From a virus: a DNA stretch of 54,317 nt. The notes under the pieces were generated by a model. That model did not search any database and had not been told where the DNA came from. It was given only the letters and a program-made list of their open reading frames with translations. How positions within the stretch are numbered: position 1 is the first letter of the stretch; each line of letters begins with the position of its first letter. This document shows positions 1-54,317 of the stretch, one piece after another. The DNA lies in the IMG/VR virus record IMGVR_UViG_3300045391_001808, positions 1-54,317 of that record. One strand, 5' to 3'. The translations under genes were made by a program, and so were the position numbers.

Positions 1-69
1 AGCGCCTCCGCAGAAAATCCAACCTGGACTCCGGCGAGTAGCACACAATTAGCTGCAACCATTGCCTCA
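1..69. repeat. terminal direct repeat (assembly overlap / circular closure)
   Basis: Bases 1-69 (agcgcctccgcagaaaatcc...attgcctca) are identical to 54249-54317. This implies a circular or circularly permuted unit of 54248 bp. Confidence 0.9.
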
Positions 70-195
70 TTTAAGTCGTCGGGCGGTGGAGGCGGCGGAA
101 ACACAACCGACTTCTTCCTTCTACTCGGCAAGCAAGATCACAGCTACCGACGCCTGCTCCGCGACATCGACCACACCCTTGCACTAGCCCCATAA
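1..195 (+). CDS. 3' end of wrap-around ORF (continuation of 53661..54317); putative tail-associated protein
   Basis: Frame 1 is open from base 1 to TAA 193-195. Base 54249 (= base 1) is a codon start of the ORF opening at ATG 53661, so the two parts join in frame on the circular map (about 260 aa). Confidence 0.6.
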   Translation, partial: SASAENPTWTPASSTQLAATIASFKSSGGGGGGNTTDFFLLLGKQDHSYRRLLRDIDHTLALAP

Positions 196-199
196 GCAC

Positions 200-946
200 A
201 TGTCATACAAGTACCTGGTACAAGGGTCCTACGATGACCCACAGTTTCGACGCTTTGTCCTGAGCGACGGCGCGCTACTGACGCATGATGGCAGCACGTG
301 GGCCGACGCAGGTAGCATCGACTTCGGCGTTGACGGCGTTCTCGGTGGCGCGCAGCTGTTCTCAGTCGGTAGCGGTGACGCGATAGACCTTGCCGAGTCG
401 GACGAGTTCGACGACCGACTGCCGGGCGAGTTCGCGTACGTCTACGAGGGCGTGCCGGTCCTCGGCGAGCACCTCGGCTTCTCTGAGTCTCCCGCGCCCG
501 TCGACGAGGAGATGGAGGAGGGCGACCGTGTGCCCTATCCTACTCGTGGCGACGTCGAGGCAGTGTTTGGGGTCGAGAATGTCAAGAAGTGGGCGGACCT
601 CGACGACGACCAGGACGAGATTAAGATAGCTGCTCGCATCCTGTGGGCCAGGCAGGAAGCGTCTGACGAGATCGACGACCGCATACGCTGCGGACCTTAC
701 GTCGTCCCGTTCGAGTCGCCCTACCCGCGACAGGTCGTGAGGCGATCAGCTATCCTTGCAGGGGTAATACTATACGACTCGCGTGGAGCCACAGACATGG
801 ACGTGAACGACGAGCCCATGCACCGGCTGTCGCCGATGCGTAAGCAGGTCGAGAAGTGGCTGTCGCAGATACTGGCCGGCCGTGTCAAATTCTCTGGAGT
901 CTCTCGTGCCACTGAGATACCGAAGGTCGTCTGTTACGAAGACTAA
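200..946 (+). CDS. head-tail connector / head completion protein, DUF1320 (Mu gp36)-like C-terminal half
   Basis: 248-aa ORF. The C-terminal half (AARILWARQEASDEIDDRIRCGPYVVPF...RRSAILAGVILYDSRG...RKQVEKWLSQILAGRVKF) follows the DUF1320 pattern as I recall it. It lies directly upstream of the MuF-like, protease and capsid genes. Confidence 0.5.
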   Translation: MSYKYLVQGSYDDPQFRRFVLSDGALLTHDGSTWADAGSIDFGVDGVLGGAQLFSVGSGDAIDLAESDEFDDRLPGEFAYVYEGVPVLGEHLGFSESPAPVDEEMEEGDRVPYPTRGDVEAVFGVENVKKWADLDDDQDEIKIAARILWARQEASDEIDDRIRCGPYVVPFESPYPRQVVRRSAILAGVILYDSRGATDMDVNDEPMHRLSPMRKQVEKWLSQILAGRVKFSGVSRATEIPKVVCYED

Positions 947-1757
947 GTCGCTGCGCGAGGCCGAGGCGAGAGGGACCAGGGCCGTCAAGGCCTTCGCGGC
1001 CCGACTTCGAGGGCGGGCCATCTCCGACACGCTTCGTGGCAACCAGCCGACTGTAGGAGCGGAGCTGCGCAGGTTCGCTACGTCGGAGCTTCGTGACTCG
1101 ATGATCCTCGCGCACCTTCTCGCACTACGCGACACGGGCGTGAAGAAGCTGCAGCTGTCGAGCTACGACCGTGCGATAAGTGTCGTCAACAGACAGATGA
1201 AAGTCAACCTGAGAAAGCTGCAGGCAAAGTATGAGACTGACGCGCTGCGTATCGTCAACAACGTGTCTGAGAAAGTCGACCGCGAGCTGCGAGAGACTTT
1301 CCTCGAGCTGCTGCAGGGTGGCGCCCACGTCAAGGAAGCACGGGCCGCGCTGGAACAGAAGTTCGACGACCTCGGGCTGACCGAGAAGTCAGGCTTCGAG
1401 ATCGATACCATCTTTCGCACGCAGTCGCAGATCGCGTACGGCGCCGGATCGTGGGAGGCTGACCAGGATCCCGACGTGCAGGAGATCCTGTGGGGCTATC
1501 GCTACTCGGCAGTAGGCGACGGCCGCACGCGGCCGGTACACGCCGCGCTCGACGGTGTGACGCTGCCTAAGGACGACCCGTTCTGGCAGACGTTCTGGCC
1601 ACCCAACGGTTGGAACTGCAGGTGTACCATCATCCAGCTGTTCTCGCCCGAGCCAGAAGTCTACCCACCCGACGTAGCTGACGACGGCGAGCCGATCGCA
1701 CCCGACCCTGGGTTCGGGTTCAACCCCGGACGGGTGTTCGCACTGGCAGTTTCTTGA
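906..1757 (+). CDS. head morphogenesis protein, Mu F / SPP1 gp7 family
   Basis: C-terminal WGYRYSAVGDGRTRPVHAALDGVTLPKDDPFW...PPNGWNCRCTI is the Phage_Mu_F signature. The ORF opens at GTG 882; I prefer GTG 906 because GGAG lies 7 nt upstream. The start is uncertain. Confidence 0.8.
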   Translation: MPLRYRRSSVTKTKSLREAEARGTRAVKAFAARLRGRAISDTLRGNQPTVGAELRRFATSELRDSMILAHLLALRDTGVKKLQLSSYDRAISVVNRQMKVNLRKLQAKYETDALRIVNNVSEKVDRELRETFLELLQGGAHVKEARAALEQKFDDLGLTEKSGFEIDTIFRTQSQIAYGAGSWEADQDPDVQEILWGYRYSAVGDGRTRPVHAALDGVTLPKDDPFWQTFWPPNGWNCRCTIIQLFSPEPEVYPPDVADDGEPIAPDPGFGFNPGRVFALAVS

Positions 1758-1812
1758 AGGTCAGACGAAAACGAATGACGTGATCGAGTACTATATCGAT
1801 GGAGATGAAACT

Positions 1813-2853
1813 ATGAAGTTCGCAGACGATCTAGCCGTAGCGTACAGCCTCGAGGGGACCCAGCCGGGGCTCCTGATGATGTCTGACGGCACGACGGCCA
1901 CCTACCTGAAGGAACTGATCTACGTCGGTGACTTTCAGAAGGGTGACATGAAGTTCTCAGTCGACGAGCCCACGCTCGACCACTGGGACAAGAGTGTCAA
2001 GAAGATGACCGCGAACGGGGTGAAGATCCCTATACCGCTGGAGCACACCACTGACCCGGAGAAGAACCGAGGCTACCTCGTAGGTACCCAGCGCGGGAAG
2101 AACTCCCGAGGGTTACCTGCCCTCTTCGGCCTGGTGCAGTTCCGCGACTCCGAGGAGGGACGCAAGCTCGCAGCTTCATCCGACGTCTCCATCTACGTGC
2201 CGCCGAGATTCAAGGACGGCCGTGGAAACCCATACGATCACCCCATCACACACGTCGCGTTGACGTCGTACCCCGTCATACCGCAGCTCGACTCGTTCAA
2301 GGCGATCGCTGCCTCGCTGACCTCAGGAGATTCAAACATGGAACTGTCCGCCTTGAGCCTTGCTCAGAAGTTGGGCATCGACGTCAACGGTCTGGACGAG
2401 AACACGGCCGAGACGAAAGTCGTGGACTACGTCAACCAGCTCAAAGCCAAAGTAGCGCCTGTCGCACCGGCAGCGCCTGCCGCACCGGCGCCTCCAGCTT
2501 TCCGACCGCAGGTACCCGGCGCGATGGCCGCGTCGCAGACCGCGCTCGTGAAGCAAGTTCGCGAGATGAAGCTGTCGGAGCTCGTCCGTGACGGGCACAT
2601 CACCAAGGCGACGCACGACGGCCTGGTGAAACAGTACTGCGACGACGATGCCATCGCGCTGAGCCTGGCGAGCGACGACGCCAACTTCAACGCGCCGTTC
2701 GACTCGCTGGTCGAGACGCTCAAGCAGAACGTCGCATTCGTTCCCGGCGGTAAGACTGCTGCACAGGCAGTAGCCCTGTCCAAAGTAGCAGACGCCAAGA
2801 CCAACCCACTGCTCGCCAACGCAGAGATGCGTGCCGCTGCAGCAAAGCGCTAG
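1813..2853 (+). CDS. prohead protease / scaffold fusion, Mu gpI-like
   Basis: The N-terminal domain (VKIPIPLEHTTDPEKNRGYL...ITHVALTSYPV) resembles the Mu-like prophage protein I family. An Ala/Pro linker (APVAPAAPAAPAPPA) is followed by a helical C-terminal half. ATG 1813 has GGAG 8 nt upstream (the ORF opens at GTG 1780). Confidence 0.65.
   Translation: MKFADDLAVAYSLEGTQPGLLMMSDGTTATYLKELIYVGDFQKGDMKFSVDEPTLDHWDKSVKKMTANGVKIPIPLEHTTDPEKNRGYLVGTQRGKNSRGLPALFGLVQFRDSEEGRKLAASSDVSIYVPPRFKDGRGNPYDHPITHVALTSYPVIPQLDSFKAIAASLTSGDSNMELSALSLAQKLGIDVNGLDENTAETKVVDYVNQLKAKVAPVAPAAPAAPAPPAFRPQVPGAMAASQTALVKQVREMKLSELVRDGHITKATHDGLVKQYCDDDAIALSLASDDANFNAPFDSLVETLKQNVAFVPGGKTAAQAVALSKVADAKTNPLLANAEMRAAAAKR
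2338..2853 (+). CDS. possible nested in-frame scaffold protein
   Basis: In-frame ATG 2338 (residue 187 of the 1780 ORF) is preceded by AGGAG (2325-2329) at 8-nt spacing. It lies at the boundary between the protease-like domain and the linker/helical half, an arrangement like lambda C/Nu3 or Mu I/Z. Confidence 0.35.
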   Translation: MELSALSLAQKLGIDVNGLDENTAETKVVDYVNQLKAKVAPVAPAAPAAPAPPAFRPQVPGAMAASQTALVKQVREMKLSELVRDGHITKATHDGLVKQYCDDDAIALSLASDDANFNAPFDSLVETLKQNVAFVPGGKTAAQAVALSKVADAKTNPLLANAEMRAAAAKR

Positions 2854-2897
2854 CACCGGCTACGCTGCATCTCACACTTCAAACTGGAGACTAGACA

Positions 2898-3302
2898 ATG
2901 AGTAGGGTATACGAGAAGGGGCTTGTCGGTGGCGACTTCATCATTATGGAGTCGGACGCTGCTTTCACCCGCGACTCGAAGACCATCGACAACAGCGCTG
3001 GTGAGGACGACTTGGTCCTCGAGGCTGGCTACCCGATGGACGACAACGTCCCGGAGGTAGCTGCCAACCACGCCCAGGTCGACGGCTTCCTCGTCGAGGG
3101 AGTCACGGTCCCTGCCGGTGAGAAGCGCAAGGTCGCAGTCCTAGCGCGTGGACCAGCAGTCGTCAACCTCGACGCGCTGCCGGTCAACGACTACGCTGGC
3201 GACCCCTGGTCGCACTCGAACCTCCAGGCCGCGATCGAGGCACTGGACGCAGACATCGTCTTCCGTCGGGAGCCGACGAAGAAGGAGACCCAGACCACGT
3301 AG
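2898..3302 (+). CDS. head decoration protein (lambda gpD-like)
   Basis: 134 aa, immediately upstream of the E-like capsid gene. The motif KVAVLARGPAVVNLDAL and the size fit the head decoration protein D family. Confidence 0.7.
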   Translation: MSRVYEKGLVGGDFIIMESDAAFTRDSKTIDNSAGEDDLVLEAGYPMDDNVPEVAANHAQVDGFLVEGVTVPAGEKRKVAVLARGPAVVNLDALPVNDYAGDPWSHSNLQAAIEALDADIVFRREPTKKETQTT

Positions 3303-3350
3303 TGTGGTCCGGCTCGAAGGACTAATTCCCATTCTCGGAGCGTAGACAAA

Positions 3351-4352
3351 ATGTTAGACGTATTCTCGAATGACATCTTCAGCACGATCTCGCTGACGAC
3401 GTCGATCAACAAGCTGCCGTTCTCGCCGAAGAAGCTGGGAAGCCAGGGCCTCTTTCGGACTCGCGGCGTCACGACCACGTCCATCGTGGTCGAGGAAAAG
3501 AATGGCGTGTTGTACCTAGTGCCTACCCAGGCACGTGGCACGATGCCTAACGTTATCTCTGGCCCGAAGCGCAAGGCACGGTCCTTCGTGATCCCGAGCA
3601 TTCCTGTGAACGGCGCCGTACTCGCGGACGACGTGCAGGGCGTCCGAGCTTTCGGCTCGGAGGACGCCATCGAGGCTGTTGCCGACGTGGTGAACGACAA
3701 GCTGGCCCTGATGAAGGAGTCGCTCGAAGTCACCAAGGAGTACCACCGCATCGGCGCCATCCAGGGCGTCACGTACGACGCGGACGGCACGACGGTGATC
3801 TACGACTTCTTCGACGAGTTCGACCTGACCGAGGAAGAGTTCGAGTTCGACTTCTCGGAAGAGAACAACGTCAAGCTCAACTCCCTCGCCATCCAGCGCT
3901 ACATCGAAGATATCCTCGGCGGCACCACGTACACGGGCATCAAGTGCCTGTGCGGCTCCGAGTTCTTCGACCAGCTGGTGACGTGCGCAGAAGTCAAGGC
4001 CGCGTACGACCGCTGGAAGGAAGGCCAGCACCTGCGCGATAGCGGCTTCCGACAGCCGTTCGAGTATGCTGACATCATGTTCGAAGAGTACCGCGGTAGC
4101 GTCGGAAACGTCGCGTTCATCGAACCCGACGTCGCCCGGTTCTACCCAGAGGGCGTGCCCGACCTCTTCGAGGAGATCTACGCACCGGCCCCGTTCATGG
4201 AGACTGTGAACACCAAGGGCCTCCCGATGTACGCCAAGAAAGAACCGATGAAGTGGGATCTCGGCGTGGAACTGCACGCTCAGACGAACCCACTCATCAT
4301 GTGTAACCGACCGCAAGTTCTCGTGAAGGGGACGATCGCTGCCGGATCCTAG
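3351..4352 (+). CDS. major capsid protein, lambda gpE family
   Basis: 333 aa. The N-terminus MLDVFSNDIFSTISLTTSINKLPFSPKKLGSQGLF and the overall length are typical of Phage_cap_E. It is followed by a strong intrinsic terminator. Confidence 0.85.
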   Translation: MLDVFSNDIFSTISLTTSINKLPFSPKKLGSQGLFRTRGVTTTSIVVEEKNGVLYLVPTQARGTMPNVISGPKRKARSFVIPSIPVNGAVLADDVQGVRAFGSEDAIEAVADVVNDKLALMKESLEVTKEYHRIGAIQGVTYDADGTTVIYDFFDEFDLTEEEFEFDFSEENNVKLNSLAIQRYIEDILGGTTYTGIKCLCGSEFFDQLVTCAEVKAAYDRWKEGQHLRDSGFRQPFEYADIMFEEYRGSVGNVAFIEPDVARFYPEGVPDLFEEIYAPAPFMETVNTKGLPMYAKKEPMKWDLGVELHAQTNPLIMCNRPQVLVKGTIAAGS

Positions 4353-4370
4353 TCATGGATCGATGTGGTG

Positions 4371-4405
4371 AGCCGCGTGGCTGGAGACGGCCACGCGGCT
4401 TTTTT
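4371..4405 (+). terminator. rho-independent terminator after the capsid gene
   Basis: An 11-bp perfect stem pairs agccgcgtggc (4371-4381) with gccacgcggct (4390-4400). The loop is 8 nt, followed by a T6 run (4400-4405). Confidence 0.8.
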
Positions 4406-4409
4406 CATA

Positions 4410-5096
4410 ATGATACAAGGAACCGTTCGTATAGAACTGAAGGACCTCGAGAAGTTCGGCGCGGCTGTCGACGAGGCGCTTGCTAACCCCAACTCTTCGA
4501 GTCCGGTGCGCTCGGCCCTCAAGCAGTGGGCTGCACGCTATCGTGGGTTTGCACGAGACCGGTTCGACAGGTACAGTAAGGGTGGTGGCGACTGGCCAGC
4601 ACTGGCGATCTCGACCGCCCGACGCAGGAAGGACATCGCGAAGCGACGAGCTCGCATACAAAAGTTGCAGCGGGCACTGTCGAAGTTGAAGAAGTCAGGA
4701 GCCTCGGCGTCAAGGTTGAAGAAGGCGAGGGCCTCGCTGGAGAAGGCGACGAGAGTCGCCAACACCAGGCGGTCCTCCGCAGCAAGAGACAAGGGAAGGC
4801 TGGTGAACGCAGGCGGGGTGGTGTCGATATTGCGGGACACCGGCACACTGTTCAACGCGTTGGACCCGCAGTTCACGGGCAAGCCGGGCGCCTTGGAGCA
4901 CCACATGCCGTTCGGAGTAGAGGTAGGATACGGTGGGCCGGGTAGGTATCCCGACGGCGCGACTGTTGCCGACATCGCGTCGTTCCACCAAGAAGGTGGT
5001 GGCAGGCTGCCGAAGCGAGAGATCGTAGTCGCGCCGCCCGAGACTGTGATGGTCGCGATGGCCGCAGACATGGAACGCGCGCTAGGAAAGATGTAA
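4410..5096 (+). CDS. virion morphogenesis / head-tail joining protein (Mu G or HK97 gp10-like, tentative)
   Basis: ATG 4410 lies just after the terminator (the ORF opens at GTG 4365 inside the hairpin). The segment ILRDTGTLFNAL...FGVEVGYGG...ADIASFHQEGGG resembles virion-morphogenesis family proteins. Confidence 0.6.
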   Translation: MIQGTVRIELKDLEKFGAAVDEALANPNSSSPVRSALKQWAARYRGFARDRFDRYSKGGGDWPALAISTARRRKDIAKRRARIQKLQRALSKLKKSGASASRLKKARASLEKATRVANTRRSSAARDKGRLVNAGGVVSILRDTGTLFNALDPQFTGKPGALEHHMPFGVEVGYGGPGRYPDGATVADIASFHQEGGGRLPKREIVVAPPETVMVAMAADMERALGKM

Positions 5097-5611
5097 TGAA
5101 CCCATTCGACCTGGTATACGACGCACTCTGGCAGATGGTACTTGACAGTACCCCGATGTCCGAGCTCGTCAAGCCAGGCAACATCATCAGGTACGACCAG
5201 ACGTCCAGAGACCCTTACAAGAAGGAAGTAGCGACCGAGGATTTGCCAGAACTGGTGCTGACGTCAGAAGGTGCCGACGACATCAACATGCACGCGACGT
5301 CTTGCACGTCGATGTTGCGCAGGACGTACGCCTTCATGATCAGCACTGGGGACTTCCGCCTGCAGAAGATACTGCACCCCGTAGAGTGGGCGCTCTTCTG
5401 CAGCATGTCGGACTTCCGATCGCGCCTGGGATCGCTCCAGTGGGAGGGCGAGAACTTCGTCAAGGAAGCAAACTTCGTCAGCGTGCTCAACGGTACGTCT
5501 GACCCAGACAAGAATCGCGGTATAAGAGGCTGGTCGGCAGTATGGCGTTGTCGCGTGGCGATGCACTTCCGGACAGCCAGCCTTAGAGCATACACAGCAG
5601 GAGGGTCGTGA
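5096..5611 (+). CDS. head-tail joining / tail completion protein (DUF3168-like, tentative)
   Basis: 171 aa with a TAATG overlap with the upstream gene. The N-terminus MNPFDLVYDALWQMVLDSTPMSELV and its position before the tail tube gene support the call. Confidence 0.55.
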   Translation: MNPFDLVYDALWQMVLDSTPMSELVKPGNIIRYDQTSRDPYKKEVATEDLPELVLTSEGADDINMHATSCTSMLRRTYAFMISTGDFRLQKILHPVEWALFCSMSDFRSRLGSLQWEGENFVKEANFVSVLNGTSDPDKNRGIRGWSAVWRCRVAMHFRTASLRAYTAGGS

Positions 5612-6477
5612 TGTCAGTAAGATCCGGTGTCTACGCAGCAGTGAACGGCATTGCCACCCTTCGCAACTGGGTGCTGAGTCGCACGTCGTCTACCAAACCG
5701 TACGTGGCCAGCAACACGCTGGGCGGCACGGGCCGCCGACGTGGCGTGATCGACTGGAGCGGGTCGCTGTCGCAGTACGGTGGCATTCCAGACGCCATGC
5801 CGGGCGAGACGTTCGCGTTCGCGGGCTACACGTCACCAGGTACTGGCGTCCTCGGGGACGACGGTACGGTCTACGCAGGCAACGCGATCGTCGACTCTGT
5901 TGCTGTCAACTGGAACTGGGAGACGGGCGACCCGATCAACATCTCGACTAACTTCGGTGGCAACGGCCCGCTCACCTCGTCGCAGACTGACGCGGTCGTG
6001 GACGAGACGTTCCCGGCAGTGCCCACGCCACTGGAGCTGCCGTTCCAGATACTGGACCTCGACGGCGGCTCGGGCGGGTGGTCGGAGATATGCGACGTGA
6101 CGTCGGCCACGCTGAACATCACGGCCGCGAACAAGACGTACGCCAACTCCTGCACCGACGGGATCATGATGCGGAAGCCTGGCCCGATCGACTGGACGCT
6201 CAGTGTGACGTTCCAGAACGACGACTTCATGAACGGCTTCCCGTTCGACATCAACGACGTGGTCGGCTTCCGCCTGCCCGTCGACGAAACGAACTACTGG
6301 GAGCTGCTATGGGGCATCGTCCAGGGGTATTCTAACTTTACTGTCGACCGCGAGACGGGCAACATCATCGCTGTCACGGTCAACTTCGAGATGTGTGGGT
6401 TCGATCACGACACAGAGAGCGTCGGGCGTATCGTACTGCCAGGCGCCGCTGAACCATGGTGGGGTGAGGCTGCATGA
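5611..6477 (+). CDS. putative major tail (tube) protein
   Basis: 288 aa. AGGAGGG lies 5 nt upstream of ATG 5611. The gene sits immediately before the chaperone pair and tape measure. The call is by synteny only. Confidence 0.6.
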   Translation: MSVRSGVYAAVNGIATLRNWVLSRTSSTKPYVASNTLGGTGRRRGVIDWSGSLSQYGGIPDAMPGETFAFAGYTSPGTGVLGDDGTVYAGNAIVDSVAVNWNWETGDPINISTNFGGNGPLTSSQTDAVVDETFPAVPTPLELPFQILDLDGGSGGWSEICDVTSATLNITAANKTYANSCTDGIMMRKPGPIDWTLSVTFQNDDFMNGFPFDINDVVGFRLPVDETNYWELLWGIVQGYSNFTVDRETGNIIAVTVNFEMCGFDHDTESVGRIVLPGAAEPWWGEAA

Positions 6478-6947
6478 GCGACGTAGCACTGACTGGAGCT
6501 GTCGAGGAGGTGACGATAGCCGGCACGAAGTACCGGATGTCGTCCCTCAGCGACAAGGACATCGTCGAGCTGGACATCTGGCTGCAGCAGCGGATCGTTG
6601 CTGTGGCCAGGGAGAGTCTCGACGGTGTGACCGACCAGACGCTGCGGGACGAGACTCTCGCAGTAGCCATGCGCACGGCGATGGCGACGTCTTGGATCTC
6701 GCCGCTGGGTGCCCAAGTACTCGCCACACCCGAGGGCATGGCACGCGTGCTCTACCAGAGCGCGCAGAAGAACGCGAAGCACGACCTCGACATGGGCGCG
6801 ATACGACAGGCCATGCAGCACTCCGAGAACGTGCTGCTGGTCAACATGGCGTTCACCAAGTTGAACCTCGCAGGAGACGACGAGAGGCCGCCCGACAAGG
6901 GGAAGAAGTCGCGCCCTACGACGGCCAGAAGTCGACGCGGCGGGTGA
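6474..6947 (+). CDS. tail assembly chaperone (gpG-like)
   Basis: 157 aa between the tube gene and the tape measure gene. The -1 frame stays open past its stop up to the tape measure start. Confidence 0.7.
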   Translation: MSDVALTGAVEEVTIAGTKYRMSSLSDKDIVELDIWLQQRIVAVARESLDGVTDQTLRDETLAVAMRTAMATSWISPLGAQVLATPEGMARVLYQSAQKNAKHDLDMGAIRQAMQHSENVLLVNMAFTKLNLAGDDERPPDKGKKSRPTTARSRRGG

Positions 6948-7105
6948 TATACCGACTGCTGGCCGAGAAGTATCACTACACCCCGTCACAGATCGCAGAG
7001 ATGCCTCCCGTCGTGCAGGTCATGCTACTCGACGAGAGCGTTGACGGCAAGCGTATGACGTTCACCACGCGAGAAGAATACGAAGCCTGGATGAGGGACC
7101 GATGA
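6474..7105 (+). CDS. tail assembly chaperone, -1 frameshift product (gpGT-like)
   Basis: The -1 frame (ORF 6395..7105) is open across the end of 6474..6947. It encodes a non-junk tail (VIYRLLAEKYHYTPSQIAEMPPVVQVMLLDES...) and ends in ATGA with the tape measure start. The candidate slip site is G GGG AAG at 6899-6905. Confidence 0.5.
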
Positions 7106-8745
7106 ACTTTGCGACGATCTTCCTTCGTGGCGACAACAAGCAGCTCAAGGAAGCGCTCAACGAGTCGGAGAAGGTCGTTGCCCAGTTCGGCGAGAAGGTG
7201 GGCGGCACGCTCAAGACACTCTTCGCAGTGTACGTCGCGAGCCGTGTGCAGGGCTTCATGAAGGACGCCTTTCACGCATTCTCCGAGGAGGACCTCGGCA
7301 TCGCCAAGCTGCAGCAGTCGATCAAGAACTCTGGCGAGCCGTTCGACGTCCTCAACGACAAGATCGAGAAGCTTGCAGTCAGCATACAGCGGCTCACACG
7401 CTTCGGCGACGACCAGACTCGTGAAGCTGCGCGCATGGCAATCAACATGGGCGTGACCAGTGACAAGATCGAGGAGCAGGTCAAACTTGCTGCCGACCTA
7501 GCAGAACATCTCGGCACCACGCTGCCAGGCGCCATGCAGATGCTGACGCGCATGGCGGCATACCCACAGATGGCCTTCCGCATGCTGCGGCAGACCGGCA
7601 TCGAGTTCACGCAAGCCGAGCAGGCACAAATCAAGGAGCTCATAAAGACCGGGCAGACGATGGAGGCTACTGCCCTCATCACAGAGAAGCTCAAGCAGAA
7701 GGTCGGAGGTCTGGCCGAGGAGATCGGGAACCGCGCTGCGGGCAAGATCGCCAAGATGTCCAACGAGCTCGGTGACTTCAAGGAGAACCTCGGTAAGATG
7801 CTCGCACAACTGAACGAGAGGACTGGAGCGAGCGAGAAGCTGCTGGGCATCGCGAAACTTGGCAACGAGCTTGCCGGTGGCGGTTCTTCTGCGAACACCC
7901 TGTCGACGCCCACTCCTGACCCAGAGACGATAGGAGAGTCAGAGAGGGCACTGCGAAAGTTGAACGCAGAGATCGGCACGATGCGTTCCGAGATGCGGGC
8001 GCTCGTGTCTACAATGCCTACTGCTGCAGAGATGCTACTGCCGTGGAACACAGTGACCGGCTTCATGACCGGCGGGCGGGTGCAGGAACTGAAGGAGCAG
8101 GTCGACAAGCTAGTGGCACAGCGCGACCGACTGGCCGCGGAGTTCGCAGAGACAGACCTCGAGCGCGACATCGTGACGCCGTGGACCACGATGAGCGAGA
8201 ACCTGCGAGACAATCTCGCCGACCTCGGTGCCCAGATGCAGTCCGCGTTCAAGACGATCCCAGACCTGGCAGCAAAGACGAGCGGCGACTTCTCGATGGC
8301 AGTCTCTCGCAAGTCGAAGGAGCAGTTCAAGAAGGACCTCGAGGCGTTCCTGGGCGGCGTCAAGACTGCACGGATGACGTTCGACGAGGAGAGCGCGAAG
8401 CTGGAGAAGTTCAAGGACAAGCTGACGGACGACCAGTACCGCCTGCAGCGTGCTAAGATACAGAAGGACTTCGAGGAGGCGAAAAAGTCGGAAGACGAGC
8501 TGCTCAAGCGCTCGCCGATCAAGAAGGGCTTCACCTCTGCGATCGAGGACATCATGTCCGCGAACAATCGCATCGCTGCAGCTGCCGCGTCGATGCCTGA
8601 TACTGTGGACCGCCAGGTCGAGGCCATCAAGAAGGTAGAGAAGGCCATCGCTCCCGTCTCCAGCATAAGTGACAACACCCGGATGACCAAGGAGGGCATC
8701 GACAAGATCGTCGAGAGCCTGCCACTAGTCGGAGTACTAGCCTGA
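7102..8745 (+). CDS. tape measure protein
   Basis: 547 aa, highly helical and A/E/K/L/Q rich. It sits in the canonical position after the G/GT pair. Confidence 0.8.
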   Translation: MNFATIFLRGDNKQLKEALNESEKVVAQFGEKVGGTLKTLFAVYVASRVQGFMKDAFHAFSEEDLGIAKLQQSIKNSGEPFDVLNDKIEKLAVSIQRLTRFGDDQTREAARMAINMGVTSDKIEEQVKLAADLAEHLGTTLPGAMQMLTRMAAYPQMAFRMLRQTGIEFTQAEQAQIKELIKTGQTMEATALITEKLKQKVGGLAEEIGNRAAGKIAKMSNELGDFKENLGKMLAQLNERTGASEKLLGIAKLGNELAGGGSSANTLSTPTPDPETIGESERALRKLNAEIGTMRSEMRALVSTMPTAAEMLLPWNTVTGFMTGGRVQELKEQVDKLVAQRDRLAAEFAETDLERDIVTPWTTMSENLRDNLADLGAQMQSAFKTIPDLAAKTSGDFSMAVSRKSKEQFKKDLEAFLGGVKTARMTFDEESAKLEKFKDKLTDDQYRLQRAKIQKDFEEAKKSEDELLKRSPIKKGFTSAIEDIMSANNRIAAAAASMPDTVDRQVEAIKKVEKAIAPVSSISDNTRMTKEGIDKIVESLPLVGVLA

Positions 8746-9584
8746 TGTCGACTGCGTACAGTTCTATAACCTGCTGTGAGATGCAGGACAGTCTCACCGA
8801 GCAGTGGACCGACCGCGGGCTACTCGCCTCGGTGCAGCTCAGGTGCGCGTTCTCGGACCGGCACCTCCTCGCAGCGGACATCGTCGGCAACATGCGGCAG
8901 TGGCCTCGTGTGGTCGGTAGTGTGTCGCCTCGGGCCGCGTCGGCGTCGATACGCCCGCTCGGTGGGAAGGCCACTACCGACGGGCAGGCGCTCGTGTACG
9001 ACGACGCGATCGTGACGGTGAACTACGAGAACCGCGACGTCGAGGACCGTCCTGTCGGTGGCGGTGGTTCTGGCTCTGGCTCTGGCAGCTCGGGGCCGAC
9101 ACAGCTCGTGTCCGAGTCGATAGAGCCGATGCTCAACAAGATCAAGCTCGACCATAAAATGTTCCGCTGGGGCAACGTGCGGGACCAGCCACTGCAGGAG
9201 AACGAGGCACCGTCGCGCTCCGAGTGGAGCATGTCGATACGGCGCACGCACTACAGGGTGCCGCCGCCACTGCCCAGCGCGCTCATCGACCTCATCGGCT
9301 GCGTGAACGACAGCGACTACTACAGCGAGCTGCTCGGCATGACGTTCCCGGCTGAGACGCTACTGTTCCAGCCCGGGCCGCTCACGCGCACGATCATGAC
9401 AGACGGCAGCGGGCGGGCGTACGACGTGAACATGATGTTCCACTACAAGCCCGACGGCTGGAACAAGTTCTGGTGCGCGCTTACAGCGCAGTACGAGGAG
9501 ATGTTCTATATCGACACGACTAACAACGGATCGGACCCGTACAAGAACAACGAGCCTGCAGACTTCTCCATGCTGCTATACTGA
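8745..9584 (+). CDS. minor tail protein (distal tail-like by position)
   Basis: 279 aa with a TGATG overlap with the tape measure gene. It has an internal GGGGSGSGSGSSG linker. Confidence 0.6.
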   Translation: MSTAYSSITCCEMQDSLTEQWTDRGLLASVQLRCAFSDRHLLAADIVGNMRQWPRVVGSVSPRAASASIRPLGGKATTDGQALVYDDAIVTVNYENRDVEDRPVGGGGSGSGSGSSGPTQLVSESIEPMLNKIKLDHKMFRWGNVRDQPLQENEAPSRSEWSMSIRRTHYRVPPPLPSALIDLIGCVNDSDYYSELLGMTFPAETLLFQPGPLTRTIMTDGSGRAYDVNMMFHYKPDGWNKFWCALTAQYEEMFYIDTTNNGSDPYKNNEPADFSMLLY

Positions 9585-10387
9585 TGAACATTACTGACCT
9601 TGTAGAGAAAGTTGGAAAGCGCGACCCTCTGTCCGCAGAGGAGTGGAATACTGTCGTGCGGTTCCTCAAGGCAGGCCAGCACACGAGCAGCCTGTCGCCT
9701 GCGTCAGCCGCCCAGGAGGATGCTGCACAGAGGACTGCCGAGCACTACGTGGTGGCAGTCACCGACGACGATCTCGAACCGTACTCTGCGTTCGGCGTAG
9801 TCGACGGCGAGTCAGGCGTGGGACCGACACAGTTCAAGGTAGCGAGGATCAACACGGCACCGGGCGCTCTCGTCTACACGAACTACTCAAACGCCGCAGT
9901 CGCGGGTGGCAAGGTGATGTGTCGCCCGGTAGGGACCTACTCGCCGGCCAGACTGCGAGTCACTGGGGACCCTGTGAGAGTGGGCTACCCGTGTGGTGTC
10001 AAGCCGGGCACTTACGGCATAGGCGACGGGTACTACGGCATGGTCTGCCTCGCGACCGGTAGTGATTATACTGGCGACTACGCCATGGTCATGCGTGCCT
10101 ACGAGCACACGTCGATGTTGGGCGTGGTGACGACAGCTCTTACCGCAGCAGACTACGACAGTCTCGTTCTTGGCATAGGAATGGTCAAGCTGCTCGTTGC
10201 AGACGAGAGCGGGTCGCTATCTGACATGCTGTCGCCCGAGAGCGGGTCAGATGGAAACATGAGCCTGCCGTGTTTCAACTCTGCAGAACGAGATGTCGTG
10301 GTCGACGAGCCCGTAGGTCTTACGATCGTACTTGGCGTCGGCCTGGTGGCATCGCCGTTGCGCTGTCCAGACGGGAGTGGCAGCTGA
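9584..10387 (+). CDS. minor tail protein
   Basis: 267 aa, translationally coupled on both sides. Confidence 0.6.
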   Translation: MNITDLVEKVGKRDPLSAEEWNTVVRFLKAGQHTSSLSPASAAQEDAAQRTAEHYVVAVTDDDLEPYSAFGVVDGESGVGPTQFKVARINTAPGALVYTNYSNAAVAGGKVMCRPVGTYSPARLRVTGDPVRVGYPCGVKPGTYGIGDGYYGMVCLATGSDYTGDYAMVMRAYEHTSMLGVVTTALTAADYDSLVLGIGMVKLLVADESGSLSDMLSPESGSDGNMSLPCFNSAERDVVVDEPVGLTIVLGVGLVASPLRCPDGSGS

Positions 10388-12396
10388 TGGGATTCCTACT
10401 GCAGTGCGACGGGACTAACAACCCGCGGTGTGAGTGTAACGGCGGAGGCGGTACGCCCTGCCTCATCTACGAAAACGCCACCCCGGAAATCCCCATCCAA
10501 TCCGGAGTTGGCGGCGTCCCCTCAAACACCATCATCAGCATCAGGGTGTTTACGACCGTCACTTTGGCCGACGACGAAACGGCCCGGATTAAGCTGTCGA
10601 TCGTTGACGACGACAACTACTGGTATGCCGAAGTCAAAGCCGGCCCGTCTGGCTATCTGAAGCTATTTAGCCGCATTGGTGGCGTTGAGACCGAGAGAAC
10701 AAACAGCGACGGGGTTTGCACCATCGCACGCGATGCCGGGACGTTTGGCTTTTGCGCGTCTCTTGGAATCAATGCCTCGATTGGAATGTTCACGATTTTG
10801 GCGTCGGTCACAGGTAGCGGTGCGGGCTATACGACCGAGTTTATTCAATCTGAAGCCGCGTTTACCAGTGGAGAATGGGGTGTTGAGTCTGATGGCACGG
10901 TTGCTGATTTATCGGTGCAACGCTATCTGAATAAGTGCCCGAAGTGCAGTAGCAATCGGACATTCTGCGACCGACTAAACATGATACCGCCCGACATGAA
11001 TGCGAGCGGGGCAGGGCCTTGCATCTATCCCGGCGAGGAACAGTATTCCGATTACCCTCTGATTGTTGATTTTGGCGGCGGCGGATGGACTTCGGTAGGT
11101 ACTGGAATTTCGCTATGCGAAGTCGTTGCTGGCGAAATCAAGCTAGTGACCGGCGCTATTTTCGGGATGATTTGCGGCCTTCCGTCAGCCTGCATTCTCG
11201 GATGGAATGGCGACGACAACCCGCTTTTTCCGAGAGCCTGCCTTGGCGGCCGATACTGCACGGTCATCAACGGCGACCAAAGGCAGGAGGTACTGGATAT
11301 CGAACTTACAATATCCGGCCCGAACTGCCCTTACGATCATCCGTGGGCGCTGCTCGGAATAAGGCTAAGCAACTTCGGTCACCCGGATTTGCCTTGGGTC
11401 GACGTGCATTACGAAGTTCACCTAGACCAGTGCCAGAGATGGGATTTAACGTTAGGTGCTGTGATCACGCTGACGAAAACCCACGAATCGCACAATCCAG
11501 TCAACCGGGCGTGCGACGGCGAATTGCCAGACACAATCACGTTTCGCCTATCTGATACCACAGACCCGCAGACCGAAAGCTGCCTTCCCGGCGACCCAAC
11601 GCTACCGCCAGACACCACGGTCCGGTGTGCTGAAATTCGACGATGCGGCTGCGACACAATCGACTTTATCTACCTGCTGGTAGCAGACGGCTACGTTGTC
11701 GGCGACATCATCAAAATAAGCACAACAACACCGGATACGCCGGCCGGTGCTATCAATCGCCCGCATATCGAGTGCTGGGAGATTATGAAAATCTCTGACT
11801 CGAATCACCGATGCATCTTCGATGGTGTTGACGAGAACCCGCTAGCCACTGTTCCGCGATGGGTGAACATCATCAGCGAACACGCCACCTGCGAAGAATG
11901 CCTGCCCTACTGCAACTGCTGCTCATCCGCCGGCACCGACACGACGATTGACGGTGTTGTGGTTTCCGTCGGCGATGCGACCGGCATTGACGCCGATTAT
12001 CAATACGAGTGGGACCACTACGTGAAGGGCAACACGTTCGTTCCGAACAACCACGAAGGCACGTTTGTTCCCCCGGGTTGTTCGTACGGAAACTATATCC
12101 AGAACGTGGCCGAAGATCCCGGCCGCACCATAGAGTTTTTATTCAACGTCACCAACAGCAATCCGAGCGACCCCGATGCGGCGTGTAGCTGGGAAGTGAC
12201 GATTCAGGCATCCGGCGGAGCGCGGTCAAACTGGGTGCTGACTTGGGTTGCATTCTCTCCGCCGGCCAAATCGGAAGTCTGTGGAGAGATGCCGATAACG
12301 ATGAACTTCGTGAGCGGGTCCGACGCCGTTCATTCCGACTTTCCGACGACGCTAAGCCTGTCGCCTCTTGCCGCTTGCCCAACCCCCGAAGTATGA
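10387..12396 (+). CDS. large cysteine-rich tail-end protein (function unknown)
   Basis: ATG 10387 overlaps the upstream TGA (the ORF opens earlier at 10270 with an Arg-rich junk extension). It is 669 aa with many Cys (CDGTNNPRCECNGGGGTPC...). Codon usage is visibly more A/T-ending than in the neighbours. Confidence 0.65.
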   Translation: MGFLLQCDGTNNPRCECNGGGGTPCLIYENATPEIPIQSGVGGVPSNTIISIRVFTTVTLADDETARIKLSIVDDDNYWYAEVKAGPSGYLKLFSRIGGVETERTNSDGVCTIARDAGTFGFCASLGINASIGMFTILASVTGSGAGYTTEFIQSEAAFTSGEWGVESDGTVADLSVQRYLNKCPKCSSNRTFCDRLNMIPPDMNASGAGPCIYPGEEQYSDYPLIVDFGGGGWTSVGTGISLCEVVAGEIKLVTGAIFGMICGLPSACILGWNGDDNPLFPRACLGGRYCTVINGDQRQEVLDIELTISGPNCPYDHPWALLGIRLSNFGHPDLPWVDVHYEVHLDQCQRWDLTLGAVITLTKTHESHNPVNRACDGELPDTITFRLSDTTDPQTESCLPGDPTLPPDTTVRCAEIRRCGCDTIDFIYLLVADGYVVGDIIKISTTTPDTPAGAINRPHIECWEIMKISDSNHRCIFDGVDENPLATVPRWVNIISEHATCEECLPYCNCCSSAGTDTTIDGVVVSVGDATGIDADYQYEWDHYVKGNTFVPNNHEGTFVPPGCSYGNYIQNVAEDPGRTIEFLFNVTNSNPSDPDAACSWEVTIQASGGARSNWVLTWVAFSPPAKSEVCGEMPITMNFVSGSDAVHSDFPTTLSLSPLAACPTPEV

Positions 12397-12905
12397 GCGA
12401 TTGTCAATTCTTCCACGAAGGCCGCTGCACTCACAAGCTATCGCGCCCAGCGATGATGCCGGTGAATAAGGCGACTTGCGACGCGTGCAAGATCAAGGGC
12501 GAGGTGTGCGAGCCGTACAAGCCAGCGGAGCATAGATACTTGCCGGTGGTTCAGCGGCCTTATGTGGCCGTGCTGGACGGCGTTGGGACTACACTAACAA
12601 AGCTGTTTGAACAGTTCGGCATTAGCAAGGAAGAGTCAATACCAAAGGGCTGTGGCGGCACCTGCGACCAGTGGATCCAACTGATGAATAGCTGGGGGCC
12701 TGAAGGATGTCGCCAGCGCCGTAAGATGATCGTCAAACGTCTCGATGAAATGAAATCGGCGATGACCTGGAAAGCGAAACTAAAGGCGGTGGCAGCAGCA
12801 TTGACGAGCAGTTTCAAACCCAACCCTCTAGACATCTCCGGGAGCTTCTTAGATGAAGCCATCAGAATACAGACGGTACGTGATAACTCTAGCCCGCAGG
12901 CCTGA
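12393..12905 (+). CDS. Cys-rich hypothetical protein
   Basis: ATGA overlap at 12393. The product is 170 aa (MSDCQFFHEGRCTHKL...CDACKIKGEVCEPYKP...CGGTCDQW). Confidence 0.55.
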   Translation: MSDCQFFHEGRCTHKLSRPAMMPVNKATCDACKIKGEVCEPYKPAEHRYLPVVQRPYVAVLDGVGTTLTKLFEQFGISKEESIPKGCGGTCDQWIQLMNSWGPEGCRQRRKMIVKRLDEMKSAMTWKAKLKAVAAALTSSFKPNPLDISGSFLDEAIRIQTVRDNSSPQA

Positions 12906-14160
12906 CCGCCTCGAGCAGTTCGCGGCGTGCTGCCCACTGTCCGACGTCTCGCCAGTATACGGTGTGGACTCGACAGCGTGCCAGCCGCCCAGGTGGTGGC
13001 GTGGGCCGCTCGGTGCGTGGGGCTGTTACCGCTCGCACGTCAACATCATCGAACACTGCCTCAACGCCGAGATCGAGCAGGTGACGATCTTCGAGGACGA
13101 CGCGGTGCCGTGCGAGGACTTCCAGTCACGGTACGACGCGTTCATGTCAGAGCTGCCACACGACTGGGGTATCGCGTACCTGGGCGGCGAGCTGCTGTAC
13201 GCTAGGAAGCAGCTGCCAGCACGTGTGACACAGAACGTGTACCGGCCCTTTAACGTGAACCGCACGCACGCGTACATGGTGCACAGGCGGGCGATGCTGC
13301 GCGTGTACAAGCACCTGTGCGACTTCCCGTGGGACCGCAAGCACCACGTCGACCACTGGCTCGGCAAGCTGCACGAGCAGTCCGACGACGTGTACTGTCC
13401 GGCACGATGGCTGTTCTCACAGCGAGGTGGCGACACGAGCGACGTCGACGGCCGCGTGAAGGACATGTCGAAGTTGGTCTCCGAACCCAAGCAGCCCGAG
13501 GTGATTAGCAGAGCCAGCCGTCCTACGCGTGTCGTGAGGACGGCTGGCTCTGGTCGCCCGCCTGTGATCGTGATCGGACTTCACCGCAGCGGGTCGAGCT
13601 GTCTGGCGGGCGTTCTGGCCAGGCTCGGTGTCTACATGGGCCGCAACTTTCGCGGCTACGAGCAGGACGGTGGCCACGAGGACGGCGGTCTCGCCCACAT
13701 CCTCGAGACCTGGATGCCGTTTCCAGGGTTGGCCACGAGGGTAGCAGATGGTGTCCTGGCCGCACGATTGAGGCGCTGGTATTCCCAACACAGACTGGGA
13801 GGCGATGTGGTGGGACTCAAGTACCCGCACCTGTGTATGGTGCCGGTGCGAGAGATATGGCCCGACGCGACCATCATTCACGCGAGCAGGCCGCTCGAGG
13901 AGAGCGTCGAGTCGCTCGTGCGACGCTGTCCGAAGAAGGACCCGCTGAAGCTCGCTACTCTGCAGAACGCGCTCTGGGACGCGAAGCAGGAACTCGTGCA
14001 GGGCGCCTACACTGTCGAGTACTCGAGACTGCTCGCAGATTCCGTGACGGAGACTTCCCGACTCTGCGAGTACCTGAAGCTCGACGGCAGGCTGGTCGAT
14101 GAGGCTGCAGCCTACGTTTTACAGCGAGATTTGCCTGTTGACACGACGGCCTCTATATAG
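12853..14160 (+). CDS. glycosyltransferase family 25 domain fused to a sulfotransferase-like domain
   Basis: The N-terminus (YVITLARRPDRLEQF...GAWGCYRSHVNIIEHC...VTIFEDDAVPCEDF) follows the GT25 pattern. The C-terminus has P-loop-like PPVIVIGLHRSGSSCLAGVL and a later IIHASRPLEESVESL, resembling the PAPS 5'-PSB/3'-PB motifs. Confidence 0.7.
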   Translation: MKPSEYRRYVITLARRPDRLEQFAACCPLSDVSPVYGVDSTACQPPRWWRGPLGAWGCYRSHVNIIEHCLNAEIEQVTIFEDDAVPCEDFQSRYDAFMSELPHDWGIAYLGGELLYARKQLPARVTQNVYRPFNVNRTHAYMVHRRAMLRVYKHLCDFPWDRKHHVDHWLGKLHEQSDDVYCPARWLFSQRGGDTSDVDGRVKDMSKLVSEPKQPEVISRASRPTRVVRTAGSGRPPVIVIGLHRSGSSCLAGVLARLGVYMGRNFRGYEQDGGHEDGGLAHILETWMPFPGLATRVADGVLAARLRRWYSQHRLGGDVVGLKYPHLCMVPVREIWPDATIIHASRPLEESVESLVRRCPKKDPLKLATLQNALWDAKQELVQGAYTVEYSRLLADSVTETSRLCEYLKLDGRLVDEAAAYVLQRDLPVDTTASI

Positions 14161-14166
14161 TATATT
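14138..14166 (+). promoter_or_regulatory. sigma70-type promoter
   Basis: TTGACA (14138-14143), 17-nt spacer, TATATT (14161-14166). It overlaps the stop codon of the upstream gene. Confidence 0.7.
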
Positions 14167-14182
14167 GTCTAGCTGGTCACGT

Positions 14183-14200
14183 TACTACATACTACTGGAG
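14183..14200 (+). promoter_or_regulatory. conserved early leader/RBS cassette, copy 1
   Basis: TACTACATACTACTGGAG, 6 nt upstream of ATG 14207. Confidence 0.6.
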
Positions 14201-14206
14201 GTCGTC

Positions 14207-14422
14207 ATGGAATATCTAACATGTGAAAATTGCTCGAATCACGCCACTTACATCGCCTACGATGTCAACGACCCGTACAACGTCGTCGAGCACGCACTCT
14301 GTCCCGTTCACAGTCGTAACACACCGATGGGCTGGGTTGATGCCGACGTCCTGTTCAGCTTCCAACTCACAAACTTAAAGTTGCAGCCTGTGACACGCAT
14401 CATCAAGAAAATTTCAAAATAG
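14207..14422 (+). CDS. small early protein, Cys/His zinc-ribbon-like
   Basis: 71 aa (MEYLTCENCSNHATY...ALCPVHSRN). It is preceded by a promoter and the leader cassette. The ORF opens upstream at 14099, but that part overlaps the promoter. Confidence 0.55.
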   Translation: MEYLTCENCSNHATYIAYDVNDPYNVVEHALCPVHSRNTPMGWVDADVLFSFQLTNLKLQPVTRIIKKISK

Positions 14423-14425
14423 CTA

Positions 14426-14454
14426 TTGACACGAGGATCGTTCTTTGGTATAAT
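14426..14454 (+). promoter_or_regulatory. consensus sigma70 promoter with extended -10
   Basis: TTGACA (14426-14431), 17-nt spacer, TGgTATAAT (-10 hexamer at 14449-14454). Confidence 0.8.
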
Positions 14455-14470
14455 AGTCGCTCGACACAAC

Positions 14471-14486
14471 ACTACATACTACGGAG
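14471..14486 (+). promoter_or_regulatory. conserved early leader/RBS cassette, copy 2
   Basis: ACTACATACTACGGAG, 8 nt upstream of ATG 14495. Confidence 0.6.
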
Positions 14487-14494
14487 TACGAAAC

Positions 14495-16444
14495 ATGAGA
14501 GCCCTGACAGCCCGCACGCGGCAGACGCTCGAGCCGCTGCATCTTCTCCCGAGCGACAGGCTGTACGTCGCGCTGAATGGTGACGGCGACAAGTTCGTCG
14601 TCAAGATGCGAGGAATCTCGCAGATCACAGAACAAGAAACACTCTGCTCGCATGCTGCACGGGTGACGTTCCCATCTCGCCTCCCAGAGCGTAAGCGCGT
14701 CGACGGGACGCACGACCAGTGGGAAGTCGCAGCTACTGACTTCACGGTGCAGATCATCAACGCGACCTGGCCGCAGGATCGCGTGTACTTTGCTGACGCC
14801 GAGACGAAGCTGGTCTACGACTACTACCTCGCCACCGGCATGGGTAACTTTCGCAACGCTGAGGTAATCTCTGCTTTCCGCGCTGACGGCAAGCTGCCCG
14901 AGGGAGCGGTCGACCTCGGGTCTGACAGAGAAGACAAGAAGCTCGCGCCGTACCAGAAGGCAGCAGCATACTGTGCGATCCGCAGCGAGGGCTACGCGCT
15001 GTTTATGGAGCAGGGGACGGGCAAGACCGCGGTCGCCATCGCGACTGTAGACTCCGAGGCAGCGAAGGTCGAGGGCAGGATGTACCGAGTCCTCGTGGTC
15101 TGCCCGAAGAACGTGCGACTCAACTGGTGCTACGAGTTCGGAGAGTTCAGCAAGCTGCACGGCAAGGCAGCACCACTCCGTGGTGGCCCGATGCGACGTC
15201 TCAAGACGATGATCGAGAGCCTCACGCCTACGAACGGCGAGCAGTACACAGCACTCGTCGTCTCCTACGAGACGATGGTGAAGATGATCGACCAGATCAA
15301 GACGATAGAGTGGGACCTGGTCGTGGCCGACGAGGGGCACTACCTCAAGTGGCCTACCACGCTGCGTTCAAAGACCGCGATGAAACTACGGGAGTGCAGT
15401 CGCAAGCGGCTGCTGCTCACCGGCACGCCCATCGCCAACACGATGCTCGACCTCTACTCGCAGCTCGAGTTCCTACGCAAGGGAGGTTCTGGCTTCCTGT
15501 CGTGGAAGAACTTTCGCGAGTTCTACGGTGTCTTCGAGGAGACCCAGCACGGTGACAAACTCGTGTCACTGCAGAACGTGCCCTTCATGAAGGAGCGCCT
15601 GGCACAGTGCGCGTACATCTGCACCAAGGAAGAGGTGCTGCCCGACCTACCCAAGTTCACGCACGACGTCGTAGAGGTAGAGATGTCGAACTACCAGCGT
15701 GAGATATACGAGAAGGTCCGCGACGAGCTTGTGGCCCGCTCCGAGAACGCGCTGGAGAAGGCAGAGAACAAGAGCATCGTGGTCACTAACATCCTGACCC
15801 AGATGCTGCGTCTAGCGCAGATCACCTCAGGCTTCATCCCGTGGGACCCAGTCTACGGCGACGACGGCGACATCGTGCAGGCTCGCGAGGTACAAGAATT
15901 CACGCCAGCGTCGAAGATCGACGCGATCGTCGAAGAGTTCAAGAAGCTGCCGCGAGACGAGAAGGCTATCGTCTGGACGTGCTGGGTGCAGAACATTCAC
16001 GCGCTTCGGGCCAGGTTCGAGCTGGAAGGGATACGCTGTGTCACGTTCTTCGGCAGCACGAGCGAGGACGACAGGGCAGAGGCAGAACGAGCCTTCAACT
16101 TCGATGCCGACTGCCGCCTGATGATAGCGAACCCTGCGGCAGGCGGTGCCGGGCTCAACCTGCTCGGCTACCCACCCGGACATCCAGAACTCGCGTCGAC
16201 CGACTGCACGCTGTCGATGTACATGTCGCAGAACTGGTCGTCGATACACCGTCGGCAAAGCGAGGCGCGCAATCACAGACGCGGCACTCGCAAGCCCATC
16301 CGGTACCTCGACTTCGTCGTGGCAGGGACGATAGACGAGACGATTCGGGTGCGCGTACTAAAGAAGATAGAGGCGTCGTATAGCATATCAGATGTTCGAG
16401 AGATCCTGCGAGCGATCAGAGATGGAGTCGTCGATGAAGAATAG
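14495..16444 (+). CDS. SNF2/RAD54-family helicase
   Basis: Motif I LFMEQGTGKTAVAI, motif II VVADEGHYLK, motif III LLLTGTPIAN, motif V ANPAAGGAGLNL and motif VI QSEARNHRRGTRKP are present. Confidence 0.85.
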   Translation: MRALTARTRQTLEPLHLLPSDRLYVALNGDGDKFVVKMRGISQITEQETLCSHAARVTFPSRLPERKRVDGTHDQWEVAATDFTVQIINATWPQDRVYFADAETKLVYDYYLATGMGNFRNAEVISAFRADGKLPEGAVDLGSDREDKKLAPYQKAAAYCAIRSEGYALFMEQGTGKTAVAIATVDSEAAKVEGRMYRVLVVCPKNVRLNWCYEFGEFSKLHGKAAPLRGGPMRRLKTMIESLTPTNGEQYTALVVSYETMVKMIDQIKTIEWDLVVADEGHYLKWPTTLRSKTAMKLRECSRKRLLLTGTPIANTMLDLYSQLEFLRKGGSGFLSWKNFREFYGVFEETQHGDKLVSLQNVPFMKERLAQCAYICTKEEVLPDLPKFTHDVVEVEMSNYQREIYEKVRDELVARSENALEKAENKSIVVTNILTQMLRLAQITSGFIPWDPVYGDDGDIVQAREVQEFTPASKIDAIVEEFKKLPRDEKAIVWTCWVQNIHALRARFELEGIRCVTFFGSTSEDDRAEAERAFNFDADCRLMIANPAAGGAGLNLLGYPPGHPELASTDCTLSMYMSQNWSSIHRRQSEARNHRRGTRKPIRYLDFVVAGTIDETIRVRVLKKIEASYSISDVREILRAIRDGVVDEE

Positions 16445-16751
16445 AAACATAGTCCTAGAGCCGACTCGGTTCACAGAGCACGAGGACGTCGAGTACGTCT
16501 TCGGCACGGAATCGCGACGCAGCAGCATCTGGTCGCCGAACTTCGTGGTGGAGCTCGAGGACCGACTGCGAGAGATGCAGTTCGACCCAGAGCACGACCA
16601 CGTCGTGATCGTCGGGCACATGGTGAACATGGTGATACTGACATCAGTGCTGGTCCGCCTGTACGGCGGTTTCCAGGCCCTGATGTGGAATGCCGTTGAT
16701 CGAAACTACGTACTAAGAAAGATCGGAGAGCCACATGTTGCAAGAGTGTAA
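16434..16751 (+). CDS. hypothetical protein
   Basis: 105 aa. ATG 16434 has GGAG 8 nt upstream and overlaps the helicase stop. Confidence 0.55.
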   Translation: MKNRNIVLEPTRFTEHEDVEYVFGTESRRSSIWSPNFVVELEDRLREMQFDPEHDHVVIVGHMVNMVILTSVLVRLYGGFQALMWNAVDRNYVLRKIGEPHVARV

Positions 16752-17283
16752 GGATATATACAGCCGTATGAAGGCAGCGCACGAAGACGCCTATAAGATC
16801 GTCCTCAAGCTCAAGGAGATCGTCCCCAAGACGGGCGACGTGAAGGAGCTCGCAGACATCGTGCACGCGACTGACAGCGTCATCAAGTTCTGCAAGGACA
16901 TAGAGAAGGAAGCTCGCATCATACACGAGCTCGCCGAGAAGATCGGCTGCGCGATATGGGTGAGGATGGGGTGTGCTGACCCGATCAGGACGCCGTACAC
17001 GACTGGCACGCCGGTCGTCAAGATGATGGTGTCGCTGCCCAACAGGAACAAGGACCCGGAACGGTTCGCCACGTTCATGGAGTCGCTGGGCATCGCCCGC
17101 GAACTCTGGGACGTGCCGGCAGACTGCAAGCCAGCAGTCGCGCCGAACTGGCCGGGCATGCTCGACTACGTGTCAGAACTGGCAGCCCAGGGACGTCCGT
17201 TCCCGCCCGGGGTGGACCCAGACCGGACGTACCCGGTCTACGCCATAACAGTAACTCGACGAAAGGAGCCCGACGCAGAGTAA
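16735..17283 (+). CDS. hypothetical protein
   Basis: 182-aa ORF with normal composition. GGAGAG lies upstream of the ATG. Confidence 0.6.
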   Translation: MLQECKDIYSRMKAAHEDAYKIVLKLKEIVPKTGDVKELADIVHATDSVIKFCKDIEKEARIIHELAEKIGCAIWVRMGCADPIRTPYTTGTPVVKMMVSLPNRNKDPERFATFMESLGIARELWDVPADCKPAVAPNWPGMLDYVSELAAQGRPFPPGVDPDRTYPVYAITVTRRKEPDAE

Positions 17284-17321
17284 GGGGACACCAATAACTT
17301 CAATCACAAGGATACTTCAAG

Positions 17322-18158
17322 ATGGCTAAGACGAAAGAACTAGCAGTACCGGCGAGCGACGAGCGCCCTTCGTTCCTCGCAGTAGCAGACGGACAGAAGC
17401 CGATGGGCCACGACGACCTCAAGGCGTTCGTCCGACCACCGCGTCTCAAGGTGGTGCAGAAGATGTCAAAACCGCCGTTCACGGACAACAACGTGGAGGG
17501 CGACCTCATCCTAGTCCCGCAGCTGATCACTGTCGCGCCCATCGACCGCGACGAGCAGAACCGTCCGGGAAAGCAGGGCCGGCCCTTCTTCTTCGTGCCG
17601 GTCTTCTTCTTTCCAGAGTGGATATCGTGGAACCCACTCAAGCTCAAGGGCAGCGAGCCTGCGATACGAGAGCGGTCGTTCGATCCACGAAGCGACATCG
17701 CACGAAAGTCGAGAGATCCACAGCTCCGCTCGGAAAAGATGCCTGGCACGTCCGACGACGAACTGAAGATCAAGCACCAGGAGCACCTCAACTTCGTCAT
17801 CATGCTGCTCTCGGACGACCCGACCGGCGGAATGCCGATCGTGATGTCGTTTGCCAAGACAGCGCACAAGCACGGAAGCAACCTCTGCTCGCTCATCGCG
17901 ATGCGGAAGGCCGATGTGTTCGCGTGCGTGTTCCAGGGCCAGGTGAAGATGGAGTCCAACGCGAAGGGCGACTTCTACAACATCTTCCCGACGAATCCAG
18001 ACACCAAGTTGGGACAGGCCCCGTGGATCCAGGACGAGGCCGTGTACGCACGACTGCGTGCGTCGCACGAAGAGTTCGCCGAGCTGCACAAGGCGAGCCG
18101 GATCGTCGTAGACCACGACGACGAGGACGTCGACGAGGTGCCTAAGGACAGCTTCTAG
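17322..18158 (+). CDS. putative ssDNA-binding protein (acidic C-terminal tail ending in Phe)
   Basis: 278 aa. The C-terminus DHDDEDVDEVPKDSF resembles the polymerase/helicase-interacting tails of T7 gp2.5 and bacterial SSB. The gene sits before the primase/helicase. The fold was not recognised. Confidence 0.4.
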   Translation: MAKTKELAVPASDERPSFLAVADGQKPMGHDDLKAFVRPPRLKVVQKMSKPPFTDNNVEGDLILVPQLITVAPIDRDEQNRPGKQGRPFFFVPVFFFPEWISWNPLKLKGSEPAIRERSFDPRSDIARKSRDPQLRSEKMPGTSDDELKIKHQEHLNFVIMLLSDDPTGGMPIVMSFAKTAHKHGSNLCSLIAMRKADVFACVFQGQVKMESNAKGDFYNIFPTNPDTKLGQAPWIQDEAVYARLRASHEEFAELHKASRIVVDHDDEDVDEVPKDSF

Positions 18159-18164
18159 AGAACG

Positions 18165-18214
18165 CCCGGCGCACGTCCTCCCTATAGGCCTTCTGGGAGG
18201 ACCTCTGTGCCGGG
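18165..18214 (+). other. long GC-rich hairpin downstream of the SSB-like gene (terminator or RNA processing site)
   Basis: The inner stem gtcctccc (18175-18182) / gggaggac (18195-18202) is 8 bp perfect. The outer pairing is cccggc.ca / tg.gccggg. There is no U-tract. Confidence 0.45.
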
Positions 18215-18292
18215 CTCTGGGCTGTTACGGTTACTGGGTTGGCGTGGCACACATCAGTCCAGAGAGGCGTTCAACTCGTCTCCAGCCCACTT

Positions 18293-18367
18293 GGTGCACT
18301 CGTCTAACGGTAGGACGCTGCCCGGTACGTAGAGGCAGAAATGAGGGTTCGACTCCCTCATGCACCG
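18293..18367 (+). tRNA. tRNA-like element with non-canonical anticodon loop
   Basis: Acceptor ggtgca/tgcacc pairs 6 of 7. The D arm is gtct-AACGGTA-ggac. The T arm is gaggg-TTCGACT-ccctc. The anticodon stem ctgcc/ggcag is 5 bp but encloses 11 nt (cggtacgtaga). No CCA is encoded. Confidence 0.4.
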
Positions 18368-18409
18368 CTTTCTTGTGACGGACCCGACGACTCTCCAATC
18401 AGAGCCAAG

Positions 18410-21259
18410 ATGCCAGGACCGGCAATCAACGTACTAGCAGAACTCGAGCGCTGCGGCGTGAGGTACGACTGGGCTGGTGCCGACGAGGTGCGGGTGCTGT
18501 GCCCGTTCCACGACGACTCCACTCCCACTTGCCACATCAACGTAGCCAAGCGAGTCTTTCACTGCCCGGCTGCAGGCTGTGGCGAGGCGGGTGATGTAGT
18601 CACGTATCTGGCCCGCCTACTCAAGACCACCCGTCAAGTACTGCTGGTCGACTTGAGCAAGCGGTACAAGCTCGACGCCGACAAGGTCATCGACGCGGCA
18701 CTCGTCGAGCGGTACCACGCCGGGATATGGAAGGCCGAGCCGCTGCTGGCAGAGCTCAGGAAGCGCGGCGTCGACGACGACCTCGTGAGGAAGTACCGGC
18801 TCGGTGTCGACGACGGCCGCATCACCATACCAATCACGAACGAGGGCGGCCTGGTAGTCAACGTGCGTCGCTACCTGCCGGGCGCCCCTGGCTCGCAGAA
18901 GATGAAGAACAGCCGCGGCCATGGCGCCATCAGGCTGTGGCCGCTCGACCAGCTCAAGTACGACAGCGTGGTGGTGTGCGGTGGCGAGATGAAGGCCATC
19001 GTCGCAGCACGGGAGCTCAACCCGCACGGCGTAGGCGCGGTGACTACTACTGGTGGCGAGGGCAACTGGGAGCCAGCCTTCAACCAGCACTTCAAGGACA
19101 AGCGGGTGTGGGTCTGTCTGGACGTCGACGAGGAGGGCCAGATAGCCGCACGAGACCGCTGCAACGTGCTGTACAGGTTCGCTGAGTGGGTGGGCAACGT
19201 CGTGCTGCCACTCGACCACGATAAGTACCCACACGGGGACATCAACGACTTCGTGGCTCTCGAGCATGGATCGTTATGGCCCTTGCTCGAGAGCTGCCCA
19301 GGCTGGGAGCTCCTCACTCGTGACACACAGCTCGACGACTCCGAGCCCGAGGACGTCGACCTCACCTCAGCAATGGCGGCGAGGTTCGTAGGCAAGCGGG
19401 TCAAGCTGCGAGCAGTCGTCGCGGCTATGGACACAGCGCCGTACGTCGTGCCTAAGAAGGCCGTCGTCAACTGCACACGAGACCAGAAGGCACTGTGCAG
19501 CGTGTGCCCCGTGTTCGGCACGGAGGACGGCAGCACGGTCGACGTGCATCCCGAGAGTGCCTCGGTGATCGACATGGTAGGCACACCGCGTGGCGTGCAG
19601 CGTGAGGCACTGATGTTGGCAGCTGGCATACCGCTGGCCTGCAAGGTAGCAGGGTTCGAGCCGACAGAATACTACAACGTCGAGGACGTGCGGGTATCGC
19701 CACAGCTGGAGATAACGAACCGCAGCGTCGAGCGTGTGATGCAGCCGGCGATGTGCATCGGCATGAGCATGGAGCTCAACGAGGGCTACGAGCTGACGGG
19801 CAGGATGTACCCGCACCCTAAGACGCAGCAGACGACGCTACTCATAAGCAAGTACTCGCCGGTGCAGGACGCCCTGTCTACGTACGAGCCACGCGACCTG
19901 GAACGACTGCGGGCGTTCCAGCCGGACGAGTGGACTGAGGAAGGGATCGAGGCGAGGCTGGGCAGTATCTATACTGACTTCGAGGCCAACGTCACTCGCA
20001 TCTACCAACGGCGCGACCTACACCTCATGATAGACCTCGCCTATCACAGCCCGCTGCTGCTCCACTTCGACGGCAAGACTATGAAGGGCTGGGTGGAAGT
20101 GCTCGTCGTGGGCGACAGCGCCCAGGGCAAGACGGAGACTGCCGTCGGGATGATGCACCACTACGGGCTCGGGACGAAGGCCGAGTGTAAGAATGCCTCC
20201 GTCGCCGGTCTCCTGGGCGGCCTGCAGCAGATGGGACAGAGGTGGTTCGTCACGTGGGGCGTGCTGCCCACACACGACAAGCGGCTCGTAATACTCGAGG
20301 AGCTCAAGGGTGCCAGCGTCGAGGTGATCGCGAAGCTGACCGACATGAGGTCGTCTGGCATAGCAGAGATTGACAAGATCGAGAAGAAGCGCACTCACGC
20401 CCGCACCCGGATCGTCGCCCTAAGCAACCCGCGGTCCGACAGGCAGATGGCGACGTACAACTTCGGCATAGAGGCGGTGAAGGAGCTCATCGGCAACCTG
20501 GAGGACGTGCGACGGTTCGACGCAGCCCTGGTCGTGTCGTCATCAGAAGTCGACCCCGCGGTGCTCAACACACTCCGCAGTAGCAGGCCGCACGTGCCGC
20601 ACCAGTACACGTCAGAGCTGTGTCGCAGTCTGGTACTCTGGGCGTGGACGAGGACGCAGGACGAGGTACTGTTCGAGCCCGAGGCCACCGACATGGTGAT
20701 GCGAGAGTCCACGCGACTGTGCGACCAGTTCACCGACGCGCTGCCACTCGTGGACCGCGGGTCGATGCGCAACAAGCTCGCCCGACTGTCGGCGTCGCTG
20801 GCCTGCCGCACATTCAGCACAACAGAGGGTGACCTCACACGAGTAGCCGTGCGCCAGGCTCACGTCATGTACGCCTCACACTGGCTCAGTCGAGTCTACA
20901 ACTCAGCACACTTCGGCTACGCCGACTACACGGCTGCTACACGACTCACGCAGTGCCTCGTGGACGAGCAGCTGGTCCTGGATCGCGTCAACGAACTGCC
21001 GTGGCCGACTGACTTCGCCAAGCAGTGCCTACACACCACGAAGATCGACCTTACTGACATACAGGACTGGTGCGGTTGGGACAGGTCAGAGTCGATGGAC
21101 CTGCTCAGCTTCTTGGTGAGGAAGCACGCGTTCGTTCGCGACGGCAGGTCGTACAGGAAGACACCGCCCTTCATCAAGTTGCTGCGTCTGGCAACTGAGA
21201 GCGGCAAGTTGACAGACAGGCCGCAGTTCGTACGCGAGCCTAGAAAGCAGGAGTTCTGA
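18410..21259 (+). CDS. DNA primase (zf-CHC2 + TOPRIM) fused to an MCM-like AAA+ helicase domain
   Basis: zf-CHC2 is CPFHDDSTPTCHINVAKRVFHCPAAGCGEAGDV. TOPRIM is VVCGGEMKAIVAA...VWVCLDVDEEGQIAA. The C-terminus LVVGDSAQGKTE...ASVAGLLGG...RLVILEELKG...MRSSGIAEIDKIEKK...ARTRIVALSNP parallels MCM Walker A/B and the sensor region. ATG 18410 is chosen because ATG 18341 lies inside the tRNA-like element. Confidence 0.8.
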   Translation: MPGPAINVLAELERCGVRYDWAGADEVRVLCPFHDDSTPTCHINVAKRVFHCPAAGCGEAGDVVTYLARLLKTTRQVLLVDLSKRYKLDADKVIDAALVERYHAGIWKAEPLLAELRKRGVDDDLVRKYRLGVDDGRITIPITNEGGLVVNVRRYLPGAPGSQKMKNSRGHGAIRLWPLDQLKYDSVVVCGGEMKAIVAARELNPHGVGAVTTTGGEGNWEPAFNQHFKDKRVWVCLDVDEEGQIAARDRCNVLYRFAEWVGNVVLPLDHDKYPHGDINDFVALEHGSLWPLLESCPGWELLTRDTQLDDSEPEDVDLTSAMAARFVGKRVKLRAVVAAMDTAPYVVPKKAVVNCTRDQKALCSVCPVFGTEDGSTVDVHPESASVIDMVGTPRGVQREALMLAAGIPLACKVAGFEPTEYYNVEDVRVSPQLEITNRSVERVMQPAMCIGMSMELNEGYELTGRMYPHPKTQQTTLLISKYSPVQDALSTYEPRDLERLRAFQPDEWTEEGIEARLGSIYTDFEANVTRIYQRRDLHLMIDLAYHSPLLLHFDGKTMKGWVEVLVVGDSAQGKTETAVGMMHHYGLGTKAECKNASVAGLLGGLQQMGQRWFVTWGVLPTHDKRLVILEELKGASVEVIAKLTDMRSSGIAEIDKIEKKRTHARTRIVALSNPRSDRQMATYNFGIEAVKELIGNLEDVRRFDAALVVSSSEVDPAVLNTLRSSRPHVPHQYTSELCRSLVLWAWTRTQDEVLFEPEATDMVMRESTRLCDQFTDALPLVDRGSMRNKLARLSASLACRTFSTTEGDLTRVAVRQAHVMYASHWLSRVYNSAHFGYADYTAATRLTQCLVDEQLVLDRVNELPWPTDFAKQCLHTTKIDLTDIQDWCGWDRSESMDLLSFLVRKHAFVRDGRSYRKTPPFIKLLRLATESGKLTDRPQFVREPRKQEF

Positions 21260-21260
21260 C

Positions 21261-21863
21261 ATGAGAGAAGTACTGATGGTAGCAGAGTTCCACGAGAAGC
21301 TCGGCATCTCTCCCAGACAGCGGATGAGGTACAAGCCGTCGCAGATGCTGCTACAGTTCTCGCACGCGATCCACACAATGGCGCACGAGCTGGAACGCCG
21401 CGTGAATGACCCGGACGCGCGCTACCTTCGCGCCCACCTCGACCTAGAGGAGACGGCAGAGTTCGTCCACGCACTCGCGTGCGGGGACGAAGTCGCGGCA
21501 CTGGACGCGATGGCTGACAAGCTGTACATACTGTGCGGCCACGCCGACGTGTTCGACTTGCCGCTGGGCGCTGCGTTCGACGAGGTCCACCGGAGCAACA
21601 TGACGAAGAAGAAGCAGCCCGCAGACCCGAGTGCTGCTCGCGTGCGGCAGAAGGGGCCCAACTACTCGCCACCCGACCTGCGACGAGTACTACAGGAGCA
21701 TCGAGACGGCAGCCGCTGCAGCTGCGACTGGGACAAGATCCGACAGCTGGTACAGCTCATGCAGCACAGCCCGGAGATGAAGGAAGACATGCTGCACTAC
21801 GTAGACGCAGCACTCAAGCACGGAAAGACTCGTATGGAGACTCTAGGATGTACGACGCAGTAG
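21261..21863 (+). CDS. MazG-like all-alpha nucleoside triphosphate pyrophosphohydrolase
   Basis: LDLEETAEFVHAL...ALDAMADKLYILCGHA...AFDEVHRSNMTK matches the MazG-like NTP-PPase pattern. Confidence 0.7.
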   Translation: MREVLMVAEFHEKLGISPRQRMRYKPSQMLLQFSHAIHTMAHELERRVNDPDARYLRAHLDLEETAEFVHALACGDEVAALDAMADKLYILCGHADVFDLPLGAAFDEVHRSNMTKKKQPADPSAARVRQKGPNYSPPDLRRVLQEHRDGSRCSCDWDKIRQLVQLMQHSPEMKEDMLHYVDAALKHGKTRMETLGCTTQ

Positions 21864-23074
21864 GAATTCACGTATTCGCGGGCGGGTTCACAATGGGCGT
21901 TAAGAAGGTCATGAACTGTGAGACCCAGCTCGAGAAGCACGGCTTCGGTATCGAGACGGCCGAGGAAGTTGCCAAGGTGCAGGTGATCAACGGCGAGTGG
22001 CCAGACGTACCAGCGCAGATGGCGTTCGGCAACCCTCGCTGCACCGGGTTCAGCACGATCACGTCGGGCTACGACGAGACGGCACACGGGCCGTGGTCGA
22101 AGCAGACGTGTGACATACACGAGCTGTGCTCGTACGCGGCGGGCAAGTACGACATCGTGATATGGGAGTCAGTGCAGCAGGCTTACACGACCGGCAAGCC
22201 GCTGCTCGACTACCTGATCTCGGAGTACTTCGCGCCGCGAAACTACCGCGTGGCTCACGTGTTCATCAACGCCGCGTCGTTCAGCAACGCGCAGCAGAGG
22301 AAGCGATACTTCTTCGTAGCGTACCGCGACGACAGGAACTTCAACATCACGCCGCCAGTGATCGACCCGTACTATGCCACACTATATGACGCCATCTGGG
22401 AGGACAGGAACAGGGAAACTCGTGAGGTGAGGTTCTCTGCCAGCGACGAGTACGACCGAGACTGCTACATCAAGCTGACCGACAACGAGAAGGCGTGCGT
22501 GCCGTACCTGCCCACGGGCTGGGGGCTCAACACGCTTGCTCGGTTCAGGTACCAGTTCCTACCCGACAAGATGAAGTACGTCTGGGACACGAGAGTGAGC
22601 GACATGCCGTTCAGCCTGCACTGCATATCGAGGACGAACTGGCTACGGCCATGCCCGACCCTGCACTCCTCGGCCACGCGCTACATCCACCCGACGCACG
22701 ACCGACCGCTGACCGTCGGAGAGCTGGCAGCAGTCATGGGATGGGACGACATACCGCGTGGCAGGATGCCGGTGCCGCAGCTGGCCAAGGGTGTGGTGCC
22801 TGCTGTCGGCGAGTGGCTGGCACAGCAGGCAGCGGACTACCTGGACGGCAAGTGGGCCGGTGACGACTGGGAATCGTCGTACGACCCACACGACTGCGAG
22901 TGGAAGGGCAGGAGCGTGAACGGCGCCCGCGAGAAGGTCTTCGACCTGACCCGCTACGTGGGCTCACAATTCGACAGGTCGCGATACGAGGTGACGGATG
23001 ATGAACTATTCGACCATAGATACGGCCTGGGCAGAGACCATTCGAAGCCTGCTCGTCGAAGCCTCCCGACCTAG
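21848..23074 (+). CDS. DNA (cytosine-5) methyltransferase-fold protein
   Basis: Motif I IHVFAGGFTMG, motif IV FGNPRCTGFS, motif VI WESV, motif VIII QQRKRYFFVAY, motif IX RPLTVGELAAVMGW and a variant motif X KGVVPAV are present. Start ATG 21848 (the ORF opens at 21533 with Arg-rich junk). Confidence 0.75.
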   Translation: MYDAVGIHVFAGGFTMGVKKVMNCETQLEKHGFGIETAEEVAKVQVINGEWPDVPAQMAFGNPRCTGFSTITSGYDETAHGPWSKQTCDIHELCSYAAGKYDIVIWESVQQAYTTGKPLLDYLISEYFAPRNYRVAHVFINAASFSNAQQRKRYFFVAYRDDRNFNITPPVIDPYYATLYDAIWEDRNRETREVRFSASDEYDRDCYIKLTDNEKACVPYLPTGWGLNTLARFRYQFLPDKMKYVWDTRVSDMPFSLHCISRTNWLRPCPTLHSSATRYIHPTHDRPLTVGELAAVMGWDDIPRGRMPVPQLAKGVVPAVGEWLAQQAADYLDGKWAGDDWESSYDPHDCEWKGRSVNGAREKVFDLTRYVGSQFDRSRYEVTDDELFDHRYGLGRDHSKPARRSLPT

Positions 23075-23984
23075 CGAGCGTGGTGACATGCGCGAGGTCG
23101 TCGGCTACTCGTTCTCGCTGATGGGAGACAGGACGTTCCTGTGCAACGAGCGGCGGGCGTTGTCGCCGACGTATGCCGCTGCAGAGACGCTGTGGTACCT
23201 CGGGCGCGGTGGGAGCGTGGAGATGATGAAGGCCTACGCGGCCCAGTACGTGAACTACACGGAGAGCGACGGCACGGTGTATGGCGCTTACGGTGCGAGA
23301 ATAGCTAGGAACTTGTACGAGACTACAGACGGTGTGGTCGAAGACGACCTCCTTGACCTCGCCGTAGAGCAGCTGCGGCACCGGCCCGACACGAGACAGT
23401 GTGTCGTCTCGCTGTGGCGGCCCGACGACATCAGCGTGGTCGCGAAGGACCGGCCCTGCACGCTGTCGTGGCAGTTCTTAAGACGGGACGGGTACCTGCA
23501 CATGGTGGTGAACATGCGGAGCAACGACGCGTGGCTCGGGTTGCCGTACGACGTGTTCGCGTTCACGTGCGTGCAGCGCCTGGTCGCTGACACCCTGAGG
23601 CTCGACGTCGGTAAGTACGTTCACAACGTCGGCAGCATGCACCTCTACGAGAAACACGTGCCACAGGCAAGACAGGCCCTGGACTACGAGCACGCTGGAA
23701 GACAGCACCTGTGGCAGATACCCAGCCGCATGGAAGAAGTGCCGCAAGCTATTGAGGCAGAGAGCAAAGTTAGGCATACAGGATGCGAGAGAGCTCTCTT
23801 CACTGGCGACATGCTGCGAGATCTATACTACTGCTGCGCCGACAAGTGGGTGAGCGGCCTGCGACAGTACTTACAATCACCCGCGCTAAGACACATGATG
23901 GAGGTTCACGATGCTCGTAATCGAGGGCGGAGACCTAGTGGGGAAGACGACGCTGGCAAAGAAGCTGGTAGCACGACTGGCTGA
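22998..23984 (+). CDS. ThyA-family pyrimidine C5 transferase, predicted dCMP-specific (hydroxymethylase or methylase)
   Basis: The catalytic Cys is in DRPCTLSWQF (codon 23457-23459). MRSNDAWLGLPYD carries Asp (23550-23552) where thymidylate synthase has Asn (LGLPFN). GSMHLYEKH is also present. Confidence 0.7.
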   Translation: MMNYSTIDTAWAETIRSLLVEASRPSERGDMREVVGYSFSLMGDRTFLCNERRALSPTYAAAETLWYLGRGGSVEMMKAYAAQYVNYTESDGTVYGAYGARIARNLYETTDGVVEDDLLDLAVEQLRHRPDTRQCVVSLWRPDDISVVAKDRPCTLSWQFLRRDGYLHMVVNMRSNDAWLGLPYDVFAFTCVQRLVADTLRLDVGKYVHNVGSMHLYEKHVPQARQALDYEHAGRQHLWQIPSRMEEVPQAIEAESKVRHTGCERALFTGDMLRDLYYCCADKWVSGLRQYLQSPALRHMMEVHDARNRGRRPSGEDDAGKEAGSTTG

Positions 23985-24507
23985 CGAGGGCTACGTCTAC
24001 AAGCACTTCTCGCGACTGCCTGACAAGTTCGACAGGTTCTGGGGCTACGTCGAGAACGCTGTGACGCGCTCGGTGCAGGACCGCTTCCACATGTCAGAAG
24101 TCATGTACAGCGAGATGCGTGGTGACGACACCATGCTGTGCCCGCAGCGGTACCGCATGGTAGACGGCCACCTGCGTACACGAGGCGCGCTCACAGTGAT
24201 CGTCACGTGTGACGAGCGACTGCTGGCGAGTCGGGCACCACACGAAGACGAGATGTACGGCCGAGACCAGATACTGGCAGTGAATAGCATGTTCGAGCGG
24301 GTCGTCCAGGAGCGAGGCCAGTTCTCGCATCACGTTCACGGGCTCTACCACATGGACTTCGACGTGGCAGTAGAGTGCGACGACAGCAAGCCGTACCCCG
24401 ACGACTACGACGTGGATCACATCATCACATCTTACAGCAGGAGACTAGCGACATGGCAGAGAGTAATGTCACAGGAACAGTACTCGCGACGATTACCAAC
24501 TGTATAA
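23911..24507 (+). CDS. P-loop (d)NMP kinase, thymidylate-kinase-like
   Basis: MLVIEGGDLVGKTTLAKKL resembles the Tmk EGxDGxGKTT P-loop. GGAGG lies upstream of ATG 23911. Confidence 0.65.
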   Translation: MLVIEGGDLVGKTTLAKKLVARLADEGYVYKHFSRLPDKFDRFWGYVENAVTRSVQDRFHMSEVMYSEMRGDDTMLCPQRYRMVDGHLRTRGALTVIVTCDERLLASRAPHEDEMYGRDQILAVNSMFERVVQERGQFSHHVHGLYHMDFDVAVECDDSKPYPDDYDVDHIITSYSRRLATWQRVMSQEQYSRRLPTV

Positions 24508-24806
24508 AGAAGCACGACCTCAAGCCAGACCACCACCAGATGTACCGACTGGTGGAGTGCCTGGAGAAGGACGGCACGTCGCGAGCGCTGAGAGCTCGTG
24601 ACACGTTACTAGCACTGATGTCTCGGTCGTTCATGCCAGCCGCGTCGTGGTTCATCGGTCCGGGCCTTCGAGATCTAGGAGTGGAGATAGATGCTGACGT
24701 TCGACAACGGCGGAAGACTGATAACTCGCGAAGACGAGCTGCCACCCGTGCCGGAAAGAATCGAGCGGCTGTACCTCGACTTCGAGACGAGAAGCGGCGA
24801 TCCTAA
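24453..24806 (+). CDS. hypothetical protein
   Basis: 117 aa from ATG 24453 (GGAG upstream). The 3' part overlaps the polymerase start by 116 nt, so the true extent is uncertain. Confidence 0.35.
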   Translation: MAESNVTGTVLATITNCIKKHDLKPDHHQMYRLVECLEKDGTSRALRARDTLLALMSRSFMPAASWFIGPGLRDLGVEIDADVRQRRKTDNSRRRAATRAGKNRAAVPRLRDEKRRS

Positions 24807-27612
24807 GCTCGACTCGCTCCACCCGTGGCACAACTGCAGGCCGTGCGGGTTCGCGGTCACGTGGGACGACGTCCCGGGCGCGTGGTACGTCCCCGTGGAC
24901 CACGACTTCGGGCCAGTCGTGCAGCGCGAGGCGGCCTACACGTGGCTCCGTGACATAATGTCTCGGAGTCACGTGTGGGTCAACCACAACGTGAAGTACG
25001 ACGCGCACGTGTACGAGCTGAACGTCGGGAGGATCCCTCCAGGCGTTCAGCTCCGGTGCACGGTCGTGCGGGCGAAGCTGGTCGACTCGGACCGACAGTT
25101 CCGTGGTGGGTACGGCCTGGACGTGTTGAGCTCGCAGTGGCTGCACGAGGACATCAGTGCCGTGGAGCAGGCGATGGCACCTTACCTCTACCGCTGCAAG
25201 GACTACGGCGTGGTGCCGTCGGACGTCATGGGTTCGTACGGCTGCCAGGACGTGATCACAAACCGTAGGCTGGATCGTTACATCGACAACGCTATGGCAT
25301 CCCAATGTTGTGAGATAGCGCTGGTAGAGCAGTCGCTGACTCGCGTGCTGCTTGACGTGGAGCAGCGTGGCATGATGGTCGACCCCACCGAGCTCAAGAT
25401 CGCCGAGCTCAGGACGATGACCCAGATGCTGCAGCTGGAGGCAGAGCTTGAGGTTCTCGTCGGCAGGTCGTTCAGGCCGCACGTCAACGAGGACTGCTAC
25501 GACGTGCTGTGCACGCAGTACGGGCTGCCCGTCATGGGGTGGACCGACAAGACAGAAGACGGCGAGGAGGGCGGCAACCCGTCGTTCGACAAGCAGGCAC
25601 TCGCGGGCTACATGGTGCACCCACTGGCCCCGAAGGACGTCGTGAGTCGGATCGTAAAGTATCGCAAGCTGTCTACGTTCAAGTCGCTGTTCGTAGACGT
25701 GCTGTCTACCGAGCACGTGGACGGCGTGATCCACACGCAGTACAACCAGCTCGTGCGCACCGGCCGGCTCAGCTGCAAGTCACCCAACATGCAGCAGCAG
25801 GACAAGTCGAGCAAGATGCTGTTCCACCCGCGACCTGGGTACAGCTTCATGTCGTGCGACTACTGCTTACCGGCTGGCACGCTGATACCGACGCCGTACG
25901 GTGACAAGCCGATAGAGATAGTTGCCGCCAACTTGATGCCAGTACTGTCTGTGACAGACAGTGGAGAGCTTAAATTCTGCGCGACCTCGAGAGGTGGAAG
26001 AGTTGGATTCGGCCAGATATTCAAGATCACTTTCACCGACGGGACTACATTCGAGTGTACGAGCGACCATCCGATGATGAGACTGGACGGCACGAGTGTT
26101 AAGTGCAAGGACTTGGTCTCAGGAGACAGGATGGCACACGTTGTTGACACGACGATAGGGAAATATACATACTGGAAACTTAAGAGCAGCATCTACAGCA
26201 AGCACAAGCTTGTAGCTGAGTGGGCGACAGGATCTAAGATAGATAGCGACCTCTACCACGTGCACCACATCGACGAGGACAAGAATAACTGGTGCGTGAG
26301 TAACCTAGAGGTAAGAGGTTACTCTGAGCACATATCAGGCCATAGTAGGCAACGATATCTGTCGCAAGATCATGTAAAGCGAGTAGAAGCACTGCGCGAA
26401 GCTCTTAAGAATCGAAGATCATACGCATATGATGAGAACCCAAACTGGCAGGGTGGTAAGATCGTGGTTGCATGTGACACGTGCGACCGACCATTCGAGA
26501 AGTGGCCTTCGCAGGATACTAAATACTGCTCGAAAGAGTGCCGTAGCGCTGGCCGATCAGCGAGTCATCAGAAGCGAAGAGTTGAAGTTACCTGTGAGAC
26601 GTGCAGTAGGACCTTCGAGACTCTGCCCGGAAGACCTCGAGTCTTCTGCTCGAGAGCTTGCTCTAACCGATCACCTGTAAAGACTGCAAAAGACGATAAG
26701 AACTATGAGGTGCTAAGCGTCGAGTACGCTCGCGACGACTGGTACTACAGCATAACTGTTCCTGAGACTGGTACTTACGTCACTACGAACGGGCTCATAA
26801 ATTCACAGAGTCAGATCGAGTTCCGGTTCATAGTCCACTATATCGACGAGCCACACGCCGTGGAGGCTTACAACCGCGACCCAGATACAGACTTTCACAC
26901 GTGGGTCGCCGAGCTCTGCAAGATCAAGAGGAAGCCGGCCAAGACTGTCAACTTCATGGTGGCCTTCGGCGGCGGCAAGAAGAAGACGATCAAGACGCTG
27001 TCGAAGAACGACGACGTGATCGGCGACATCACGCAGCAAGTCGAGAAGCTAATCGCAGAGGGCAGGGTGGACCGCGCCGACGCGAAGCTGGTGTTCGACC
27101 AGCTCTGCGAACGGAAGGCCGTTGACATGTATGAGACCTACCACGCCACGCTGCCCAACCTCAAGCGCACGTCCCGACGCGCCGCGTCAGTCTGCGAGCG
27201 GCGGGGCTACGTCTACACAATCATGGGCCGGCACCGGCACATCCCGAGGGACAAGGCGCACATAGCGTTCAACACGATCAACCAGGGCAGTGCTGCTGAC
27301 CTGATGAAGGAGCGCACCGTGGCGCTGGCCGAAGCGATCCGTGGCAGGGACATCCACATCGTCGCGAGCGTGCACGACGAGGTGCTGCTCGAGATGCCAA
27401 CTGCTGTCGCACACGATCCTCGGACGGCTCGTGACCTCGCGAACCTGATGGAGCACCCGCCGTTCGAGCTGCGAGTGCCCATCAGGTGCAGCATAGGAGT
27501 GAGCGACCACACGTGGGCGCAGGCCGGCAGCGACGACGTCAGCGGCCCTGTGTCCTACGATCCCAGCGAGTGCGGGCTGTTCGATCACGTTCCTAACACG
27601 TCGACACACTGA
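24691..27612 (+). CDS. family A DNA polymerase (3'-5' exo + pol) interrupted by an intein
   Basis: Exo I is LYLDFET. Motif A is split as SCDY / SQIEFR. Motif B is KPAKTVNFMVAFGG and motif C is VASVHDEVLLE. Confidence 0.9.
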   Translation: MLTFDNGGRLITREDELPPVPERIERLYLDFETRSGDPKLDSLHPWHNCRPCGFAVTWDDVPGAWYVPVDHDFGPVVQREAAYTWLRDIMSRSHVWVNHNVKYDAHVYELNVGRIPPGVQLRCTVVRAKLVDSDRQFRGGYGLDVLSSQWLHEDISAVEQAMAPYLYRCKDYGVVPSDVMGSYGCQDVITNRRLDRYIDNAMASQCCEIALVEQSLTRVLLDVEQRGMMVDPTELKIAELRTMTQMLQLEAELEVLVGRSFRPHVNEDCYDVLCTQYGLPVMGWTDKTEDGEEGGNPSFDKQALAGYMVHPLAPKDVVSRIVKYRKLSTFKSLFVDVLSTEHVDGVIHTQYNQLVRTGRLSCKSPNMQQQDKSSKMLFHPRPGYSFMSCDYCLPAGTLIPTPYGDKPIEIVAANLMPVLSVTDSGELKFCATSRGGRVGFGQIFKITFTDGTTFECTSDHPMMRLDGTSVKCKDLVSGDRMAHVVDTTIGKYTYWKLKSSIYSKHKLVAEWATGSKIDSDLYHVHHIDEDKNNWCVSNLEVRGYSEHISGHSRQRYLSQDHVKRVEALREALKNRRSYAYDENPNWQGGKIVVACDTCDRPFEKWPSQDTKYCSKECRSAGRSASHQKRRVEVTCETCSRTFETLPGRPRVFCSRACSNRSPVKTAKDDKNYEVLSVEYARDDWYYSITVPETGTYVTTNGLINSQSQIEFRFIVHYIDEPHAVEAYNRDPDTDFHTWVAELCKIKRKPAKTVNFMVAFGGGKKKTIKTLSKNDDVIGDITQQVEKLIAEGRVDRADAKLVFDQLCERKAVDMYETYHATLPNLKRTSRRAASVCERRGYVYTIMGRHRHIPRDKAHIAFNTINQGSAADLMKERTVALAEAIRGRDIHIVASVHDEVLLEMPTAVAHDPRTARDLANLMEHPPFELRVPIRCSIGVSDHTWAQAGSDDVSGPVSYDPSECGLFDHVPNTSTH
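25864..26802 (+). mobile_element. intein with HNH homing-endonuclease domain, inserted in PolA motif A
   Basis: Block A is CLPAGTLIPTPYG (Cys1 at 25864), block B is ECTSDHPMM, HNH is HVHHIDEDKNNWCVSNLEVRGYSEHISGH, and there are two CxxC...CSxxC repeats. Block F/G is WYYSITVPETGTYVTTNGLIN followed by Ser (Asn codon 26800-26802). The segment is visibly lower in GC. The 3' boundary is ambiguous by 6 nt (SQ|SQ). Confidence 0.8.
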
Positions 27613-27643
27613 TGTCAATAGGCATTTTGTGCCAAATAGTCAA

Positions 27644-27689
27644 ACTATCTATTTTAACACTATCTAGATTGTCTATTTTATCTATTTTA
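27644..27689. repeat. iteron-like short direct repeats in an AT-rich intergenic region
   Basis: TCTATTTTA occurs at 27648-27656, 27672-27680 and 27681-27689. ACTATCTA occurs at 27644-27651 and 27659-27666. Confidence 0.6.
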
Positions 27690-27893
27690 CCAACCTGTTC
27701 CAATGGCTCTATATCGCCTTGGTCCGTTGGACGATTCGATATACCAATAGACCCAGTTTTGGGCGAAATTTGATGCCAGATGGACACAAAAACAGCCCAG
27801 ATCGCTCTAGAATATAGACTCGCGGTATATTTCGACAAAAACTCGGGTACTTTGAAAAACTTTTAAGAAAATGAAAATATCTTAAGAAACCTG

Positions 27894-27922
27894 TTTACAT
27901 CGAACTCTACTGTCGATATATT
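27894..27922 (+). promoter_or_regulatory. sigma70-type promoter
   Basis: TTTACA (27894-27899), 17-nt spacer, TATATT (27917-27922). Confidence 0.65.
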
Positions 27923-27935
27923 CTACATAGTTGAT

Positions 27936-27953
27936 TACTACATACTACTGGAG
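27936..27953 (+). promoter_or_regulatory. conserved early leader/RBS cassette, copy 3
   Basis: TACTACATACTACTGGAG, identical to copy 1, 8 nt upstream of ATG 27962. Confidence 0.6.
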
Positions 27954-27961
27954 ACTGAAAC

Positions 27962-28204
27962 ATGTTCACCGCAGTCAAGCAGACCGACACTCACAAGCAG
28001 TTGTTCAAGGCTGCGAAATCATTACTGACAACATTTAGAGCAGACATAAATGGCGCTGACAGTTATGTCTACTTGCTTAATGACCTGATATTCATAGAGG
28101 ACGCTGATGACGAGACGCGCTCAACGTCGTGCATCCGTTTCACCTTGTACGATTGGAAGCCAACTGACATCATCGACGCGCTCAACGCATGGCTCGCCCA
28201 ATAG
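27962..28204 (+). CDS. small early protein, hypothetical
   Basis: 80-aa ORF behind a promoter plus leader cassette. Confidence 0.6.
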   Translation: MFTAVKQTDTHKQLFKAAKSLLTTFRADINGADSYVYLLNDLIFIEDADDETRSTSCIRFTLYDWKPTDIIDALNAWLAQ

Positions 28205-28291
28205 CCGAAACGGCCGCACGGCCGTCCACGCGATCTTACCCACGCGTGCTGACGAGGCAGGTTACCTCACGTACACAAGGAGAGTTAGACC

Positions 28292-28729
28292 ATGGCAGTA
28301 GTTCACAAGCACGGTAAGCCAGCACAAGCAGCCGCTCCCGCAGCACCAGCATCGGCCGCTCCCGGCACGAAGGACGAGAAGGCAAAGAAGGTCAAGCGCG
28401 AGCGCGTCCAGTACCCGATTCCCGAGGGCGGCCTCGAGATCTATCCGACCGACTACGACTCGAAGAAGTTCAAGCCGCTGAAGAAGAAGGACTTCAAGGA
28501 CGAGGCGCTCTACATCGAGGCTCGTGCCACCCACCTCGAGACGCAGGCCAAGAACTTGCGCGAGGAAGCCGCCAACATGCGTAAGATGGGCGGCGTGAAG
28601 GACAAGGGCAAGGCGAAGCGCCTGCTCGCGATGCAGAAGCGGATGGCCGAACTCAAGGCGTCGCTGGCCGGGGAAGGTGTCGACGTCGACGCCCTGCTGG
28701 CCTCGATGGCTGCACCGACCGAGGCGTAG
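28292..28729 (+). CDS. Lys-rich basic hypothetical protein
   Basis: 145 aa. AAGGAG lies upstream. It has an Ala/Pro N-terminus followed by K/E-rich helical sequence. Confidence 0.6.
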   Translation: MAVVHKHGKPAQAAAPAAPASAAPGTKDEKAKKVKRERVQYPIPEGGLEIYPTDYDSKKFKPLKKKDFKDEALYIEARATHLETQAKNLREEAANMRKMGGVKDKGKAKRLLAMQKRMAELKASLAGEGVDVDALLASMAAPTEA

Positions 28730-28743
28730 TACTTCCCGTCACA

Positions 28744-28779
28744 GGCAGTCTGGGCCGTCGATTCGACACCCAGACTGCC
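28744..28779 (+). other. perfect 11-bp hairpin (RNA processing site or U-less terminator)
   Basis: ggcagtctggg (28744-28754) pairs with cccagactgcc (28769-28779) across a 14-nt loop. There is no U-tract. It lies immediately upstream of leader cassette copy 4. Confidence 0.5.
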
Positions 28780-28794
28780 GGGATCGGGGCGCAT

Positions 28795-28808
28795 TACATA
28801 CTACGGAG
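28795..28808 (+). promoter_or_regulatory. conserved early leader/RBS cassette, copy 4
   Basis: TACATACTACGGAG, 6 nt upstream of ATG 28815. Confidence 0.55.
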
Positions 28809-28814
28809 GTTGAG

Positions 28815-29003
28815 ATGTTAAAGCGAGTAACGCTGGAGTTTGACAATTCTACGCAAGCATTCGGCTTCTGCCGCGACTGCAGTCAGTGCGACAGGTTAGT
28901 TCCGATCATTCACAACGACCAACGGTCTGTAACCGTCGACATCGACGAGAATAACGTCGACATAGACATGAGCGCGATCGCCGCACTACTCTCGGTCGAA
29001 TAA
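28815..29003 (+). CDS. small early protein, hypothetical
   Basis: 62 aa (MLKRVTLEFDNSTQAFGFCRDCSQCDRL...), preceded by the leader cassette. Confidence 0.5.
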   Translation: MLKRVTLEFDNSTQAFGFCRDCSQCDRLVPIIHNDQRSVTVDIDENNVDIDMSAIAALLSVE

Positions 29004-29018
29004 ATTTCGTAAGACCTA

Positions 29019-29047
29019 TTGACATCTATACCCGGATATGGTATAAT
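29019..29047 (+). promoter_or_regulatory. consensus sigma70 promoter with extended -10
   Basis: TTGACA (29019-29024), 17-nt spacer, TGgTATAAT (-10 hexamer at 29042-29047). Confidence 0.8.
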
Positions 29048-29056
29048 GTCGCCATC

Positions 29057-29076
29057 ACATACTACATACTACGGAG
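29057..29076 (+). promoter_or_regulatory. conserved early leader/RBS cassette, copy 5
   Basis: ACATACTACATACTACGGAG, 6 nt upstream of ATG 29083. Confidence 0.6.
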
Positions 29077-29082
29077 GCCTTA

Positions 29083-29274
29083 ATGGCTACTACACGCAAG
29101 AAGCGTCGCACGGAGATCTTCTCCGACTTCTCTCACGAACAGTCGTGCGTCTGCCAGGACTGGGCGGACCAGATGGCCGCTGACGGCTGGTCTATCGAAC
29201 TATTCGCCTGGTGCAAGATCGCACAGCAGTGGACCGTGATCGCCAAGAAGGAGGTGGACGATGGTCGCAGATAA
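29083..29274 (+). CDS. small early protein, hypothetical
   Basis: 63-aa ORF behind a promoter plus leader cassette. Confidence 0.55.
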   Translation: MATTRKKRRTEIFSDFSHEQSCVCQDWADQMAADGWSIELFAWCKIAQQWTVIAKKEVDDGRR

Positions 29275-29656
29275 GAAGTCCGTACAGCAGGAGATCGCGG
29301 ACCTGGAGGGCACCCGCCGCGGCCTGGAGAACCAGATTCGAGTCACCCAGACCAACATGACGAACGTGGAGTTCGTCGAGCGGTCGATCGCCGAGCACCG
29401 CGCTCGGATCGAGTGGCACCAGAAGTGCATCGAACAGCTGGAATACGGCCGCGACAACGGCTCCCAGATCGTGGCAGACGCCCGGGAGAAGATCGCCCGT
29501 ATCAACAAGCAGGTCAAACGCCTGCGACACCGACGTGACGTCGAGCGGATGCTGGAACTACAGCGGTCGATCAACGAGGCGAGCGAGCTACTGACCGCTG
29601 AAGAGCGGCAGTCGCTCGCTGCACTACTGACCTCAGGAGGTGACGACGATGCGTGA
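29261..29656 (+). CDS. coiled-coil hypothetical protein
   Basis: 131 aa, heptad-like and E/R/Q rich. Confidence 0.55.
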   Translation: MVADKKSVQQEIADLEGTRRGLENQIRVTQTNMTNVEFVERSIAEHRARIEWHQKCIEQLEYGRDNGSQIVADAREKIARINKQVKRLRHRRDVERMLELQRSINEASELLTAEERQSLAALLTSGGDDDA

Positions 29657-30068
29657 CCAGGTGCTCGCCTGGCACGACGAGTACTGCCAGAAGCTCGAAG
29701 AGTTCTGTCTGTGCGTGATGCCAGGCGCGGTGTTTGTCCGCCCGAAGGTGGAGTTCCACGTGGAGGGCAAGAACCGTGCGGGCGGCTACAGCCGCGGGTC
29801 GCATACCTGCCACTACTACCTACCGTACGTCGCCATGGGCGGCTACGAGGAGACCGTGGCCCACGAGGTCTGTCACGCGTACCAGAAGCAGGTGCTACCG
29901 GAGTCCCGGTGGCACGGAGACTTCTGGAAGTTCCTACTGCGGGTGGTGTGCGGCTTCGAGAACGCAGAGCGGTGTCACCGCCTGCCGGTCGAGAAGGCAC
30001 GTAAGATCGGAAAGTTGTTGAGACTGTCACAGATACTACGTACTACGGGAGACTCAGATGGAGTGTAA
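29649..30068 (+). CDS. SprT-like zinc metalloprotease domain protein
   Basis: HExxH is present in ETVAHEVCHAYQKQV, with downstream WHGDFW. AGGAGG lies 8 nt upstream of ATG 29649. Confidence 0.6.
   Translation: MRDQVLAWHDEYCQKLEEFCLCVMPGAVFVRPKVEFHVEGKNRAGGYSRGSHTCHYYLPYVAMGGYEETVAHEVCHAYQKQVLPESRWHGDFWKFLLRVVCGFENAERCHRLPVEKARKIGKLLRLSQILRTTGDSDGV
30033..30051 (+). promoter_or_regulatory. conserved early leader/RBS cassette, copy 6 (variant)
   Basis: ATACTACGTACTACGGGAG, 6 nt upstream of ATG 30058. It lies inside the 3' end of the SprT-like gene. Confidence 0.5.
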
Positions 30069-30390
30069 GATAGTAGAGATACGTGATCGCGCGACGTTCA
30101 TACCGGCGATGGCCGTACGACTCAGCGGAGAGTGCTCGGATCAGGAAAGATGGCTGCTGTCGCGTGCTGGTTTCGGTTTGAAGCGCGAGGACCAGGAGCG
30201 ATACGTGATCCTCATACACCTGGGCACTATGGAGTGTAACTACGACCCTCACCAGTGGGGTGGTGGGCGCACGATGTGTGAGGCACACAAGTGGATCGTC
30301 GACCACTGGGACGAGGTCGTGGTGGGACAGGTCGTCGACGTGCAGTTCATACTCGGTGAGACTCCAGTAGCAAAGGTGTCAGAGCGATGA
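30058..30390 (+). CDS. hypothetical protein
   Basis: 110-aa ORF preceded by the leader cassette. Confidence 0.6.
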   Translation: MECKIVEIRDRATFIPAMAVRLSGECSDQERWLLSRAGFGLKREDQERYVILIHLGTMECNYDPHQWGGGRTMCEAHKWIVDHWDEVVVGQVVDVQFILGETPVAKVSER

Positions 30391-31229
30391 AACACAAGTG
30401 TAAGACGTGGAGGCCCGGAATCGAGTCGCGGTACGTCCAGCTCAAGCGGGACGGCATCTGGCTCGAGCTGACGCGGGCCAACCTGCGATACGCAGCGACC
30501 AGCAAGCCGTCGTATGTGACAGCTGCCGTCGAGAAGTGCCTGGGCCGCGACGTGTGGGCGGGCATGCCCGACGGCACCACGGTATACGGCGAGCTGTACT
30601 CGCCCGGAAAGCCAGCCAGCGACGTAAAGAGCGCGCTGGCGGACGGTCGCCCGCTGGCGTTCGACGCCTTCGCGATCGGCAGCAACCCAGACTACACGCT
30701 GGAGCACGTGCGGGACGTAGTACGCGAGTGGGGGTTCCACTTCGCGCCGTTCTTCGCACTTAACAATAAGCCACTACCCTCCCTCTTCAAGGCAGACGAG
30801 CCGCAGACGTTCTACAAGTTCTGGAAGGGGTTTACTGACTGCGAGGGAGTCGTCTACAAAGACAGCAACCTCGAGGGGTGGCACAAGTGGAAGCCGGTAC
30901 GAACGATCGACCTCGTCGTGGCAGGGTTCGAGGACGGCAACGGAAAGCACCTCGGACTCGTAGGGTCGATGCTCGGAGCGGTGTACATGCCCGACGGGAA
31001 CATGCACATCATCGCGAACGTCGGCACAGGGATGAGTGACGACCTGAGAATGGACGTGAGCCTCGATCGGGAGAAGTATCTAGGTTCGGTGATCGAGGTG
31101 GAGTACCAGTACGTCGGGTCGCAGGGTCGCCTGCGGCACCCGAGACTGAAGTGTTTTAGGGACGACAAGCTAGGACGCGAGTGCTTGCTCGACCAGGACC
31201 CAGACTTGGAGGCAGCATGGCGAAACTAG
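30387..31229 (+). CDS. ATP-dependent DNA ligase
   Basis: Motif I is VQLKRDGIW (KxDG). VYGELY, EGVVYKD and WHKWKP correspond to motifs III-V. Confidence 0.8.
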   Translation: MKHKCKTWRPGIESRYVQLKRDGIWLELTRANLRYAATSKPSYVTAAVEKCLGRDVWAGMPDGTTVYGELYSPGKPASDVKSALADGRPLAFDAFAIGSNPDYTLEHVRDVVREWGFHFAPFFALNNKPLPSLFKADEPQTFYKFWKGFTDCEGVVYKDSNLEGWHKWKPVRTIDLVVAGFEDGNGKHLGLVGSMLGAVYMPDGNMHIIANVGTGMSDDLRMDVSLDREKYLGSVIEVEYQYVGSQGRLRHPRLKCFRDDKLGRECLLDQDPDLEAAWRN

Positions 31230-31456
31230 TTTCGACTGCTCTCGTAGTCATAATCGTAATGGGCATACTATTTGCTCTGATTAAGAATGCTGTAGACGCA
31301 GCTAATAAGACTATCTCACAAGAGGACGCGATCAACTTAAAGCAGGTTATGGACAAGAATGGTATCCGAGTGTGGAAGTTCCGTGACGGGAATCACAGCT
31401 ATCTTGTGACTGATGGGTTCCTACTCGAGATCAGAGAGGAGGCTGAAGCACGATGA
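31217..31456 (+). CDS. small membrane-anchored protein
   Basis: 79 aa. The N-terminal TM segment is LVSTALVVIIVMGILFALI. GGAGG lies upstream of ATG 31217. Confidence 0.5.
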   Translation: MAKLVSTALVVIIVMGILFALIKNAVDAANKTISQEDAINLKQVMDKNGIRVWKFRDGNHSYLVTDGFLLEIREEAEAR

Positions 31457-32031
31457 CACGGACCATGCTGATAGGCGAACGGTTCAACGGCCCGCGACGA
31501 GAGCGGTGGGACGAGCTCTGCAAGAGCGACCCGGGTGGCTGGCTCGAGCTAGCAGTACGGCTGGGCGCGTTTCACGACGCGCGGTCGCGCTCGCGGCTGG
31601 CGAGCATAGGAATCACGTTCAACGTTCCGACGTGGGCGATAGGCAGCGTGCAGGGTGAAGAATCTTCGTCCTGCACGCTGTCGAGTCCCACGGTGGACCG
31701 CACGATGAACCTGCTGCCGCCCGCGCCGCAGAAGGTACGATGGGCGCCGACGCTCGCGGGACAGGTGGCGATAGCGTGGTACCCGCACCTGCTCGACTAC
31801 GAGGTGACTTACCTCTGCGGCCGGAAGGTAGCGTCGGCGTTCGGTGTGCCGGTCAGCGGACCGATCCCGTCGCGGTGGGGCCTGAGCTCTGCCGACTGGG
31901 GCGACTGCTTCCTGCTACAGGACGACGAGGAGTGTGACCACACCCTAGTCGTCCTCCCACATCCATCAGGACTCAACAGATTCTGGAACGACGAGATAGC
32001 CGTGGAGCTGGCAAGGGAGATGCTGTCATGA
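31453..32031 (+). CDS. uracil-DNA glycosylase superfamily-like protein
   Basis: N-terminal LIGERFNGP resembles UDG motif A (GExPG). C-terminal VVLPHPSGLNRFWN resembles motif B (HPS). Confidence 0.5.
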   Translation: MTRTMLIGERFNGPRRERWDELCKSDPGGWLELAVRLGAFHDARSRSRLASIGITFNVPTWAIGSVQGEESSSCTLSSPTVDRTMNLLPPAPQKVRWAPTLAGQVAIAWYPHLLDYEVTYLCGRKVASAFGVPVSGPIPSRWGLSSADWGDCFLLQDDEECDHTLVVLPHPSGLNRFWNDEIAVELAREMLS

Positions 32032-32672
32032 AGAAAGTATGCAAGACTGCAGGATACGAGTACGAGTGGCTGAGGACTGCCCCGCCCGGCACTGCTGTGC
32101 GAGTCCTGGATGCTGGGGACGGATGGTACACGTACGACTGGTACGACGGGCAGCCGGCGCTCCACGCGTCGCACGTGTGGCTCTTCATGAAGAAGCACGT
32201 GTGGGACTACGGCGCGGGGCCGGACTTTTGGATCGACAAGAACAGGTACGTCGACCACGTGTACGAAGTGTCACGAGGTCTGGACGTGCGCGATAGTTTG
32301 GTGACGCTAGTGCTCAACCAGATATGGACGCTGAGCGTCACACCGGTGCGGTACTGCCACGGCGACCTCACGCTGCTCAACGTCGTCGACGGTATGGACG
32401 GCCTGAAGCTGATCGACCCGTGCGACTGTCACGGCCTGCCGTGCAGGGAGCTCGACGAGTCGAAGCTCATGATGTCACTCGACGGCTGGGACTTCGTCAA
32501 GACTGGCAGGTGGCCCGACGTGCGATCACGGATCCCGGGCGTGCGTCGCGTACATCACGCGCTGCTGGCCACTCACTACCTACGAGCGCTCGCTCACAGT
32601 GAAAAGCATTGTGAGCGGGCGCTGGAGTTCTGTCGTGACCGGTTCTACGAAATCGCTGAGGCCATAACATGA
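32028..32672 (+). CDS. protein-kinase-like fold phosphotransferase (APH/choline/sugar kinase-like)
   Basis: The catalytic loop is YCHGDLTLLNVV, followed by LKLIDP (a DxD/DFG-like metal site). Confidence 0.6.
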   Translation: MKKVCKTAGYEYEWLRTAPPGTAVRVLDAGDGWYTYDWYDGQPALHASHVWLFMKKHVWDYGAGPDFWIDKNRYVDHVYEVSRGLDVRDSLVTLVLNQIWTLSVTPVRYCHGDLTLLNVVDGMDGLKLIDPCDCHGLPCRELDESKLMMSLDGWDFVKTGRWPDVRSRIPGVRRVHHALLATHYLRALAHSEKHCERALEFCRDRFYEIAEAIT

Positions 32673-33016
32673 AGAAAAAGACGTACCTTATCGACATCGA
32701 TGGCTGCCTGCTCCGCCACTTCGAGCTGGGCCCTGCCAAGCAGTGGTTCGAGACCGGACAGCCGCTGCCCGGGGCACGCGACTGTCTCGAGCGGCTCGAG
32801 ATGGACGGCGCGCACATCGTTCTGGTGACTGCCCGGCCTGAGGTGTTCAGGGAACTTCTCGTGAAGTCCCTGCACGCCCACGGTCTGGTCTACCACCAGC
32901 TCGTGATGGGAGTGACCAGCGGCGAGCGTGTGCTCGTCAACGACCAGAAGCTGAGCGGCAAGGCCGCTACGGCGATAGAGATGACCCGCAACTCTAACAT
33001 AGGGGACTGGATATGA
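32669..33016 (+). CDS. HAD-superfamily phosphatase
   Basis: Motif I is YLIDIDGCLL, motif II is VLVTARP, and the later acidic motif is VLVNDQK. Confidence 0.65.
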   Translation: MKKKTYLIDIDGCLLRHFELGPAKQWFETGQPLPGARDCLERLEMDGAHIVLVTARPEVFRELLVKSLHAHGLVYHQLVMGVTSGERVLVNDQKLSGKAATAIEMTRNSNIGDWI

Positions 33017-33657
33017 GGACCGGAGTGCTACTGTGCGACGGGCCGTCGACGCGGCTGCCCAACAAGTGCATGCTCCCGCAGAGGAACCGCTTCATGGTGT
33101 GTGAGTCCGGGCTGGGCTTCCTACTGAAGAGCGGCCACTGCGACGAGATCGTCGTGCCGGTGTGGAAGAATGGGCTGCTGAAGGACGTGATCCCGACTCG
33201 TGGCTGGCCTAGCAACGTCAGGCTACTGCCGGAGGCCACGCAGGACGGCCCGGTGGCGACAATTAAGCGTGCTGCCTACTGGGCTCGAGAGGGCCAGCTG
33301 CTGGTAGCGTACGGCGACAACTACTACTCGGGCGAGGAGCCCGAAGTCCCGAAGACTGCCAGTAACCGCGCCTGCGTGCGCCAGGGCCTCAGGCATACCG
33401 AGCAGCTGGACGCGTGTGTGAGTAGGCCGGCTGGGCCGCACTGGGCGCACCGCGACAGCCTAGAGAGGGAGCGCCTGATCGGCCACCTCGCTGGCTGGAT
33501 GCTCCTCGACGTCGCGTGTGTCCTGTCGTACAGCGGCAACGACGTCCTCGTCATGCTCAACACGTTCAAGGCGCTTCCAGAGGTGTACGGCAGTTCGTAC
33601 GACTGGTCCGATCTCGGCACGCCCGAGAGCTACAGGAGGCACTTATGCGGTCAGTAG
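33013..33657 (+). CDS. sugar-phosphate nucleotidyltransferase-like protein
   Basis: GVLLCDGPSTRLPNKCMLP parallels the GxLAGGxGTRLxPxT...PK signature. VAYGDNYY parallels the GDN motif. Confidence 0.55.
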   Translation: MRTGVLLCDGPSTRLPNKCMLPQRNRFMVCESGLGFLLKSGHCDEIVVPVWKNGLLKDVIPTRGWPSNVRLLPEATQDGPVATIKRAAYWAREGQLLVAYGDNYYSGEEPEVPKTASNRACVRQGLRHTEQLDACVSRPAGPHWAHRDSLERERLIGHLAGWMLLDVACVLSYSGNDVLVMLNTFKALPEVYGSSYDWSDLGTPESYRRHLCGQ

Positions 33658-34826
33658 TAGTGTGTAAGAGCGGCAGCGTGCTGGGAAGCACGTCCGCGTC
33701 GGGAGAGGCGGGCGAGACGGAGGGTGTGCTCAGGCACTTCGTCGGCCGTGGCGACGTGCGTGTCGTCTACTTCGGTCGCGTCAACGGGCAGCTGCCCGAC
33801 GGCGTGACCCATGTAGACCCTGACGTGGGTGGCGTGGACGAGTGGTGCACTGCAGCCAGGCAGCTCGAGGGCTTCGAGAACAACTGGGAGCGACTGCGGG
33901 ACTGCGAGGCGCTGTGCGTCATCAACGTGTGCGGCTACTCGCCGACGATGTCACACGTTGACAACCCACACGGTGCCCAGGTGCAGGCTGCCGCCATACG
34001 GTACAACGCGCCGATGCTGGACTTCTTGGAGAGGGCACGCGTCCCGAGAATCTGCGTAGTCACGGACCCCCGCCTGTACCCGAAGGACCAGGAGATGTCG
34101 CTCGGGTGGGAGTGGGCCCGGCCGCGGGCGCTACTCGACCAGTGGAGTCTCGACGCGAGGCAGGTCGTGGGCGGTGTGAAGTACGCACGACGCTCGGTGT
34201 ACGCTGCCTGCCAGTCGTGGGCGTGGCTGCCACAGCGTGAGAATTCCGGCACGGTGCCAGCCTGCGTGCTCGGTCACGCGCACGTAGAGGACGGGATCAA
34301 GAAGGGCAGCTGGGGTCCGTGGTGGGACATACTGCCGCGGCTCGATCAGTGGCCCGACTGGCTGTACGTCGCCGGGAAGGGCTGGGACAGTCCTGACTCC
34401 CGAGTATGTCAGAGACACTACAAGGGCTGCGTCAGCCAGCTCGAGATGACGAGGATGCTCACGTCTGCACGCTGCTGTCCTGTGGTGGCGCACACGCCAG
34501 GGTTCTACACGGGCAAGCCCCACTTCCTCATGAGCCACGGGTGCGTCCCGATCCTGTACGGGCGGGGCGAGAAGCACACGTGGGACCTGGAGGAGAGGTA
34601 CCTGTCGATCAGATCGCGTGCGCGAGTCACGAACTGGTACGAACTGCGAAGGGAGATAGAGGGTATGCAGGGCGACGAAGTATGGAAGTTCATGCAGGAC
34701 TGGTGGCGGAAGAAGCTGCAGCCTAAGTGGGAGAAGCTGGACGAGTGCGTGGACGAACTGCTCTCCGGTGCGGGTACCGAGAGCCCAGAGTGGTGGACCA
34801 AGTATGGAGGGTACAGGAAGTGCTGA
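33645..34826 (+). CDS. putative GT-B fold glycosyltransferase (weak resemblance to DNA beta-glucosyltransferase architecture)
   Basis: 393 aa from ATG 33645 (AGGAGG upstream). ICVVTDPRLYP and the C-terminal VVAHTPGFYTGKPHFLMSHGCVPILYG resemble a GT-B donor-binding segment. The assignment is tentative. Confidence 0.4.
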   Translation: MRSVVVCKSGSVLGSTSASGEAGETEGVLRHFVGRGDVRVVYFGRVNGQLPDGVTHVDPDVGGVDEWCTAARQLEGFENNWERLRDCEALCVINVCGYSPTMSHVDNPHGAQVQAAAIRYNAPMLDFLERARVPRICVVTDPRLYPKDQEMSLGWEWARPRALLDQWSLDARQVVGGVKYARRSVYAACQSWAWLPQRENSGTVPACVLGHAHVEDGIKKGSWGPWWDILPRLDQWPDWLYVAGKGWDSPDSRVCQRHYKGCVSQLEMTRMLTSARCCPVVAHTPGFYTGKPHFLMSHGCVPILYGRGEKHTWDLEERYLSIRSRARVTNWYELRREIEGMQGDEVWKFMQDWWRKKLQPKWEKLDECVDELLSGAGTESPEWWTKYGGYRKC

Positions 34827-34958
34827 TGCGACAGGACGTCGAGCTGTTTGAAGAGTACGTGAGGGCGCCTCACAGGGTCAGAACTAACACGGAGAAAGCA
34901 GCACTTACACAGGCGGTCGTACGACTCGCCGGTGTGGGTGCTGCAGTCGCGAGGTCGT

Positions 34959-35294
34959 ATGAACGAGTCGGCACGGACCAGGAAGCTGTGCGAGGGGCTG
35001 AGGAAGCTCAACGCGATGGTGTACGCAGCAGTGGCGGGCGAGAAGGGGACGAGTGGGTGGCCGGACCGCTATGTCCACCATCGTACGTGGCAGGGGTGGC
35101 TGGAGTTCAAGGACGGCACGAGGAAGTGCACGCCGCTGCAGCAGGAGATCATCCGAGGGATGAACGCCCGCTGTTGCGGAAGCGCGTACGTCGTAAGGCA
35201 CGGAGCTAACACGATCGAGAATCACGACGGTGAGGTGCTGGCGACGTTCGACGGCACCGCGACGTCACTACTGGGAGCTCTGGAGGACTTATGA
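34959..35294 (+). CDS. VRR-NUC domain nuclease
   Basis: GWPDRYVHHRTWQGWLEFKDGTRKCTPLQQEIIRGMNARCCGSAYVV follows the VRR-NUC pattern (G.PD...E.K....L...Q). Start ATG 34959 (the ORF opens at GTG 34932). Confidence 0.65.
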   Translation: MNESARTRKLCEGLRKLNAMVYAAVAGEKGTSGWPDRYVHHRTWQGWLEFKDGTRKCTPLQQEIIRGMNARCCGSAYVVRHGANTIENHDGEVLATFDGTATSLLGALEDL

Positions 35295-35539
35295 ATAAGA
35301 TAGTACTGACCGGAGTCGTGATGACCTTCATCACGCTGGCGGCGTTCATCATACTGGCGTTCACGATCGGATACGACGCCGGACGGCACTCGCGACACCG
35401 CGAGGTCGTAGACTACATCACCCGACAGAGCGTGCTGACACGACGACTGATACGGCTCGGCGACGAGCAGACGATGCGTGAGGTGGAGAAAGAATCCCTA
35501 ACACTGGAGAAAGACAATGGGTCAGATGGTAATTCCTAG
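35291..35539 (+). CDS. small membrane protein
   Basis: 82 aa. The N-terminal TM segment is IVLTGVVMTFITLAAFIILAFTIG. Confidence 0.55.
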   Translation: MNKIVLTGVVMTFITLAAFIILAFTIGYDAGRHSRHREVVDYITRQSVLTRRLIRLGDEQTMREVEKESLTLEKDNGSDGNS

Positions 35540-36383
35540 GACGTACCTGCTGGGCGTGACGCAGCCCGACCGCGACGAGCTGCTGCGGTACCTGCGAGAG
35601 ACTGGACAGGAAGAGTTCATGAGGCAGTTCGAGGAGGCAGAGCAGGAGGTGGGCGGGGCGCTGTGTCTCGTCAGCTTCTACGCCAAGCTGTGCTACAAGT
35701 CGCTGGTGCTCGGTAAGAACAGCAACGTCACCGCGACGCGAGACATCCTTGAGAATCTCACAGGATGTCTCGCGCAGGGGCACGGGTCCGTCTTCGAGCA
35801 CGTGACGCTGAACTTCGTGACGACGAACTGCTCGCGGGTGTTCACGCACGAGCTCGTACGACATCGCGCGGGCACGGCGTTCTCGCAGACGAGCGGGCGG
35901 TACGTAAGCATCGACTCGCTGGACTTGGTGCTGCCGCCAGAGCTGACACGCGACACGCCCTGCGAGTGGTGTCGTGGCGAGGGTACGGAAGAAGGGTGCG
36001 ACACTAGGTGTCGCGCGTGTGACGGTCTCTGCACACTCGACAAGGTGTACGAGAGGGCCAGGTCAGACATCGAGATCGTGCTGCAGAACCTGCGAATGGC
36101 GACGGTGCCCGAGCATGCAGACTTCGCGACCAAGAAGCGCCTCACGTCTGCCATACGACGGCTCGCGCCGAACGGGCAGGCCAACGAGATCGGGTGGTCT
36201 GCCAACGTGCGGGCGCTGCGACACATCATGGAGATGCGCACGTCGCCCGTCGCAGAGTGGGAGATGCGGCAAGTCTTCAACGACGTGTACGACATCGTCG
36301 CCGCACGCTGGCCACTGATGCTGCACGGCGCTGAGGTCACTCATGAGGGTGGCCTCATCGCTGTGGAGGGACTTGGAGTATGA
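35517..36383 (+). CDS. thyX: flavin-dependent thymidylate synthase
   Basis: The ThyX signature is HELVRHRAGTAFSQTSGRYV (RHR...SQxSxRY). GHGSVFEHV and ANVRALRHIMEMR are also present. Confidence 0.85.
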   Translation: MGQMVIPRTYLLGVTQPDRDELLRYLRETGQEEFMRQFEEAEQEVGGALCLVSFYAKLCYKSLVLGKNSNVTATRDILENLTGCLAQGHGSVFEHVTLNFVTTNCSRVFTHELVRHRAGTAFSQTSGRYVSIDSLDLVLPPELTRDTPCEWCRGEGTEEGCDTRCRACDGLCTLDKVYERARSDIEIVLQNLRMATVPEHADFATKKRLTSAIRRLAPNGQANEIGWSANVRALRHIMEMRTSPVAEWEMRQVFNDVYDIVAARWPLMLHGAEVTHEGGLIAVEGLGV

Positions 36384-36601
36384 GGTGGTTCGACGTCTCG
36401 CTGCCCGGCGTGGCCGGTCCGGTGGTAGGTCGCGAGCTTGCGAAGGGGATGGTCGAGCTGAGGATAGGCACGTGGGTGCGCCTCACCGTCACGAAGCGTT
36501 TCCTGCAGGACAGCGGCGCCCGGGCCACCGGGTGGCGGGACGAGCCTGGAGAGTGGCGTGGCGTTCACGCTACACTGATACGACTGCCAGAATGGGTGTG
36601 A
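36380..36601 (+). CDS. hypothetical protein
   Basis: 73 aa with an ATGA overlap with thyX. Confidence 0.45.
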   Translation: MRWFDVSLPGVAGPVVGRELAKGMVELRIGTWVRLTVTKRFLQDSGARATGWRDEPGEWRGVHATLIRLPEWV

Positions 36602-36602
36602 C

Positions 36603-36935
36603 ATGAAAGACCTAATCGAACAGGATGGCGAGTTTTACGTGGCTACTGGGGAAGTGCGAAAACCAAAGAGAGGCGAATGGTTTTCAAGCCAGCCAGATAA
36701 GTGGCTGTTGATGTACGACGTAGACGCAGAGGCGACACGCGAATACCAAGTCTACCACGAGCTCGACAAGCAGACCGTGAAGTTTGTGCTGGACTATAAG
36801 CCGGAAGGCGTGTCGTTGACATTGAGGGAGTACTTAAGAAATTCGTCAAAAGATATGACACCTTATGCACACGACCCGTATCTCAGGCAATGGGCAACCT
36901 ACATGCTCGACGCACTCGAACGATTGGAGAAGTAA
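36603..36935 (+). CDS. hypothetical protein
   Basis: 110 aa. This is the start of a lower-GC stretch of small genes. Confidence 0.6.
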   Translation: MKDLIEQDGEFYVATGEVRKPKRGEWFSSQPDKWLLMYDVDAEATREYQVYHELDKQTVKFVLDYKPEGVSLTLREYLRNSSKDMTPYAHDPYLRQWATYMLDALERLEK

Positions 36936-36939
36936 ACCG

Positions 36940-37113
36940 ATGGGACCAACATTCTTGATGACGGTTTGGTGTGGCATGAGCATTATGTCGATAAAGTGTT
37001 TTTTGAAAACGGACGCCGGCCATGCGTATGCGGAAGCGTACTGGCTTGTGCTTTCGGCGTTTGCTTTAAGCAATGCAGTTGCGTGGGCTGTCAGAATGAG
37101 CAAGGAGAAGTAA
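36940..37113 (+). CDS. small membrane protein
   Basis: 57 aa (MGPTFLMTVWCGMSIM...LVLSAFALSNAVAWAV). The start lies within the repeated junction GGAGAAGTAAACCGATGG. Confidence 0.45.
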   Translation: MGPTFLMTVWCGMSIMSIKCFLKTDAGHAYAEAYWLVLSAFALSNAVAWAVRMSKEK

Positions 37114-37117
37114 ACCG

Positions 37118-37234
37118 ATGGACAAAACATATCGCGTGAAGCTGCTGGATTTTGTGAAGCTTGCTGACGGCCACTGGGTGGCACAAACTGCCTTGGTCCG
37201 ATACGGATATTTGCGTTTCCCGACCAATTGGTAA
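37118..37234 (+). CDS. very small hypothetical protein
   Basis: 38 aa (MDKTYRVKLLDFVKLADGHW...), below the ORF-track cutoff. It starts in the second copy of the junction repeat, which supplies GGAG. Confidence 0.35.
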   Translation: MDKTYRVKLLDFVKLADGHWVAQTALVRYGYLRFPTNW

Positions 37235-37267
37235 TGCTCGTAATGAATTAACGAGATTGGAGAGCGT

Positions 37268-37438
37268 ATGAAAGTTACTGTGACGTGGCTGGACGGCAGC
37301 AAGCAGAGCTTCCTGGCTGCCGACGAGTACGACGAGGACCCGGTGCACAACCGGGCCACCTTCTACCTCGCCGAGAGTGGGAAGCCTGTCGTCGAGGTGA
37401 ATCTCGAGGCCGTGAGGTTTATCTACTTCGAGTATTGA
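37268..37438 (+). CDS. small hypothetical protein
   Basis: 56 aa (MKVTVTWLDGSKQSFLAADEYDEDPVHNRATFYLAESGKPVVEVNLEAVRFIYFEY). GGAGAG lies upstream. The stop overlaps the -35 box of the next promoter. Confidence 0.45.
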   Translation: MKVTVTWLDGSKQSFLAADEYDEDPVHNRATFYLAESGKPVVEVNLEAVRFIYFEY

Positions 37439-37463
37439 CACCGGGAACTCTGCAGGTTATAAT
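37435..37463 (+). promoter_or_regulatory. consensus sigma70 promoter
   Basis: TTGACA (37435-37440), 17-nt spacer, TATAAT (37458-37463). Confidence 0.8.
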
Positions 37464-37753
37464 AGGTGCATGGAAATGCAAGCGATATCAGGATGTGTTG
37501 CACAAGTGTACCTGGTCGCGGAGAAGTTAAAAAATTACACGATGCAAATGATATATGGTGACAGTTCTATATACTACTACTACTACTACTACTACTACAA
37601 AGGTCTTTTTACCTATACAGTTCTCTTCAGAGACTGTTTGAATTGAATTCATATCGATTTCATTTGCATAGTGTCGAATTTTGACTTTTGGGCGGCTCGG
37701 TACACTTGAGCTGCACTTGTGAGTTTCGCTTGCATCATTAGGAGATCCGTAGA
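37464..37753 (+). ncRNA. long structured 5' leader / candidate regulatory RNA upstream of the Zn-ribbon-sigma operon
   Basis: AT-rich, with no ORF carrying an RBS. There are three nested inverted repeats: 37476-37485/37726-37735 (10 bp), 37501-37508/37714-37721 (8 bp) and 37542-37551/37660-37669 (10 bp). They enclose (TAC)9. Confidence 0.5.
37572..37598. repeat. (TAC)9 microsatellite
   Basis: Nine perfect tandem TAC units lie in the non-coding leader. The same TAC-based unit builds the early leader cassette. Confidence 0.95.
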
Positions 37754-37897
37754 ATGAAGAAAGAACTACCAGAAGACAGAAGATGCCCTGTCTGCAACAG
37801 GAAGATAAGCTCTCGCAGTAGGTGGGCAGTGAAGCGGCCTATCCCAGTCTGTCGTAGGTGCGCGAGGTCTGGAGCAGGGGAGGCTGTCGTCCGATGA
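37754..37897 (+). CDS. small zinc-ribbon protein
   Basis: 47 aa (MKKELPEDRRCPVCNRKISSRSRWAVKRPIPVCRRCARS...). GGAG lies 9 nt upstream. It is below the ORF-track cutoff. Confidence 0.55.
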   Translation: MKKELPEDRRCPVCNRKISSRSRWAVKRPIPVCRRCARSGAGEAVVR

Positions 37898-38355
37898 CGC
37901 GAAAATATGATGCGACGAAGAGGCGCGAGGACGCGGCGATCCGAAAGGCGCGGCAGGCGATGGAGTTCCTCGAGCGGATGGAGCGCCGCGAGCGGGTGAG
38001 AGCTCGCAGGAGGCCACGGCCCGAGGTGCCCGAGGACTACAGGTGCCCGAGGTGCGGGAAGACCCGTCTGCGACGCAGGCAGTGGCGGCTGGCCGAGGAC
38101 GGTAGCACCGTGTGCGTGACCTGCAGCAGGCAGCCGAGACCGCTGCCGCCAGGATGTGTCTGCCCGAGGTGCCAGAGGAGACTGCCGCGGCGTGAGCGGT
38201 GGGACATGCGCAGCGAGCCGCTCGTGTGCAGGCGCTGCTCGGCCGAGAGGAAGGAAGCTATGGAGGTACTCAGTGATGTCAGGACTTCAGTGGCTGGAGG
38301 AGAATCCCAGAGCAGTCCGATGGCTGTTGAGGAAGTACCCGAGCCACATGCATGA
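37894..38355 (+). CDS. double zinc-ribbon protein, Arg-rich
   Basis: ATGA overlap at 37894. It has two more copies of the CPxC...RW...VCxxC module (YRCPRCGKTRLRRRQWRL...VCVTC and CVCPRCQRRLPRRERWDM...VCRRC). Confidence 0.6.
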   Translation: MTRKYDATKRREDAAIRKARQAMEFLERMERRERVRARRRPRPEVPEDYRCPRCGKTRLRRRQWRLAEDGSTVCVTCSRQPRPLPPGCVCPRCQRRLPRRERWDMRSEPLVCRRCSAERKEAMEVLSDVRTSVAGGESQSSPMAVEEVPEPHA

Positions 38356-38740
38356 CGACCTGTGGGGCGTGTGCGTGGATCGCGCCGAGGCGATCATGGC
38401 GACGTGGGACGGCACGAAGGGTGCGACGATGGGCTATCACATGGTCAAGAACCTGCGGTGGTACATGTGGAAGTGGGTGCGCCGCAGGCAGCGTGACGCA
38501 GAGCGCCATCCCGAGAACTCGGAGCGCGTGGGGTCTACATACGTAGCTCCTGACACGCTCGAGCACAGTGACGAGGTGAGGTCGGTCATGGACCGCCTCA
38601 CGCCGTACGAGCGGCACATCGTGGTGCTGCACGCGGTAGACGGCATGAGCTTCGAGCAGGTCGCCGAGCTCGTGCACAGCAGTAAGAACACCGTGAGGCT
38701 GCAGTACCTGGCAGCCGTGGAGAAAGCAAGATGCCGATAG
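38276..38740 (+). CDS. ECF-like sigma factor
   Basis: Region 4 HTH is LTPYERHIVVLHAVDGMSFEQVAELVHSSKNTVRLQYLAAVEKAR. A region 2-like segment is YHMVKNLRWYMWKWVRRRQR. ATG 38276 has GGAGG 9 nt upstream. Confidence 0.75.
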   Translation: MSGLQWLEENPRAVRWLLRKYPSHMHDDLWGVCVDRAEAIMATWDGTKGATMGYHMVKNLRWYMWKWVRRRQRDAERHPENSERVGSTYVAPDTLEHSDEVRSVMDRLTPYERHIVVLHAVDGMSFEQVAELVHSSKNTVRLQYLAAVEKARCR

Positions 38741-39366
38741 TAAGTGACGACTGGGTCCTGTTCACACCGACGAAGTGCGGCACTACATCGCTCGAGGGAC
38801 TGCTGACCGACAAGCTCCGCGTGGCAGTGAAGGACGTGCCCAGACACAGGATGATCCTGAGAGGGCAGGAGCTCCACAAGCGACGGTTCATGGTCGTGAG
38901 GCACCCGCTCGAGCGGTGGTGCTCGATGTTCTGGGCCATCGACCGCTGGACGGCGAACGGCAGCCACCCCTTCATGTGGGAGTTTGCCGGGCAGTACGAG
39001 GGCTTCGCACGGGAGTGGCTCAGACGGCGCGCGGAGCGGCCGTACGACTCGTGGCAGAAGGACCTGACCATATACACGAACAACAACACGGAGAACGCGC
39101 TGCTGTGCAAGCCCGAGAAGGTGTTCAGGTTCGAGACAATGTTAGACTTCTTACTCTACGAGATCGCGACCTTCCATCCTTACTGCGACGGCGAGGACTG
39201 GGCTTTCGCTAAGAGGGCCGAGTGGTGTACCATGCTCCCGCACCGCAACAAGACTGCCGACAGGCCGTCGGTAGAGGAGACGCTGGCCAAGATACCACAG
39301 GACCTTCTCGCAGGTATTATGGACTGGGCGAGACCGGACCTGGAGCAGTGGTATGACCCCTCGTAG
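38731..39366 (+). CDS. sulfotransferase family protein
   Basis: 5'-PSB-like VLFTPTKCGTTSLEGLL and 3'-PB-like FMVVRHPLERWCSMFW are present. The C-terminal LPHRNKT...DLEQWYDP follows the pattern of carbohydrate sulfotransferases. Confidence 0.7.
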   Translation: MPIVSDDWVLFTPTKCGTTSLEGLLTDKLRVAVKDVPRHRMILRGQELHKRRFMVVRHPLERWCSMFWAIDRWTANGSHPFMWEFAGQYEGFAREWLRRRAERPYDSWQKDLTIYTNNNTENALLCKPEKVFRFETMLDFLLYEIATFHPYCDGEDWAFAKRAEWCTMLPHRNKTADRPSVEETLAKIPQDLLAGIMDWARPDLEQWYDPS

Positions 39367-40078
39367 ACCGGCGCACGGCCCACCCTCCTCGTGGTTCACG
39401 GGACCGGCGCCTCCTAAATTCCAGTGTGAGGCTACACGTCACAACGGGCTGCGGTGCCGCAGGTGGAAGAGGCCGAGGGAGGACGGGCTCGGACACTATC
39501 GCGTGTGCAGCTACCACCTCGCACGCACGCCGCACGCAGGTAAGACTCACACTAAGCTCCTTCCCATGAACTACAAGAGGTACCTCAAGCCGGCACTGAC
39601 CCGGGCGCTCGACGAGATGCTCAACACGTCGCCCACAGAGCAGCTCGCGCTCTTCGAGGAGCTCGCGCTGATTCGCGACGCGGCGGGACAGATCGTGGCG
39701 GGCTACTCGGACATACGCGAGAGACTAGACGCGCAGCCTGACAACGAGAAGTTGAAGGAGGCAGCGATCATGTCCGGGGCGCTGATGCGCGACGCGCTCA
39801 AGGAGGTGATCACCGCCTGCGAGTCCGCAGCCCGCGTGCAGGCCACGAGCAAGGAATCAGTATCAGCAGCCCACCTGAACTTCTTCGTCGAGCAGATCGT
39901 GCAGTGCGCGTACCAGAGCTTCGGAGACGATGTGAAGGTCGACGAGTTCATCAAGCGCGTACGCACCCAGATAAGAGTACCGACCAACCACGTCGAGGGC
40001 ACTACGATCACTCCCGACGCTGACGTCATCGAGATGGACGAGACCGTACCTGATGAACATCAACATAGCGACGCGTGA
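39353..40078 (+). CDS. hypothetical protein with Cys/His N-terminus (possible small terminase, very tentative)
   Basis: 241 aa. CEATRHNGLRCRRW...YRVCSYH is followed by a helical segment (EQLALFEELALIRDAAGQIV). No firm family was recognised. Confidence 0.5.
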   Translation: MTPRRPAHGPPSSWFTGPAPPKFQCEATRHNGLRCRRWKRPREDGLGHYRVCSYHLARTPHAGKTHTKLLPMNYKRYLKPALTRALDEMLNTSPTEQLALFEELALIRDAAGQIVAGYSDIRERLDAQPDNEKLKEAAIMSGALMRDALKEVITACESAARVQATSKESVSAAHLNFFVEQIVQCAYQSFGDDVKVDEFIKRVRTQIRVPTNHVEGTTITPDADVIEMDETVPDEHQHSDA

Positions 40079-40739
40079 CTGGGCCCTCGAGAAGCTTGCC
40101 CAGGTGAAGCGTGCCGAGCCCTGGCACGACATGAGGTACGCCATGAGCCTGGGCTACATGGTGGCGAACCTTCCCGTGCCGCCTCGCAGGATCCTCGACG
40201 TGGGCGGGCCGTCACCGATGGTGCCGCTACTCGCCGAGATGTGGGGCGTGGAGGTAAGCAGCACTCCCGACGCGGACCTTCGCGACTGGTCGCCTGCTGC
40301 CGACGAGTACGACCTTGTGACGTGCTGCGAGGTCCTAGAGCACATTCACGACCTGCCCACGACCGATCCTGACAAGCGCGCGTGCTGGACCGGCAGCGGG
40401 CAGAAGAAGCTACTCGAGGACTGCTGCCGGGCACTCAAGCCGGGCGGCCACCTGTTCCTCACCACGCCGAACGCCACGTCGCTGCGAGTCCTGCAGAACG
40501 TAGCACGCGACGAGCACCCACGCATGTACGACCCTCACGTGCGCGAGCTCCGCGTGTGCGAGGTAGAACGCCTCGTCCCACAGGGCGGGCTCAAGATCGT
40601 AGAGTGCCGCGCCTGGTCCGTGTGGGACGACCTCGGCGTGCGCGACCACATGAACCAAGTGCTGCAGGCCGTGCGCCTTCTGGGTGGCGATCCTGCCGGG
40701 CGCAACGACGACATCATACTCTTCGCGAGGAAACTTTGA
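40053..40739 (+). CDS. class I SAM-dependent methyltransferase
   Basis: Motif I is RILDVGGPSP. DLVTCCEVLEHIHD and ALKPGGHLFLTTPN are also present. Confidence 0.75.
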   Translation: MNINIATRDWALEKLAQVKRAEPWHDMRYAMSLGYMVANLPVPPRRILDVGGPSPMVPLLAEMWGVEVSSTPDADLRDWSPAADEYDLVTCCEVLEHIHDLPTTDPDKRACWTGSGQKKLLEDCCRALKPGGHLFLTTPNATSLRVLQNVARDEHPRMYDPHVRELRVCEVERLVPQGGLKIVECRAWSVWDDLGVRDHMNQVLQAVRLLGGDPAGRNDDIILFARKL

Positions 40740-41683
40740 GCTTCAGACTGCTACCGTTCCCACCACACTGCGCAGGAGTCCACCGTTCGGGCTGGCCGTA
40801 CGTGCACAGCCACCTGATGGACTACTGCTCGGACGATCCAGAGGCCACGCTGCTCGACGACTTCGTCGATGCGTCGTTCAGCTACCGTCACGTGCCAGAG
40901 CCGCACAGCTCGCCGTGGGTGGGGATCTTCCATCATCCAGCCCGAGTACACAGCCCGCTCGCGAGCGACAGGTCGTCGGTAGTGACGCGCCTGCAGCGGG
41001 ACCGGATGTTCCGACAGTCCGTGCGTCACCTCAAGGGAGCCGTGTGCCTCTGCCCGCAGCTCGAGCCCGTGCTGCGCGAGTGGCTGGGCGTGCCGGTACT
41101 CGTCACGCACCACCCGACCGAGACAGATGTCACACAGTTCGACATAACGCAGTTTGACGCGACCGAGCGCCCGCCGCTGTTCCAGTGTGGGTTCTTCCTT
41201 CGCGACACTCGCTTCGTGTACCACCTCGACGTGCCGCGGTACGAGAAGGCACGCAGCCGTCCGTACACAGAGTGGGCAGTGAGGCGCGACGCGCAGCTCA
41301 AGTACGCGCTGGCACGCGGCGGCCCACCGCAGAGCAGCGCCGAGGTGAGGGAGTTCGACCGCCTGCCCGACCACAAGTACGACGAGGTCATGGCGTCGTC
41401 CATCGTGGTCACGCGACTGTTCGGTGCAGCGGCCAACAACGTCGTCGTGGAGTCGCTGGCCCGCAACTCGCCACTGCTCGTCAACCGCCTGCCCGAGGTC
41501 GAGTACTACCTGGGAAGTGGCTACCCACTGTTCTTCCGAGACCACGACCACGCGCAGCAGCTCCTTCGCGACTGGTCTCGCGTCGAGGCAGCGCACCAGT
41601 ACATGGCAGAGTTCGAGGCACCGTGGCTCGACGCGGCAGTCTTTGCTGCTGAGGTCGCCGACTTCGTCAGGAGGGTCGCATGA
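40736..41683 (+). CDS. glycosyltransferase-like protein (GT-B C-terminal-like)
   Basis: The TTG start at 40736 (TTGA overlap, GAGGA upstream) is provisional. IVVTRLFGAAANNVVVESLARNSPLLVNRLPEVEYYLGSGYPLFF resembles a GT donor-binding segment. The upstream part of ORF 40382 is Arg/Pro junk. Confidence 0.45.
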   Translation: MSFRLLPFPPHCAGVHRSGWPYVHSHLMDYCSDDPEATLLDDFVDASFSYRHVPEPHSSPWVGIFHHPARVHSPLASDRSSVVTRLQRDRMFRQSVRHLKGAVCLCPQLEPVLREWLGVPVLVTHHPTETDVTQFDITQFDATERPPLFQCGFFLRDTRFVYHLDVPRYEKARSRPYTEWAVRRDAQLKYALARGGPPQSSAEVREFDRLPDHKYDEVMASSIVVTRLFGAAANNVVVESLARNSPLLVNRLPEVEYYLGSGYPLFFRDHDHAQQLLRDWSRVEAAHQYMAEFEAPWLDAAVFAAEVADFVRRVA

Positions 41684-42696
41684 TAGAGCTCGACGGAATC
41701 ACTCTTGACTTCAATCCCGACCAGCCACGAGACGATCACGGCCGCTTCGGTGAGGGTGGCGGCGGTGGCAACGTCGACGTGTCCAAACCTTGGACACCCG
41801 AGAAAGGAATGACGCTATACCACGCGTCAGAGAGCACCATCGATAACTTGTCGCCCGACAGGCCGATGTGGTTCACGCCGTCGCGCACGGAGGCAAGTGC
41901 GTACCTGGATACTGCGAGAGCGTCTAGTCCCAGCGGCACGCAGTACGCCGCCAAGCTAGAGACGACTAAGATAGCTACGCAGAGCGATGTAGACAGCCTG
42001 GCGAAGGAAGTGTTCGGTGACAACTTTTCTTATACGATGCTTGACCCGTCCGTAGGCGAGTACCCCAAGGCAAAAGTAAAGTCTTTCATCAAGACGCTCA
42101 AGTCTCGAGGCTTCGACGGGGTCATACACAACGACTATTCTGCCGTTAACAGCAACAAGGACGCGTACACACTGGTCGTGTTCAACCCGAAGAAGGCCGT
42201 CAGTGACTTTAAGAAGAACAGCATGTCCCTGTCACTCGACGGGGTAGAGCTGGCCTTCGACCCTGAGGTCACACCTCGTGACAACGGTAAGTTCGCACCC
42301 GGCCTGCGAGGGATCGACGACCCGGGTGACGTGCAGGTGAGGGACCTCGACGAGGCGTCGAAGAACCGGCTCGACAAGTTGCTCACCACCGGCCGAACGC
42401 CGTTCCCACGCGTGAGCCGCGACGACCTGCCGCCCGTGACGAACAGCAAGTTCCGGTCAGAAGGTAAGGTCGAGGACGTGAAGGTAGCTGACCTTATCGC
42501 GACGCAGCAGACGATCGACCAGGCGCAGGTCGGACAGTTTACTGACAGGTACCTGCGGGACGTGGTGGGAGCTGACGACCCCGTGAAGGTACTACGCTGG
42601 AACGACAAGCTCTACCTGATCGACGGCCACCACAGGGCTACTGCCTCCTGGGTAACCGGCGACGAGACTATAAAGGCTACAGTGGTGGACCGATGA
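41680..42696 (+). CDS. two-module protein with C-terminal ParB/Srx-like nuclease domain
   Basis: The C-terminus LYLIDGHHRATASWV is the ParB-N DGHHR motif. AGGAGG lies upstream of the ATG. A duplicated ~24-aa leader occurs at residues 1-25 and 184-207. Confidence 0.7.
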   Translation: MIELDGITLDFNPDQPRDDHGRFGEGGGGGNVDVSKPWTPEKGMTLYHASESTIDNLSPDRPMWFTPSRTEASAYLDTARASSPSGTQYAAKLETTKIATQSDVDSLAKEVFGDNFSYTMLDPSVGEYPKAKVKSFIKTLKSRGFDGVIHNDYSAVNSNKDAYTLVVFNPKKAVSDFKKNSMSLSLDGVELAFDPEVTPRDNGKFAPGLRGIDDPGDVQVRDLDEASKNRLDKLLTTGRTPFPRVSRDDLPPVTNSKFRSEGKVEDVKVADLIATQQTIDQAQVGQFTDRYLRDVVGADDPVKVLRWNDKLYLIDGHHRATASWVTGDETIKATVVDR

Positions 42697-42881
42697 GATG
42701 GGCCGTGCTACTGCTCACATTCACGATCACGATCACGTTCTCGTGGGGCGAGCGGCCGGAACGTGTGTTGCCGGCCGCTCGCACAACCGACCGGTCTAAG
42801 ATGACGCTGGAGCAGTGGCTCGATACCTACTTCCCGACTAAGAGCATAAGTTACGAAGACGCAGAGATGTTCGGAGGCTAG
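42693..42881 (+). CDS. small hypothetical protein with hydrophobic N-terminus
   Basis: 62 aa with an ATGA overlap. Confidence 0.45.
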   Translation: MRWAVLLLTFTITITFSWGERPERVLPAARTTDRSKMTLEQWLDTYFPTKSISYEDAEMFGG

Positions 42882-42882
42882 C

Positions 42883-43098
42883 ATGGCTTGGTGGTGGATC
42901 GCATGTATCGTCGTCGCACTGTTCATATGGGCCTTCCTGACGGTCCTCAGCTACGGGGCACAGTGCATGATCCCGTCGGGTGGCAGTCTCAAGCGGGTCG
43001 CAGAAGACAGCCTCATATTCTTCTTCGTGTCACTGCTCGTCGTCTTCCCAGTCGCAGGCGCGTGCCGCGTCGTACACCTTCTGATCTTCGGGAAGTAG
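42883..43098 (+). CDS. small two-TM membrane protein
   Basis: 71 aa. The TM segments are WWWIACIVVALFIWAFLTVL and IFFFVSLLVVFPVAGA. Confidence 0.5.
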   Translation: MAWWWIACIVVALFIWAFLTVLSYGAQCMIPSGGSLKRVAEDSLIFFFVSLLVVFPVAGACRVVHLLIFGK

Positions 43099-44376
43099 AT
43101 GCTCACACGAGCCTGGACACCCCTGCGATACCACCCGCTGCAGAGGGCAGCGTGGACGACGGGCGCGCGCTTCGTCAACCTGGCCTGCGGGCGGGGTAGC
43201 GGTAAGACGGAACTCGCACGACGTCGCAGCATACGCATGCTGCCCGTCAAGAAGCCGTGGCCGAACCCGATGTACTTCTACGCGCTGCCTACCTACAACC
43301 AGGCGCGCCGCGTCGCGTGGCGCCCGTTGCTGGACCTCATCCCGCCCCACTGGATCAAGAAGGTGAACCAGTCGGAGCAGATGATCACCACGGTCTTCGG
43401 CAGCGAGCTCCACGTCGTGGGCATGGACAAGCCGCAGCGCATCGAGGGCTCGCAGTGGGACGGCGGCGTGATCGACGAGGCGTGCGACCAGAAGCCCGGC
43501 GCCTTCGACCGCAGCGTGCTGCCCGCGCTGTCGCATAAGAACGGGTGGTGCTGGAGGATCGGCGTGCCCAAGCGTGTAGGCAGCGGTGCCGGCGAGTTTC
43601 GCAAGGCCTTCGAGACTGCTGACGGCGTGGAGTCAGTGTCCTTCACCTGGCCCAGCGAGGACATTCTTAGCGAGAAGCAGCTGCGGTGGGCGCGTGAGAA
43701 CCTCGACCCGAAGGACTACAACGAGCAGTACCGCGCACGCTGGGAGGACGTCAGCGGCCTGATCTTCTACGCGTTCGACGAGGTGCAGAATGTCGACGCG
43801 AACATAAGCTACCGGCCCGACCTGCCGATCCTCGTGGGCAGCGACTTCAACGTGGACCCGATGTCGTGGGCTCTCGCCCAGCGTCCGGAGAAGCGAAAGC
43901 TCGACGTCTTCGACGAGGTGTTCATTCGCAACACGAACACACGCGAGGCCCTGGACTACCTTCACAAGAAGTACGAGCACCACAAGGGAGGCTGGGAGTT
44001 CTACGGCGACGCGACCTCGAAGAGTCGCAACACGCGCGCCTCGCAGAGCGACTACGCGCAGATCAAGAACGACAGGAGGTTCTACGGCGCGAAGGTGTTC
44101 TACCCTGACAGCAACCCTGCCCGGGCGAATCGCTTCGCCGCGTGTAACGCGATGTTCCTCAACGCGGACAACGAGCGCGCTTGCAAGATACACCCACGCT
44201 GCAAGCAGCTGATCGCCGATCTCACTACTCGTGCGTACGCACCGGGTACTACTGAACCAGACGACCACGGTGACATAGGACACATGACGGACGGGTTCGG
44301 GTATCTCGTGTACCGTCTCTTCCCGATCCGAGTAGCGATCAGCGCCACGCCCGGAGTCTACATATCTGATGGCTGA
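43099..44376 (+). CDS. terL: terminase large subunit
   Basis: Walker A is LACGRGSGKTELA and Walker B is GGVIDEACD. C-terminal nuclease acidic motifs are VGSDFNVDP and DDHGDIGHMTDGFGY. Confidence 0.85.
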   Translation: MLTRAWTPLRYHPLQRAAWTTGARFVNLACGRGSGKTELARRRSIRMLPVKKPWPNPMYFYALPTYNQARRVAWRPLLDLIPPHWIKKVNQSEQMITTVFGSELHVVGMDKPQRIEGSQWDGGVIDEACDQKPGAFDRSVLPALSHKNGWCWRIGVPKRVGSGAGEFRKAFETADGVESVSFTWPSEDILSEKQLRWARENLDPKDYNEQYRARWEDVSGLIFYAFDEVQNVDANISYRPDLPILVGSDFNVDPMSWALAQRPEKRKLDVFDEVFIRNTNTREALDYLHKKYEHHKGGWEFYGDATSKSRNTRASQSDYAQIKNDRRFYGAKVFYPDSNPARANRFAACNAMFLNADNERACKIHPRCKQLIADLTTRAYAPGTTEPDDHGDIGHMTDGFGYLVYRLFPIRVAISATPGVYISDG

Positions 44377-45694
44377 GAAGACGCTACCTCAAGTACTGAT
44401 CGCCCCGGGCATAATGACCGACGGCGAGCTGCCCGACTCGCACCAGAAGTACTACAAGACGTACCGCGAGATGCGGTCTGACCCGACGATCGCGCTTGCA
44501 CGCTTCCTGAGCGTCGCGCCGCTGGTAGTCTCTGGGTGGTCCTACGAGGCCAAGGACTGGGCGCCCGAGGGCGCGAAGGAGTTCGTCTCCGAGCAGATGG
44601 AGCGAGTGCGCATGAGACTGCTGAAGGCAGTCTTCGAGGGCTACATCGACTACGGCTGGTCACCCTTCGAGATCGTGTGGGGCGTGGACGACGACCTCAT
44701 GCAGGTGATCCAGGAGTTCAAGCCGCTCCTACAAGACTACACGACGATCCTGGTCGACGAGAAGACTGGCAGGATGCTCGGCCTAAGACAGGACCTGCTC
44801 GGTACGAACGTCGACCTGTACGCCGGAGAGTACCTCTGTATCGCTCTCGACGTAGAGGGCACGTACTGGTACGGCGACCCACTCATGGAGAACGTCCGTG
44901 AGATCGACAAGAAGTGGGAAGTCATCGAGGACGCTGCGTCGCGATACGACAAGAAGGTCGCGGGCTCGCACTGGGTCGTCCACTATCCCATGGGTACTTC
45001 ACTCGTGGATGGCGAGGAAATCGACAACTTCATCGTCGCCAAGAAGATACTGGCGTCGCTACAGTCCTCAGGTGCTGTGACGGTGCCCACGAAGCTGAAG
45101 CCGGAGAGCGACGACGTCGACGGGGAGAACGCGTGGAAGATCGAGCTGCTCAGCGACAGCGGGAACGCGCGAGCTGCGTTCGTTGACCGGCAGAAGTACC
45201 TCGACGCGCTCAAGGTCAGGGCGTTCGGGCTGCCGGAGCGTTCCGTACTCGAGGGCGAGTTCGGCACCAAGGCGGAAGCAGAGGCACACGGCAACTTTGC
45301 CATCGTGAACATGGAGATGCGGGCGCAGCTGGTCGTCGAGGACATCAACCGCAAGGCTGTCAACTTCATCCTCACGAACAACTACGGGCCCTACGCCCGC
45401 GACTCGGTCGTGATCGTGGCGAACCCGATCAAGGACGCGTCGCTCGCGTTCCTGAGAGACCTCTACAAGACCATGCTGACCGGGGACATGGGCGCGAGTG
45501 AGATCGCGACGATCGACACTGACACGATGAAGGAGAGGACGGGCGTCCCTAAGAAGCCCGACCCCATCATGACACTGTACGACGACATGCAGGTGGGTAC
45601 TACTCTGCCAGCTGACCCAACCTCAAGCATACAAGGTGACCCGTGGAGTGGAACACAACCACAATCATCGCCGCAGTACTTGCCGGCGTCCTAG
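44369..45694 (+). CDS. portal protein (DUF935/Mu gp29-like, tentative family)
   Basis: 441 aa immediately after terL with an 8-nt overlap. The size and N-terminal pattern (YREMRSDPTIALARFLSVAPL) support the call. Confidence 0.75.
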   Translation: MAEKTLPQVLIAPGIMTDGELPDSHQKYYKTYREMRSDPTIALARFLSVAPLVVSGWSYEAKDWAPEGAKEFVSEQMERVRMRLLKAVFEGYIDYGWSPFEIVWGVDDDLMQVIQEFKPLLQDYTTILVDEKTGRMLGLRQDLLGTNVDLYAGEYLCIALDVEGTYWYGDPLMENVREIDKKWEVIEDAASRYDKKVAGSHWVVHYPMGTSLVDGEEIDNFIVAKKILASLQSSGAVTVPTKLKPESDDVDGENAWKIELLSDSGNARAAFVDRQKYLDALKVRAFGLPERSVLEGEFGTKAEAEAHGNFAIVNMEMRAQLVVEDINRKAVNFILTNNYGPYARDSVVIVANPIKDASLAFLRDLYKTMLTGDMGASEIATIDTDTMKERTGVPKKPDPIMTLYDDMQVGTTLPADPTSSIQGDPWSGTQPQSSPQYLPAS

Positions 45695-45948
45695 TCCTTC
45701 TCAACAAGGGCACGCTCGTGGAGGCACTCAAGGCCTTCTGGGCCGCACTCACCGGGACCAAGCCGGCCGCTAAGACGCAGCTGGCCAGTACCGACACAGA
45801 GCTGCCAGCGGTCCAGGCACGACTGGACGCCGTCCGTCTGCTACAACAGTTCTACACGCAGGTCGACTGTCCCGAGGGCCTGGAGGCCACGCAGACCTGC
45901 CTAAACCACCTTCTGGACGACATGAAGCCCCATGAGCAAGCAAGCTAA
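45643..45948 (+). CDS. membrane-anchored hypothetical protein
   Basis: 101 aa with a GTG start. The N-terminal TM segment is TTIIAAVLAGVLVLL. Confidence 0.45.
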   Translation: MEWNTTTIIAAVLAGVLVLLNKGTLVEALKAFWAALTGTKPAAKTQLASTDTELPAVQARLDAVRLLQQFYTQVDCPEGLEATQTCLNHLLDDMKPHEQAS

Positions 45949-46384
45949 CTTACTAGCCGTCGCTGCGATCGTCGGACTCTTCGTGTGGTCGCAGCCACAG
46001 CTTCGCGAGAAAGTCGTCCCCACGACCGTCACGCCGTCGGTAACACCGACCGAGTCGATGAAAGACGCGGTCGCGCCGATTACTGCGGCCGTGAAGGGGC
46101 ATAAGGACGTCGCGGCCGTGGGCTCTGCCTACTACCGAGACGTGGCAGCATCAGTGTCAGCGTTCCCAGAGCGCTTCGACTCGATCGTGGAGATCGAGAC
46201 CTTCCTCAACAACTCCGGGCAGCTGCTGTCCAAGCTCGCACCAGCAGACAATTCTGCCGTTCGCAAGGCGACAGCGGACGCGATGACCAAGATCCTCGGG
46301 TCGGACGAGACGAAGAAGCTCGACCCGACGACTGTCAAGAACTGCTTCGAGACTATATCTTGGGCGTACGCCCAGGCGGGATGA
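45932..46384 (+). CDS. membrane-anchored hypothetical protein
   Basis: 150 aa. The N-terminal TM segment is LLAVAAIVGLFVW. Confidence 0.55.
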   Translation: MSKQANLLAVAAIVGLFVWSQPQLREKVVPTTVTPSVTPTESMKDAVAPITAAVKGHKDVAAVGSAYYRDVAASVSAFPERFDSIVEIETFLNNSGQLLSKLAPADNSAVRKATADAMTKILGSDETKKLDPTTVKNCFETISWAYAQAG

Positions 46385-46387
46385 CGA

Positions 46388-47428
46388 ATGGCCCTACGAA
46401 TACCTTCTGCGTTCACTATGTGGCGGCAGGACGGCGACTCGCTGCCCATCGACGACGTCATCCGGATGTACAACGCTGGATTTGCCGGCTGCGGCAAGGA
46501 CGAGCAGGCACACGCCGACCTCCTGTCGAGTGTACAGTGGCCTGACGCCGACGCAGCGTGCCACGCGTTCGGCATCGCGGACACCGGGGCAGGAAAGCTC
46601 TGCCTCACCTACCCTGCGATCATGGCCTGCTACCCGGGCGCGCTGCCCGGGGCGGCACAGGAGCGTGGCGACTGCGTGTCGCACTCGACGAAGAACGCCG
46701 GACTCGCCACGATGTGCTGCGAGATCGTGGCCCAGAAGCCAGACGACGTGACTGGAGCAGTGGAGGCCGCGCCCGAGCTCACACCTGAGGGCATCAAGTC
46801 AGGCGCTGCGAGCAGCGAGGCGATCTACTGGTACCGCGGATACGGCGGCGATGGGTGGTCCTGCGACGCTGCGGCGATGGTGATCAAGGACAAGAGCGGC
46901 CTGTGGCTGCGAAAGAACTATCCGGACTTCAACGTCGACCTCACGACGTACAGTGGCAGCAAGGCAGGCCTCTACGGCTCGCGCACGCCGCCCGACAACA
47001 TGACGCAGTTCGGCCGGCAGCACCTCATACGTACTGTCACTGAGGTCGAGTCGTTCGAGGCCCTGCGAGACTTGATCGCGAACGGCTACGGTATCAGCAC
47101 GTGTGGAGGCGAGGGGTGGTCCTCACGTCGCGACGAGAACGGTTACAGCGACCGCCAGGGATCCTGGTCCCACGCGCTGGCGTGCCTGGGCGCCGACGAC
47201 CGCGACATCATCAAGCAGAAGTACGGCGAGCCGCTCGTGCTGGTGCAGAACAGCTGGGCAGAATGGAACAGCGGTGGCACGCGCATACTAGGAACAAACC
47301 GAGACATTCCGGGAGGGTCGTTCTGGGCCAGGTGGTCCGCGTTCAAGAATCGTCAGATTCTGGCCTTCTCTTCGTTTAACGGCTGGCGACGCCAGCGCTT
47401 ACCAGACTGGGGGATCGCATGGGGATGA
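46388..47428 (+). CDS. papain-like (C1-type) cysteine peptidase
   Basis: QERGDCVSHS carries the oxyanion Gln and catalytic Cys. GSWSHALACLG carries His. LVQNSWAEWN is the Asn-Ser-Trp motif. Confidence 0.65.
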   Translation: MALRIPSAFTMWRQDGDSLPIDDVIRMYNAGFAGCGKDEQAHADLLSSVQWPDADAACHAFGIADTGAGKLCLTYPAIMACYPGALPGAAQERGDCVSHSTKNAGLATMCCEIVAQKPDDVTGAVEAAPELTPEGIKSGAASSEAIYWYRGYGGDGWSCDAAAMVIKDKSGLWLRKNYPDFNVDLTTYSGSKAGLYGSRTPPDNMTQFGRQHLIRTVTEVESFEALRDLIANGYGISTCGGEGWSSRRDENGYSDRQGSWSHALACLGADDRDIIKQKYGEPLVLVQNSWAEWNSGGTRILGTNRDIPGGSFWARWSAFKNRQILAFSSFNGWRRQRLPDWGIAWG

Positions 47429-48042
47429 TCAGACTAGGACTGCTGCTACTCACCGTCGTCGGCTGCTCGACAGCCTCAGCCAAGTACCCACCGGGATACT
47501 TCAAGACTACTGTCGTCGCCGCGTCGGCGCTCGACACGCAGGCCGCGACGCCTGACGTGTCGCCTGTGGTCTCCGCCAAGTGCGACGGCTCCGGGTGGAT
47601 CACGCATGGCGACGGCCACAAGACGCAGTGCCTCGGATGCGAGAAGTGCATGTCGAGCACGGTACCTACGAGTCTCCTGTTCGGCACAGATCCACGACTG
47701 AAGGTCGGGGACGACGTCTACCAGACAGAATGGAGCAACAGCTGGGTCAACTTGAAGAGTGACGAGCCGTCCACGGAGATCTCGACTCACACGTCGTACT
47801 GTAAGCGTCGCATGTGGAACGACCGCGAGTGGCTCTGGGTTGCCGGCAAGCTCTACGTGTACGATGACGACGGCAAGATCGTCCTCTACTCTAAGGTCAA
47901 GGGTGCCGGCTGGCTCCGACCGTTTAAGAACCGACGTTCGTCCGGGACAGGCAGTCTCGCGGGTGGCTGCTCGTCCGGGGCGGGCTCTTGTTCCGGTGGA
48001 TCCTGCGGCCCCGGAAGAGGGTTGTTCGGTCGCAGGAGATAG
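47419..48042 (+). CDS. lipoprotein with Gly/Ser/Cys-rich C-terminal tail
   Basis: The signal peptide plus lipobox is MGMIRLGLLLLTVVGC. The C-terminus is GTGSLAGGCSSGAGSCSGGSCGPGRGLFGRRR. Confidence 0.6.
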   Translation: MGMIRLGLLLLTVVGCSTASAKYPPGYFKTTVVAASALDTQAATPDVSPVVSAKCDGSGWITHGDGHKTQCLGCEKCMSSTVPTSLLFGTDPRLKVGDDVYQTEWSNSWVNLKSDEPSTEISTHTSYCKRRMWNDREWLWVAGKLYVYDDDGKIVLYSKVKGAGWLRPFKNRRSSGTGSLAGGCSSGAGSCSGGSCGPGRGLFGRRR

Positions 48043-48109
48043 GTACTATAAGTACATGTACAAGCATCTCTGGTTTAAGAGAAAGTTCCGCAAACTAAAG
48101 GAGCTCTTT

Positions 48110-48313
48110 ATGGACGAGTTTGACTCCCTGAGAGAAGAAGTCTCTCAGATTCGCACCGTGGTCGAGAGCACGAAAGTGCTGCTTGCCAACCTGGCCGACC
48201 AGATCGTCACTCACAAGGACGACCCGGCCAAGATCCAAGAGATCGCCGACCAACTTCGCGCTACTCGTGAAGACTTGGCGAACGCAGTCGCAGAGAACAC
48301 TCCGAGCGCCTGA
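48110..48313 (+). CDS. small helical hypothetical protein
   Basis: 67 aa from ATG 48110 with AAGGAG upstream. ATG 48056 is an alternative start. The upstream part of ORF 47759 is junk overlapping the lipoprotein gene. Confidence 0.5.
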   Translation: MDEFDSLREEVSQIRTVVESTKVLLANLADQIVTHKDDPAKIQEIADQLRATREDLANAVAENTPSA

Positions 48314-48316
48314 ACC

Positions 48317-48592
48317 ATGTTAGGACTGTTCCTCATACTCTTCGGACTGTCGATGATAGTCGGCCAGACGTTCCCCGGGCAGGGCTACCTGCTCGGGGTT
48401 CTGGCCATCTGGGCTGGAATCACGGAGGTACTGCGTGGAGCTCGCAACAGGAGACATGATCTTCAGCAGCGGGCACAGCGCCTTCAGCAAGATCATCAAG
48501 GAAGTGACGGGAACGCCGTGGTCGCACCTGTGCGTGATGGCGTCGCCGGGCCAGGTCTGGGAAGCAGTGGGATGCGGGACGAGACTCACTAG
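48317..48592 (+). CDS. two-TM holin-like protein
   Basis: 91 aa. The TM segments are LGLFLILFGLSMIVG and YLLGVLAIWAGI, followed by a charged tail. The 3' part overlaps the next gene by 158 nt. Confidence 0.45.
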   Translation: MLGLFLILFGLSMIVGQTFPGQGYLLGVLAIWAGITEVLRGARNRRHDLQQRAQRLQQDHQGSDGNAVVAPVRDGVAGPGLGSSGMRDETH

Positions 48593-48998
48593 CCTCGCCT
48601 CCCAGTTCGACGTCGTGAATGACTTCCTCACCTCAGTGGTCAACCCTGGTGTCGGTCGCGTCGCAGTACGACAGGTCATATGGCCTGATCCAGACCTTCG
48701 CGCTGCTGCCGTCGAGACGTTCTGGCGGCACGTCCACCGCTACTCCGACCACCCTTACGAGCGCGACAAGCGGCAGATGCTAGAGGCGGCCTTCCCGTGG
48801 GCAGTAAGCTGCTCGAAGGAAGACCTCGACTCGATGTTCTGCTGGGAAGCAGCTTCCGCGTGCTGGCGGGACATGGGGCTTCTTGATCCGCTGAGGCCGC
48901 CACACACGTACACACCCGCGGATTATATGAACATGGACGTGCTCTACAACGGGGCGCGCCTGGGACCCTTCACGCTACTGGAGAAGCCACATGGCTAG
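48435..48998 (+). CDS. permuted papain-fold (YiiX/NlpC-P60-like) peptidase, candidate endolysin
   Basis: GDMIFSSGHSAFSKIIKEVTGTPWSHLCVMA...VWEAVGCG fits the YiiX-like pattern. GTG 48435 has GGAGG 6 nt upstream. Confidence 0.55.
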   Translation: MELATGDMIFSSGHSAFSKIIKEVTGTPWSHLCVMASPGQVWEAVGCGTRLTSLASQFDVVNDFLTSVVNPGVGRVAVRQVIWPDPDLRAAAVETFWRHVHRYSDHPYERDKRQMLEAAFPWAVSCSKEDLDSMFCWEAASACWRDMGLLDPLRPPHTYTPADYMNMDVLYNGARLGPFTLLEKPHG

Positions 48999-49122
48999 AG
49001 AACTAAACTTACTGCCCAAGGAGGCCAACGAGGCGATAGCCCTGGCGAAGACACTACTTCGAGCAGTCACCCTTGCTGCCCGCGCTGCAGCGAAGGTATT
49101 CCTGGAGAACACAAGTGAGTAG
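48991..49122 (+). CDS. very small hypothetical protein
   Basis: 43 aa (MARELNLLPKEANEAIALAKTLLRAVTLAARAAAKVFLENTSE) with an ATGGCTAG overlap with the upstream stop. It is below the ORF-track cutoff. Confidence 0.3.
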   Translation: MARELNLLPKEANEAIALAKTLLRAVTLAARAAAKVFLENTSE

Positions 49123-49138
49123 GATCGACGCGGCTGTC

Positions 49139-49441
49139 ATGCCGCGACTACTGCTCGTCCCGTTCGCCTCTAAGAAGCTCGCAGAGCAGGTCGTAAGATC
49201 CACCCTGAGATCGGCGCCTCTCGACTACCTTCAGTCGGGTTCGAGTACTACCACTCTGAGGCCGGAGTGGGTCGGCCTCGCGAAGAAGGAACACGCGCGA
49301 GAGTACGGATTCTCGATACTCACAGCGATACTCGTGGGCGTGATGATCAAGGTGGCCGTGGGCGTGATGATCGAGCTGTGGTTGAACCACCACACTCGAG
49401 ACACTCTGGTCAGGGCGATCATGGAAGCCCGGGAAAGCTAG
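49139..49441 (+). CDS. C-terminally membrane-anchored protein (spanin-like position)
   Basis: 100 aa from ATG 49139 (GTG 49115 or TTG 49073 are possible). The TM segment is FSILTAILVGVMIKVAVGVMI. Confidence 0.45.
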   Translation: MPRLLLVPFASKKLAEQVVRSTLRSAPLDYLQSGSSTTTLRPEWVGLAKKEHAREYGFSILTAILVGVMIKVAVGVMIELWLNHHTRDTLVRAIMEARES

Positions 49442-49446
49442 GAGTC

Positions 49447-49776
49447 ATGATGTGGTCAGACGCTAATCCCGTTTGGATATTCGTGAGCGCGTTCGGCCTG
49501 TCAGCTTTTGCAGGACTCTCTGCCCTTCTCGGACTGAGTAAGAAGAAGGTCACCGCCCTCGCAGTGTTCAGCGCGATGCTACACGGAGGGTTGATGGGAC
49601 TTGCTGCGTGCCTGTGGTGGTACAACGACTACGCAGCAAAGCACAACGTCCCCGGGCTGATAGGCTTGTGCATCCTCCTCGGGCTGGGCGGGTGGCCTAT
49701 GACTACTTTCATACTCGACACGATCTACAAGGGCGGGTTGAAGATCGTAGTGAAGGACGATCATGACCCTAAATAG
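49447..49776 (+). CDS. multi-TM membrane protein (holin-like)
   Basis: 109 aa with three to four hydrophobic segments. AGGAG lies upstream (ATG 49447 or 49450). Confidence 0.55.
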   Translation: MMWSDANPVWIFVSAFGLSAFAGLSALLGLSKKKVTALAVFSAMLHGGLMGLAACLWWYNDYAAKHNVPGLIGLCILLGLGGWPMTTFILDTIYKGGLKIVVKDDHDPK

Positions 49777-49903
49777 GAATCACGCCACGCTTGCTGCGGT
49801 CCTTGCAAGCCTAGTGTTCGGGGTACTACTCGCGATAGCCGGCGCCGCCGTGCACAACTTACACCACCAAGAAAAAGCGAGCACCAGCAATGCAGCGCAC
49901 TAG
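49763..49903 (+). CDS. very small single-TM protein
   Basis: 46 aa (MTLNRNHATLAAVLASLVFGVLLAIAGAAV...), below the ORF-track cutoff. It overlaps both neighbours. Confidence 0.3.
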   Translation: MTLNRNHATLAAVLASLVFGVLLAIAGAAVHNLHHQEKASTSNAAH

Positions 49904-50396
49904 GTTCTGGGTAGCCATTGGATGCTTCGCACTCACCGGCCTGTTCGCAGGAGTGCTGTGGGTGTACGCCTCGCGCCTTGCTGAGGCCGATATACGAATT
50001 CACCAGATCCTGGACAACACTCCGAACTCGCTCATCATCTGTAATAAGAAGAACTCGGTAGTGTACATGAACCCACAGGCTACGCGCCTGACAGGGTACA
50101 CACTTGCCGACCTGCAATCTGGCGGGCTCGAGCTCATCGTACCGGATGAGTGGGCTGACGCACACCGCGAGGGCATCGACTCGGTCGCCGGTAAGTACGA
50201 CAGGAACCACTACCAGACGCCTCACAGACACCTGTCAAAGATAATGGCAGTCAAGTGCCGGGACGGAAAGCTCGTCAGAGCGTCGATCACCGTCGTGTCT
50301 ATCGTCATGGCGGACGGACTCGAGTTCTTTGCCTGGATCACACCACTGCCCAAGGAAGACCTGACCGGAGACCTCCCACCTCGGAAGTTCAAATGA
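49890..50396 (+). CDS. membrane-anchored PAS domain protein
   Basis: The N-terminal TM segment is FWVAIGCFALTGLFAGVLWVY. A PAS-like core follows: ILDNTPNSLIICNKKNSVVYMNPQATRLTGYTLADLQ...VKCRDGKLVRASITVVSI. Confidence 0.65.
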   Translation: MQRTRFWVAIGCFALTGLFAGVLWVYASRLAEADIRIHQILDNTPNSLIICNKKNSVVYMNPQATRLTGYTLADLQSGGLELIVPDEWADAHREGIDSVAGKYDRNHYQTPHRHLSKIMAVKCRDGKLVRASITVVSIVMADGLEFFAWITPLPKEDLTGDLPPRKFK

Positions 50397-53300
50397 AGAA
50401 GCTAGCTCTCCTGCTCATGTTCGTATGCCAGGTCGCACGCGGGCAGGGCAACCCTCGGAACCTGACTGTCACCGAGGCGCTACGACTGCCGTCGATCCCG
50501 TCGCTGACCCTGCAGACGCAAGCAGACGGGCGCGTCGTGGGCGTGTCGCAGTCGGGGTTCCTCGACCAGATCGGTAACGCCCAGGGCAGCATCATATACC
50601 GAAGCGCCACGGGCTGGGTATCGCTGTCGCCCGGAACGAACGGACAGTACCTCAAGACACAGGGCGCGTCTGCCAATCCCGTGTGGGCTACAGTCTCTGG
50701 AGGTAGCGGGAGCGGCGACCTCCTGTCGACGAACAACCTGTCTGACCTGACGAACTTCACCACAGCACGCAGCAACTTAGGCCTCGCGATCGGCACCAAC
50801 GTGCAGGCCCACGACAACGACCTCGACACGTGGGCGACGCTCACACCGTCGTCGTTCTTCCAGACGCTGGTCGACGACGCGAACGCTGCGGCCGCCCGTA
50901 CGACGCTTGGCCTCGTGATCGGCACTGATGTGCTGGCACCGAATGGCAGCGGCTCGTCGCTCACCGCGCTCAACGCGAGCAACTTGAGTAGCGGCTCAGT
51001 CCCTAACGCCAGACTCGACAGTGACCTACAGATATACGCTGGGATCACTCCCTCGGCGAACGTACAGAGCCTGCTGGGTGCGGCAGACTATTCCGCCATG
51101 CGAACTCTACTGTCACTGGTTGCTGGAACTGACGTACAGGGCTACGACCCCGACTTACAGTCGTGGAAGGACGTAACCCGTGCGACTGGCTTCGATACTT
51201 TCACAGCAGCGCCGAGCAGTGCCAACGCCGCTTCGATGCTCACTGACGAGATCGGTAGCGGGGGTAGTGCTAAGCTGCTGTTCGGAGACCAGGCGGTAAG
51301 CGTGGCGTCGAACGTGACGCACGGGAACATTACCGCTAGCGGTAAAGTAGTTCTATCACCTGCGACGAGTGATGCCGATAAGACGCTGTTGAGCTTTACG
51401 CCCGAAGCTGCAACCGCTTCTCAGTTCGGCATGCGCACGTGGAAGGCTCATTTCGACGACGGGCAGCCGGACGACAACATTGTCATTATGGGCTGGAATC
51501 GTGGCCCTGGTGGTGGCGATCAGCGAATCAAGACAGATCGTGGCGCAATCTGGATGCAATTCGAGGATTTTGCTTCACTGACTGACCCAGACACATTGAT
51601 CACGTCACATGTAAACGAGTGGCACGTCGACTGGATGGCTATCGATGGGTCTGAACGCCGGCCATATTTTGCAACTGGTAATGAAGATACTGGAGCGCTA
51701 ACGGTCGTTTCACAATCATCAGAGTATCAATTTTTGAATTTCACTGGCCTGAGTGATACGCCAACTCTGATCTGCAAGGTTGAGGCCGGAGGATTTAAGG
51801 TGTACGGCTCGGCAACTGCCACGCTTACGTGTGCCGGAACGCAGAACCAGAACCTAATCACTTCTCTAAATACCACTGACGGTTCGAATCTCTACCTGTC
51901 CAACGCCGACGCGCGTGCTGCTGTCTACAACAGCGGCAATAAGCCACTCTGGCTTTCGTGTAATGACGGCAGTGGTGCTACGTTCCAGCTTAGCAGCGGG
52001 ACTAACAAAGACGTTGAGATTGCGTCGACTGGTGGCTACTGCATCGGAGGAACTAGCACTGATGGAACATGGCGGCCACTGCGGTCTAGCAATGACCTAG
52101 TCTTCCAGCGGCGCGAGTCGGGGAGCTACGTCACGAAAGCCACTATCACGAGCAGCGGCAATGTGACGGTAGCTGACCAAGCTTATGGAAGCGGCTGGAA
52201 TGGTGACCCCAGCGTACCGACTAAGAACGCAGTCTACGATAAGATCGAATCGCTCAGCATTGGGGGCTTCGACTCTACTGCTGTCGTCGGCTCAAAAACC
52301 TGGGGTGACGGGTCGACGGACACTATCGTCTGGACGTTCAATCGTGCGACCGGCACAGACCCGACCATCACGTTCAACAGTGGCTCGGTAGGCTTCCAGG
52401 CGATCACACTCAGCAGTGCGCTGGCCGTGTCGAGTGGCGGCACTGGGATCACATCGTTCGGCACTGGCGTGGCTGGAGCACTCGGGCAAGCAGTCACAGG
52501 CAGCAACTCGATCGTGCTGTCGACCTCTCCCACGATCACAACTCCTCGCACGCTGGGCCAGGTGACTCTTACTGCTTCTGGCGGCGGCTCGTCAGAAGGA
52601 ATGACGATACAGCACAGTTTGAACGAGGTAGCGCTCGCAGGCTACCAGGGGACGGAGGTGCTGTCGATCAGCGGCTTCGACGGTGTCAGCTTCGGTGGGA
52701 TGAACTTAAGCGACGCGAACGATCTCAGTCTGGCCGGCGGGCTGACAGCCGCGTCCGTGGGTTCTGACGATATCACGTCTATCGACATCGAGGCCACAGG
52801 ACAGCTCAAGGGCGGCGACGGCGTGTACTTGCTCGACGCTGCTACTGCGAACTACCTACTGCTCAAGTCGTCAGAATCGCTGGGAGCAGCTCGCACTCTG
52901 GACTTCAAAGTGAACGGTGCGAACAGGACTATCAACCTGAGCGGTAACCTGATCGTCACTGGCTCGGGCACGCTCAACATCACCAGCGGTAAGACGCTGA
53001 ACGTTAGCAACACGCTCACCTTCACGGGCACAGACTCATCATCGGTGGCGTTTGGGGCGGGCGGGACGGTTGCCTATACAAATGTAGCCTCGCTGTCATC
53101 GCTCACGACTGTAGGCACGCTAGCCGCTGGAAATGCTACTGCAATCGTCGACGCAGCTAGTACTTCCGCAGCAGGGAAAGCAGAGATTGCCACAAGCGCC
53201 GAAACTACTACTGGCAGCGACACCGGCCGAGTTATCAGCCCCGATAGTCTGCGCGGGAGTGATTACGGTAAGCGAGTTGCCGCAGCCTATATCAGCGGCA

Positions 53301-53656
53301 TACTGACGACCGGCGACGGAAAACTTTACTTACGAATTCCATCGTCGATGAACGGCTGGAATCTCGTCAGCGTGGCGGCTGATGTAGTGACCAAGTCAAC
53401 CAGTGGCACGCCGACTTTTATGATCTCGCGAGGACGTGAATCGAATGCCACAACGGCTCACAGCTTCGTTGATATGCTTACTACGGCATTAACGATCGAC
53501 GCCAACGAATTCGACTCGCAAAATGCCACCACAGCTGCTGTGATTGATACGAGCAATGACGACGTGAACACCGGCGACCTGATTCGGATCGACATTGATA
53601 CCGCTGGCACTGGTACAGCGGATGCAACCTTTAGCCTTCAATTCCAGAAACCGTAA
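50393..53656 (+). CDS. tail fibre protein
   Basis: 1087 aa from ATG 50393 (ATGA overlap). It has repeated ARxxLGL-IGTxVQxxDxDL modules, a long Gly/Ser/Thr-rich beta-type sequence, and a signal-peptide-like N-terminus MKKLALLLMFVCQVARG. Confidence 0.75.
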   Translation: MKKLALLLMFVCQVARGQGNPRNLTVTEALRLPSIPSLTLQTQADGRVVGVSQSGFLDQIGNAQGSIIYRSATGWVSLSPGTNGQYLKTQGASANPVWATVSGGSGSGDLLSTNNLSDLTNFTTARSNLGLAIGTNVQAHDNDLDTWATLTPSSFFQTLVDDANAAAARTTLGLVIGTDVLAPNGSGSSLTALNASNLSSGSVPNARLDSDLQIYAGITPSANVQSLLGAADYSAMRTLLSLVAGTDVQGYDPDLQSWKDVTRATGFDTFTAAPSSANAASMLTDEIGSGGSAKLLFGDQAVSVASNVTHGNITASGKVVLSPATSDADKTLLSFTPEAATASQFGMRTWKAHFDDGQPDDNIVIMGWNRGPGGGDQRIKTDRGAIWMQFEDFASLTDPDTLITSHVNEWHVDWMAIDGSERRPYFATGNEDTGALTVVSQSSEYQFLNFTGLSDTPTLICKVEAGGFKVYGSATATLTCAGTQNQNLITSLNTTDGSNLYLSNADARAAVYNSGNKPLWLSCNDGSGATFQLSSGTNKDVEIASTGGYCIGGTSTDGTWRPLRSSNDLVFQRRESGSYVTKATITSSGNVTVADQAYGSGWNGDPSVPTKNAVYDKIESLSIGGFDSTAVVGSKTWGDGSTDTIVWTFNRATGTDPTITFNSGSVGFQAITLSSALAVSSGGTGITSFGTGVAGALGQAVTGSNSIVLSTSPTITTPRTLGQVTLTASGGGSSEGMTIQHSLNEVALAGYQGTEVLSISGFDGVSFGGMNLSDANDLSLAGGLTAASVGSDDITSIDIEATGQLKGGDGVYLLDAATANYLLLKSSESLGAARTLDFKVNGANRTINLSGNLIVTGSGTLNITSGKTLNVSNTLTFTGTDSSSVAFGAGGTVAYTNVASLSSLTTVGTLAAGNATAIVDAASTSAAGKAEIATSAETTTGSDTGRVISPDSLRGSDYGKRVAAAYISGILTTGDGKLYLRIPSSMNGWNLVSVAADVVTKSTSGTPTFMISRGRESNATTAHSFVDMLTTALTIDANEFDSQNATTAAVIDTSNDDVNTGDLIRIDIDTAGTGTADATFSLQFQKP

Positions 53657-53660
53657 ATCC

Positions 53661-54317
53661 ATGAAGCGATTAGCGATTATCTTTTGGTTGTGTGCGAGCT
53701 TCTGCAATGCGGCAATCACAGTAGTCAGCAGCGCGACCGCTGGCAGTAGTGACCGCTTGGTTGTCACAACGTCGGCGATTGACACAACTGGAGCAACGTT
53801 ATTTGTTGTTGCTACCGGCATGTTTCCTGGCTCGGGCGGTGGGTTTACGTTGTCTGATTCGCAGACCAATACATGGACTGCACTGACGGCGCAGACGAAC
53901 ACTGTGCAATCTCGTCTGTACTATTGCGCATCGCCGTCTACATCTGCGTCTCACACGTTTACGCTCACCAACACAAACTCCAACAATGAATATCCATCTA
54001 TTGCAGTCGTGGCATTCAGCGGAACCGCTGCATCGCCATTCGATCTGCAGGGAGGCGCAACGGCAACATCGACAAGCATTCAGCCAGGCAGCTTGACGCC
54101 TAGCGAAAATAATTGCGTTGTTGTTACAGGGATCTCGGGCGAAAGCGGTGCATCTACGCTATCGGTGTCTGCTGGATGGACGAAAGTGGCTACGGTCTAC
54201 GGCGCAGGTGCACACGAGGCTGGATGCTTGGCCTACAAAATTCAAACAAGCGCCTCCGCAGAAAATCCAACCTGGACTCCGGCGAGTAGCACACAATTAG
54301 CTGCAACCATTGCCTCA
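53661..54317 (+). CDS. 5' part of wrap-around ORF; putative tail-associated/receptor-binding accessory protein
   Basis: ATG 53661 lies 5 nt after the fibre stop and the ORF is open to the window end. The N-terminus MKRLAIIFWLCASFCNA parallels that of the fibre. It continues in frame at bases 70-195 on the circular map. Confidence 0.6.
   Translation, partial: MKRLAIIFWLCASFCNAAITVVSSATAGSSDRLVVTTSAIDTTGATLFVVATGMFPGSGGGFTLSDSQTNTWTALTAQTNTVQSRLYYCASPSTSASHTFTLTNTNSNNEYPSIAVVAFSGTAASPFDLQGGATATSTSIQPGSLTPSENNCVVVTGISGESGASTLSVSAGWTKVATVYGAGAHEAGCLAYKIQTSASAENPTWTPASSTQLAATIAS
54249..54317. repeat. terminal direct repeat, second copy
   Basis: Identical to bases 1-69. Confidence 0.9.

Follow-up and report, generated by a model that had tools for sequence, protein, structure and literature searches.

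The closest functional precedent for the gene described here comes from the mycobacteriophages Che8 and Rita. In the accounts of these phages on which we draw (PMC11256854; PMC12582341; Freeman et al. 2023, as summarised), capsid proteins carry glycans, and glycosyltransferases encoded by the phage have been proposed or shown to attach sugars to its own structural proteins. The hosts are Actinobacteria, the glycosyltransferase genes are described as lying near the 3' end of the genome and not in the tail operon (PMC11256854), and the passages that we cite make no mention of sulfation.

Sulfation is without an established role in phages: the authors of a study in which Sulfotransfer_3 genes turned up in phage genomes write that the function of these genes "remains unclear" (PMC10580990). 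Iyer and colleagues (Iyer et al. 2010, PMC2938197) predicted bacterial operons in which a hydroxylase and a sulfotransferase act on substrates that resemble phage tail collars or collagen. In these operons sulfation of a tail-fibre-like protein is predicted and genes for PAPS supply are included, although it is a hydroxylated amino acid that is sulfated, no GT25 enzyme takes part, and the setting is cellular rather than a phage late operon (PMC2938197). The animal Golgi deacetylase-sulfotransferase likewise unites a glycan-processing step and PAPS-dependent sulfation in one polypeptide, but its first domain is a deacetylase and not a glycosyltransferase, and we claim no homology beyond the general sulfotransferase fold. 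Finally, prophage seroconversion cassettes (GtrABC and others) are accessory glycan-modifying genes that often sit beside the tail fibre or tailspike gene near the prophage end. Gtr systems, which the prophage expresses, depend on membrane proteins, namely a flippase and a bactoprenol-linked transferase.

The gene that we describe lies on the plus strand at positions 12853–14160 of a 54,317-nt viral stretch of DNA (hereafter ‘the window’), which we assign to a virulent-type siphovirus of a Planctomycetota host. It runs from an ATG to a stop codon, both checked in the sequence, and encodes 435 aa. An earlier note on this DNA had read it as a GT25 glycosyltransferase fused to a sulfotransferase-like domain, and all four motifs on which that reading leaned are found in the translation: RRPDRLEQF (aa 15–23), GCYRSHVNI (57–65), IFEDDA (79–84) and IGLHRSGSS (241–249). 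Profile HMM searches place both halves above the curated Pfam cut-offs (Glyco_transf_25 and Sulfotransfer_3), the folds of both are matched by known enzymes, and the catalytic motifs align, so that the assignment of both domains holds. The AlphaFold2 model of the full-length protein (mean pLDDT 88.6) consists of two domains, aa 1–192 and 236–428, connected by a disordered linker (approximately aa 193–235; 13429–13557, plus strand) in which pLDDT drops below 50 for aa 193–201 and 209–232, and which is gap-rich and poorly conserved in the family alignment. In contrast, E81, D83, R137-T138-H139, Q190, G242, H244, G247, S249, E276, K323, P325 and R346 are invariant in 120 relatives. We are therefore highly confident in predicting that the gene product is an intact bifunctional GT25/sulfotransferase. 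No membrane-spanning segment is predicted in the enzyme, in the partner protein described below or in any recurrent neighbour, all of which are predicted to be soluble, and the fusion protein would thus be a soluble enzyme with two active halves on a flexible linker of some 40 residues.

The N-terminal half (aa 1–192; 12853–13428, plus strand) scores 38.7 bits against the Glyco_transf_25 profile (PF01755; cut-off 24, E 1.2e-9) and is modelled as a GT-A fold with pLDDT above 90 over aa 10–190. The top Foldseek matches are GT25 structures (9evk, 9crz and 8xkd), and the matched proteins are COLGALT1 (E 3e-10), Mimivirus R655 and a bacterial GT25 beta-1,4-galactosyltransferase; when the family profile is compared with PDB sequences, the same three return E values of 4e-14, 1e-8 and 9e-4, respectively. 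The best structural and profile matches are therefore COLGALT1/GLT25D1 (PDB 9evj, 9evk, 8zgc) and R655, a virus-encoded putative collagen galactosyltransferase (PMC9546862), with which the phage domain shares the GT-A fold, the EDD version of the DxD motif and the ‘GxxGCxxSH’ helix. The DxD motif itself, E81-D82-D83 (13093–13101, plus strand), aligns with the EDD of COLGALT1; in the 120 relatives D82 is conserved at 98%, and further invariant residues of this domain are G111, G112 and G171. While COLGALT1 acts on a protein acceptor, as a hydroxylysine galactosyltransferase, its identity to the N-terminal half is only about 20%. We found no lysyl hydroxylase, the window has no collagen-like acceptor, and the phage enzyme differs from COLGALT1 in being bacterial-viral, cytoplasmic and attached to a sulfotransferase. 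The bacterial GT25 beta-1,4-galactosyltransferases of LOS/LPS synthesis (PDB 8xc8, 8xkd, 8xlz; LgtB/Lic2A type) belong to the same CAZy and Pfam family, have the same fold, and are likewise soluble; they use UDP-sugars. Compared with them, the phage domain gives a weaker profile match, is encoded in a late operon and not in an LPS locus, and has a sulfotransferase and a Cys-rich partner attached. The PHROGs families matched by the N-terminal domain carry the label ‘glucosyltransferase’.

The C-terminal half (aa 236–428; 13558–14136, plus strand) matches Sulfotransfer_3 (PF13469) with 34.4 bits against a cut-off of 27 (E 3.5e-8), over profile positions 1–213 of 216. As a single sequence this domain finds no match in the PDB, and a domain profile was needed to reach known enzymes. 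The earlier note had allowed for the possibility that this half would turn out to be a P-loop fold of another kind; instead, the model matches true sulfotransferases, namely TPST2 (3ap3, 1.7e-5), the olefin synthase sulfotransferase (4gox, 2.7e-5), Stf1 (2zq5, 9e-5), TPST1 and tick TPST (8w5z), with a Foldseek probability of 1.00 for 3ap3, 4gox, 2zq5 and 8w5z. The fold is thus that of the Sulfotransfer_3 enzymes Stf1 (2zq5), the CurM and olefin synthase sulfotransferases (4gbm, 4gox) and TPST1/2, none of which is fused to a glycosyltransferase. Also in common are the loop GxxxSGSS, a K-x-P motif, an R...S pair and a C-terminal YxxLxxDP; the K-x-P, R...S and YeeLlaDP motifs of the phage domain align residue by residue with Stf1, the olefin synthase sulfotransferase and TPST1.

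In the window protein the 5'-phosphosulfate loop is G242-L-H-R-S-G-S-S249 (13576–13599, plus strand), with G242, H244, G247 and S249 invariant, followed by the invariant E276 (13678–13680), K323-Y-P325 (13819–13827; Lys and Pro invariant) and the 3'-phosphate motif R346...S354 (13888–13914; R346 invariant, S354 99%), all on the plus strand. It is the last of these that corresponds to the ‘3'-PB-like segment’ noticed earlier, and its alignment with the R...S of Stf1, the olefin synthase sulfotransferase and TPST1 bears that description out. Similarity to known Sulfotransfer_3 enzymes is low (best E 3e-5), and the loop here reads GLH(S/R)SGSS, its His being invariant. At position 245 the window protein has Arg and most relatives have Ser, whereas known Sulfotransfer_3 enzymes have Arg or Lys there. 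Since the usual basic loop residue is Ser in most of the family, catalytic details differ from those of textbook sulfotransferases, and the two invariant residues E276 and H244 are candidates for the catalytic base.

Upstream of the fusion gene, behind the tape measure gene (7102–8745) and two further tail-module genes, lies a large Cys-rich tail gene (10387–12396, plus strand; 669 aa if counted from its ATG at 10387, with a GTG at 10270 opening the longest ORF), whose product has 33 Cys and no Pfam match and is probably a tail fibre or receptor-binding protein. Third-position GC in this gene is 0.63 as compared to 0.72–0.85 for core genes, and in type A relatives the gene at the tail-fibre position combines a conserved N-terminal 40% with a hypervariable remainder. 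It is located directly 5' of a two-gene cassette formed by a Cys-rich partner gene and the fusion gene: the partner ATG overlaps the TGA of the tail gene as ATGA, and the partner and enzyme genes overlap by 53 nt, both as checked in the window. The same packing is seen in 88 relatives: the tail and partner genes are spaced at -4 nt in 45 of them and at -1 nt in 20, and the medians are -8 from partner to enzyme and -1 from enzyme to the next gene. No promoter or terminator site was found upstream of the enzyme gene on the plus strand. As the tail fibre, partner and enzyme genes overlap start-to-stop, the enzyme belongs to the late tail operon, in line with its earlier placement at the end of that unit.

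Directly after the gene follow two near-perfect sigma-70 sites, so that its position before strong early-type promoters is likewise upheld. The former (14138–14166, plus strand; TTGACA-17-TATATT, 11/12) has its -35 hexamer within the last codons of the fusion gene and is followed by the leader ACTACATACTAC (14184–14195) and a small ORF (14207–14422). The latter (14426–14454, plus strand) is a perfect TTGACA-17-TATAAT with an upstream TG (12/12), followed by a second copy of the same leader (14471–14482, plus strand) and the gene for the SNF2 helicase, for which the ATG at 14495 is the probable true start. Across the whole window, near-perfect TTGACA-N17-TATAAT sites number only four, against a chance expectation of 0.02. 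The suggestion that the gene is moron-like stands only in part: it is accessory, being absent from syntenic relatives, but it lacks both a promoter and a terminator of its own, the third-position GC of 0.79 falls inside the core-gene range, and its start overlaps the upstream gene. When the larger ORFs of the window were scanned against Pfam, no integrase was found among them, while own replication genes and a sigma factor are present, which makes a role in lysogenic conversion unlikely for this phage. Genes for UDP-hexose or PAPS supply and further glycosyltransferases were likewise not found among the ORFs scanned.

The partner gene (12393–12905, plus strand; 170 aa), an uncharacterised Cys-rich gene conserved at these loci, was overlooked in the earlier note, even though in other phages it is fused to the enzyme. 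We identified it with an iterated profile built from related loci (E 5.8e-25); a homology search with the single sequence returns the window's own protein only. The window protein aligns with the family core, GxGxxL...C.C...MN.WG..GCR...I..WL.E, and its aa 60–166 are modelled as a helical bundle. Searches gave no Pfam or NCBIfam match, no match among PDB sequences and no fold match (best E 2.8); the family, of which we count at least 125 members, all named ‘hypothetical’, is thus new, with no relative recognisable by any of these routes. Of 143 loci, 90 have a partner gene preceding the enzyme gene; in four further loci the two are fused, and 17 of 120 database proteins are partner-enzyme fusions. 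An apparent ‘550-nt gap’ 5' of the enzyme gene in prophages proved to be an artefact of shadow ORFs on the opposite strand; the space holds the partner gene. The linkage is not strictly two-way: two divergent partner homologues occur in temperate phages without the enzyme, with a metallophosphoesterase-like gene coming after them. As the partner family is also found without the enzyme, the adjacency of the two genes may in part reflect a shared insertion site.

The earlier note knew of no described phage polypeptide of this kind. Indeed, we found no paper on a GT25-sulfotransferase fusion, but the window gene is not a one-off: it belongs to a large phage and prophage family of 1,270 representative clusters (E <= 1e-30), with 278 viral contigs and 158 genome matches, almost all from Planctomycetota. 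The order of the fused domains is strictly conserved across hundreds of clusters, and purifying selection is strong on both catalytic centres across the 1,270. Among deposited phage genomes, a near-identity DNA search gave no match, and a protein-level search returned only three huge uncultured phages, matching the GT25 part alone. At least 83% of family loci adjoin phage tail genes, and structural genes precede the enzyme gene at 40 of the 48 genome loci and 58 of the 67 viral ones. Within the window lineage the gene is accessory: of 80 relatives defined by the helicase only 2 carry the enzyme, and in about ten syntenic relatives that are just as close the flanking genes are retained but the enzyme is missing. 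It is found in several unrelated backbones. One element has it between the portal and capsid genes; being confined to that single element, placement in the head module is not a recurrent pattern. Five or more similar prophages can reside within one genome, each with its own copy.

In prophages the cassette sits at the end of the element, beside the tail fibre or receptor-binding protein gene, and larger versions also carry GT8-like, GT2 and radical SAM genes. The radical SAM neighbour gives only generic matches to the N-terminal core (viperin-like, 40 bits against a cut-off of 180). Another neighbour, c6, was considered as a TET/JBP dioxygenase, but no such match was obtained and its conserved motifs resemble those of GT8-type transferases. 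Some chromosomal copies are found in mobile or genomic-island settings beside RHS or polymorphic-toxin-like genes. At a Rubinisphaera locus, three tandem 121-aa DUF7957 genes next to the homologue were considered as substrates and rejected, the layout being that of a polymorphic toxin with immunity genes; the adjoining 98-aa ORF shares about 90% identity with the C-terminal end of the 1012-aa protein that precedes it. One non-phage homologue belongs to a glycan-type cluster that comprises a TauD dioxygenase, the fusion gene, a GT1 and two more sulfotransferases, and its adjacency to a TauD-type dioxygenase and further sulfotransferases is reminiscent of the operons of Iyer and colleagues.

We tentatively favour the reading, without holding it to be established, that the enzyme glycosylates and sulfates a virion protein, probably the tail fibre, late and in the cytoplasm; among possible targets we rank a virion protein above a host envelope glycan, and the latter above DNA. 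As in the Che8-type system, the glycosyltransferase is phage-encoded, and here it is part of a late structural operon. The enzyme would be made together with the virion parts and, since the scanned ORFs include no supply genes, would take UDP-hexose and PAPS from the host. A hexose would be transferred to a phage structural protein, most probably the product of the gene just before the cassette (10387–12396), the likely tail fibre or receptor-binding protein, and that sugar or a nearby hydroxyl would then be sulfated, giving progeny particles with a small, negatively charged sulfated glycan; addition and subsequent sulfation of the same sugar by the fusion enzyme is plausible. The partner protein probably docks or targets the enzyme, and the larger prophage versions, with GT8-like, GT2 and radical SAM proteins added, would build a longer glycan. 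Several observations underlie this preference. A protein acceptor is favoured by the GT25 half being closer to COLGALT1 and R655 than to the bacterial GT25 beta-1,4-galactosyltransferase, and by the partner being a terminal tail-module gene that is fused to the enzyme in a subset of proteins and loci. A late structural role is favoured by the overlap with tail genes, the structural genes upstream and the missing upstream promoter, and the fact that similar co-resident prophages each keep their own copy favours a need of each phage over receptor masking.

Action on the host envelope is the next most probable explanation, although we consider it considerably less likely. Here the enzyme, in prophages together with the GT8-like and GT2 proteins, would work from the cytoplasmic side to extend and sulfate the LPS core or some other glycan of the host surface and so mask the phage receptor, serving superinfection exclusion or keeping progeny off cell debris. 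Bacterial GT25 enzymes are best known for galactosyl or glucosyl transfer to the LOS/LPS outer core, as reflected in the Pfam family name. LOS/LPS outer-core loci combine GT25, GT8-like and GT2 enzymes, which work at the cytoplasmic face and are without membrane-spanning segments. This family mix, which counts against a virion target, recurs in the prophage cassettes, all members of which are soluble like the LOS core enzymes; also against a virion target counts the location of the cassette beside the receptor-binding protein gene near the prophage end, the usual place of seroconversion genes. The glycan-type cluster around the non-phage homologue fits action on the envelope as well. However, the overlap with late tail genes leaves no room for a promoter active in the lysogen, the gene is present in a virulent-type phage in which no integrase was found, and, unlike in Gtr systems, the cassette proteins are all soluble, with no flippase, polymerase or Gtr-type membrane component present. 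Genomes with at least five similar prophages, each with a copy, are hard to square with exclusion of similar phages, and the GT25 half is nearer to protein-acceptor enzymes than to the bacterial beta-1,4-galactosyltransferase. Were the two halves instead to act independently on protein, the GT25 half O-glycosylating a protein and the other half sulfating a side chain such as tyrosine on the same or a different target, one could rationalise the TPST1/2 among the best C-domain fold matches, the hydroxylysine galactosyltransferase as best N-domain match, and a long disordered linker that lets the halves act separately. We regard this as unlikely: the C-domain profile is closer to Stf1 and the polyketide sulfotransferases (3e-5) than to TPST (0.015–0.04), no Tyr-rich acidic acceptor motif was identified, collagen-like acceptors (Gly-X-Y runs of at least six) are confined to 7 of 159 loci, are absent from the window and were discarded as a general target, and the strict order of the fused domains is most simply explained by coupled steps.

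Marginally less likely still, the gene would be auxiliary metabolic or selfish cargo that alters host metabolism or an exopolymer, e.g. a sulfated exopolysaccharide, or hitch-hikes with no role in the particle. While its accessory status, the island contexts of some chromosomal copies and the generally unclear role of phage sulfotransferases (PMC10580990) are compatible with cargo, the strong purifying selection on both catalytic centres, the tightly conserved placement behind the tail fibre and partner genes and the lack of export or polymerisation partners at these loci argue against it. The least probable explanation, and a very unlikely one, is that hydroxymethyl-pyrimidine in phage DNA is glycosylated and then sulfated, evading host restriction. 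The window phage may make such DNA, judging by its ThyA-like protein, which matches the CMP 5-hydroxymethylase MilA (9e-26) over nearly its full length and equally well as thymidylate synthase, and by a separate ThyX and an adjacent C5 methylase; this, with the fusion enzyme as the only glycosyltransferase among the ORFs scanned, is an observation that counts against a virion target. The PHROGs label of the N-terminal domain and a weak match of the prophage GT2 neighbour to a TET-associated glycosyltransferase family (29.1 bits, cut-off 27.5) also speak for DNA. Against DNA as the target, most family members are located in tail modules of temperate prophages and not in nucleotide-metabolism modules, the window gene lies upstream of early-type promoters in a late structural unit, and no TET/JBP-type dioxygenase or DNA kinase adjoins it, c6 being GT8-like. 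To our knowledge, sulfated DNA has never been reported, and we know of no GT25 enzyme that acts on DNA.

Whatever its target, the fusion family provides a concrete, abundant and testable case of sulfation in the phages of one phylum. If, as we favour, a virion protein is modified, the glycosylation of phage particles, which to date has been shown in mycobacteriophages, would extend to a new phylum and a new chemistry, a sulfated sugar on a virion protein being a modification never shown for a bacterial virus, and would bear on host recognition in Planctomycetota; were the target host LPS or DNA, the family would represent receptor masking or DNA hypermodification of a new kind. Planctomycetota are known for handling sulfated polysaccharides. 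A far more speculative extension of the virion reading, to which we give little credence, is that their phages coat the receptor-binding fibres with a sulfated sugar resembling the sulfated polysaccharides of algae, which the hosts bind and ingest as food, so that the virion is caught by the polysaccharide-harvesting apparatus of the host, with the partner as a new type of targeting subunit bringing the bifunctional enzyme to the fibre. Such a fibre would be the first sulfated glycoprotein of a bacterial virus, and such capture a new way of adsorbing. Lastly, counts of PF13469 that are taken as capacity for sulfated exopolymers in Planctomycetota genomes (e.g. PMC9723792) may in part be counts of this prophage gene.

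The open reading frame at 12853–14160 (+ strand, ATG start, 435 aa) is as the earlier note described it, with all four of the motifs quoted there found within it. Its proposed identity as a GT25 glycosyltransferase fused to a sulfotransferase was borne out by profile searches, both domains scoring above their Pfam cut-offs: Glyco_transf_25 with 38.7 bits against a cut-off of 24 (aa 54–140), and Sulfotransfer_3 with 34.4 bits against 27 (aa 237–411, almost the full profile). An NCBIfam scan of the enzyme gave no match, and PHROGs returned only phage 'glucosyltransferase' families, matching the N-terminal part only. We then modelled the protein with AlphaFold2 using an alignment of 120 relatives as input (mean pLDDT 88.6); the model has two compact domains, aa 1–192 and 236–428, with a disordered linker between them. 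In Foldseek searches against the PDB, the N-terminal domain matched best the human collagen hydroxylysine galactosyltransferase COLGALT1 (E 3e-10), with the Mimivirus protein R655 (1.5e-9) and a bacterial GT25 β-1,4-galactosyltransferase (2e-7) also retrieved. The C-terminal domain, which might have modelled as a P-loop fold of another kind, matches true sulfotransferases: tyrosylprotein sulfotransferase 2 (1.7e-5), the olefin synthase sulfotransferase domain (2.7e-5) and Mycobacterium tuberculosis Stf1 (9e-5). In BFVD, the model could be aligned over 333 columns with the viral protein A0A516KWN1 (610 aa) and over 432 columns with A0A3G5AAN9 (837 aa, from Hyperionvirus); as this exceeds the length of one domain, a comparable two-domain enzyme may also exist in other viruses, a giant virus included.

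As judged by conservation among 120 relatives (33–48% identity), both halves look catalytically intact. Invariant in the GT25 half are E81, D83, G111, G112, R137-T138-H139, G171 and Q190, the DxD motif thus comprising two invariant acidic residues and D82, conserved at 98%. In the sulfotransferase half the invariant residues are G242, H244, G247 and S249, which form the 5′-phosphosulfate loop, as well as G259, E276, K323, P325 and R346; S354 is 99% conserved. A profile of the C-terminal domain aligns its K-Y-P with the K-x-P, its R346…S354 with the 3′-phosphate-binding R…S motif and its 'YeeLlaDP' with the C-terminal signature of Stf1, the olefin synthase sulfotransferase and the sulfotransferase TPST1. 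While textbook sulfotransferases carry a basic residue before SGSS, this position is Ser in most members of the fusion family and Arg in the window; the His directly before it is invariant in the family. In sequence-profile comparison the GT25 half matches COLGALT1 (4e-14) and R655 (1e-8) far better than it does the bacterial GT25 β-1,4-galactosyltransferase (9e-4). R655 is a putative viral collagen galactosyltransferase that was earlier mis-annotated as an LPS enzyme (PMC9546862). A collagen-type acceptor was considered and rejected as the general target.

The fusion is widespread. A word-indexed search yielded at least 260 relatives; in most of them the match extends over more than 90% of the query, and both Pfam domains are present in many. 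An exhaustive profile search at E ≤ 1e-30 gave 1,270 representative clusters (50% identity), with both domains spanned by nearly all of the top 150. A relative is encoded on 278 IMG/VR viral contigs, and the 158 matches in species-representative genomes belong almost exclusively to Planctomycetota (Pirellulales, Planctomycetales, Gemmatales and Phycisphaerae). The source names of the relatives are 'glycosyltransferase family 25 protein', 'sulfotransferase' or 'hypothetical protein'. Our literature search found no paper on a GT25–sulfotransferase fusion in phages or elsewhere; a phage study that noted Sulfotransfer_3 genes called their function unclear (PMC10580990). The earlier note knew of no such phage polypeptide, and uniqueness could not be established, the window gene being one member of a large family in Planctomycetota phages. 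Since both domains belong to known families, the chemistry is not of a new kind. The novelty lies in the joining of the two domains, in how common the fusion is in the tail operons of one phylum's phages, in its coupling to a protein family that has no detectable relatives, and in the prospect that phage biology includes sulfated glycans. Several genomes are multi-copy; Aporhodopirellula rubra and Novipirellula rosea have five loci or more apiece. In both (A. rubra loci L122, L124, L128 and L138; N. rosea loci L131, L152, L159 and L162) every one of the similar prophage-like elements comes with its own cassette. With four to five or more such elements, these cultured genomes have a notable prophage load, and the strains constitute a ready experimental resource. 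Cultured carriers of the cassette include Stieleria marina K23_9, A. rubra CECT 8075, N. rosea JCM 17759 and Rubripirellula obstinata CECT 8602.

To place the enzyme in its genomic context, we called genes in 159 loci of relatives and clustered the products. Of the loci with at least 7 kb of upstream sequence, 40 of the 48 from genomes and 58 of the 67 viral ones have phage structural genes 5′ of the enzyme. Most frequent is an arrangement termed type A (80 loci), which leads from a head–tail joining protein, a neck protein, the tail tube and the tape measure through a conserved 264-aa protein and a protein of ~800 aa to a small cysteine-rich protein, here called the partner, and then the fusion enzyme, often followed by a GT8-like protein, one or two GT2 glycosyltransferases and a radical SAM protein. 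Over its N-terminal 40% the ~800-aa protein is conserved, and beyond that hypervariable, as is usual for a receptor-binding fibre. Recurrent downstream of the enzyme in prophages are the GT8-like protein (cluster c6, e.g. L139 17723–18757; motifs LQLDNDMLI, HPNGGLYLY and YHFxGxxK), a protein of ~149 aa whose GS...D.D pattern recalls a nucleotidyltransferase (c17, e.g. L094 11344–11790) and the radical SAM protein (c7, e.g. L149 14489–15307), which matches that superfamily only in its generic N-terminal core. No membrane-spanning segment is predicted in any cassette protein. In a single element the enzyme lies between portal and capsid genes. Phage neighbours are missing around a few chromosomal copies: one adjoins an RHS protein and a transposase, one belongs to a cluster of a TauD-type dioxygenase, the enzyme, GT1, Sulfotransfer_2 and Sulfotransfer_3 genes, and one adjoins an apparent polymorphic toxin/immunity array. 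In this array (L245 657–5291; the same in L246, L247 and L088) a 1012-aa GT2-domain protein precedes three DUF7957 genes in tandem (121 aa) and an ORF of 98 aa that is ~90% identical to the last 88 residues of the GT2-domain protein; the layout appears to be that of a polymorphic toxin accompanied by immunity genes and orphan toxin tips.

The partner, which the earlier note did not mention, emerged from what seemed a constant gap of ~550 nt 5′ of the enzyme in type A loci, which is a + strand gene for a cysteine-rich protein of ~190 aa. An iterated profile found it in 97 of 143 loci, in 90 directly upstream of the enzyme and in four as an in-frame fusion, and its domain is N-terminal in 17 of 120 database proteins of the enzyme family, thus accounting for unannotated N-terminal extensions there. 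In the window, ORF 12243–12905, read from the ATG at 12393 (170 aa), is a member (E 3e-11 in round two, 5.8e-25 in round four), with a good alignment to one subgroup. At least 125 proteins make up the family, with 'hypothetical protein' as their only name; it gave no Pfam domain, no PDB sequence match and no fold match (best E 2.8); its conserved core is modelled as a helical bundle, the cysteine-rich N-terminus without confidence. L186, a related syntenic phage lacking the fusion enzyme, encodes a 403-aa protein (2892–4103) in which the partner domain (aa 14–148) is followed by GT25-like motifs (IFQDD, PSLVQHIG) and no sulfotransferase domain; taken as a lead only, this protein could represent a simpler, related system. 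Two divergent partner homologues end the tail module of temperate phages without the enzyme, with a metallophosphoesterase-like gene downstream and an integrase gene further on. The linkage is thus one-way: the partner is a conserved terminal tail-module gene behind which the enzyme usually docks, or to which it fuses. The proteins between these partner genes and the integrase genes (L248 4971–6044 and L250 4824–5993, 357–389 aa) carry the metallophosphoesterase motifs DVH, GGD, GNHG, HGH and GHWH.

By its predicted gene content the window is a siphovirus genome of virulent type, with large terminase, Mu-like portal, Mu F-like protein, major capsid protein and tape measure; SNF2 helicase, primase-helicase, family A DNA polymerase with intein and HNH endonuclease, and ligase; a C5 cytosine methylase (21533–23074) adjoining the gene of a ThyA-like protein (22998–23984), as well as ThyX (35517–36383); and a sigma factor. 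Among the scanned window ORFs we found no integrase, PAPS-supply gene, nucleotide-sugar gene or second glycosyltransferase. The fibre-like gene (10387–12396, +) and the partner gene share an ATGA overlap at 12393–12396, and the last 53 nt of the partner gene (end 12905) overlap the enzyme gene, whose ATG is at 12853. Such tight packing recurs in 88 relatives: 45 have a tail gene-to-partner spacing of −4 nt and 20 one of −1 nt, and the medians are −8 nt from partner to enzyme and −1 nt from enzyme to next gene. The earlier note placed the end of the tail operon just before early promoters, and the upstream overlaps and two near-perfect promoter sites (14138–14166, beginning within the enzyme gene's last codons, and 14426–14454) agree with this. 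Only four near-perfect TTGACA-N17-TATAAT sites occur in the 54 kb, all on the + strand (0.02 expected by chance). The 12-nt leader ACTACATACTAC is present in six + strand copies (14184–14195, 14471–14482, 27937–27948, 28793–28804, 29061–29072 and 30035–30046; 0.07 expected), three of them ~18–20 nt downstream of consensus sigma-70-type promoters at 14138, 14426 and 29019, with GGAG and then an ATG behind them. Early transcription units seem to share it as a leader or regulatory element. Early-type promoters starting at its stop make the enzyme the last gene of the late structural unit, with early-type units directly after.

Its moron-like character held in part. Among 80 loci fetched via the flanking SNF2 helicase only two have the fusion enzyme, and about ten equally close relatives keep the backbone (clusters c31 and c32, tape measure, c34, variable tail gene, helicase, c47–c49, primase) without it, as befits an accessory gene that sits where two modules meet. 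Other hallmarks of a moron are lacking: it has neither its own promoter or terminator nor an unusual base composition, third-position GC being 0.79, like core genes, against 0.63 for the fibre gene. Within the window's backbone type the window alone has the partner as well, which suggests that the two arrived as a pair.

Taken together, the data show a predicted intact bifunctional GT25/PAPS-sulfotransferase, encoded in a late tail operon together with a terminal tail-module protein to which it is linked, and tied almost wholly to Planctomycetota phages. As to its function, we tentatively favour a sulfated hexose on a phage structural protein: late in infection the enzyme would draw UDP-hexose and PAPS from the host, place the hexose, most likely on the fibre encoded directly upstream, and then sulfate it, with the partner as docking module. 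A virion target is suggested by the late-operon packing, seen also in a phage without sign of lysogeny, by the fusion of the enzyme to a tail-module protein, by the closer kinship of the GT25 half to protein-acceptor enzymes and by the retention of a copy in each of several prophages of one genome. Capsid glycosylation in mycobacteriophages (PMC11256854) offers a precedent as well.

Modification of host envelope glycans seems to us rather unlikely, even though the cassette adjoins a fibre gene near prophage ends and its combination of GT25, GT8-like and GT2 enzymes equals that of LOS outer-core loci, which use the same mix of soluble enzymes; the packing leaves no room for a promoter active in lysogens, the window phage that carries the enzyme is of virulent type, and the multi-prophage genomes, too, speak against it. 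Glycosylation and, independently of it, direct sulfation of protein would be improbable, and metabolic or selfish cargo slightly more so. The location of the family in tail modules makes DNA hypermodification the least probable reading, despite a ThyA-like protein that matches CMP 5-hydroxymethylase as well as thymidylate synthase in a phage that also has ThyX. The match to the CMP 5-hydroxymethylase MilA (9e-26) is near full length, and the window phage's DNA may contain a hydroxymethylated pyrimidine.

Several further features of the window genome were observed. The products of 10387–12396 (33 cysteines, 4.9%) and 50255–53656 are large proteins without a family match whose genes have a third-position GC of 0.63–0.64, markedly below the rest of the genome; a role as exchangeable proteins of host recognition is possible. 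The family A DNA polymerase (24691–27612, 973 aa) has its Intein_splicing and HNH_3 matches within aa 441–704. Finally, a perfect TTGACA-17-TATAAT promoter at 37435–37463, in a low-GC stretch (0.51 at 37–38 kb), lies upstream of the phage sigma factor gene (38156–38740, Sigma70_r4_2), an arrangement that suggests a switch from early transcription by host RNA polymerase to late transcription with the phage sigma factor.

Follow-up and report, generated by a model that had tools for sequence, protein, structure and literature searches.

We have examined a cassette of four overlapping genes that occupies positions 21261-24507 on the + strand of the genome of an uncultured phage (the window, a stretch of 54,317 nucleotides analysed in full), with the gene for a family A DNA polymerase (PolA) just downstream. 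A first-pass annotation had described four overlapping genes directly upstream of the polymerase, and all of its coordinates hold to the base. The genes, together with a more distant thymidylate synthase gene, are as follows.

21261-21863, + strand: MazG-like gene (200 aa; Pfam PRA-PH, 2.6e-9)
21848-23074, + strand: C5-methyltransferase (C5-MTase)-fold gene (408 aa; ATG start at 21848; Pfam DNA_methylase, 2.5e-9)
22998-23984, + strand: ThyA-family gene (328 aa; Pfam Thymidylat_synt, 5e-28)
23911-24507, + strand: kinase gene (198 aa; P-loop and DRFHMSE..Y motif)
24691-27612, + strand: PolA gene (Pfam DNA_pol_A, 7e-41)
35517-36383, + strand: ThyX gene, flavin-dependent thymidylate synthase (Pfam Thy1, 8.3e-35)

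Neighbouring genes of the cassette overlap by 16, 77 and 74 nt, in that order, and each of the four is preceded by a GGAG-type ribosome-binding site. Our model of the C5-MTase-fold gene is identical to JGI call P0121. For the ThyA-family gene we consider 22998 the better start, because JGI call P0001 (298 aa) begins 30 codons too late and loses an N-terminal helix and an Arg that aligns with R21 of the E. coli enzyme. The PolA gene is interrupted at approximately 25864-26802 by an intein that carries an HNH endonuclease (Pfam Intein_splicing and HNH_3); the GC content of the intein is 0.505, against 0.621 in the exteins. Mu-like head genes and a GT25-type glycosyltransferase fusion are encoded in the same 54-kb genome. 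The window encodes ThyX but no dihydrofolate reductase (DHFR), and we found in it no gene for TET/JBP, CmoA or an alpha- or beta-glucosyltransferase.

Some 30 related metagenomic viral contigs keep the four genes together as a unit. The order SNF2, Pam3gp34, primase, MazG, MTase-like, thymidylate synthase homologue, kinase and PolA is kept in 28-31 of 32 loci, with the MazG-like gene immediately preceding its MTase-like neighbour at 28 of these 32. A dCMP deaminase gene follows the kinase gene in 11/28 relatives, and in the relatives L002, L020 and L021 ThyX adjoins the cassette. Across the clade, the cassette is not consistently accompanied by a glycosyltransferase, TET, carbamoyltransferase or CmoA gene, and the GT25-type glycosyltransferase of the window is not kept among the relatives. 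The MTase-like protein also occurs together with a hydroxymethylase-type enzyme and an NTP pyrophosphatase, though in another gene order than in the window, in Micrococcus phage Kurnik, one metagenome-assembled phage and eight Gordonia phages. Among GenBank phages, 15 of 15 records with a relative of this protein have a hydroxymethylase-type thymidylate synthase homologue too, and an all-alpha NTP pyrophosphatase is encoded beside or near the MTase-like gene in all four phage clusters examined. The neighbourhood of the cassette matches that published for cytosine-modified contigs, in which a thymidylate synthase with Asp177, located by PRA-PH, dCMP deaminase and PolA genes, serves as a marker (PMC8670742, bioRxiv 2024.12.05.627091); to this extent the first-pass annotation overstated the novelty of the arrangement.

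The MazG-like protein matches phrog_671 (nucleotide pyrophosphohydrolase; PHROG, 5.4e-20) and can be assigned by homology to the all-alpha NTP pyrophosphohydrolases. Its nearest PDB relative is Deinococcus DR2231 (6e-8), which we take to be a dUTPase. We propose that the MazG-like protein acts as a dCTP/dUTP pyrophosphatase that would remove dCTP and supply dCMP, although the exclusion of dCTP may be incomplete given that DR2231 is presumably a dUTPase. In the kinase, residues 6-14 form the P-loop GGDLVGKTT, and the NMP-site motif DRFHMSE..Y starts at residue 57. The profile of its family matches SPbeta YorR (5.7e-13) and yeast dTMP kinase (7.5e-4) in the PDB, and a kinase of Gordonia phage GodonK that adjoins a hydroxymethylase-type gene is homologous to it (hhalign, 97.1%). 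It has the P-loop in common with the Pam3_49 protein, presumably a 5-hydroxymethyluracil DNA kinase, and is otherwise unrelated to it. Judged by these motifs and matches the protein is a thymidylate-kinase-like nucleoside monophosphate kinase, and we propose that it phosphorylates 5-hydroxymethyl-dCMP (5hm-dCMP) as a functional analogue of T4 gp1.

Three residues of the ThyA-family protein bear on the identity of its product.

23448-23450, + strand: codon of Asp151, three residues N-terminal of the catalytic Cys; corresponds to E. coli L143 and to Asp145 of T4 dCMP hydroxymethylase
23457-23459, + strand: codon (TGC) of Cys154, the catalytic nucleophile; equivalent to E. coli C146
23550-23552, + strand: codon (GAC) of Asp185, the cytosine-specificity determinant; corresponds to E. 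coli N177 and to T4 Asp179

The first-pass annotation had placed the catalytic Cys and an Asp at the N177 position at exactly the second and third of these codons, and both assignments are upheld: Asp185 stands opposite the specificity Asn of B. subtilis ThyA and the Asp of MilA in phmmer alignments, and MAFFT alignments place it at E. coli N177. In the PDB the protein matches ThyA (7e-26) and the CMP hydroxymethylase MilA (9e-26). At E. coli positions 143/146/147/165/168/169/177 it has D/C/T/M/N/D/D, a signature common to 27 of 27 distinct aligned relatives, among which Asp151 is thus invariant, and found also in phage CF1, in a dCMP hydroxymethylase of the T4-like kind. The corresponding residues are L/C/H/Q/C/D/N in E. 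coli ThyA and N/C/P/L/S/D/D in the 5-methylcytosine (5mC)-making enzyme of PaMx74, while Pam3 gp52, encoded in a cluster for thymidine hypermodification, combines D143 and N177. The N177D change makes dCMP the substrate and alone turns a thymidylate synthase into a dCMP methylase (PMC8670742, bioRxiv 2024.12.05.627091); Asp or Glu at position -3 from the catalytic Cys is associated with hydroxymethylation (PMC6400193, PMC13326640), and the T4 D145N mutant is inactive, its hydroxymethylase activity lost (PMC6400193). The literature words this code as correlative ('thought to', 'appears to correlate'; PMC13326640 among the sources). Since hydroxymethylases and methylases are told apart by the Asp at position -3 from the Cys, the best reading of the ThyA-family protein is as a predicted 5hm-dCMP synthase, i.e. 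a dCMP hydroxymethylase. We note that Ser94 of the T4 signature, two residues N-terminal of the catalytic Tyr, is replaced by Gly and that the clade has no conserved tailoring enzyme, both points that count against a pathway to 5-hydroxymethylcytosine (5hmC). The C-terminal tail of thymidylate synthases is unmatched in the protein, which has an extension of about 90 aa instead.

Databases annotate 'thymidylate synthase' and 'thymidylate kinase' here, and together with the presumed dUTPase activity of DR2231 this would fit ordinary nucleotide metabolism, with a dTMP-making ThyA, a dTMP kinase and a house-cleaning dUTPase, in a phage whose DNA is canonical save for sequence-specific methylation. 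We find this scarcely credible given that the Asp at N177 is invariant family-wide, that the protein scores under every NCBIfam thymidylate synthase equivalog cutoff, that the folate-closing C-terminus is absent and that ThyX, which the first-pass annotation had rightly recognized, is a separate source that already covers dTMP. An improbable alternative is that the ThyA homologue is a dCMP methyltransferase of the Xp12/PaMx74 type, in which case the DNA would contain 5mC and the C5-MTase-fold enzyme would methylate cytosines that escaped. Asp at N177 is by itself sufficient for such activity, a hydrolase, a deaminase and PolA lie near the enzyme in those phages too, and the presence of a C5-MTase would be coherent because both enzymes would yield the same product. 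However, at position 143 the window and every relative have Asp but PaMx74 has Asn, and T4 D145N is inactive; positions 147, 165 and 168 are like those of the T4 enzyme and unlike those of PaMx74; and methyl transfer consumes tetrahydrofolate as reductant, whereas the window is without the DHFR that PaMx74 has as frd. Asp177 with an acidic residue at 143 also occurs in the flavin-dependent 5-hydroxy-dCMP synthases RB69 gp48 and DLP3 gp80 (PMC13326640); an enzyme of this type would feed a pathway of ether-linked glycosylation, and the window has the GT25-type fusion. These synthases are marked in the literature by D169N, but the window and every relative retain Asp there and the glycosyltransferase is not kept, making such an enzyme highly improbable here.

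We think it probable, therefore, that the cassette specifies a T4-style pre-replicative pathway by which 5hmC takes the place of cytosine in phage DNA. The MazG-like pyrophosphatase would convert dCTP, and probably dUTP, to the monophosphate, depleting the canonical triphosphate and feeding dCMP onward. In the ThyA homologue Cys154 would attack C6 of dCMP while Asp185 reads the N3/N4 face of cytosine, and methylene-tetrahydrofolate would donate the one-carbon unit. Asp151, where thymidylate synthase has Leu143, would hold a water at the exocyclic methylene such that, by analogy with the T4 enzyme, the intermediate is hydrated, not reduced, giving 5hm-dCMP and tetrahydrofolate. With ThyX providing dTMP independently, DHFR would not be needed. 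The thymidylate-kinase-like kinase would then produce 5hm-dCDP, which the nucleoside diphosphate kinase of the host would convert to the triphosphate for incorporation by its consumer, the phage PolA encoded next to the cassette. The first-pass proposal of T4 logic, in which an NTP pyrophosphatase and a dCMP-specific ThyA homologue act together with a kinase that phosphorylates the modified dCMP, thus gains a T4-type active-site signature and the recurrence of the genes as a unit. Its further suggestion of cytosine hypermodification is supported as regards a dCMP-type enzyme but not as regards steps beyond 5hmC, for which the clade has no conserved tailoring enzyme. After replication the C5-MTase-fold enzyme might act on residual cytosine or on 5hmC. 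If all cytosines were already substituted at C5, a C5-transferase would have no obvious substrate, which would mean that some cytosines stay unreplaced or that the enzyme has another activity.

The C5-MTase-fold gene, which the first-pass annotation noted as interposed but treated as an aside, is the most conserved and the most unusual part of the cassette, and its new element; the 5hmC pathway gives no reason why it should be the best conserved of the four. Two of its codons are of particular relevance.

22040-22042, + strand: codon of Cys65, the catalytic Cys of motif IV, in the invariant GNPRCT(G/A)FS
22787-22789, + strand: codon of Lys314 of motif X (QIAKGVVP), aligned with M.HhaI Asn304 and CmoX Arg350

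The Pfam DNA_methylase match spans profile positions 71-291 only, and motifs I-III could be aligned neither by Pfam nor by hhalign. An AlphaFold model (pLDDT 89.6) has as its Foldseek neighbours M.HaeIII (1.4e-16), then DNMT1/MET1, M.HhaI and CmoX (structure 8yf3, 7.5e-12). The residues of covalent catalysis (Cys65, Glu107, Arg151/Arg153) are intact, and E29 and N48 lie at the end of strand 2 and after strand 3, respectively. An Arg sits inside the canonical Pro-Cys dipeptide of motif IV, giving NPRC, in 28/28 aligned homologues; some 110 of the closest clusters at 50% identity have it too, and ESV replaces the canonical ENV throughout the clade. Lys314, placed by hhalign against M.HhaI and by HMM alignment to 3g7u, is invariant in the family and adjoins the transferred group of the cofactor; the Arg of CmoX at this position serves the use of a non-SAM cofactor (PMC12783734). 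Over 120 homologues from metagenomes share 50-65% identity with the protein, and the Cys, ESV and QxRxR motifs are kept down to 31%. Identity to the relatives is 49-61%, a conservation like that of the primase (the synthase has 33-47%), and the target-recognition region is nearly invariant. The wider family is large and has xFAGGFTxGV, NPPC and WESV. By its sequence the protein belongs to a virus-only clade defined by NPRC, ESV, Lys at Asn304 and an atypical cofactor half.

It is possible, though we think it unlikely, that the pathway is as proposed but that this protein is an ordinary SAM-dependent orphan DNA cytosine-5 methyltransferase directed against host restriction, sharing the operon without a mechanistic tie, such that the DNA would contain 5hmC with 5mC where cytosine escapes replacement. 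Phages commonly carry such enzymes; the fold, catalytic Cys, motif VI Glu and motif VIII Arg residues are all there, SAM could still be bound at its adenosine by E29 and N48, and in so large a wider family motif I may simply be a variant. Yet primase-level conservation and a near-invariant target-recognition region are unlike restriction-evasion methylases, motifs I-III are unalignable, and the cofactor-contacting Asn has become Lys at the very position that CmoX made Arg for another cofactor. Moreover, actinophage relatives have a degenerate motif I (NGLAAFM in DSL-LC01) and have lost the motif II Glu, a hydroxymethylase-type synthase accompanies the MTase-like protein in every GenBank phage that carries it, in several gene orders, and full replacement of cytosine would leave no substrate. 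Most likely, the C5-MTase-fold protein works on DNA that has already been replicated, with a flipped cytosine-type base as its target, and either converts residual unmodified cytosine or derivatises 5hmC; so odd an enzyme could be the sign of a novel step in DNA modification.

The proposed pathway shares its logic with that of T4 and also its three functions, which T4 has as gp56 (dCTPase/dUTPase), gp42 (dCMP hydroxymethylase) and gp1 (dNMP kinase). T4 gp56 likewise belongs to the all-alpha NTP pyrophosphatase superfamily. The first-pass description of the parts as non-orthologous is apt for the kinase, which is thymidylate-kinase/YorR-like and clearly of a different family from gp1, but not for the synthase, a true homologue of gp42 with seven identical active-site positions, including the equivalents of Asp145 and Asp179, even though identity to a T4-like hydroxymethylase is only about 27% and gp42 has neither the Gly at Ser94 nor the C-terminal extension. 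Unlike in T4, the genes form one overlapping operon by PolA, with no glucosyltransferases and with a C5-MTase-fold gene added. MetaGPA-type contigs have the same neighbourhood, tied statistically and experimentally to modified cytosine in viromes, and share dCMP deaminase with relatives of the window; a DNA_methylase domain was not reported among their top co-occurring domains, whereas in the clade of the cassette it is invariant. Xp12 and PaMx74 also have an Asp177 ThyA homologue by a hydrolase, a deaminase and a polymerase, but PaMx74 has Asn143, Pro147, Ser168 and frd (DHFR) by the enzyme where the window has Asp, Thr, Asn and no DHFR.

For the C5-MTase-fold protein, a relevant precedent is the CmoX/CmoA system of Synechococcus phage S-B43, a naturally occurring C5-carboxymethyltransferase for cytosine in DNA (PMC12783734). 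Both proteins have a phage C5-MTase fold with a basic residue at the HhaI Asn304 position, but CmoX has canonical SAM-adenosine contacts, SPPC and its defining Arg350, whereas the window protein has NPRC and Lys, and the window encodes no CmoA. Post-replicative systems that combine C5-MT, TET/5mYOX and glycosyltransferase likewise place a phage-specific C5-MTase-fold enzyme in a cytosine modification cluster; in the window, however, the source of 5hmC would be a nucleotide-level ThyA homologue and there is no TET/JBP, and a methyl-then-oxidise route would be redundant because the ThyA homologue would make 5hmC at the nucleotide level. Parallel gene clusters are present in Kurnik, Gordonia phages GodonK, Phendrix, Sixama, Forza and GMA2, and the MAG phage DSL-LC01, whose DNA chemistry has not been reported in the literature. 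Their MTase-like protein is homologous to that of the window (hhalign 99.7%, E 3e-25) and has WESVQQ and GKGV as in the window family, but has a canonical NPPC motif IV and motifs I and II that are yet more degenerate. In these phages of Actinobacteria an all-alpha NTP pyrophosphatase gene adjoins the MTase-like gene, the thymidylate synthase homologue is of the hydroxymethylase type (D143/D177), and at least GodonK has a kinase homologous to that of the cassette. The genes fall into two clusters, one of glycosyltransferase, NTP pyrophosphatase and MTase-like protein and the other of kinase, thymidylate synthase homologue, deaminase and PolA, and the MTase-like genes adjoin glycosyltransferases, as in the systems that combine C5-MT with TET/5mYOX and a glycosyltransferase.

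The four overlapping genes that the first-pass annotation had singled out as a candidate cytosine hypermodification module do form a cassette, and the core of the interpretation placed on them finds support. The window is a complete 54,317-bp JGI viral contig with a GC content of ~60% and every gene on the + strand. The cassette, whose genes were assigned with Pfam, PHROGs and NCBIfam, is flanked upstream by a primase/helicase gene and downstream by the gene for a family A DNA polymerase (PolA).

Genes of the cassette and its flanks
18341-21259, + strand, primase/helicase, 972 aa (upstream flank)
21261-21863, + strand, MazG/PRA-PH-type pyrophosphohydrolase
21848-23074, + strand, DNA C5-methyltransferase-fold protein (MTase-like protein)
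22998-23984, + strand, ThyA-family protein
23911-24507, + strand, P-loop kinase
24691-27612, + strand, family A DNA polymerase (downstream flank)

Successive cassette genes share 16, 77 and 74 nt, and a GGAG-type ribosome-binding site lies ahead of each. The codons earlier assigned to two residues of the ThyA homologue are exact (TGC at 23457-23459 for Cys154, GAC at 23550-23552 for Asp185), the separate ThyX reported at 35517-36383 is real, and the proposed ThyA-like start at 22998 improves on that of the public JGI call P0001 (298 aa). P0001 begins at Met31, 30 codons late (window positions 22998-23087 are left out), and because this removes the N-terminal helix and a phosphate-binding Arg that aligns with E. 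coli R21 we prefer 22998; it is this full ORF that shares 77 nt with the MTase-like gene. We also note that PolA is interrupted in its DYSQIE-type motif by an intein of ~313 aa with an HNH endonuclease (25864-26802; junction by eye ...SCDY|C...LIN|SQSQIEF), whose GC content of 0.505, below the 0.621 of the exteins, suggests a recent invasion.

The ThyA homologue has the thymidylate-synthase fold (Pfam PF00303, 5e-28, spanning only profile positions 46-227 of 266), and its Cys154 aligns with C146 of the E. coli enzyme (T4 C148). Asp185 lines up both with the Asn that gives thymidylate synthase its specificity and with the Asp of the CMP hydroxymethylase MilA; it falls at the E. coli N177 position (T4 D179) in three MAFFT alignments and is invariant in 27/27 distinct relatives. 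Asp151, at E. coli position 143, is likewise invariant in the family; the corresponding residue is Asn in PaMx74 and Leu in E. coli. Under the residue code described for these enzymes (E. coli numbering), N177D makes dCMP the substrate, a bulky hydrophobic residue at position 143 goes with a methyl product and Asp or Glu with a hydroxymethyl product, the T4 residue at 143 (Asp145) holds the substrate water and its D145N mutant is inactive, and the flavin-dependent 5-hydroxy-dCMP synthases of RB69 and DLP3 are recognised by D169N (PMC13326640, PMC8670742, PMC6400193). We checked this code on the reference enzymes listed below.

Residues at positions 143/146/147/165/168/169/177 (E. coli numbering)
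E. coli ThyA: L/C/H/Q/C/D/N
T4-like hydroxymethylase of phage CF1: D/C/T/M/N/D/D
PaMx74 5mC-making enzyme: N/C/P/L/S/D/D
Pam3 gp52, within an aGPT-Pplase thymidine-hypermodification cluster: D/C/N/C/N/D/N
Window ThyA homologue and 27/27 distinct relatives: D/C/T/M/N/D/D

The window protein therefore matches the T4-type enzyme of CF1 at 7/7 positions, and we read it as a 5-hydroxymethyl-dCMP synthase, inferring the chemistry from the residues observed. It has features of its own. The C-terminal tail of thymidylate synthase is unmatched, with an extension of ~90 residues in its place, and the window protein lacks the Ser/Thr that precedes the catalytic Tyr by two residues (T4 S94, the partner of D145); the site reads G-A-Y (family consensus HGAYG), S-N-Y in the T4-like enzyme and T-A-Y in MilA. 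Other assignments fare less well, in that the readings as an Xp12-type methylase, as a 5-hydroxy-dCMP synthase and as an enzyme of ordinary metabolism are each contradicted by a tested residue. A canonical thymidylate synthase would carry Asn177 and Leu143, where the window has Asp at both positions, and would have the folate-closing tail; the best NCBIfam score for membership in the ThyA equivalog is 92 bits against a cutoff of 327. A 5-hydroxy-dCMP synthase (RB69 gp48, DLP3 gp80) would have Asn at 169, whereas the window protein and all relatives keep Asp169 (RSNDAW). A dCMP methyltransferase like those of Xp12 and PaMx74 is at odds with the acidic Asp at 143, and would as a rule come with a DHFR gene close by; PaMx74 combines N143 with a DHFR gene (frd) adjoining its enzyme, whereas the window encodes no DHFR.

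The two smaller enzymes of the cassette are in keeping with a nucleotide-level pathway. The kinase carries a P-loop (GGDLVGKTT) and an NMP-site motif (DRFHMSE..Y), and an alignment of 21 members shows this P-loop together with DRFH(L/M)SE..Y, resembling the NMP site of dTMP kinases. Searched against the PDB, its profile matched yeast dTMP kinase (7.5e-4) and, more strongly, SPbeta YorR (5.7e-13); with Pfam, the protein as a whole scores 26.7, just under the gathering cutoff of 27. Homology to Pam3_49, which is annotated only as a nucleoside triphosphate hydrolase and which we take to be the 5-hydroxymethyluracil DNA kinase of the Pam3 cluster, is confined to the P-loop (E 0.009). Given these motifs and matches, and the lack of further likeness to Pam3_49, the kinase is best read as the nucleotide kinase that a non-canonical monophosphate would need, the job of T4 gp1. 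Thymidine hypermodification of the M6, ViI or Pam3 type was weighed and is rejected on account of Asp177 in the synthase, the P-loop-only likeness of the kinase and the lack of any aGPT-Pplase gene in the window. The MazG-like protein matches PRA-PH (2.6e-9) and DR2231 (6e-8), and the acidic metal-binding helices of all-alpha NTP pyrophosphohydrolases are visible in it as EETAE and D..ADKLY motifs. Since its nearest solved relative is Deinococcus DR2231, a dUTP-specific MazG/dUTPase hybrid, a role as a dCTP/dUTP pyrophosphatase like T4 gp56 is plausible.

The cassette belongs to a large group of uncultured phages. A nucleotide search with it found no match among 50,697 GenBank phages; the closest relatives are two near-identical records of an uncultured Manatee Spring phage (protein identity 41-44%), and among cultured phages no primase is more than ~31% identical to that of the window. 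The best non-self homologue of the synthase (47% identity) lies on a 58-kb contig in the order primase, ThyX, PRA-PH, DNA_methylase, Thymidylat_synt, PolA. Searching IMG/VR with an alignment of the MTase-like protein, and not with a single sequence, retrieved thirty loci. The order SNF2 helicase, two small genes, Pam3_Gp34-like gene, primase, MazG, MTase-like gene, synthase, kinase, PolA is shared by 28-31 of 32 loci; a dCMP deaminase gene follows the kinase in 11/28 relatives, and ThyX sits beside the cassette in a few. MetaGPA tied the same gene neighbourhood to viral DNA selected enzymatically as cytosine-modified, and the cassette as a whole is thus of a known kind. The window shares backbone genes (Pam3_Gp34, gp32-like) with the cultured Pseudanabaena cyanophage Pam3 (ON014755.1, 36598-42186), which at the equivalent site upstream of its polymerase carries a thymidine-hypermodification cassette instead, made up of aGPT-Pplase1 and 2, Nmad5 and a D143/N177 form of the ThyA homologue. 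That Pam3 has a different cassette here suggests that the position upstream of the polymerase is a swappable modification slot.

Several loci carry additional genes that could bear on further tailoring. The closest GenBank relative, a Manatee Spring siphovirus (MW202657.1), has MazG, a hydroxymethylase-type gene, a kinase and a deaminase and lacks an MTase-like gene. It encodes two proteins of ~400 aa (8945-10192 and 11206-12393) that are unrelated to the MTase-like clade, have no Pfam or PHROG match and may be alternative tailoring enzymes; the 415-aa protein beside its ThyA homologue was considered as a diverged MTase-like homologue and is none (hhalign probability 0.9%), and neither Pfam nor PHROG recognises it. 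In three related loci, additional enzymes next to the cassette hint at further, clade-specific tailoring: a radical SAM/SPASM protein in L025 (5196-6194), an NTP_transferase-domain protein and a 415-aa protein of no assigned function in L022 (10230-12910), and a nucleotidyltransferase in L017 (4809-5414). The window itself has, just upstream of the SNF2 helicase gene, an ORF (12853-14160) that fuses a glycosyltransferase family 25 domain (1.2e-9) to Sulfotransfer_3 (3.5e-8), and we considered this fusion as the missing tailoring enzyme. Just one relative (L043, 38% identity) has it at the same place, and no more than 1-2/28 relatives have it within 10 kb, which places it outside the conserved system.

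Other genes of the window are noted here for completeness. Next to a gene for a small HAD/NT5C-like phosphatase (32669-33016), on its downstream side, lies a 214-aa ORF (region 32669-33657) whose N-terminus, LCDGPSTRLPNK, resembles by eye a sugar-nucleotidyltransferase motif; this ORF has no Pfam, NCBIfam or PHROG match, and both genes also occur in one relative, L042. A sigma-70 region 4 protein (38156-38740), a class I SAM methyltransferase (Methyltransf_23; 40053-40739) and a gene with weak matches to ParB-like nuclease, VapB and ADP-ribosyltransferase (41680-42696) are not conserved near the cassette in the relatives. The structural genes (200-12400 and 43099-53656) are of mixed type: there are head proteins of Mu type (Portal_Mu, Mu F, Mu Gp36), but the capsid belongs to Phage_cap_E and the decoration protein is lambda gpD-like, and a tape-measure protein is encoded too.

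It is the 408-aa MTase-like protein that sets the cassette apart. Its AlphaFold model, a confident one (pLDDT 89.6), has the overall fold of a DNA C5-methyltransferase with a target-recognition domain. The top structural neighbours are M.HaeIII (Foldseek 1.4e-16, target TM 0.71), DNMT1/MET1, M.HhaI and CmoX, a carboxymethyltransferase whose structure was solved recently. The residues that serve covalent catalysis at a flipped cytosine (Cys65, Glu107, Arg151/Arg153) are invariant. Motif IV reads GNPRCT(G/A)FS, with an Arg between the canonical Pro and Cys and with P-R-C invariant, and motif VI reads WESVQQ, an invariant ESV replacing ENV. On the cofactor side, motif I (HVFAGGF) is two residues shorter than FxGxGG, or shifted; the Glu of motif II is kept (Glu29), the Asp of motif III has become Asn48, and the Asn of motif X has become Lys314 (QIAKGVVP). 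These odd motifs persist to 31% identity, and both Pfam and hhalign align the protein only from motif IV or VI on, with residues 1-64/87 unaligned. Lys314 lies at the position of M.HhaI Asn304, which in CmoX is changed to Arg350, a residue that binds the carboxylate of its non-SAM cofactor. Suggestive as Lys314 is, the protein does not fit a DNA C5-carboxymethyltransferase of the CmoX type, which is defined by SPPC and Arg where the window has NPRC and Lys; nor does the window encode a CmoA, its Methyltransf_23 gene at 40053-40739 matching only UbiG, and weakly. A TET-based route finds no TET/JBP gene in the window.

More than 120 metagenomic homologues of the MTase-like protein share 50-65% identity with it, a level of conservation on par with that of the primase and above that of the synthase (33-47%), MazG (39-50%) and the kinase (29-46%). 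Among 1.84 billion cluster representatives 775 clusters belong to the family at E<=1e-10, of which 150 reach E<=1e-30. NPRC is seen in the nearest ~110, while more distant ones have NPPC with the same FAGGFTxGV and (W/F)ESV. None of 185,579 bacterial and archaeal species genomes scanned contained a member, prophage copies included, and so the distribution gives no clue to the host.

Because the window's own clade cannot separate a functional link from shared synteny, we used GenBank phages as an independent test. Relatives of the MTase-like protein occur there only in Micrococcus phage Kurnik (a full-length hhalign match to the window protein, 99.7%, E 3e-25), in the metagenome-assembled phage DSL-LC01 and in 13 Gordonia phage records, which belong to GodonK, Phendrix, Sixama, Forza, Boopy, BlueNGold, Mareelih and GMA2. 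In all four clusters examined (Kurnik, GodonK, GMA2 and DSL-LC01) the MTase-like gene is just downstream of, or near, a gene for an all-alpha NTP pyrophosphatase (MazG-like or dUTPase_2), so that these two genes lie close together in every cluster examined, and glycosyltransferase genes lie on its other side, with a UDP-galactopyranose mutase gene as well in DSL-LC01. The Kurnik glycosyltransferase beside MazG has a faint GT25 match (E 0.0034, under the cutoff). Kinase, ThyA-homologue, dCMP deaminase and PolA genes make up a second cluster elsewhere in the three genomes examined. The D/C/T/M/N/D/D signature recurs in the ThyA homologues of Kurnik, GodonK and DSL-LC01, the GodonK kinase is homologous to that of the window (hhalign 97.1%), and the Gordonia records that carry the MTase-like gene and those that carry a GodonK-type ThyA homologue are the very same 13. 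The four functions thus occur together under different gene orders, and do so in phages whose hosts are unrelated. Literature searches found no DNA-modification data for Kurnik, DSL-LC01 or GMA2.

The actinophage MTase-like proteins differ from that of the window in having the canonical NPPC at motif IV. They have a degenerate motif I (HGFGGGF, NGLGGGM, NGLAAFM) and do not conserve the Glu of motif II, which makes SAM use questionable for the whole clade. A plain SAM-dependent methylase would agree with the invariant catalytic residues and with Glu29 of the window protein; the altered motifs I, III and X speak against it, and we keep it as a less likely but serious rival for this component. 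The MTase-like protein is the most interesting part of the cassette: it represents a branch of the C5-methyltransferase fold that is restricted to viruses, had not been characterised before and is tied to predicted cytosine hydroxymethylation at the nucleotide level.

The best account of the cassette, and one we favour with some reservation, is a four-step pre-replicative pathway to 5-hydroxymethylcytosine. The pyrophosphatase would deplete dCTP and yield dCMP, the ThyA homologue would turn out 5hm-dCMP, the kinase together with host NDP kinase would bring this to the triphosphate, and the adjacent PolA would incorporate it, with ThyX covering dTMP; the MTase-like enzyme would then act on DNA. 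As a C5 transferase would be idle on a base whose C5 is occupied, two options present themselves for this last enzyme. Replacement may be incomplete, with the MTase-like enzyme mopping up residual C, or the enzyme may use its Cys-C6 adduct for chemistry on 5hmC itself. Both kinds of SAM-independent reactivity have precedent in vitro, where M.HhaI hydroxymethylates C in an atypical manner that involves no methyl transfer and engineered M.SssI couples 5hmC to thiols (PMC7176277).

Replacement of cytosine before replication by means of a ThyA homologue is well established, and the cassette itself thus carries a familiar theme into a large clade of uncultured phages, one that combines Mu-like head genes with Pam3-like replication genes. 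The MTase-like gene could matter more. It joins intact covalent-catalysis residues to a remodelled cofactor side on a DNA C5-methyltransferase fold, it is linked, across several unrelated lineages of phages, to ThyA homologues of the hydroxymethylase type and to NTP pyrophosphatases, and it poses the paradox of a C5-transferase in a genome whose cytosines would already bear a C5 substituent. Working out what it does could bring to light a novel DNA base or a new route to complete modification, and could provide epigenomic chemistry with a natural enzyme that acts on 5hmC. Cultured phages (Kurnik, GodonK, GMA2 and their relatives) carry the same gene set, which opens the question to direct test. 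In a bolder and less likely reading, the MTase-like protein would be the non-SAM founder of a virus-only clade, performing Cys-C6 chemistry on DNA either cofactor-free or with a non-SAM cofactor, with the hydroxymethylase and the NTP pyrophosphatase as obligate partners and the same system at work in cultured Micrococcus and Gordonia phages. In one version it would hydroxymethylate residual C in DNA, leaving no unmodified cytosine. In another it would substitute the hydroxyl of 5hmC through an exocyclic-methylene intermediate to give a new 5-(X-methyl)cytosine, chemistry that is the same as the in vitro reaction of M.SssI with thiols.

Follow-up and report, generated by a model that had tools for sequence, protein, structure and literature searches.

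[quoted passage not shown]

The window analysed here is a stretch of 54,317 nucleotides, corresponding to positions 1 to 54,317 of the IMG/VR virus record IMGVR_UViG_3300045391_001808. An open reading frame on its plus strand (24691-27612) encodes a family A DNA polymerase precursor of 973 aa and about 110 kDa, which is matched by the Pfam model DNA_pol_A at 7e-41 (140.8 bits, above the cut-off of 34.3) and harbors the exonuclease motif DFET and the polymerase motifs DY/SQIEFR (motif A), KPAKTVNF (motif B), and VHDE (motif C). The slash in motif A denotes an in-frame insert, which splits the motif between Asp-Tyr and Ser-Gln-Ile-Glu-Phe-Arg, and the translation reads ...GYSFMSCDY/CLPAGT...TTNGLINSQ/SQIEFRFIVHY. 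The N-extein (24691-25863, plus strand), assigned with the Pfam models DNA_pol_A and DNA_pol_A_exo1 and the NCBIfam PolA models, consists of the 3'-5' exonuclease domain and the N-terminal portion of the polymerase, and it ends at ...FMSCD390-Y391, where Asp390 is the catalytic aspartate of motif A. The C-extein (26809-27612, plus strand) begins with Ser+1 (AGT, 26809-26811) and carries SQIEFR, motifs B and C, and the stop codon. When a profile of intein-less homologues was compared with the open reading frame, the alignment was broken at profile position 388-390, and the intein-less allele around the insertion point would read ...TGCGACTAC/AGTCAGATCGAG... or, over another span, ...TTCATGTCGTGCGACTAC/AGTCAGATCGAGTTCCGGTTC....

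A megablast search with 12 kb around the polymerase gene returned no match among known phages, and the nearest protein-level relative in deposited phages is 37.7% identical and devoid of an intein. Assignment to the DpoZ polymerases of Z-genome phages, which incorporate aminoadenine, was set aside, as the NCBIfam model NF038380 scored 194 bits against a cut-off of 500; no adenylosuccinate-synthetase-like match, as would be given by PurZ, was found in the scanned ORFs, which are a part of all ORFs.

The insert spans 25864-26808 on the plus strand, in agreement with the coordinates of the first-pass annotation, and comprises 315 aa (about 35.6 kDa) from Cys1 (TGC, 25864-25866) to Gln315 (CAG, 26806-26808). 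Its composition marks it as foreign within the host gene, with a GC content of 50.5% versus 62% for either flank and a GC3 of 56.5% versus 84-86%, which bears out the earlier impression of an AT-richer segment. More than 100 homologues are free of the insert and read D-x-SQ[IV]E[FY]R. The intein blocks A, B, and F/G that had been recognized in the first-pass annotation are present and align to the DnaE inteins. The N-terminal part of the splicing (HINT) domain (25864-26157, plus strand) contains block A (CLPAGT) and block B (T66-S-D-H69, 26059-26070), while the C-terminal part (26701-26808, plus strand), NYEVLSVEYARDDWYYSITVPETGTYVTTNGLINSQ, contains blocks F and G and aligns to those of the Npu DnaE and Pho RadA inteins; both parts were modelled with a pLDDT above 90. 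Across the 55 compared inteins of the motif A site, Cys1 and His69 are invariant, and position 66 is always Thr or Ser.

At the profile level, the open reading frame was matched by Intein_splicing (PF14890) at 6e-7 with 29.8 bits, which lies under the gathering score of 35.8, and by the NCBIfam models TIGR01445 (20.3, cut-off 24.5) and TIGR01443 (14.0, cut-off 15.6), also below threshold. PF14890 was nevertheless found in all eight relatives searched at E <= 0.01 (best 1.4e-9), and a profile built from eight homologous inserts matched the solved DnaE inteins at 4e-6. The AlphaFold model of the intein reached a pLDDT of 82, and the top 30 PDB entries in a fold search with this model were all HINT domains, 29 of them inteins, the best being Mtu RecA (3ifj, target TM 0.76) and Npu DnaE (4kl5, target TM 0.77). 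A word-indexed protein search with the intein alone as query returned two fragments only; the family was brought out by an exhaustive profile search, which gave 1,350 matches at E <= 1e-10.

Between the two halves of the HINT domain lies a nuclease region (26191-26433, plus strand), whose beta-beta-alpha core (26254-26364, YHVHHIDEDKNNWCVSNLEVRGYSEHISGH) is followed by two helices. The HNH nuclease proposed in the first-pass annotation is supported by PHROG 15471, an HNH endonuclease family, at 1e-19, accompanied by PHROG 14913 at 8e-8. Pfam HNH_3 matched the open reading frame at 8e-5 (22.6 bits, under the gathering score of 24.8) and seven of eight relatives, at best with 2.8e-7. The metal motif of such enzymes calls for a catalytic His, a conserved Asn, and a His or Asn that binds metal; among the 55 motif A inteins compared, His135 and Asn147 never vary, and 53 have His or Asn at position 156. 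The AlphaFold model places strands at residues 131-135 and 148-152 and a helix at 153-167. When the nuclease part was modelled alone, the pLDDT was 70 and the top PDB match, which was not significant (E = 0.29), was I-HmuI (1u3e), the structural prototype of HNH homing endonucleases. The HNH assignment therefore rests on the sequence profiles.

Downstream, two zinc modules of the form CxxC-x14-CSxxC, both of which had been noticed before, were located on the plus strand at 26473-26541 (CDTCDRPFEKWPSQDTKYCSKEC, YacG/FCS type) and 26593-26661 (CETCSRTFETLPGRPRVFCSRAC). The cysteines of the first module are kept in about 45 of 55 relatives, the YacG zinc finger is a weak structural match to it, and it is presumed to be a DNA-binding unit. 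PHROG 1271 spans residues 164-278 at 2.6e-12, and the relatives possess one to three such modules each.

Taken at the level of sequence, profile, fold, and homologue comparison, the evidence supports the original proposal of an HNH-type intein in motif A. The insert is very probably (probability about 0.85) a class 1 intein that encloses an HNH homing endonuclease, situated between Tyr391 and Ser707 in the catalytic motif. A group I intron was set aside in view of the uninterrupted reading frame and the HINT fold of the insert. HNH inteins are well known and common as mobile elements, and Gln-ended inteins are already on record, as are inteins of DNA polymerase I; the sole unusual point here is the Gln end in place of the usual Asn.

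The motif A site is occupied by 57 HNH inteins among about 155 metagenomic family A polymerase proteins examined, the relatives being derived from metagenomes and uncultured-virus records. They share the insertion point (D-x/SQxExR), Cys1, TxxH, and the HNH core, are followed by Ser or Cys at +1, usually have a zinc module, and usually do without a penultimate His. Motif A is moreover an insertion hot spot, in which at least four insertion points within 12 residues all hold related HNH inteins. The distribution is patchy: in the extein tree, intein-bearing polymerases are scattered, each adjoining an intein-less neighbour. The GC3 of intein versus host was 0.565 versus 0.85, 0.44 versus 0.89, 0.42 versus 0.81, and 0.38 versus 0.43 in the hosts compared, and this scattered distribution, together with the lower GC of the inteins, is consistent with homing. 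In BFVD, a library of viral structures, the best matches are uncultured-phage entries labelled "DNA polymerase". Literature searches turned up no specific description of a motif A intein in a family A polymerase.

The last residue is Asn in 53 of the 57 inteins and Gln in four, namely this intein and three close relatives. The nearest neighbour of every Gln-ending intein ends in Asn, as exemplified by TTNGLINSQ here versus TTNGLINSN in the relative L014. In the neighbour-joining tree of the inteins, which is star-like and hence unable to give the number of Asn-Gln changes, the Gln-ending members have no support as a clade (0.01).

Inteins end as a rule in Asn, rarely in Gln or Asp, and are followed by Cys, Ser, or Thr, while a penultimate His (G:6) is common and not obligatory. 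In this intein the usual assisting residues are absent, the penultimate His, F:4 Asp, and F:13 His being replaced by Ser314, Ser296, and Gly303, respectively. Inteins without the penultimate His are known (PMC4031507), and it is missing from 48 of the 57 motif A inteins and present in nine, so that its absence is normal for this family. Within the subgroup of this intein, F:13 His gives way to Gly or other residues, and an Asn at -3 is invariant, where other motif A inteins have Ser or Thr.

The loss of helper residues combined with a terminal Gln could make splicing slow or impaired, and the intein might even be decaying or a poor splicer, with the polymerase left mostly as an inactive precursor and the phage leaning on a host or other polymerase. 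This reading, to which the missing residues and the profile scores below the Pfam gathering scores lend some weight, is regarded as improbable. The terminal Gln itself bears on both sides: Gln-ended inteins do splice, slowly in the PolII inteins of Pyrococcus abyssi (Pab) and Methanoculleus marisnigri (Mma), where Gln slows the reaction, and efficiently in the ribonucleotide reductase (RNR) intein of Chilo iridescent virus (CIV), whose native Gln supports better splicing than Asn does (PMC4031507). Against decay, the open reading frame is intact across 973 codons, the penultimate His is dispensed with by most inteins at the same site, and relatives only 36-67% identical retain Cys1, TxxH, the HNH residues, an Asn or Gln at the terminus, and Ser+1, which indicates selection on both activities. 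The PolII and CIV RNR inteins resemble the present one in a terminal Gln that replaces Asn and is expected to cyclise (PMC4031507), but they reside at other sites of other host proteins with no demonstrated homology, and the alternation of Asn and Gln among relatives at one site sets the motif A family apart from them. This alternation, the lack of G:6 and F:13 His, and the subgroup-specific Asn at -3 leave a small chance that the subgroup uses or tolerates a different C-terminal cleavage chemistry.

Two C-terminal boundaries had been envisaged at the outset, of which one gives an intein of 313 aa, CLPAGT...GLIN (25864-26802), and the other includes the following SQ to give 315 aa (25864-26808). 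If the intein stopped at Asn313 (...TTNGLIN) with Ser as the +1 nucleophile, the spliced product would be DYSQSQIEF; Asn313 is indeed invariant within the subgroup, and a Ser follows it here. In the same-site relatives, however, this Asn is followed by Leu, Lys, His, Ser, or Phe, of which all but Ser are unable to act as a nucleophile, and the inteins end in GL[VI]N-LN, -KN, -SN, or -FN/SQ, or in -KQ, -HQ, or -SQ/SQ. The first-pass annotation had proposed a comparison with intein-less homologues, and in none of the more than 100 sequences do two extra residues stand between D-x and SQIEFR. As the local-mode profile alignment dropped the C-terminal blocks of most sequences, an end-anchored comparison of 55 motif A inteins was used in its place, in which Gly occupies -6 in every one, while 51 terminate in Asn and four in Gln. 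In the alignment with the Npu DnaE intein, profile position 314 falls on the penultimate Ser, which leaves position 315 opposite the terminal Asn. Both comparisons put the terminus two positions beyond Asn313, and an end at that residue is considered very improbable. From the intein-less D-x-SQIEFR and the ends of the same-site relatives, the intein is concluded to be 315 aa long, with Gln315 as its end and Ser+1 next, which restores DYSQIEF as the second of the early options foresaw.

Two oddities that had been flagged in the sequence disappear with this boundary. The penultimate residue, once taken as Ile in place of His, becomes Ser314, as in the Npu DnaE intein, since the intein ends at Gln315. 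The apparent duplication of SQ is a coincidence: its codons (TCA CAG/AGT CAG) differ, which speaks against a DNA duplication, and a target-site duplication was rejected for the same reason and because the relatives show LN, KN, KQ, or HQ there.

That the segment is instead a conserved non-intein domain, a DNA-binding or nuclease accessory acting in the full-length polymerase, is favoured by the continuous reading frame and nothing else, and is practically negligible in view of its absence from the great majority of close homologues (nearest tree neighbours included), the HINT fold and splice-junction residues, the break between the catalytic Asp and the remainder of motif A, and a base composition foreign to the host gene.

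For the 315-aa intein, splicing of the precursor, cyclisation of Gln, and nuclease activity are predicted. The 110-kDa precursor would be unable to polymerise until the intein has excised itself. Excision would begin with an N-S acyl shift at Cys1, aided by Thr66 and His69 of block B, after which the hydroxyl of Ser+1 would attack the thioester to give a branched ester. Gln315, in place of the usual Asn, would then cyclise to free the intein, and an O-N shift would remake the peptide bond, presumably yielding a polymerase of 658 aa and 74.8 kDa with an intact DYSQIEFR and a free 35.6-kDa intein. The HNH domain and zinc modules are expected to target the intein-less polymerase alleles that co-infecting phages carry and to cleave them close to the codons of motif A, and repair off the intein-bearing copy would spread the element by homing. 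Should the Gln form splice slowly or conditionally, it might set the moment at which the polymerase becomes active in the course of infection.

In annotations, this gene is best labelled an intein-bearing polymerase with a mature product of 658 aa, and residues 392-706 have to be cut before polymerase phylogenies or motif-based typing are attempted. Motif A of the family A polymerases emerges as a crowded site of intein insertion. Within the subgroup, otherwise similar inteins occur naturally with either Asn or Gln as the cyclising residue. Such pairs offer a ready comparison for how Gln-terminated inteins splice, and protein engineers might draw slow or tunable inteins from this subgroup. The current understanding of inteins is unchanged by these results.

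Among known systems, the cyanobacterial DnaE inteins (Npu and Ssp; 2keq, 4kl5, 1zd7) are the solved HINT domains nearest in sequence profile (4e-6 to 6e-6) and rank among the best by fold; they are likewise class 1 with Cys1 and have Ser or Ala for the penultimate His, but are naturally split, lack a nuclease domain, end in Asn before a +1 Cys, and reside in the PolIII alpha subunit. DNA polymerase I is named among the intein-bearing repair and replication proteins by Novikova et al. (2016, PMC4760082), and these bacterial inteins share the host family, the main text of that survey giving neither insertion site nor nuclease type. Among cultured phages, the combination of HNH and zinc modules recurs at other insertion sites in the terminase inteins of Lactobacillus phage CL2 (27% identical over 274 aa) and Tetrasphaera phage TJE1. 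Free-standing phage HNH homing endonucleases (PHROG 15471 and 1271) have the same HNH core, helices, and zinc module, whereas the nuclease here is nested in a HINT domain. An intein built like the present one also occurs in the family A polymerase of Rhodobacter phage RcKickapoo, likewise a cultured phage; it shows 27% identity over residues 62-311 and lies upstream of motif A (TGRSA/C...CVHN/SDNPNGQNFP) with a canonical His-Asn end.

The family A DNA polymerase of the window is encoded by a plus-strand ORF of 973 aa (24691-27612), whose Pfam match (7e-41) is broken into separate stretches, with Intein_splicing (6e-7) and HNH_3 (8e-5) lying between them, both below their gathering scores. NCBIfam agrees through weak matches to intein N- and C-terminal models, while its best model for the polymerase, DpoZ, scores 194 bits, far below the cut-off of 500. 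The precursor reads ...FMSCDY|CLPAGT...TTNGLINSQ|SQIEFRFIVHY, in which CLPAGT...GLIN comprises 313 aa (25864-26802), or 315 aa together with the following SQ (25864-26808). The insert is indeed AT-richer than the host gene, as noticed in the first-pass annotation, with a GC content of 50.5% versus 62% in both flanks and a GC3 of 0.565 versus 0.84-0.86; the window (mean GC 60%) has three low-GC islands, the insert among them. As mobile inteins go, the element is ordinary, its family being abundant among polymerases of environmental phages; splicing, cyclisation of the terminal Gln and nuclease activity are predicted.

An AlphaFold model of the intein, obtained from an eight-sequence alignment, reached a mean pLDDT of 82, with values above 90 at residues 1-90 and 280-315. 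Inteins make up all of its best PDB hits (Mtu RecA, Npu and Ssp DnaE, Ssp DnaB, Tli and Pho VMA; target TM-scores up to 0.77), DnaE inteins are the solved structures nearest to it by sequence profile (4e-6), and the viral structure library is best matched by entries named 'DNA polymerase' from uncultured phages. Cys1 and the block B His69 are invariant in 55 inteins of the motif A site. Residues 110-235 match PHROG 15471, an HNH endonuclease (1e-19), residues 164-278 match PHROG 1271 (2.6e-12), and Pfam HNH_3 is matched by seven of eight relatives. The motif A inteins show no variation at His135 and Asn147 and have either His or Asn at position 156, all three residues being located on a strand-strand-helix unit of the model; modelling the nuclease part by itself gave a low-confidence structure, whose top match, I-HmuI, fell short of significance. 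The PDB matches, the DnaE profile, PHROG 15471 and the existence of intein-less homologues uphold the original proposal of an HNH-type intein splitting motif A. Downstream of the HNH region, both zinc modules reported earlier were recovered as CxxC-x14-CSxxC, with weak likeness to YacG/FCS zinc fingers, and relatives carry one to three such CxxC...CSxxC modules. The zinc-module region also gave 21 and 9 tandem matches in two proteins, P0228 (1662 aa) and P0202 (721 aa), respectively, which implies that the module occurs as a long repeat array outside inteins as well.

Two ends had been considered for the intein, namely Asn313 with a penultimate Ile, leaving DYSQSQIEF, or a C-terminal Gln (...NSQ) that restores DYSQIEF. 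The former is contradicted by the relatives, in most of which an intein terminating with the GL[VI]N motif's invariant Asn would have Leu, Lys, His or Phe at +1; these residues are unable to serve as the nucleophile, and hence the intein extends two residues further. The ends GLINLN|SQIEF or GLVNLN|SQ[IV]E[FY] (P0002, P0005, P0009, P0039 and P0122/L016), GLINKN|SQIEF (P0121), GLVNFN|SQIEF (L006), GLINSN|SQIEF (L014/L015), GLVNKQ|SQ[IV]EF (P0003 and P0004/L013) and GLVNHQ|SQVEF (P0006), in these related proteins and loci, indicate that motif A inteins terminate in Asn or Gln, with the Ser of SQIEFR as the +1 residue. A search of 5.8 billion proteins, which supplied the suggested comparison with intein-less homologues, retrieved some 110 insert-free polymerases of 610-710 aa, together with several bearing the insert at the same place; the former all share the motif D-x-[SA]Q[IV]E[FY]R, bar a few single substitutions, and none of them contained two extra residues. 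Two independent checks agree with the second boundary: a profile of eight inteins aligned position 314 to the Ser that precedes the terminal Asn in the Npu DnaE intein (...NGFIAS-N), and an end-anchored line-up of the 55 inteins placed Gly at -6 in all of them and the block F His (F:13) at -13 in 43, with Asn (51) or Gln (4) as the last residue. The window's intein accordingly comprises 315 aa, from Cys1 to Gln315 with Ser314 as the penultimate residue, and its excision would restore DYSQIEFR exactly, giving a polymerase of 658 aa (74.8 kDa) and an intein of 35.6 kDa. The apparent duplication of SQ at the junction dissolves at the codon level, the two copies being written differently (TCA CAG | AGT CAG).

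What is unusual in the window's intein is only the terminal Gln, plus the absence from its subgroup of the customary helper residues, Ser occupying F:4 and the penultimate position (G:6) and Gly occupying F:13; the subgroup also has Asn invariant at -3. The terminal Gln is rare yet has precedent. The nearest neighbour of each of the four Gln-ending inteins ends in Asn: the window's intein (SQ) is 59% identical to P0002 (LN), P0004 (KQ) 67% to L014 (SN), P0003 (KQ) 56% to P0009 (LN), and P0006 (HQ) 56% to P0002. A clade of Gln-ending inteins is not supported in the intein tree (0.01), and the 3' ends of the window's intein (...ATA AAT TCA CAG) and that of L014 (...ATA AAT TCA AAT) differ in the last codon alone. 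Since AAY to CAR takes two substitutions, via Lys or His, either the Asn/Gln change happened more than once or the tree lacks resolution. Terminal Gln has been documented in the Pab and Mma PolII inteins, which splice slowly with it, and in the CIV RNR intein, for which Gln supports better splicing than Asn does; there are likewise known inteins that lack a penultimate His (PMC4031507).

When 1.84 billion representative proteins were searched exhaustively with a profile, 9,758 matches passed E <= 1e-3 and 1,350 of them passed E <= 1e-10. Of about 155 proteins examined, 70 were family A polymerases by an extein-built profile, and 57 of these carry an intein at the D-x|C...[NQ]|[SC]Q.E.R site, ending in Asn (53) or Gln (4), followed by Ser (50) or Cys (7) and having a penultimate His in only nine. 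In other family A polymerases (P0143, P0156, P0236, P0098, P0249 and P0233), related HNH inteins are inserted at no fewer than three additional points lying within 12 residues of motif A, DxSQ|[CS]ELR, EFRLI|CHY and EFRIAA|CHW; motif A is a multi-site hot spot. An extein neighbour-joining tree disperses the eight polymerases that bear the motif A intein, every one of them having an intein-less neighbour. Intein GC3 is below that of the host gene in all six hosts compared, the window (0.565 versus about 0.85) and the relatives' loci L004 (0.44 versus about 0.89), L008 (0.42 versus about 0.81), L005 (0.42 versus about 0.55), L003 (0.38 versus about 0.43) and L006 (0.24 versus about 0.30), which is compatible with an element moving among phages of widely differing base composition.

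That inteins can contain HNH nucleases has been known since 1997, according to the passage of PMC5050341 citing Dalgaard et al., and the survey by Novikova et al. (PMC4760082) mentions bacterial DNA polymerase I inteins; no paper specifically on the motif A insertion site was found within the limited literature searched. Among cultured phages, Rhodobacter phage RcKickapoo bears a related HNH intein in its family A polymerase, a 1,247-aa 'DNA polymerase' (OP009274.1 gene 74; L002 1171-4914) in which the intein is not annotated as such, but at a different site upstream of motif A and with a canonical His-Asn end (TGRSA|CFVAGT...CVHN|SDNPNGQNFP). Lactobacillus phage CL2 and Tetrasphaera phage TJE1, also cultured, possess related inteins in terminases.

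By gene content the window is a tailed-phage contig, encoding MuF-like, major capsid, tape measure, terminase and portal proteins along with an SNF2 helicase, a primase-helicase, a ligase, a dNMP kinase, a C5 methyltransferase and a thymidylate-synthase-like protein. The polymerase's neighbours include the C5 cytosine methyltransferase (21533-23074), dNMP-kinase-like (23911-24507) and thymidylate-synthase-like (35517-36383) ORFs, and MW202657, the deposited phage closest to the window, has genes annotated nearby as a pyrimidine hydroxymethylase and a dCMP deaminase; no PurZ was seen among the window ORFs scanned. DNA base modification in this phage is possible. Immediately 3' of the polymerase gene lies an AT-rich non-coding gap (27613-27960; GC about 0.36-0.42 versus the window mean of 0.60) with the repeated words CTATCTATTTTA / TCTATTTTA at about 27640-27695, which could be an origin or promoter cluster. 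In a second low-GC island (36600-37800; 0.46-0.50), the ORFs are all short and low in GC3, and a (TAC)8 microsatellite is present at roughly 37574-37598. Zinc-ribbon units of the form CPxC...W...CxxC recur in two overlapping ORFs spanning 37754-38355, once in 37754-37897 and twice in 37858-38355; these were assigned to no family. The 972-aa primase-helicase ORF has its listed start codon (18341) within the span of a tRNA-Thr (anticodon GGT; 18293-18368), so that the true start may be further downstream. The ORFs 10270-12396 (708 aa) and 50255-53656 (1,133 aa), which had no match in Pfam or PHROG and whose GC3 of 0.63-0.64 is below that of the rest of the genome, may encode tail fibre or host-range proteins.

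Follow-up and report, generated by a model that had tools for sequence, protein, structure and literature searches.

A four-gene phage block predicted to activate a sugar for glycosylation of 5-hydroxymethylcytosine in DNA

Four overlapping genes in the stretch of DNA analysed here, which comes from an uncultivated phage (54,317 nt, hereafter the window), are proposed to activate a sugar and to glycosylate 5-hydroxymethylcytosine (5hmC) in the phage's own DNA. The probability of this reading was put at roughly 0.6, and we infer both the acceptor and the sugar. Glycosylation of 5hmC was considered the best reading because of the homology to AfhE and AfhF, the co-occurrence with a thymidylate synthase (ThyA) homologue of the T4 gp42 type and the precedent of contig 53 of Pyle et al. 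If it is true, the sugar on 5hmC would shield phage DNA against restriction enzymes and other nucleases. DNA glycosylation is already known as an anti-restriction strategy; the present case probably adds a new lineage and an uncharacterised transferase family.

Organization and recurrence of the four-gene block

All four ORFs were found on the + strand between positions 32028 and 34826, where the initial annotation had placed them, and the motifs that it quoted (HGDLTLLNV, DIDGCL, GVLLCDGPSTRL and YGDN) are all present in the translations. The block encodes a small-molecule kinase of the APH/choline-kinase/fructosamine-kinase fold (214 aa, 32028..32672), a small capless HAD phosphatase (115 aa, 32669..33016), an RmlA-like sugar-1-phosphate nucleotidyltransferase (214 aa, 33013..33657) and a GT-B-fold glycosyltransferase (393 aa read from the ATG, 33645..34826). 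The overlaps between neighbouring genes are 4, 4 and 13 nt long. A purine-rich Shine–Dalgarno-like stretch lies ahead of each start; AGGAGG is located 6 nt ahead of the transferase ATG. No promoter-like or terminator-like site was found on the + strand inside the block. Upstream lie an ATP-dependent DNA ligase gene (30387-31229) and a weak UDG-like gene (31453-32031), which runs 4 nt into the kinase start. Downstream lie an endonuclease-like gene (34932-35294) and the ThyX gene (35517-36383). The four genes form a single overlapping transcription unit in a replication and nucleotide-metabolism block that extends from ligase to ThyX, and the earlier description of coupled genes in a DNA-metabolism block holds for ORFs, coordinates, overlaps and flanking genes.

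The ligase–kinase–HAD–nucleotidyltransferase–transferase block was seen in about 20 independent related metagenomic phage contigs. The four ORFs were taken as real genes and not chance ORFs because each has full-length homologues and the block recurs. In the divergent phage L110, the order is HAD–nucleotidyltransferase–kinase–transferase and the ligase gene is located downstream, apart from the four genes, which stay together. The kinase and the phosphatase are fused in two relatives (P0071 and L113). Judged from this recurrence, reordering and fusion, the four genes behave as one unit; two related modules in which the HAD gene is missing (L004 and L007) count against the main reading.

Predicted supply of 5hmC

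A 5hmC supply was predicted from three + strand genes at 21261-24507. The first (21261..21863; Pfam PRA-PH, 2.6e-9) encodes a MazG-like nucleotide pyrophosphohydrolase. By analogy with T4 gp56 and the RB69 dCTPase (PMC13326640), it is a candidate dCTPase and would provide the hydroxymethylase with dCMP. The second (22998..23984; Pfam Thymidylat_synt, 5e-28) encodes the ThyA homologue, which carries a dCMP-hydroxymethylase signature and matches ThyA (7e-26) and the CMP hydroxymethylase MilA (9e-26) in the PDB. In E. coli numbering, its residues are L143D, C146, H147T, D169 and N177D. The signature is the same as that of T4 gp42, unlike that of RB69 gp48, which has D169N. Under the rule given for such residues in PMC13326640 (sections 24 and 28), which distinguishes a 5hmC from a 5-hydroxycytosine (5hoC) product, the retention of D169 together with L143D and N177D predicts 5-hydroxymethyl-dCMP and not 5-hydroxy-dCMP. 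On these residues, the homologue is predicted to provide the 5hmC acceptor and belongs to the same proposed pathway as the four genes. The third gene (23911..24507) encodes a P-loop Tmk-like nucleotide kinase, a candidate 5-hydroxymethyl-dCMP kinase. Its Thymidylate_kin match (5e-6) is below the curated cut-off; hhalign matched it with RB69 gp45, DLP1 gp76 and Thanatos gp67, nucleotide kinases of arabinosylation clusters, with a probability of 89.

A C5 DNA methyltransferase-like gene adjoins the ThyA homologue, which makes complete replacement of C by 5hmC hard to square with the data. No TET gene was found in this phage. A gp42-type ThyA was present in 10/10 transferase-family contigs with enough sequence (the window, L006, L007, L014 and all six IMG/VR transferase-family contigs of at least 27 kb). 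Both this co-occurrence and the residue signature support the link that had been drawn between the four genes and a modified-dCMP pathway.

The transferase and its acceptor

Members of the transferase family share the motifs NNDPRTYPKDQEMS, AHAH and FYTGKP. Searches of the transferase against Pfam, PHROG, NCBIfam and PDB sequences gave no match. The AF2 model (pLDDT 88.5, pTM 0.89) was compared with the PDB using Foldseek; all the top matches are GT-B enzymes, among them WaaG, BshA, PimA and the glycosyltransferase of phage HY126 (9iqz), each with a probability of 1.00, which confirms the GT-B-like fold first suggested for the 393-aa protein. Matches in BFVD include an uncharacterised Myoviridae protein (1.9e-17) and a 'DNA beta-glucosyltransferase' of Siphoviridae sp. 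ctYh54 (1.2e-12, TM 0.67). No sequence similarity was detected by hhalign to the DNA arabinosyltransferases of RB69, DLP1 and Thanatos (probability <1) or to T4 beta-GT (E 0.087, probability 0.7). The family, with 274 representatives at 50% identity, is uncharacterised and so far phage-associated; a divergent member adjoins an NDP-sugar epimerase/dehydratase gene. We propose that the enzyme would transfer a sugar to 5hmC in DNA.

The three upstream enzymes could also make an NDP-sugar with which the GT-B enzyme decorates a target other than DNA, such as a virion protein, a small molecule or a glycan of the host envelope (LPS or capsule remodelling, superinfection exclusion). This was judged possible but unlikely. 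The best PDB neighbours (WaaG, BshA, PimA and MshA-type enzymes) have LPS, lipids and small molecules as their targets, but known DNA glycosyltransferases give matches of this kind too (PMC13326640 Table 1; Pyle et al. Table S1), and proteins labelled DNA beta-glucosyltransferase are among the best viral structural neighbours. The absence of detectable sequence similarity to known DNA glycosyltransferases would also fit a non-DNA acceptor, as would the presence of AfhE/AfhF-like trios within obvious glycan clusters: the kinase, HAD and nucleotidyltransferase genes are found with GDP-fucose genes and fucosyltransferases in S-SRM01, and in L015 they accompany GT2 enzymes, without a ThyA in the vicinity. 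The window itself has a second glycan enzyme, a GT25–sulfotransferase fusion adjoining the tail genes. Against a non-DNA acceptor, the transferase family was always seen in phage replication modules and is accompanied by the gp42-type dCMP hydroxymethylase in the ten contigs given above. Glycosylation of 5hmC was kept as the preferred reading. The initial proposal of a phage-activated sugar on hydroxymethylated bases is supported by the folds and the gp42-type ThyA; we infer its DNA acceptor, beside which the non-DNA alternative stands.

The sugar-activating enzymes

The kinase contains the catalytic-loop motif HGDLTLLN and a metal-binding IDP motif. It gave no match in Pfam, PHROG and NCBIfam searches and has 58 full-length homologues. 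The AF2 model, built with a 54-sequence alignment (pLDDT 97.3), matched fructosamine-3-kinase (3f7w, 2.7e-4), choline kinases, LicA (4r7b), MTR kinase and APH(3') in the PDB using Foldseek, in agreement with the kinase fold previously recognized from motifs. Profile comparison (hhalign) gave a probability of 94.7 with the RB69 gp52 kinase domain and of 96.5-97.2 with AfhE-type kinase domains (controls at most 0.2). In its proposed role, it would phosphorylate a host sugar phosphate at the anomeric carbon. None of the results suggests an antibiotic kinase or CMP-Kdo mimicry, the two examples that the initial annotation had named as speaking against a glycosylation pathway.

The nucleotidyltransferase has the N-terminal loop G-x-x-L-x-x-G-x-x-x-R-L-P-N-K and a GDN motif. 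The public gene call (195 aa) loses the conserved N-terminal motif; the 214-aa reading was preferred because the family alignment supports the longer N-terminus. The window protein on its own has no Pfam match, and its syntenic orthologues match PF12804 (NTP_transf_3). The family profile matched an RmlA-like protein (3hl3, 1.3e-7) in the PDB, which together with the Pfam match of the orthologues upholds the assignment as a sugar-1-phosphate nucleotidyltransferase; further matches were TarI (4jis, 2.3e-6), GlmU and, over the full length, HddC (6jq8). With AfhE-type nucleotidyltransferase domains, hhalign probabilities were 70-95 (controls at most 0.2). The NTP loop of the window protein departs from the family consensus (LCDGPSTR vs LAAGESTR), which counts against the main reading. 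We propose that the enzyme converts sugar-1-phosphate and NTP into NDP-sugar.

LicA and LicC activate choline to CDP-choline, and TarI makes CDP-ribitol. That a non-sugar alcohol or alditol phosphate is activated here, the GT-B-fold protein being a TagF-type phosphotransferase that makes a phosphodiester-linked decoration, was judged very improbable. The kinase does have LicA and choline/ethanolamine kinases among its best structural matches, and the nucleotidyltransferase family has TarI among its best sequence matches, but no role would be left for the phosphatase, yet the HAD protein is conserved, in some relatives as a fusion with the kinase. Moreover, sugar transferases head the matches of the GT-B-fold protein, with TagF-type enzymes absent from the 50 best matches listed, and the kinase profile matches the AfhE-type sugar-phosphate kinase domain with a probability of 97.

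The HAD phosphatase has the motifs DIDG, TAR and ND-K. It matches Pfam Hydrolase_6 (5e-6), phrog_1238 (2e-11), which has the same family label as RB69 gp51, and phrog_415 'polynucleotide kinase' (2.6e-7). The best PDB profile match of the family is the Pnkp1 phosphatase domain (1e-4), followed by T4 polynucleotide kinase/phosphatase (Pnkp). Pfam, PHROG and PDB matches thus agree with the phosphatase call made from motifs. With the AfhF-type HADs of RB69, DLP1 and Thanatos, the hhalign probability was 95.7, and 98.4 with S-SRM01 added (controls at most 0.2). The protein would remove the distal phosphate from a sugar bisphosphate. T4 Pnkp works with ligase in end healing and sealing; that ligase, kinase and HAD form such a nucleic-acid repair set, with the other two enzymes as unrelated passengers, is hardly credible. 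In its favour, the kinase gene directly follows the ligase gene in nearly all related loci, and the HAD has these Pnkp and phrog_415 matches. Against it, the kinase has a small-molecule APH fold and not a P-loop polynucleotide-kinase fold, kinase and HAD both match sugar-pathway enzymes of RB69-like phages, and in L110 the ligase is separated from the four genes.

Proposed pathway and comparison with known systems

In the proposed pathway, the MazG-like enzyme, the gp42-type ThyA homologue and the Tmk-like kinase would convert dCTP/dCMP into 5-hydroxymethyl-dCDP, as predicted from their sequences. Host enzymes would complete the triphosphate, the phage PolA would incorporate 5hmC into DNA and ThyX would supply dTMP. 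The APH-fold kinase would phosphorylate C1 of a host-supplied sugar phosphate, the HAD phosphatase would take off the distal phosphate and the nucleotidyltransferase would couple the resulting sugar-1-phosphate to an NTP; this chemistry is assumed by analogy with AfhE/AfhF and contig 53, whereas fold and homology come from the comparisons above. After replication, the GT-B enzyme would move the sugar onto the hydroxymethyl group of its presumed acceptor, 5hmC. No sugar-phosphate isomerase gene is encoded, so the kinase substrate must pre-exist in the cell; our guess is heptose-7-P, arabinose-5-P or another common sugar phosphate.

Contig 53 is the closest tested precedent for the four-gene set. 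Its HAD–APH bifunctional enzyme, cytidylyltransferase and GT-B enzyme GT53 were all required for mono- and di-heptosyl-5hmC in E. coli (Pyle, Lund, O'Toole and Saleh, bioRxiv 10.1101/2023.12.21.572611). Compared by enzyme set and structure matches, both systems have an APH-fold kinase, a HAD, a nucleotidyltransferase and a GT-B enzyme, without a sugar isomerase. The best PDB matches of GT53 (BshA 3mbo, 2jjm, T4 beta-GT) overlap those of the window transferase (3mbo, 2jjm). The HAD–APH fusion is paralleled by the fused relatives of the window kinase, whereas the window genes are separate. In contig 53, 5hmC is made after replication by a C5 methyltransferase and a TET-like dioxygenase; in the window, the gp42-type ThyA homologue is predicted to act before replication.

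The bacterial nucleotide-heptose pathway uses the isomerase GmhA, the kinase HddA or HldE, the HAD phosphatase GmhB and the nucleotidyltransferase HddC or HldC. As in the pathway proposed here, anomeric phosphorylation is followed by distal dephosphorylation and then nucleotidyl transfer. GmhB (E 0.09) and HddC (E 1.5e-4) are among the PDB matches of the window families, but these matches are weak and not the best. The bacterial kinases are of the GHMP or PfkB type and not APH-fold, and GmhA has no counterpart in the window.

T4 glucosylates 5hmC by means of gp56 dCTPase, gp42 dCMP hydroxymethylase, gp1 kinase and alpha- and beta-glucosyltransferases. The window shares the L143D, D169 and N177D signature, the pre-replicative logic with a pyrophosphatase (MazG-like in the window) and a nucleotide kinase, and a GT-B-fold transferase. 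Unlike the window, T4 has no genes for sugar activation and draws on the UDP-glucose of its host. By sequence, the window transferase falls outside the T4 beta-GT family.

In RB69-like phages, DNA is arabinosylated with UDP-arabinose that the AfhE/AfhF-type cassette makes, according to PMC13326640 (sections 25 and 27), which cites He et al. and Mahler et al. A fused nucleotidyltransferase–kinase (AfhE), a HAD (AfhF), an arabinose-5-P isomerase and GT-B arabinosyltransferases lead to arabinosyl-5-hydroxycytosine (PMC13326640). Arabinose, given as an example in the initial annotation, is now known to sit on 5hoC and not on 5hmC. The kinase, HAD and nucleotidyltransferase of the window are remote homologues of those of RB69 (gp51-53), DLP1 and Thanatos. 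Both systems have a Tmk-like nucleotide kinase adjoining the ThyA homologue and a GT-B transferase, with the genes located within a DNA-metabolism block. The window differs in its separate kinase and nucleotidyltransferase, in lacking the SIS isomerase, in a transferase without sequence similarity to the arabinosyltransferases, and in a ThyA homologue that keeps D169 and would yield 5hmC rather than 5hoC. In contrast to RB69, the window phage is not T4-like; it is a phage of about 54 kb with a lambda-E-type capsid protein and PolA.

Gene layout and conservation of the module

The window comprises an entire JGI metagenomic contig (54,317 bp). Its structural genes encode a lambda-E-type capsid protein, a Mu-like portal, Mu F and a terminase. 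A long replication and nucleotide-metabolism block lies on the + strand and contains four ORFs, encoding a kinase (32028-32672, +), a HAD phosphatase (32669-33016, +), a nucleotidyltransferase (NT; 33013-33657, +) and a transferase (33645-34826, +). Consecutive genes overlap by 4, 4 and 13 nt, every start codon is preceded by a Shine-Dalgarno-like sequence, and no promoter-like or terminator-like site was found on the + strand between the four genes. The module has an ATP-dependent DNA ligase and a gene with a weak UDG likeness on its 5' side, and an endonuclease-like gene and ThyX on its 3' side. ORFs and flanks agree with the initial annotation. The 192-aa gene between ligase and kinase (31453-32031, +) matched the UDG superfamily weakly (E 0.056) and shares 4 nt with the start of the kinase gene. 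The related loci for which genes were called (L001-L007, L014 and L113) have no called gene of comparable length there. At the DNA level the four-gene region had no match among 50,697 phage records, and tblastn with the transferase or the kinase returned no matches, which indicates that no cultivated relative carries the module.

HMMs of the four families were searched against all loci collected. The order ligase-kinase-HAD-NT-transferase was found in about 20 independent contigs. Kinase and NT are separate genes in all related loci and also in the window, where the HAD gene lies between them. In one related contig (P0071/L113, 3663-4916), kinase and HAD are fused into a 417-aa protein, preceded by the ligase and followed by the NT. 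A divergent phage, L110, has the genes arranged as HAD-NT-kinase-GT, the HAD gene is missing from two loci (L004 and L007), and a more divergent transferase member adjoins an NDP-sugar epimerase/dehydratase. Linkage that survives gene rearrangement and fusion typically marks enzymes that share one pathway. Seven loci (L003, L006, L014, L016, L019, L020 and L021) have longer modules with an additional 286-aa protein (no Pfam match) and a small PMI-like cupin, which weakly resembles the C-terminal domain of mannose-6-phosphate isomerase. This pair lies in the NT-transferase interval in most of the seven (for example L003 8822-10004 and L014 11276-12480) and 3' of the transferase in L006 and L021. 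The long modules probably make a sugar different from that of the short module of the window.

Related trios were also seen in other settings. In locus L015 (9063-12546), a divergent kinase/HAD/NT trio adjoins GT2-family transferases, and neither a GT-B enzyme nor a ThyA homologue was found within 10 kb; the sugar-activation cassette thus works with other transferases. In Synechococcus phage S-SRM01 (L011, 190320-203174), a SIS isomerase, an AfhE-like fused NT-kinase and a HAD phosphatase belong to a large cluster that also holds GDP-fucose synthesis genes, fucosyltransferases, GT2 enzymes and a FkbM methyltransferase.

The transferase and its family

Profile libraries recognized only the HAD phosphatase among the four proteins (Hydrolase_6, 5e-6; phrog_1238, 2e-11). 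The kinase, the NT and the transferase had no match in Pfam, PHROG or NCBIfam and no sequence match in the PDB, and single-sequence PDB searches with these three gave no useful result. A word-index search recovered a transferase family of 20 proteins, and an exhaustive search 274 representative clusters at 50% identity. No Pfam domain was detected among family members; the divergent ones gave a single sub-threshold match to Glyco_trans_1_2 (E 0.018). The family profile matched the PDB just once, in a spurious 18-residue alignment to TRAF6.

The AlphaFold model of the transferase, built with 19 homologues, had a pLDDT of 88.5 and a pTM of 0.89 and showed strand-helix alternation in its domains. 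It gave 61 PDB structural matches at E <=1e-3, the best 50 of which are GT-B-fold enzymes, nearly all glycosyltransferases and two NeuC epimerases. The matches include WaaG, BshA, PimA, MshA and the phage HY126 glycosyltransferase (9iqz). The predicted viral structures yielded an uncharacterised Myoviridae protein as the best match (1.9e-17); another of the best was labelled DNA beta-glucosyltransferase (1.2e-12, TM 0.67). As modelled, the protein would have the two Rossmann-like domains and the nucleotide-sugar site in the cleft that characterize GT-B enzymes. Retaining enzymes of CAZy family GT4 have an E-x7-E motif in the C-terminal domain. This motif was not found in the transferase when the family alignment was inspected by eye; the presumed equivalent segment, PGFYTGKPYVxxxxGCxPLLYG, has no conserved glutamates, and D314 is the sole invariant acidic residue of the C-terminal domain in that alignment. 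The pI of the family was considered as a hint of DNA binding and proved uninformative, known DNA arabinosyltransferases being equally acidic.

The product of 33645-34826 had been proposed for comparison with the T4 glucosyltransferases. By sequence it does not fall into the T4 alpha- or beta-glucosyltransferase families (no Pfam match at E <=0.1; hhalign against T4 beta-GT, prob 0.7, E 0.087), and the likeness is at the fold level only. Nor did hhalign detect sequence similarity between the transferase and the arabinosyltransferases.

The probable sugar-activation enzymes

A cassette of similar composition has been described in T4-like phages, where RB69 encodes it as gp51-53. The DNA of RB69 and DLP3 carries arabinosylated 5-hydroxycytosine (PMC13326640, 2026). 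The RB69-type cluster encodes a ThyA homologue producing 5-hydroxy-dCMP, with the diagnostic residue D169N, a Tmk-like kinase and an arabinose-5-P isomerase (PMC13326640). AfhE of phage HY126, a fused NT-kinase, phosphorylates C1 of arabinose-5-P and, at a later step, produces UDP-arabinose; the HAD phosphatase AfhF removes the 5-phosphate, and GT-B arabinosyltransferases are also present in the cluster (PMC13326640). Profiles of the window families were compared with the corresponding regions of RB69, DLP1, Thanatos-2 and S-SRM01; cross-family hhalign controls gave <=0.2%.

Six syntenic orthologues of the kinase gave a profile that recovered 58 homologues. The kinase model (pLDDT 97.3) matched structures of fructosamine-3-kinases, choline/ethanolamine kinases, LicA, methylthioribose kinase and APH(3'). 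From these matches the protein is, as modelled, a small-molecule kinase of the eukaryotic-like kinase fold, and the expectation raised by its HGDLTLLN and IDP motifs was borne out. The kinase family (54 sequences) matched RB69 gp52 (hhalign prob 94.7, E 6e-8), the motifs HGDxxxxN, IDP and DEAK coinciding in the alignment, and the kinase domains of RB69, DLP1 and Thanatos (with S-SRM01) at prob 96.5-97.2.

The HAD family profile matched two phosphatase domains, those of Pnkp1 and T4 Pnk, and gave a weak match to GmhB. Against the AfhF-type proteins of RB69, DLP1 and Thanatos, hhalign gave prob 95.7, rising to 98.4 with S-SRM01 added; against RB69 gp51 alone it gave just prob 39. Among isolate phages, the S-SRM01 protein is the nearest relative of the window HAD (tblastn 5e-10).

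A word-index search with the NT returned the query itself as the sole match, and orthologues were collected from syntenic loci. The resulting profile (seven sequences) matched RmlA-like enzymes (1.3e-7), TarI, GlmU and the heptose enzyme HddC, and several orthologues matched PF12804. Against the N-terminal domain of AfhE-type proteins, hhalign gave prob 94.9 over 178 columns with a four-sequence profile, and 70.1 when the profile was limited to Straboviridae; this match is generic, RmlA, GlmU, TarI and HddC being matched as well. The NTP loop of the window NT reads LCDGPSTR, versus LAAGESTR in the family consensus. For the NT (33013-33657, +), the public gene call is 195 aa long and starts 19 codons late, so that the conserved N-terminal NTP-binding loop is lost.

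Differences from the Afh-type cassette were seen as well. Kinase and NT, fused in AfhE, are two genes in the window, and the arabinose-5-P isomerase of the RB69-type cluster has no SIS counterpart there. No SIS domain was present in the window ORFs covered by the Pfam scan, an isomerase HMM derived from RB69, DLP1 and S-SRM01 matched neither the window nor any related locus, and a GmhA-like isomerase, sought in order to name the sugar, was found in none of them.

The predicted source of 5-hydroxymethylcytosine

Alignment of the ThyA homologue (22998-23984, +) to its E. coli and T4 counterparts, ThyA and gp42, and to the RB69-type enzymes showed that it carries D143, C146, T147, D169 and D177 (E. 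coli numbering). The catalytic Cys is in place, and the residues are those of T4 gp42 at all five positions. For this family N177D indicates a dCMP substrate, L143D/E a non-methyl product and D169N hydroxylation (PMC13326640, sections 24 and 28). With D169 kept and identity to gp42 at the five positions, the predicted product is 5-hydroxymethyl-dCMP; the RB69-type 5-hydroxycytosine route was rejected since D169 is retained, whereas the RB69, DLP1 and Thanatos homologues have N at 169. The gp42 signature is common to the window enzyme and the pre-replicative 5hmC pathway of T4. The gene is flanked by a MazG-like pyrophosphatase (PRA-PH, 2.6e-9) and a Tmk-like P-loop kinase related to RB69 gp45 (hhalign prob 89), candidates for the dCTPase and the hm-dCMP kinase of such a pathway.

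A gp42-type ThyA with D169 was found in the window, in L006, L007 and L014 and in all six transferase-carrying IMG/VR contigs of at least 27 kb; shorter contigs of the transferase family stop before the region where ThyA is expected. Locus L027, with the transferase and a canonical ThyA, was considered as a counter-example and is uninformative, its contig ending just upstream of the module. Directly upstream of the ThyA homologue lies a C5 cytosine DNA-methyltransferase-like gene (21860-23074, +; motifs FAGG, PRC, ESV and QQRKR). This pairing is conserved in L006, L007, L014 and 27 of 80 IMG/VR loci (L029-L108). No TET/JBP (TET/5mYOX) domain was present in the window ORFs covered by the Pfam scan.

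Proposed pathway and alternatives

The closest tested precedent for the window system is contig 53 of Pyle et al., who rebuilt metaviromic clusters in E. coli (bioRxiv 10.1101/2023.12.21.572611). In this cluster the synthesis of mono- and di-heptosyl-5hmC needs three proteins together, a bifunctional HAD-APH protein, a cytidylyltransferase and the GT-B enzyme GT53, and 5hmC arises post-replicatively by a C5 methyltransferase and a 5mYOX/TET dioxygenase (bioRxiv 10.1101/2023.12.21.572611). The passage quoted beside Pyle et al. names APH, HAD and NTP-transferase genes among the neighbours. The same enzyme set (HAD, APH-like kinase, NT and GT-B) is encoded in 32028-34826; the likeness is one of enzyme set. 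The best PDB matches of GT53 (3mbo, 1bgt and 2jjm) overlap those of the window transferase. HAD and APH are fused in contig 53 and separate in the window, but a kinase-HAD fusion occurs in relatives of the window. Contig 53 combines a C5 methyltransferase with TET, whereas the window has the C5 methyltransferase-like gene and, instead of TET, the gp42-type ThyA homologue.

By analogy, the kinase would phosphorylate a host sugar phosphate at C1, the HAD phosphatase would take off the distal phosphate, the NT would make the NDP-sugar and the GT-B enzyme would move the sugar onto 5hmC in DNA. As no isomerase occurs in the window or any related locus, the entry substrate must be a metabolite that the host already makes; candidates with precedent are heptose-7-P, which contig 53 implies, and arabinose-5-P, on which AfhE acts. 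The observed folds, gene linkage, homology to Afh-type enzymes and ThyA signature, with its co-occurrence, support the DNA glycosylation suggested in the initial annotation as far as computation reaches, and the probability that the four-gene module serves this function is put at about 0.6. The conserved C5 methyltransferase-like gene beside the ThyA homologue counts against it, being odd if cytosine is fully replaced.

A non-DNA acceptor for the sugar is less likely. The solved-structure neighbours of the transferase act on LPS, lipids or small molecules, as do those of proven DNA glycosyltransferases. AfhE/AfhF-like trios also occur in glycan-type clusters, beside fucose genes in S-SRM01 and, in L015, beside GT2 enzymes in a neighbourhood that lacks ThyA, so that the cassette alone does not fix the acceptor. 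The window also encodes another glycan enzyme, a fusion of GT25 and sulfotransferase domains that is unrelated to the module. A phosphodiester-type decoration and a nucleic-acid end-repair set each have a small probability.

The system probably belongs to the phage cytosine-glycosylation clusters that carry their own sugar-activation enzymes. Set against the precedents, it stands apart by its separate genes, the lack of an isomerase, the predicted gp42-type source of 5hmC and a transferase family without annotation. A stronger version is tentative and rather doubtful: the 393-aa protein would found a new family of DNA glycosyltransferases, decorating 5hmC with a sugar unreported on phage DNA and drawn directly from a host sugar phosphate by an isomerase-free, stand-alone trio, while the long modules would make yet another sugar. 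Sugar-decorated cytosines are a major phage escape from restriction enzymes, CRISPR nucleases and DNA glycosylases. If DNA glycosylation by the module is true, the use of a self-made activated sugar on modified cytosine would no longer be confined to T4-like phages and TET-based clusters and would include an uncultivated lineage of ~54-kb phages with a gp42-type hydroxymethylase. No concept is overturned, the enzyme logic having tested precedents. The transferase family is sizeable and is missed by present Pfam and PHROG annotation; it might be screened for new DNA-glycosylating activities and 5hmC-labelling tools.

Other genes of the window and related contigs

The GT25-sulfotransferase fusion (12853-14160, +; 435 aa) has an LPS-type Glyco_transf_25 domain (1.2e-9) and a sulfotransferase domain (3.5e-8). 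It sits between tail-region genes and a SNF2 helicase and is unrelated to the four-gene module. The family A DNA polymerase gene (24691-27612, +) is split by an intein with a HNH endonuclease, and an intein is also present in the polymerase of the related locus L003. The window further encodes a PAS-domain protein (49890-50396, +) and a sigma-70 region-4 protein (38156-38740, +); sigma-factor genes are present in related contigs as well. In two related phages a CsrA-family gene directly adjoins the module (L001, 11185-11388; L014, 9772-9960).
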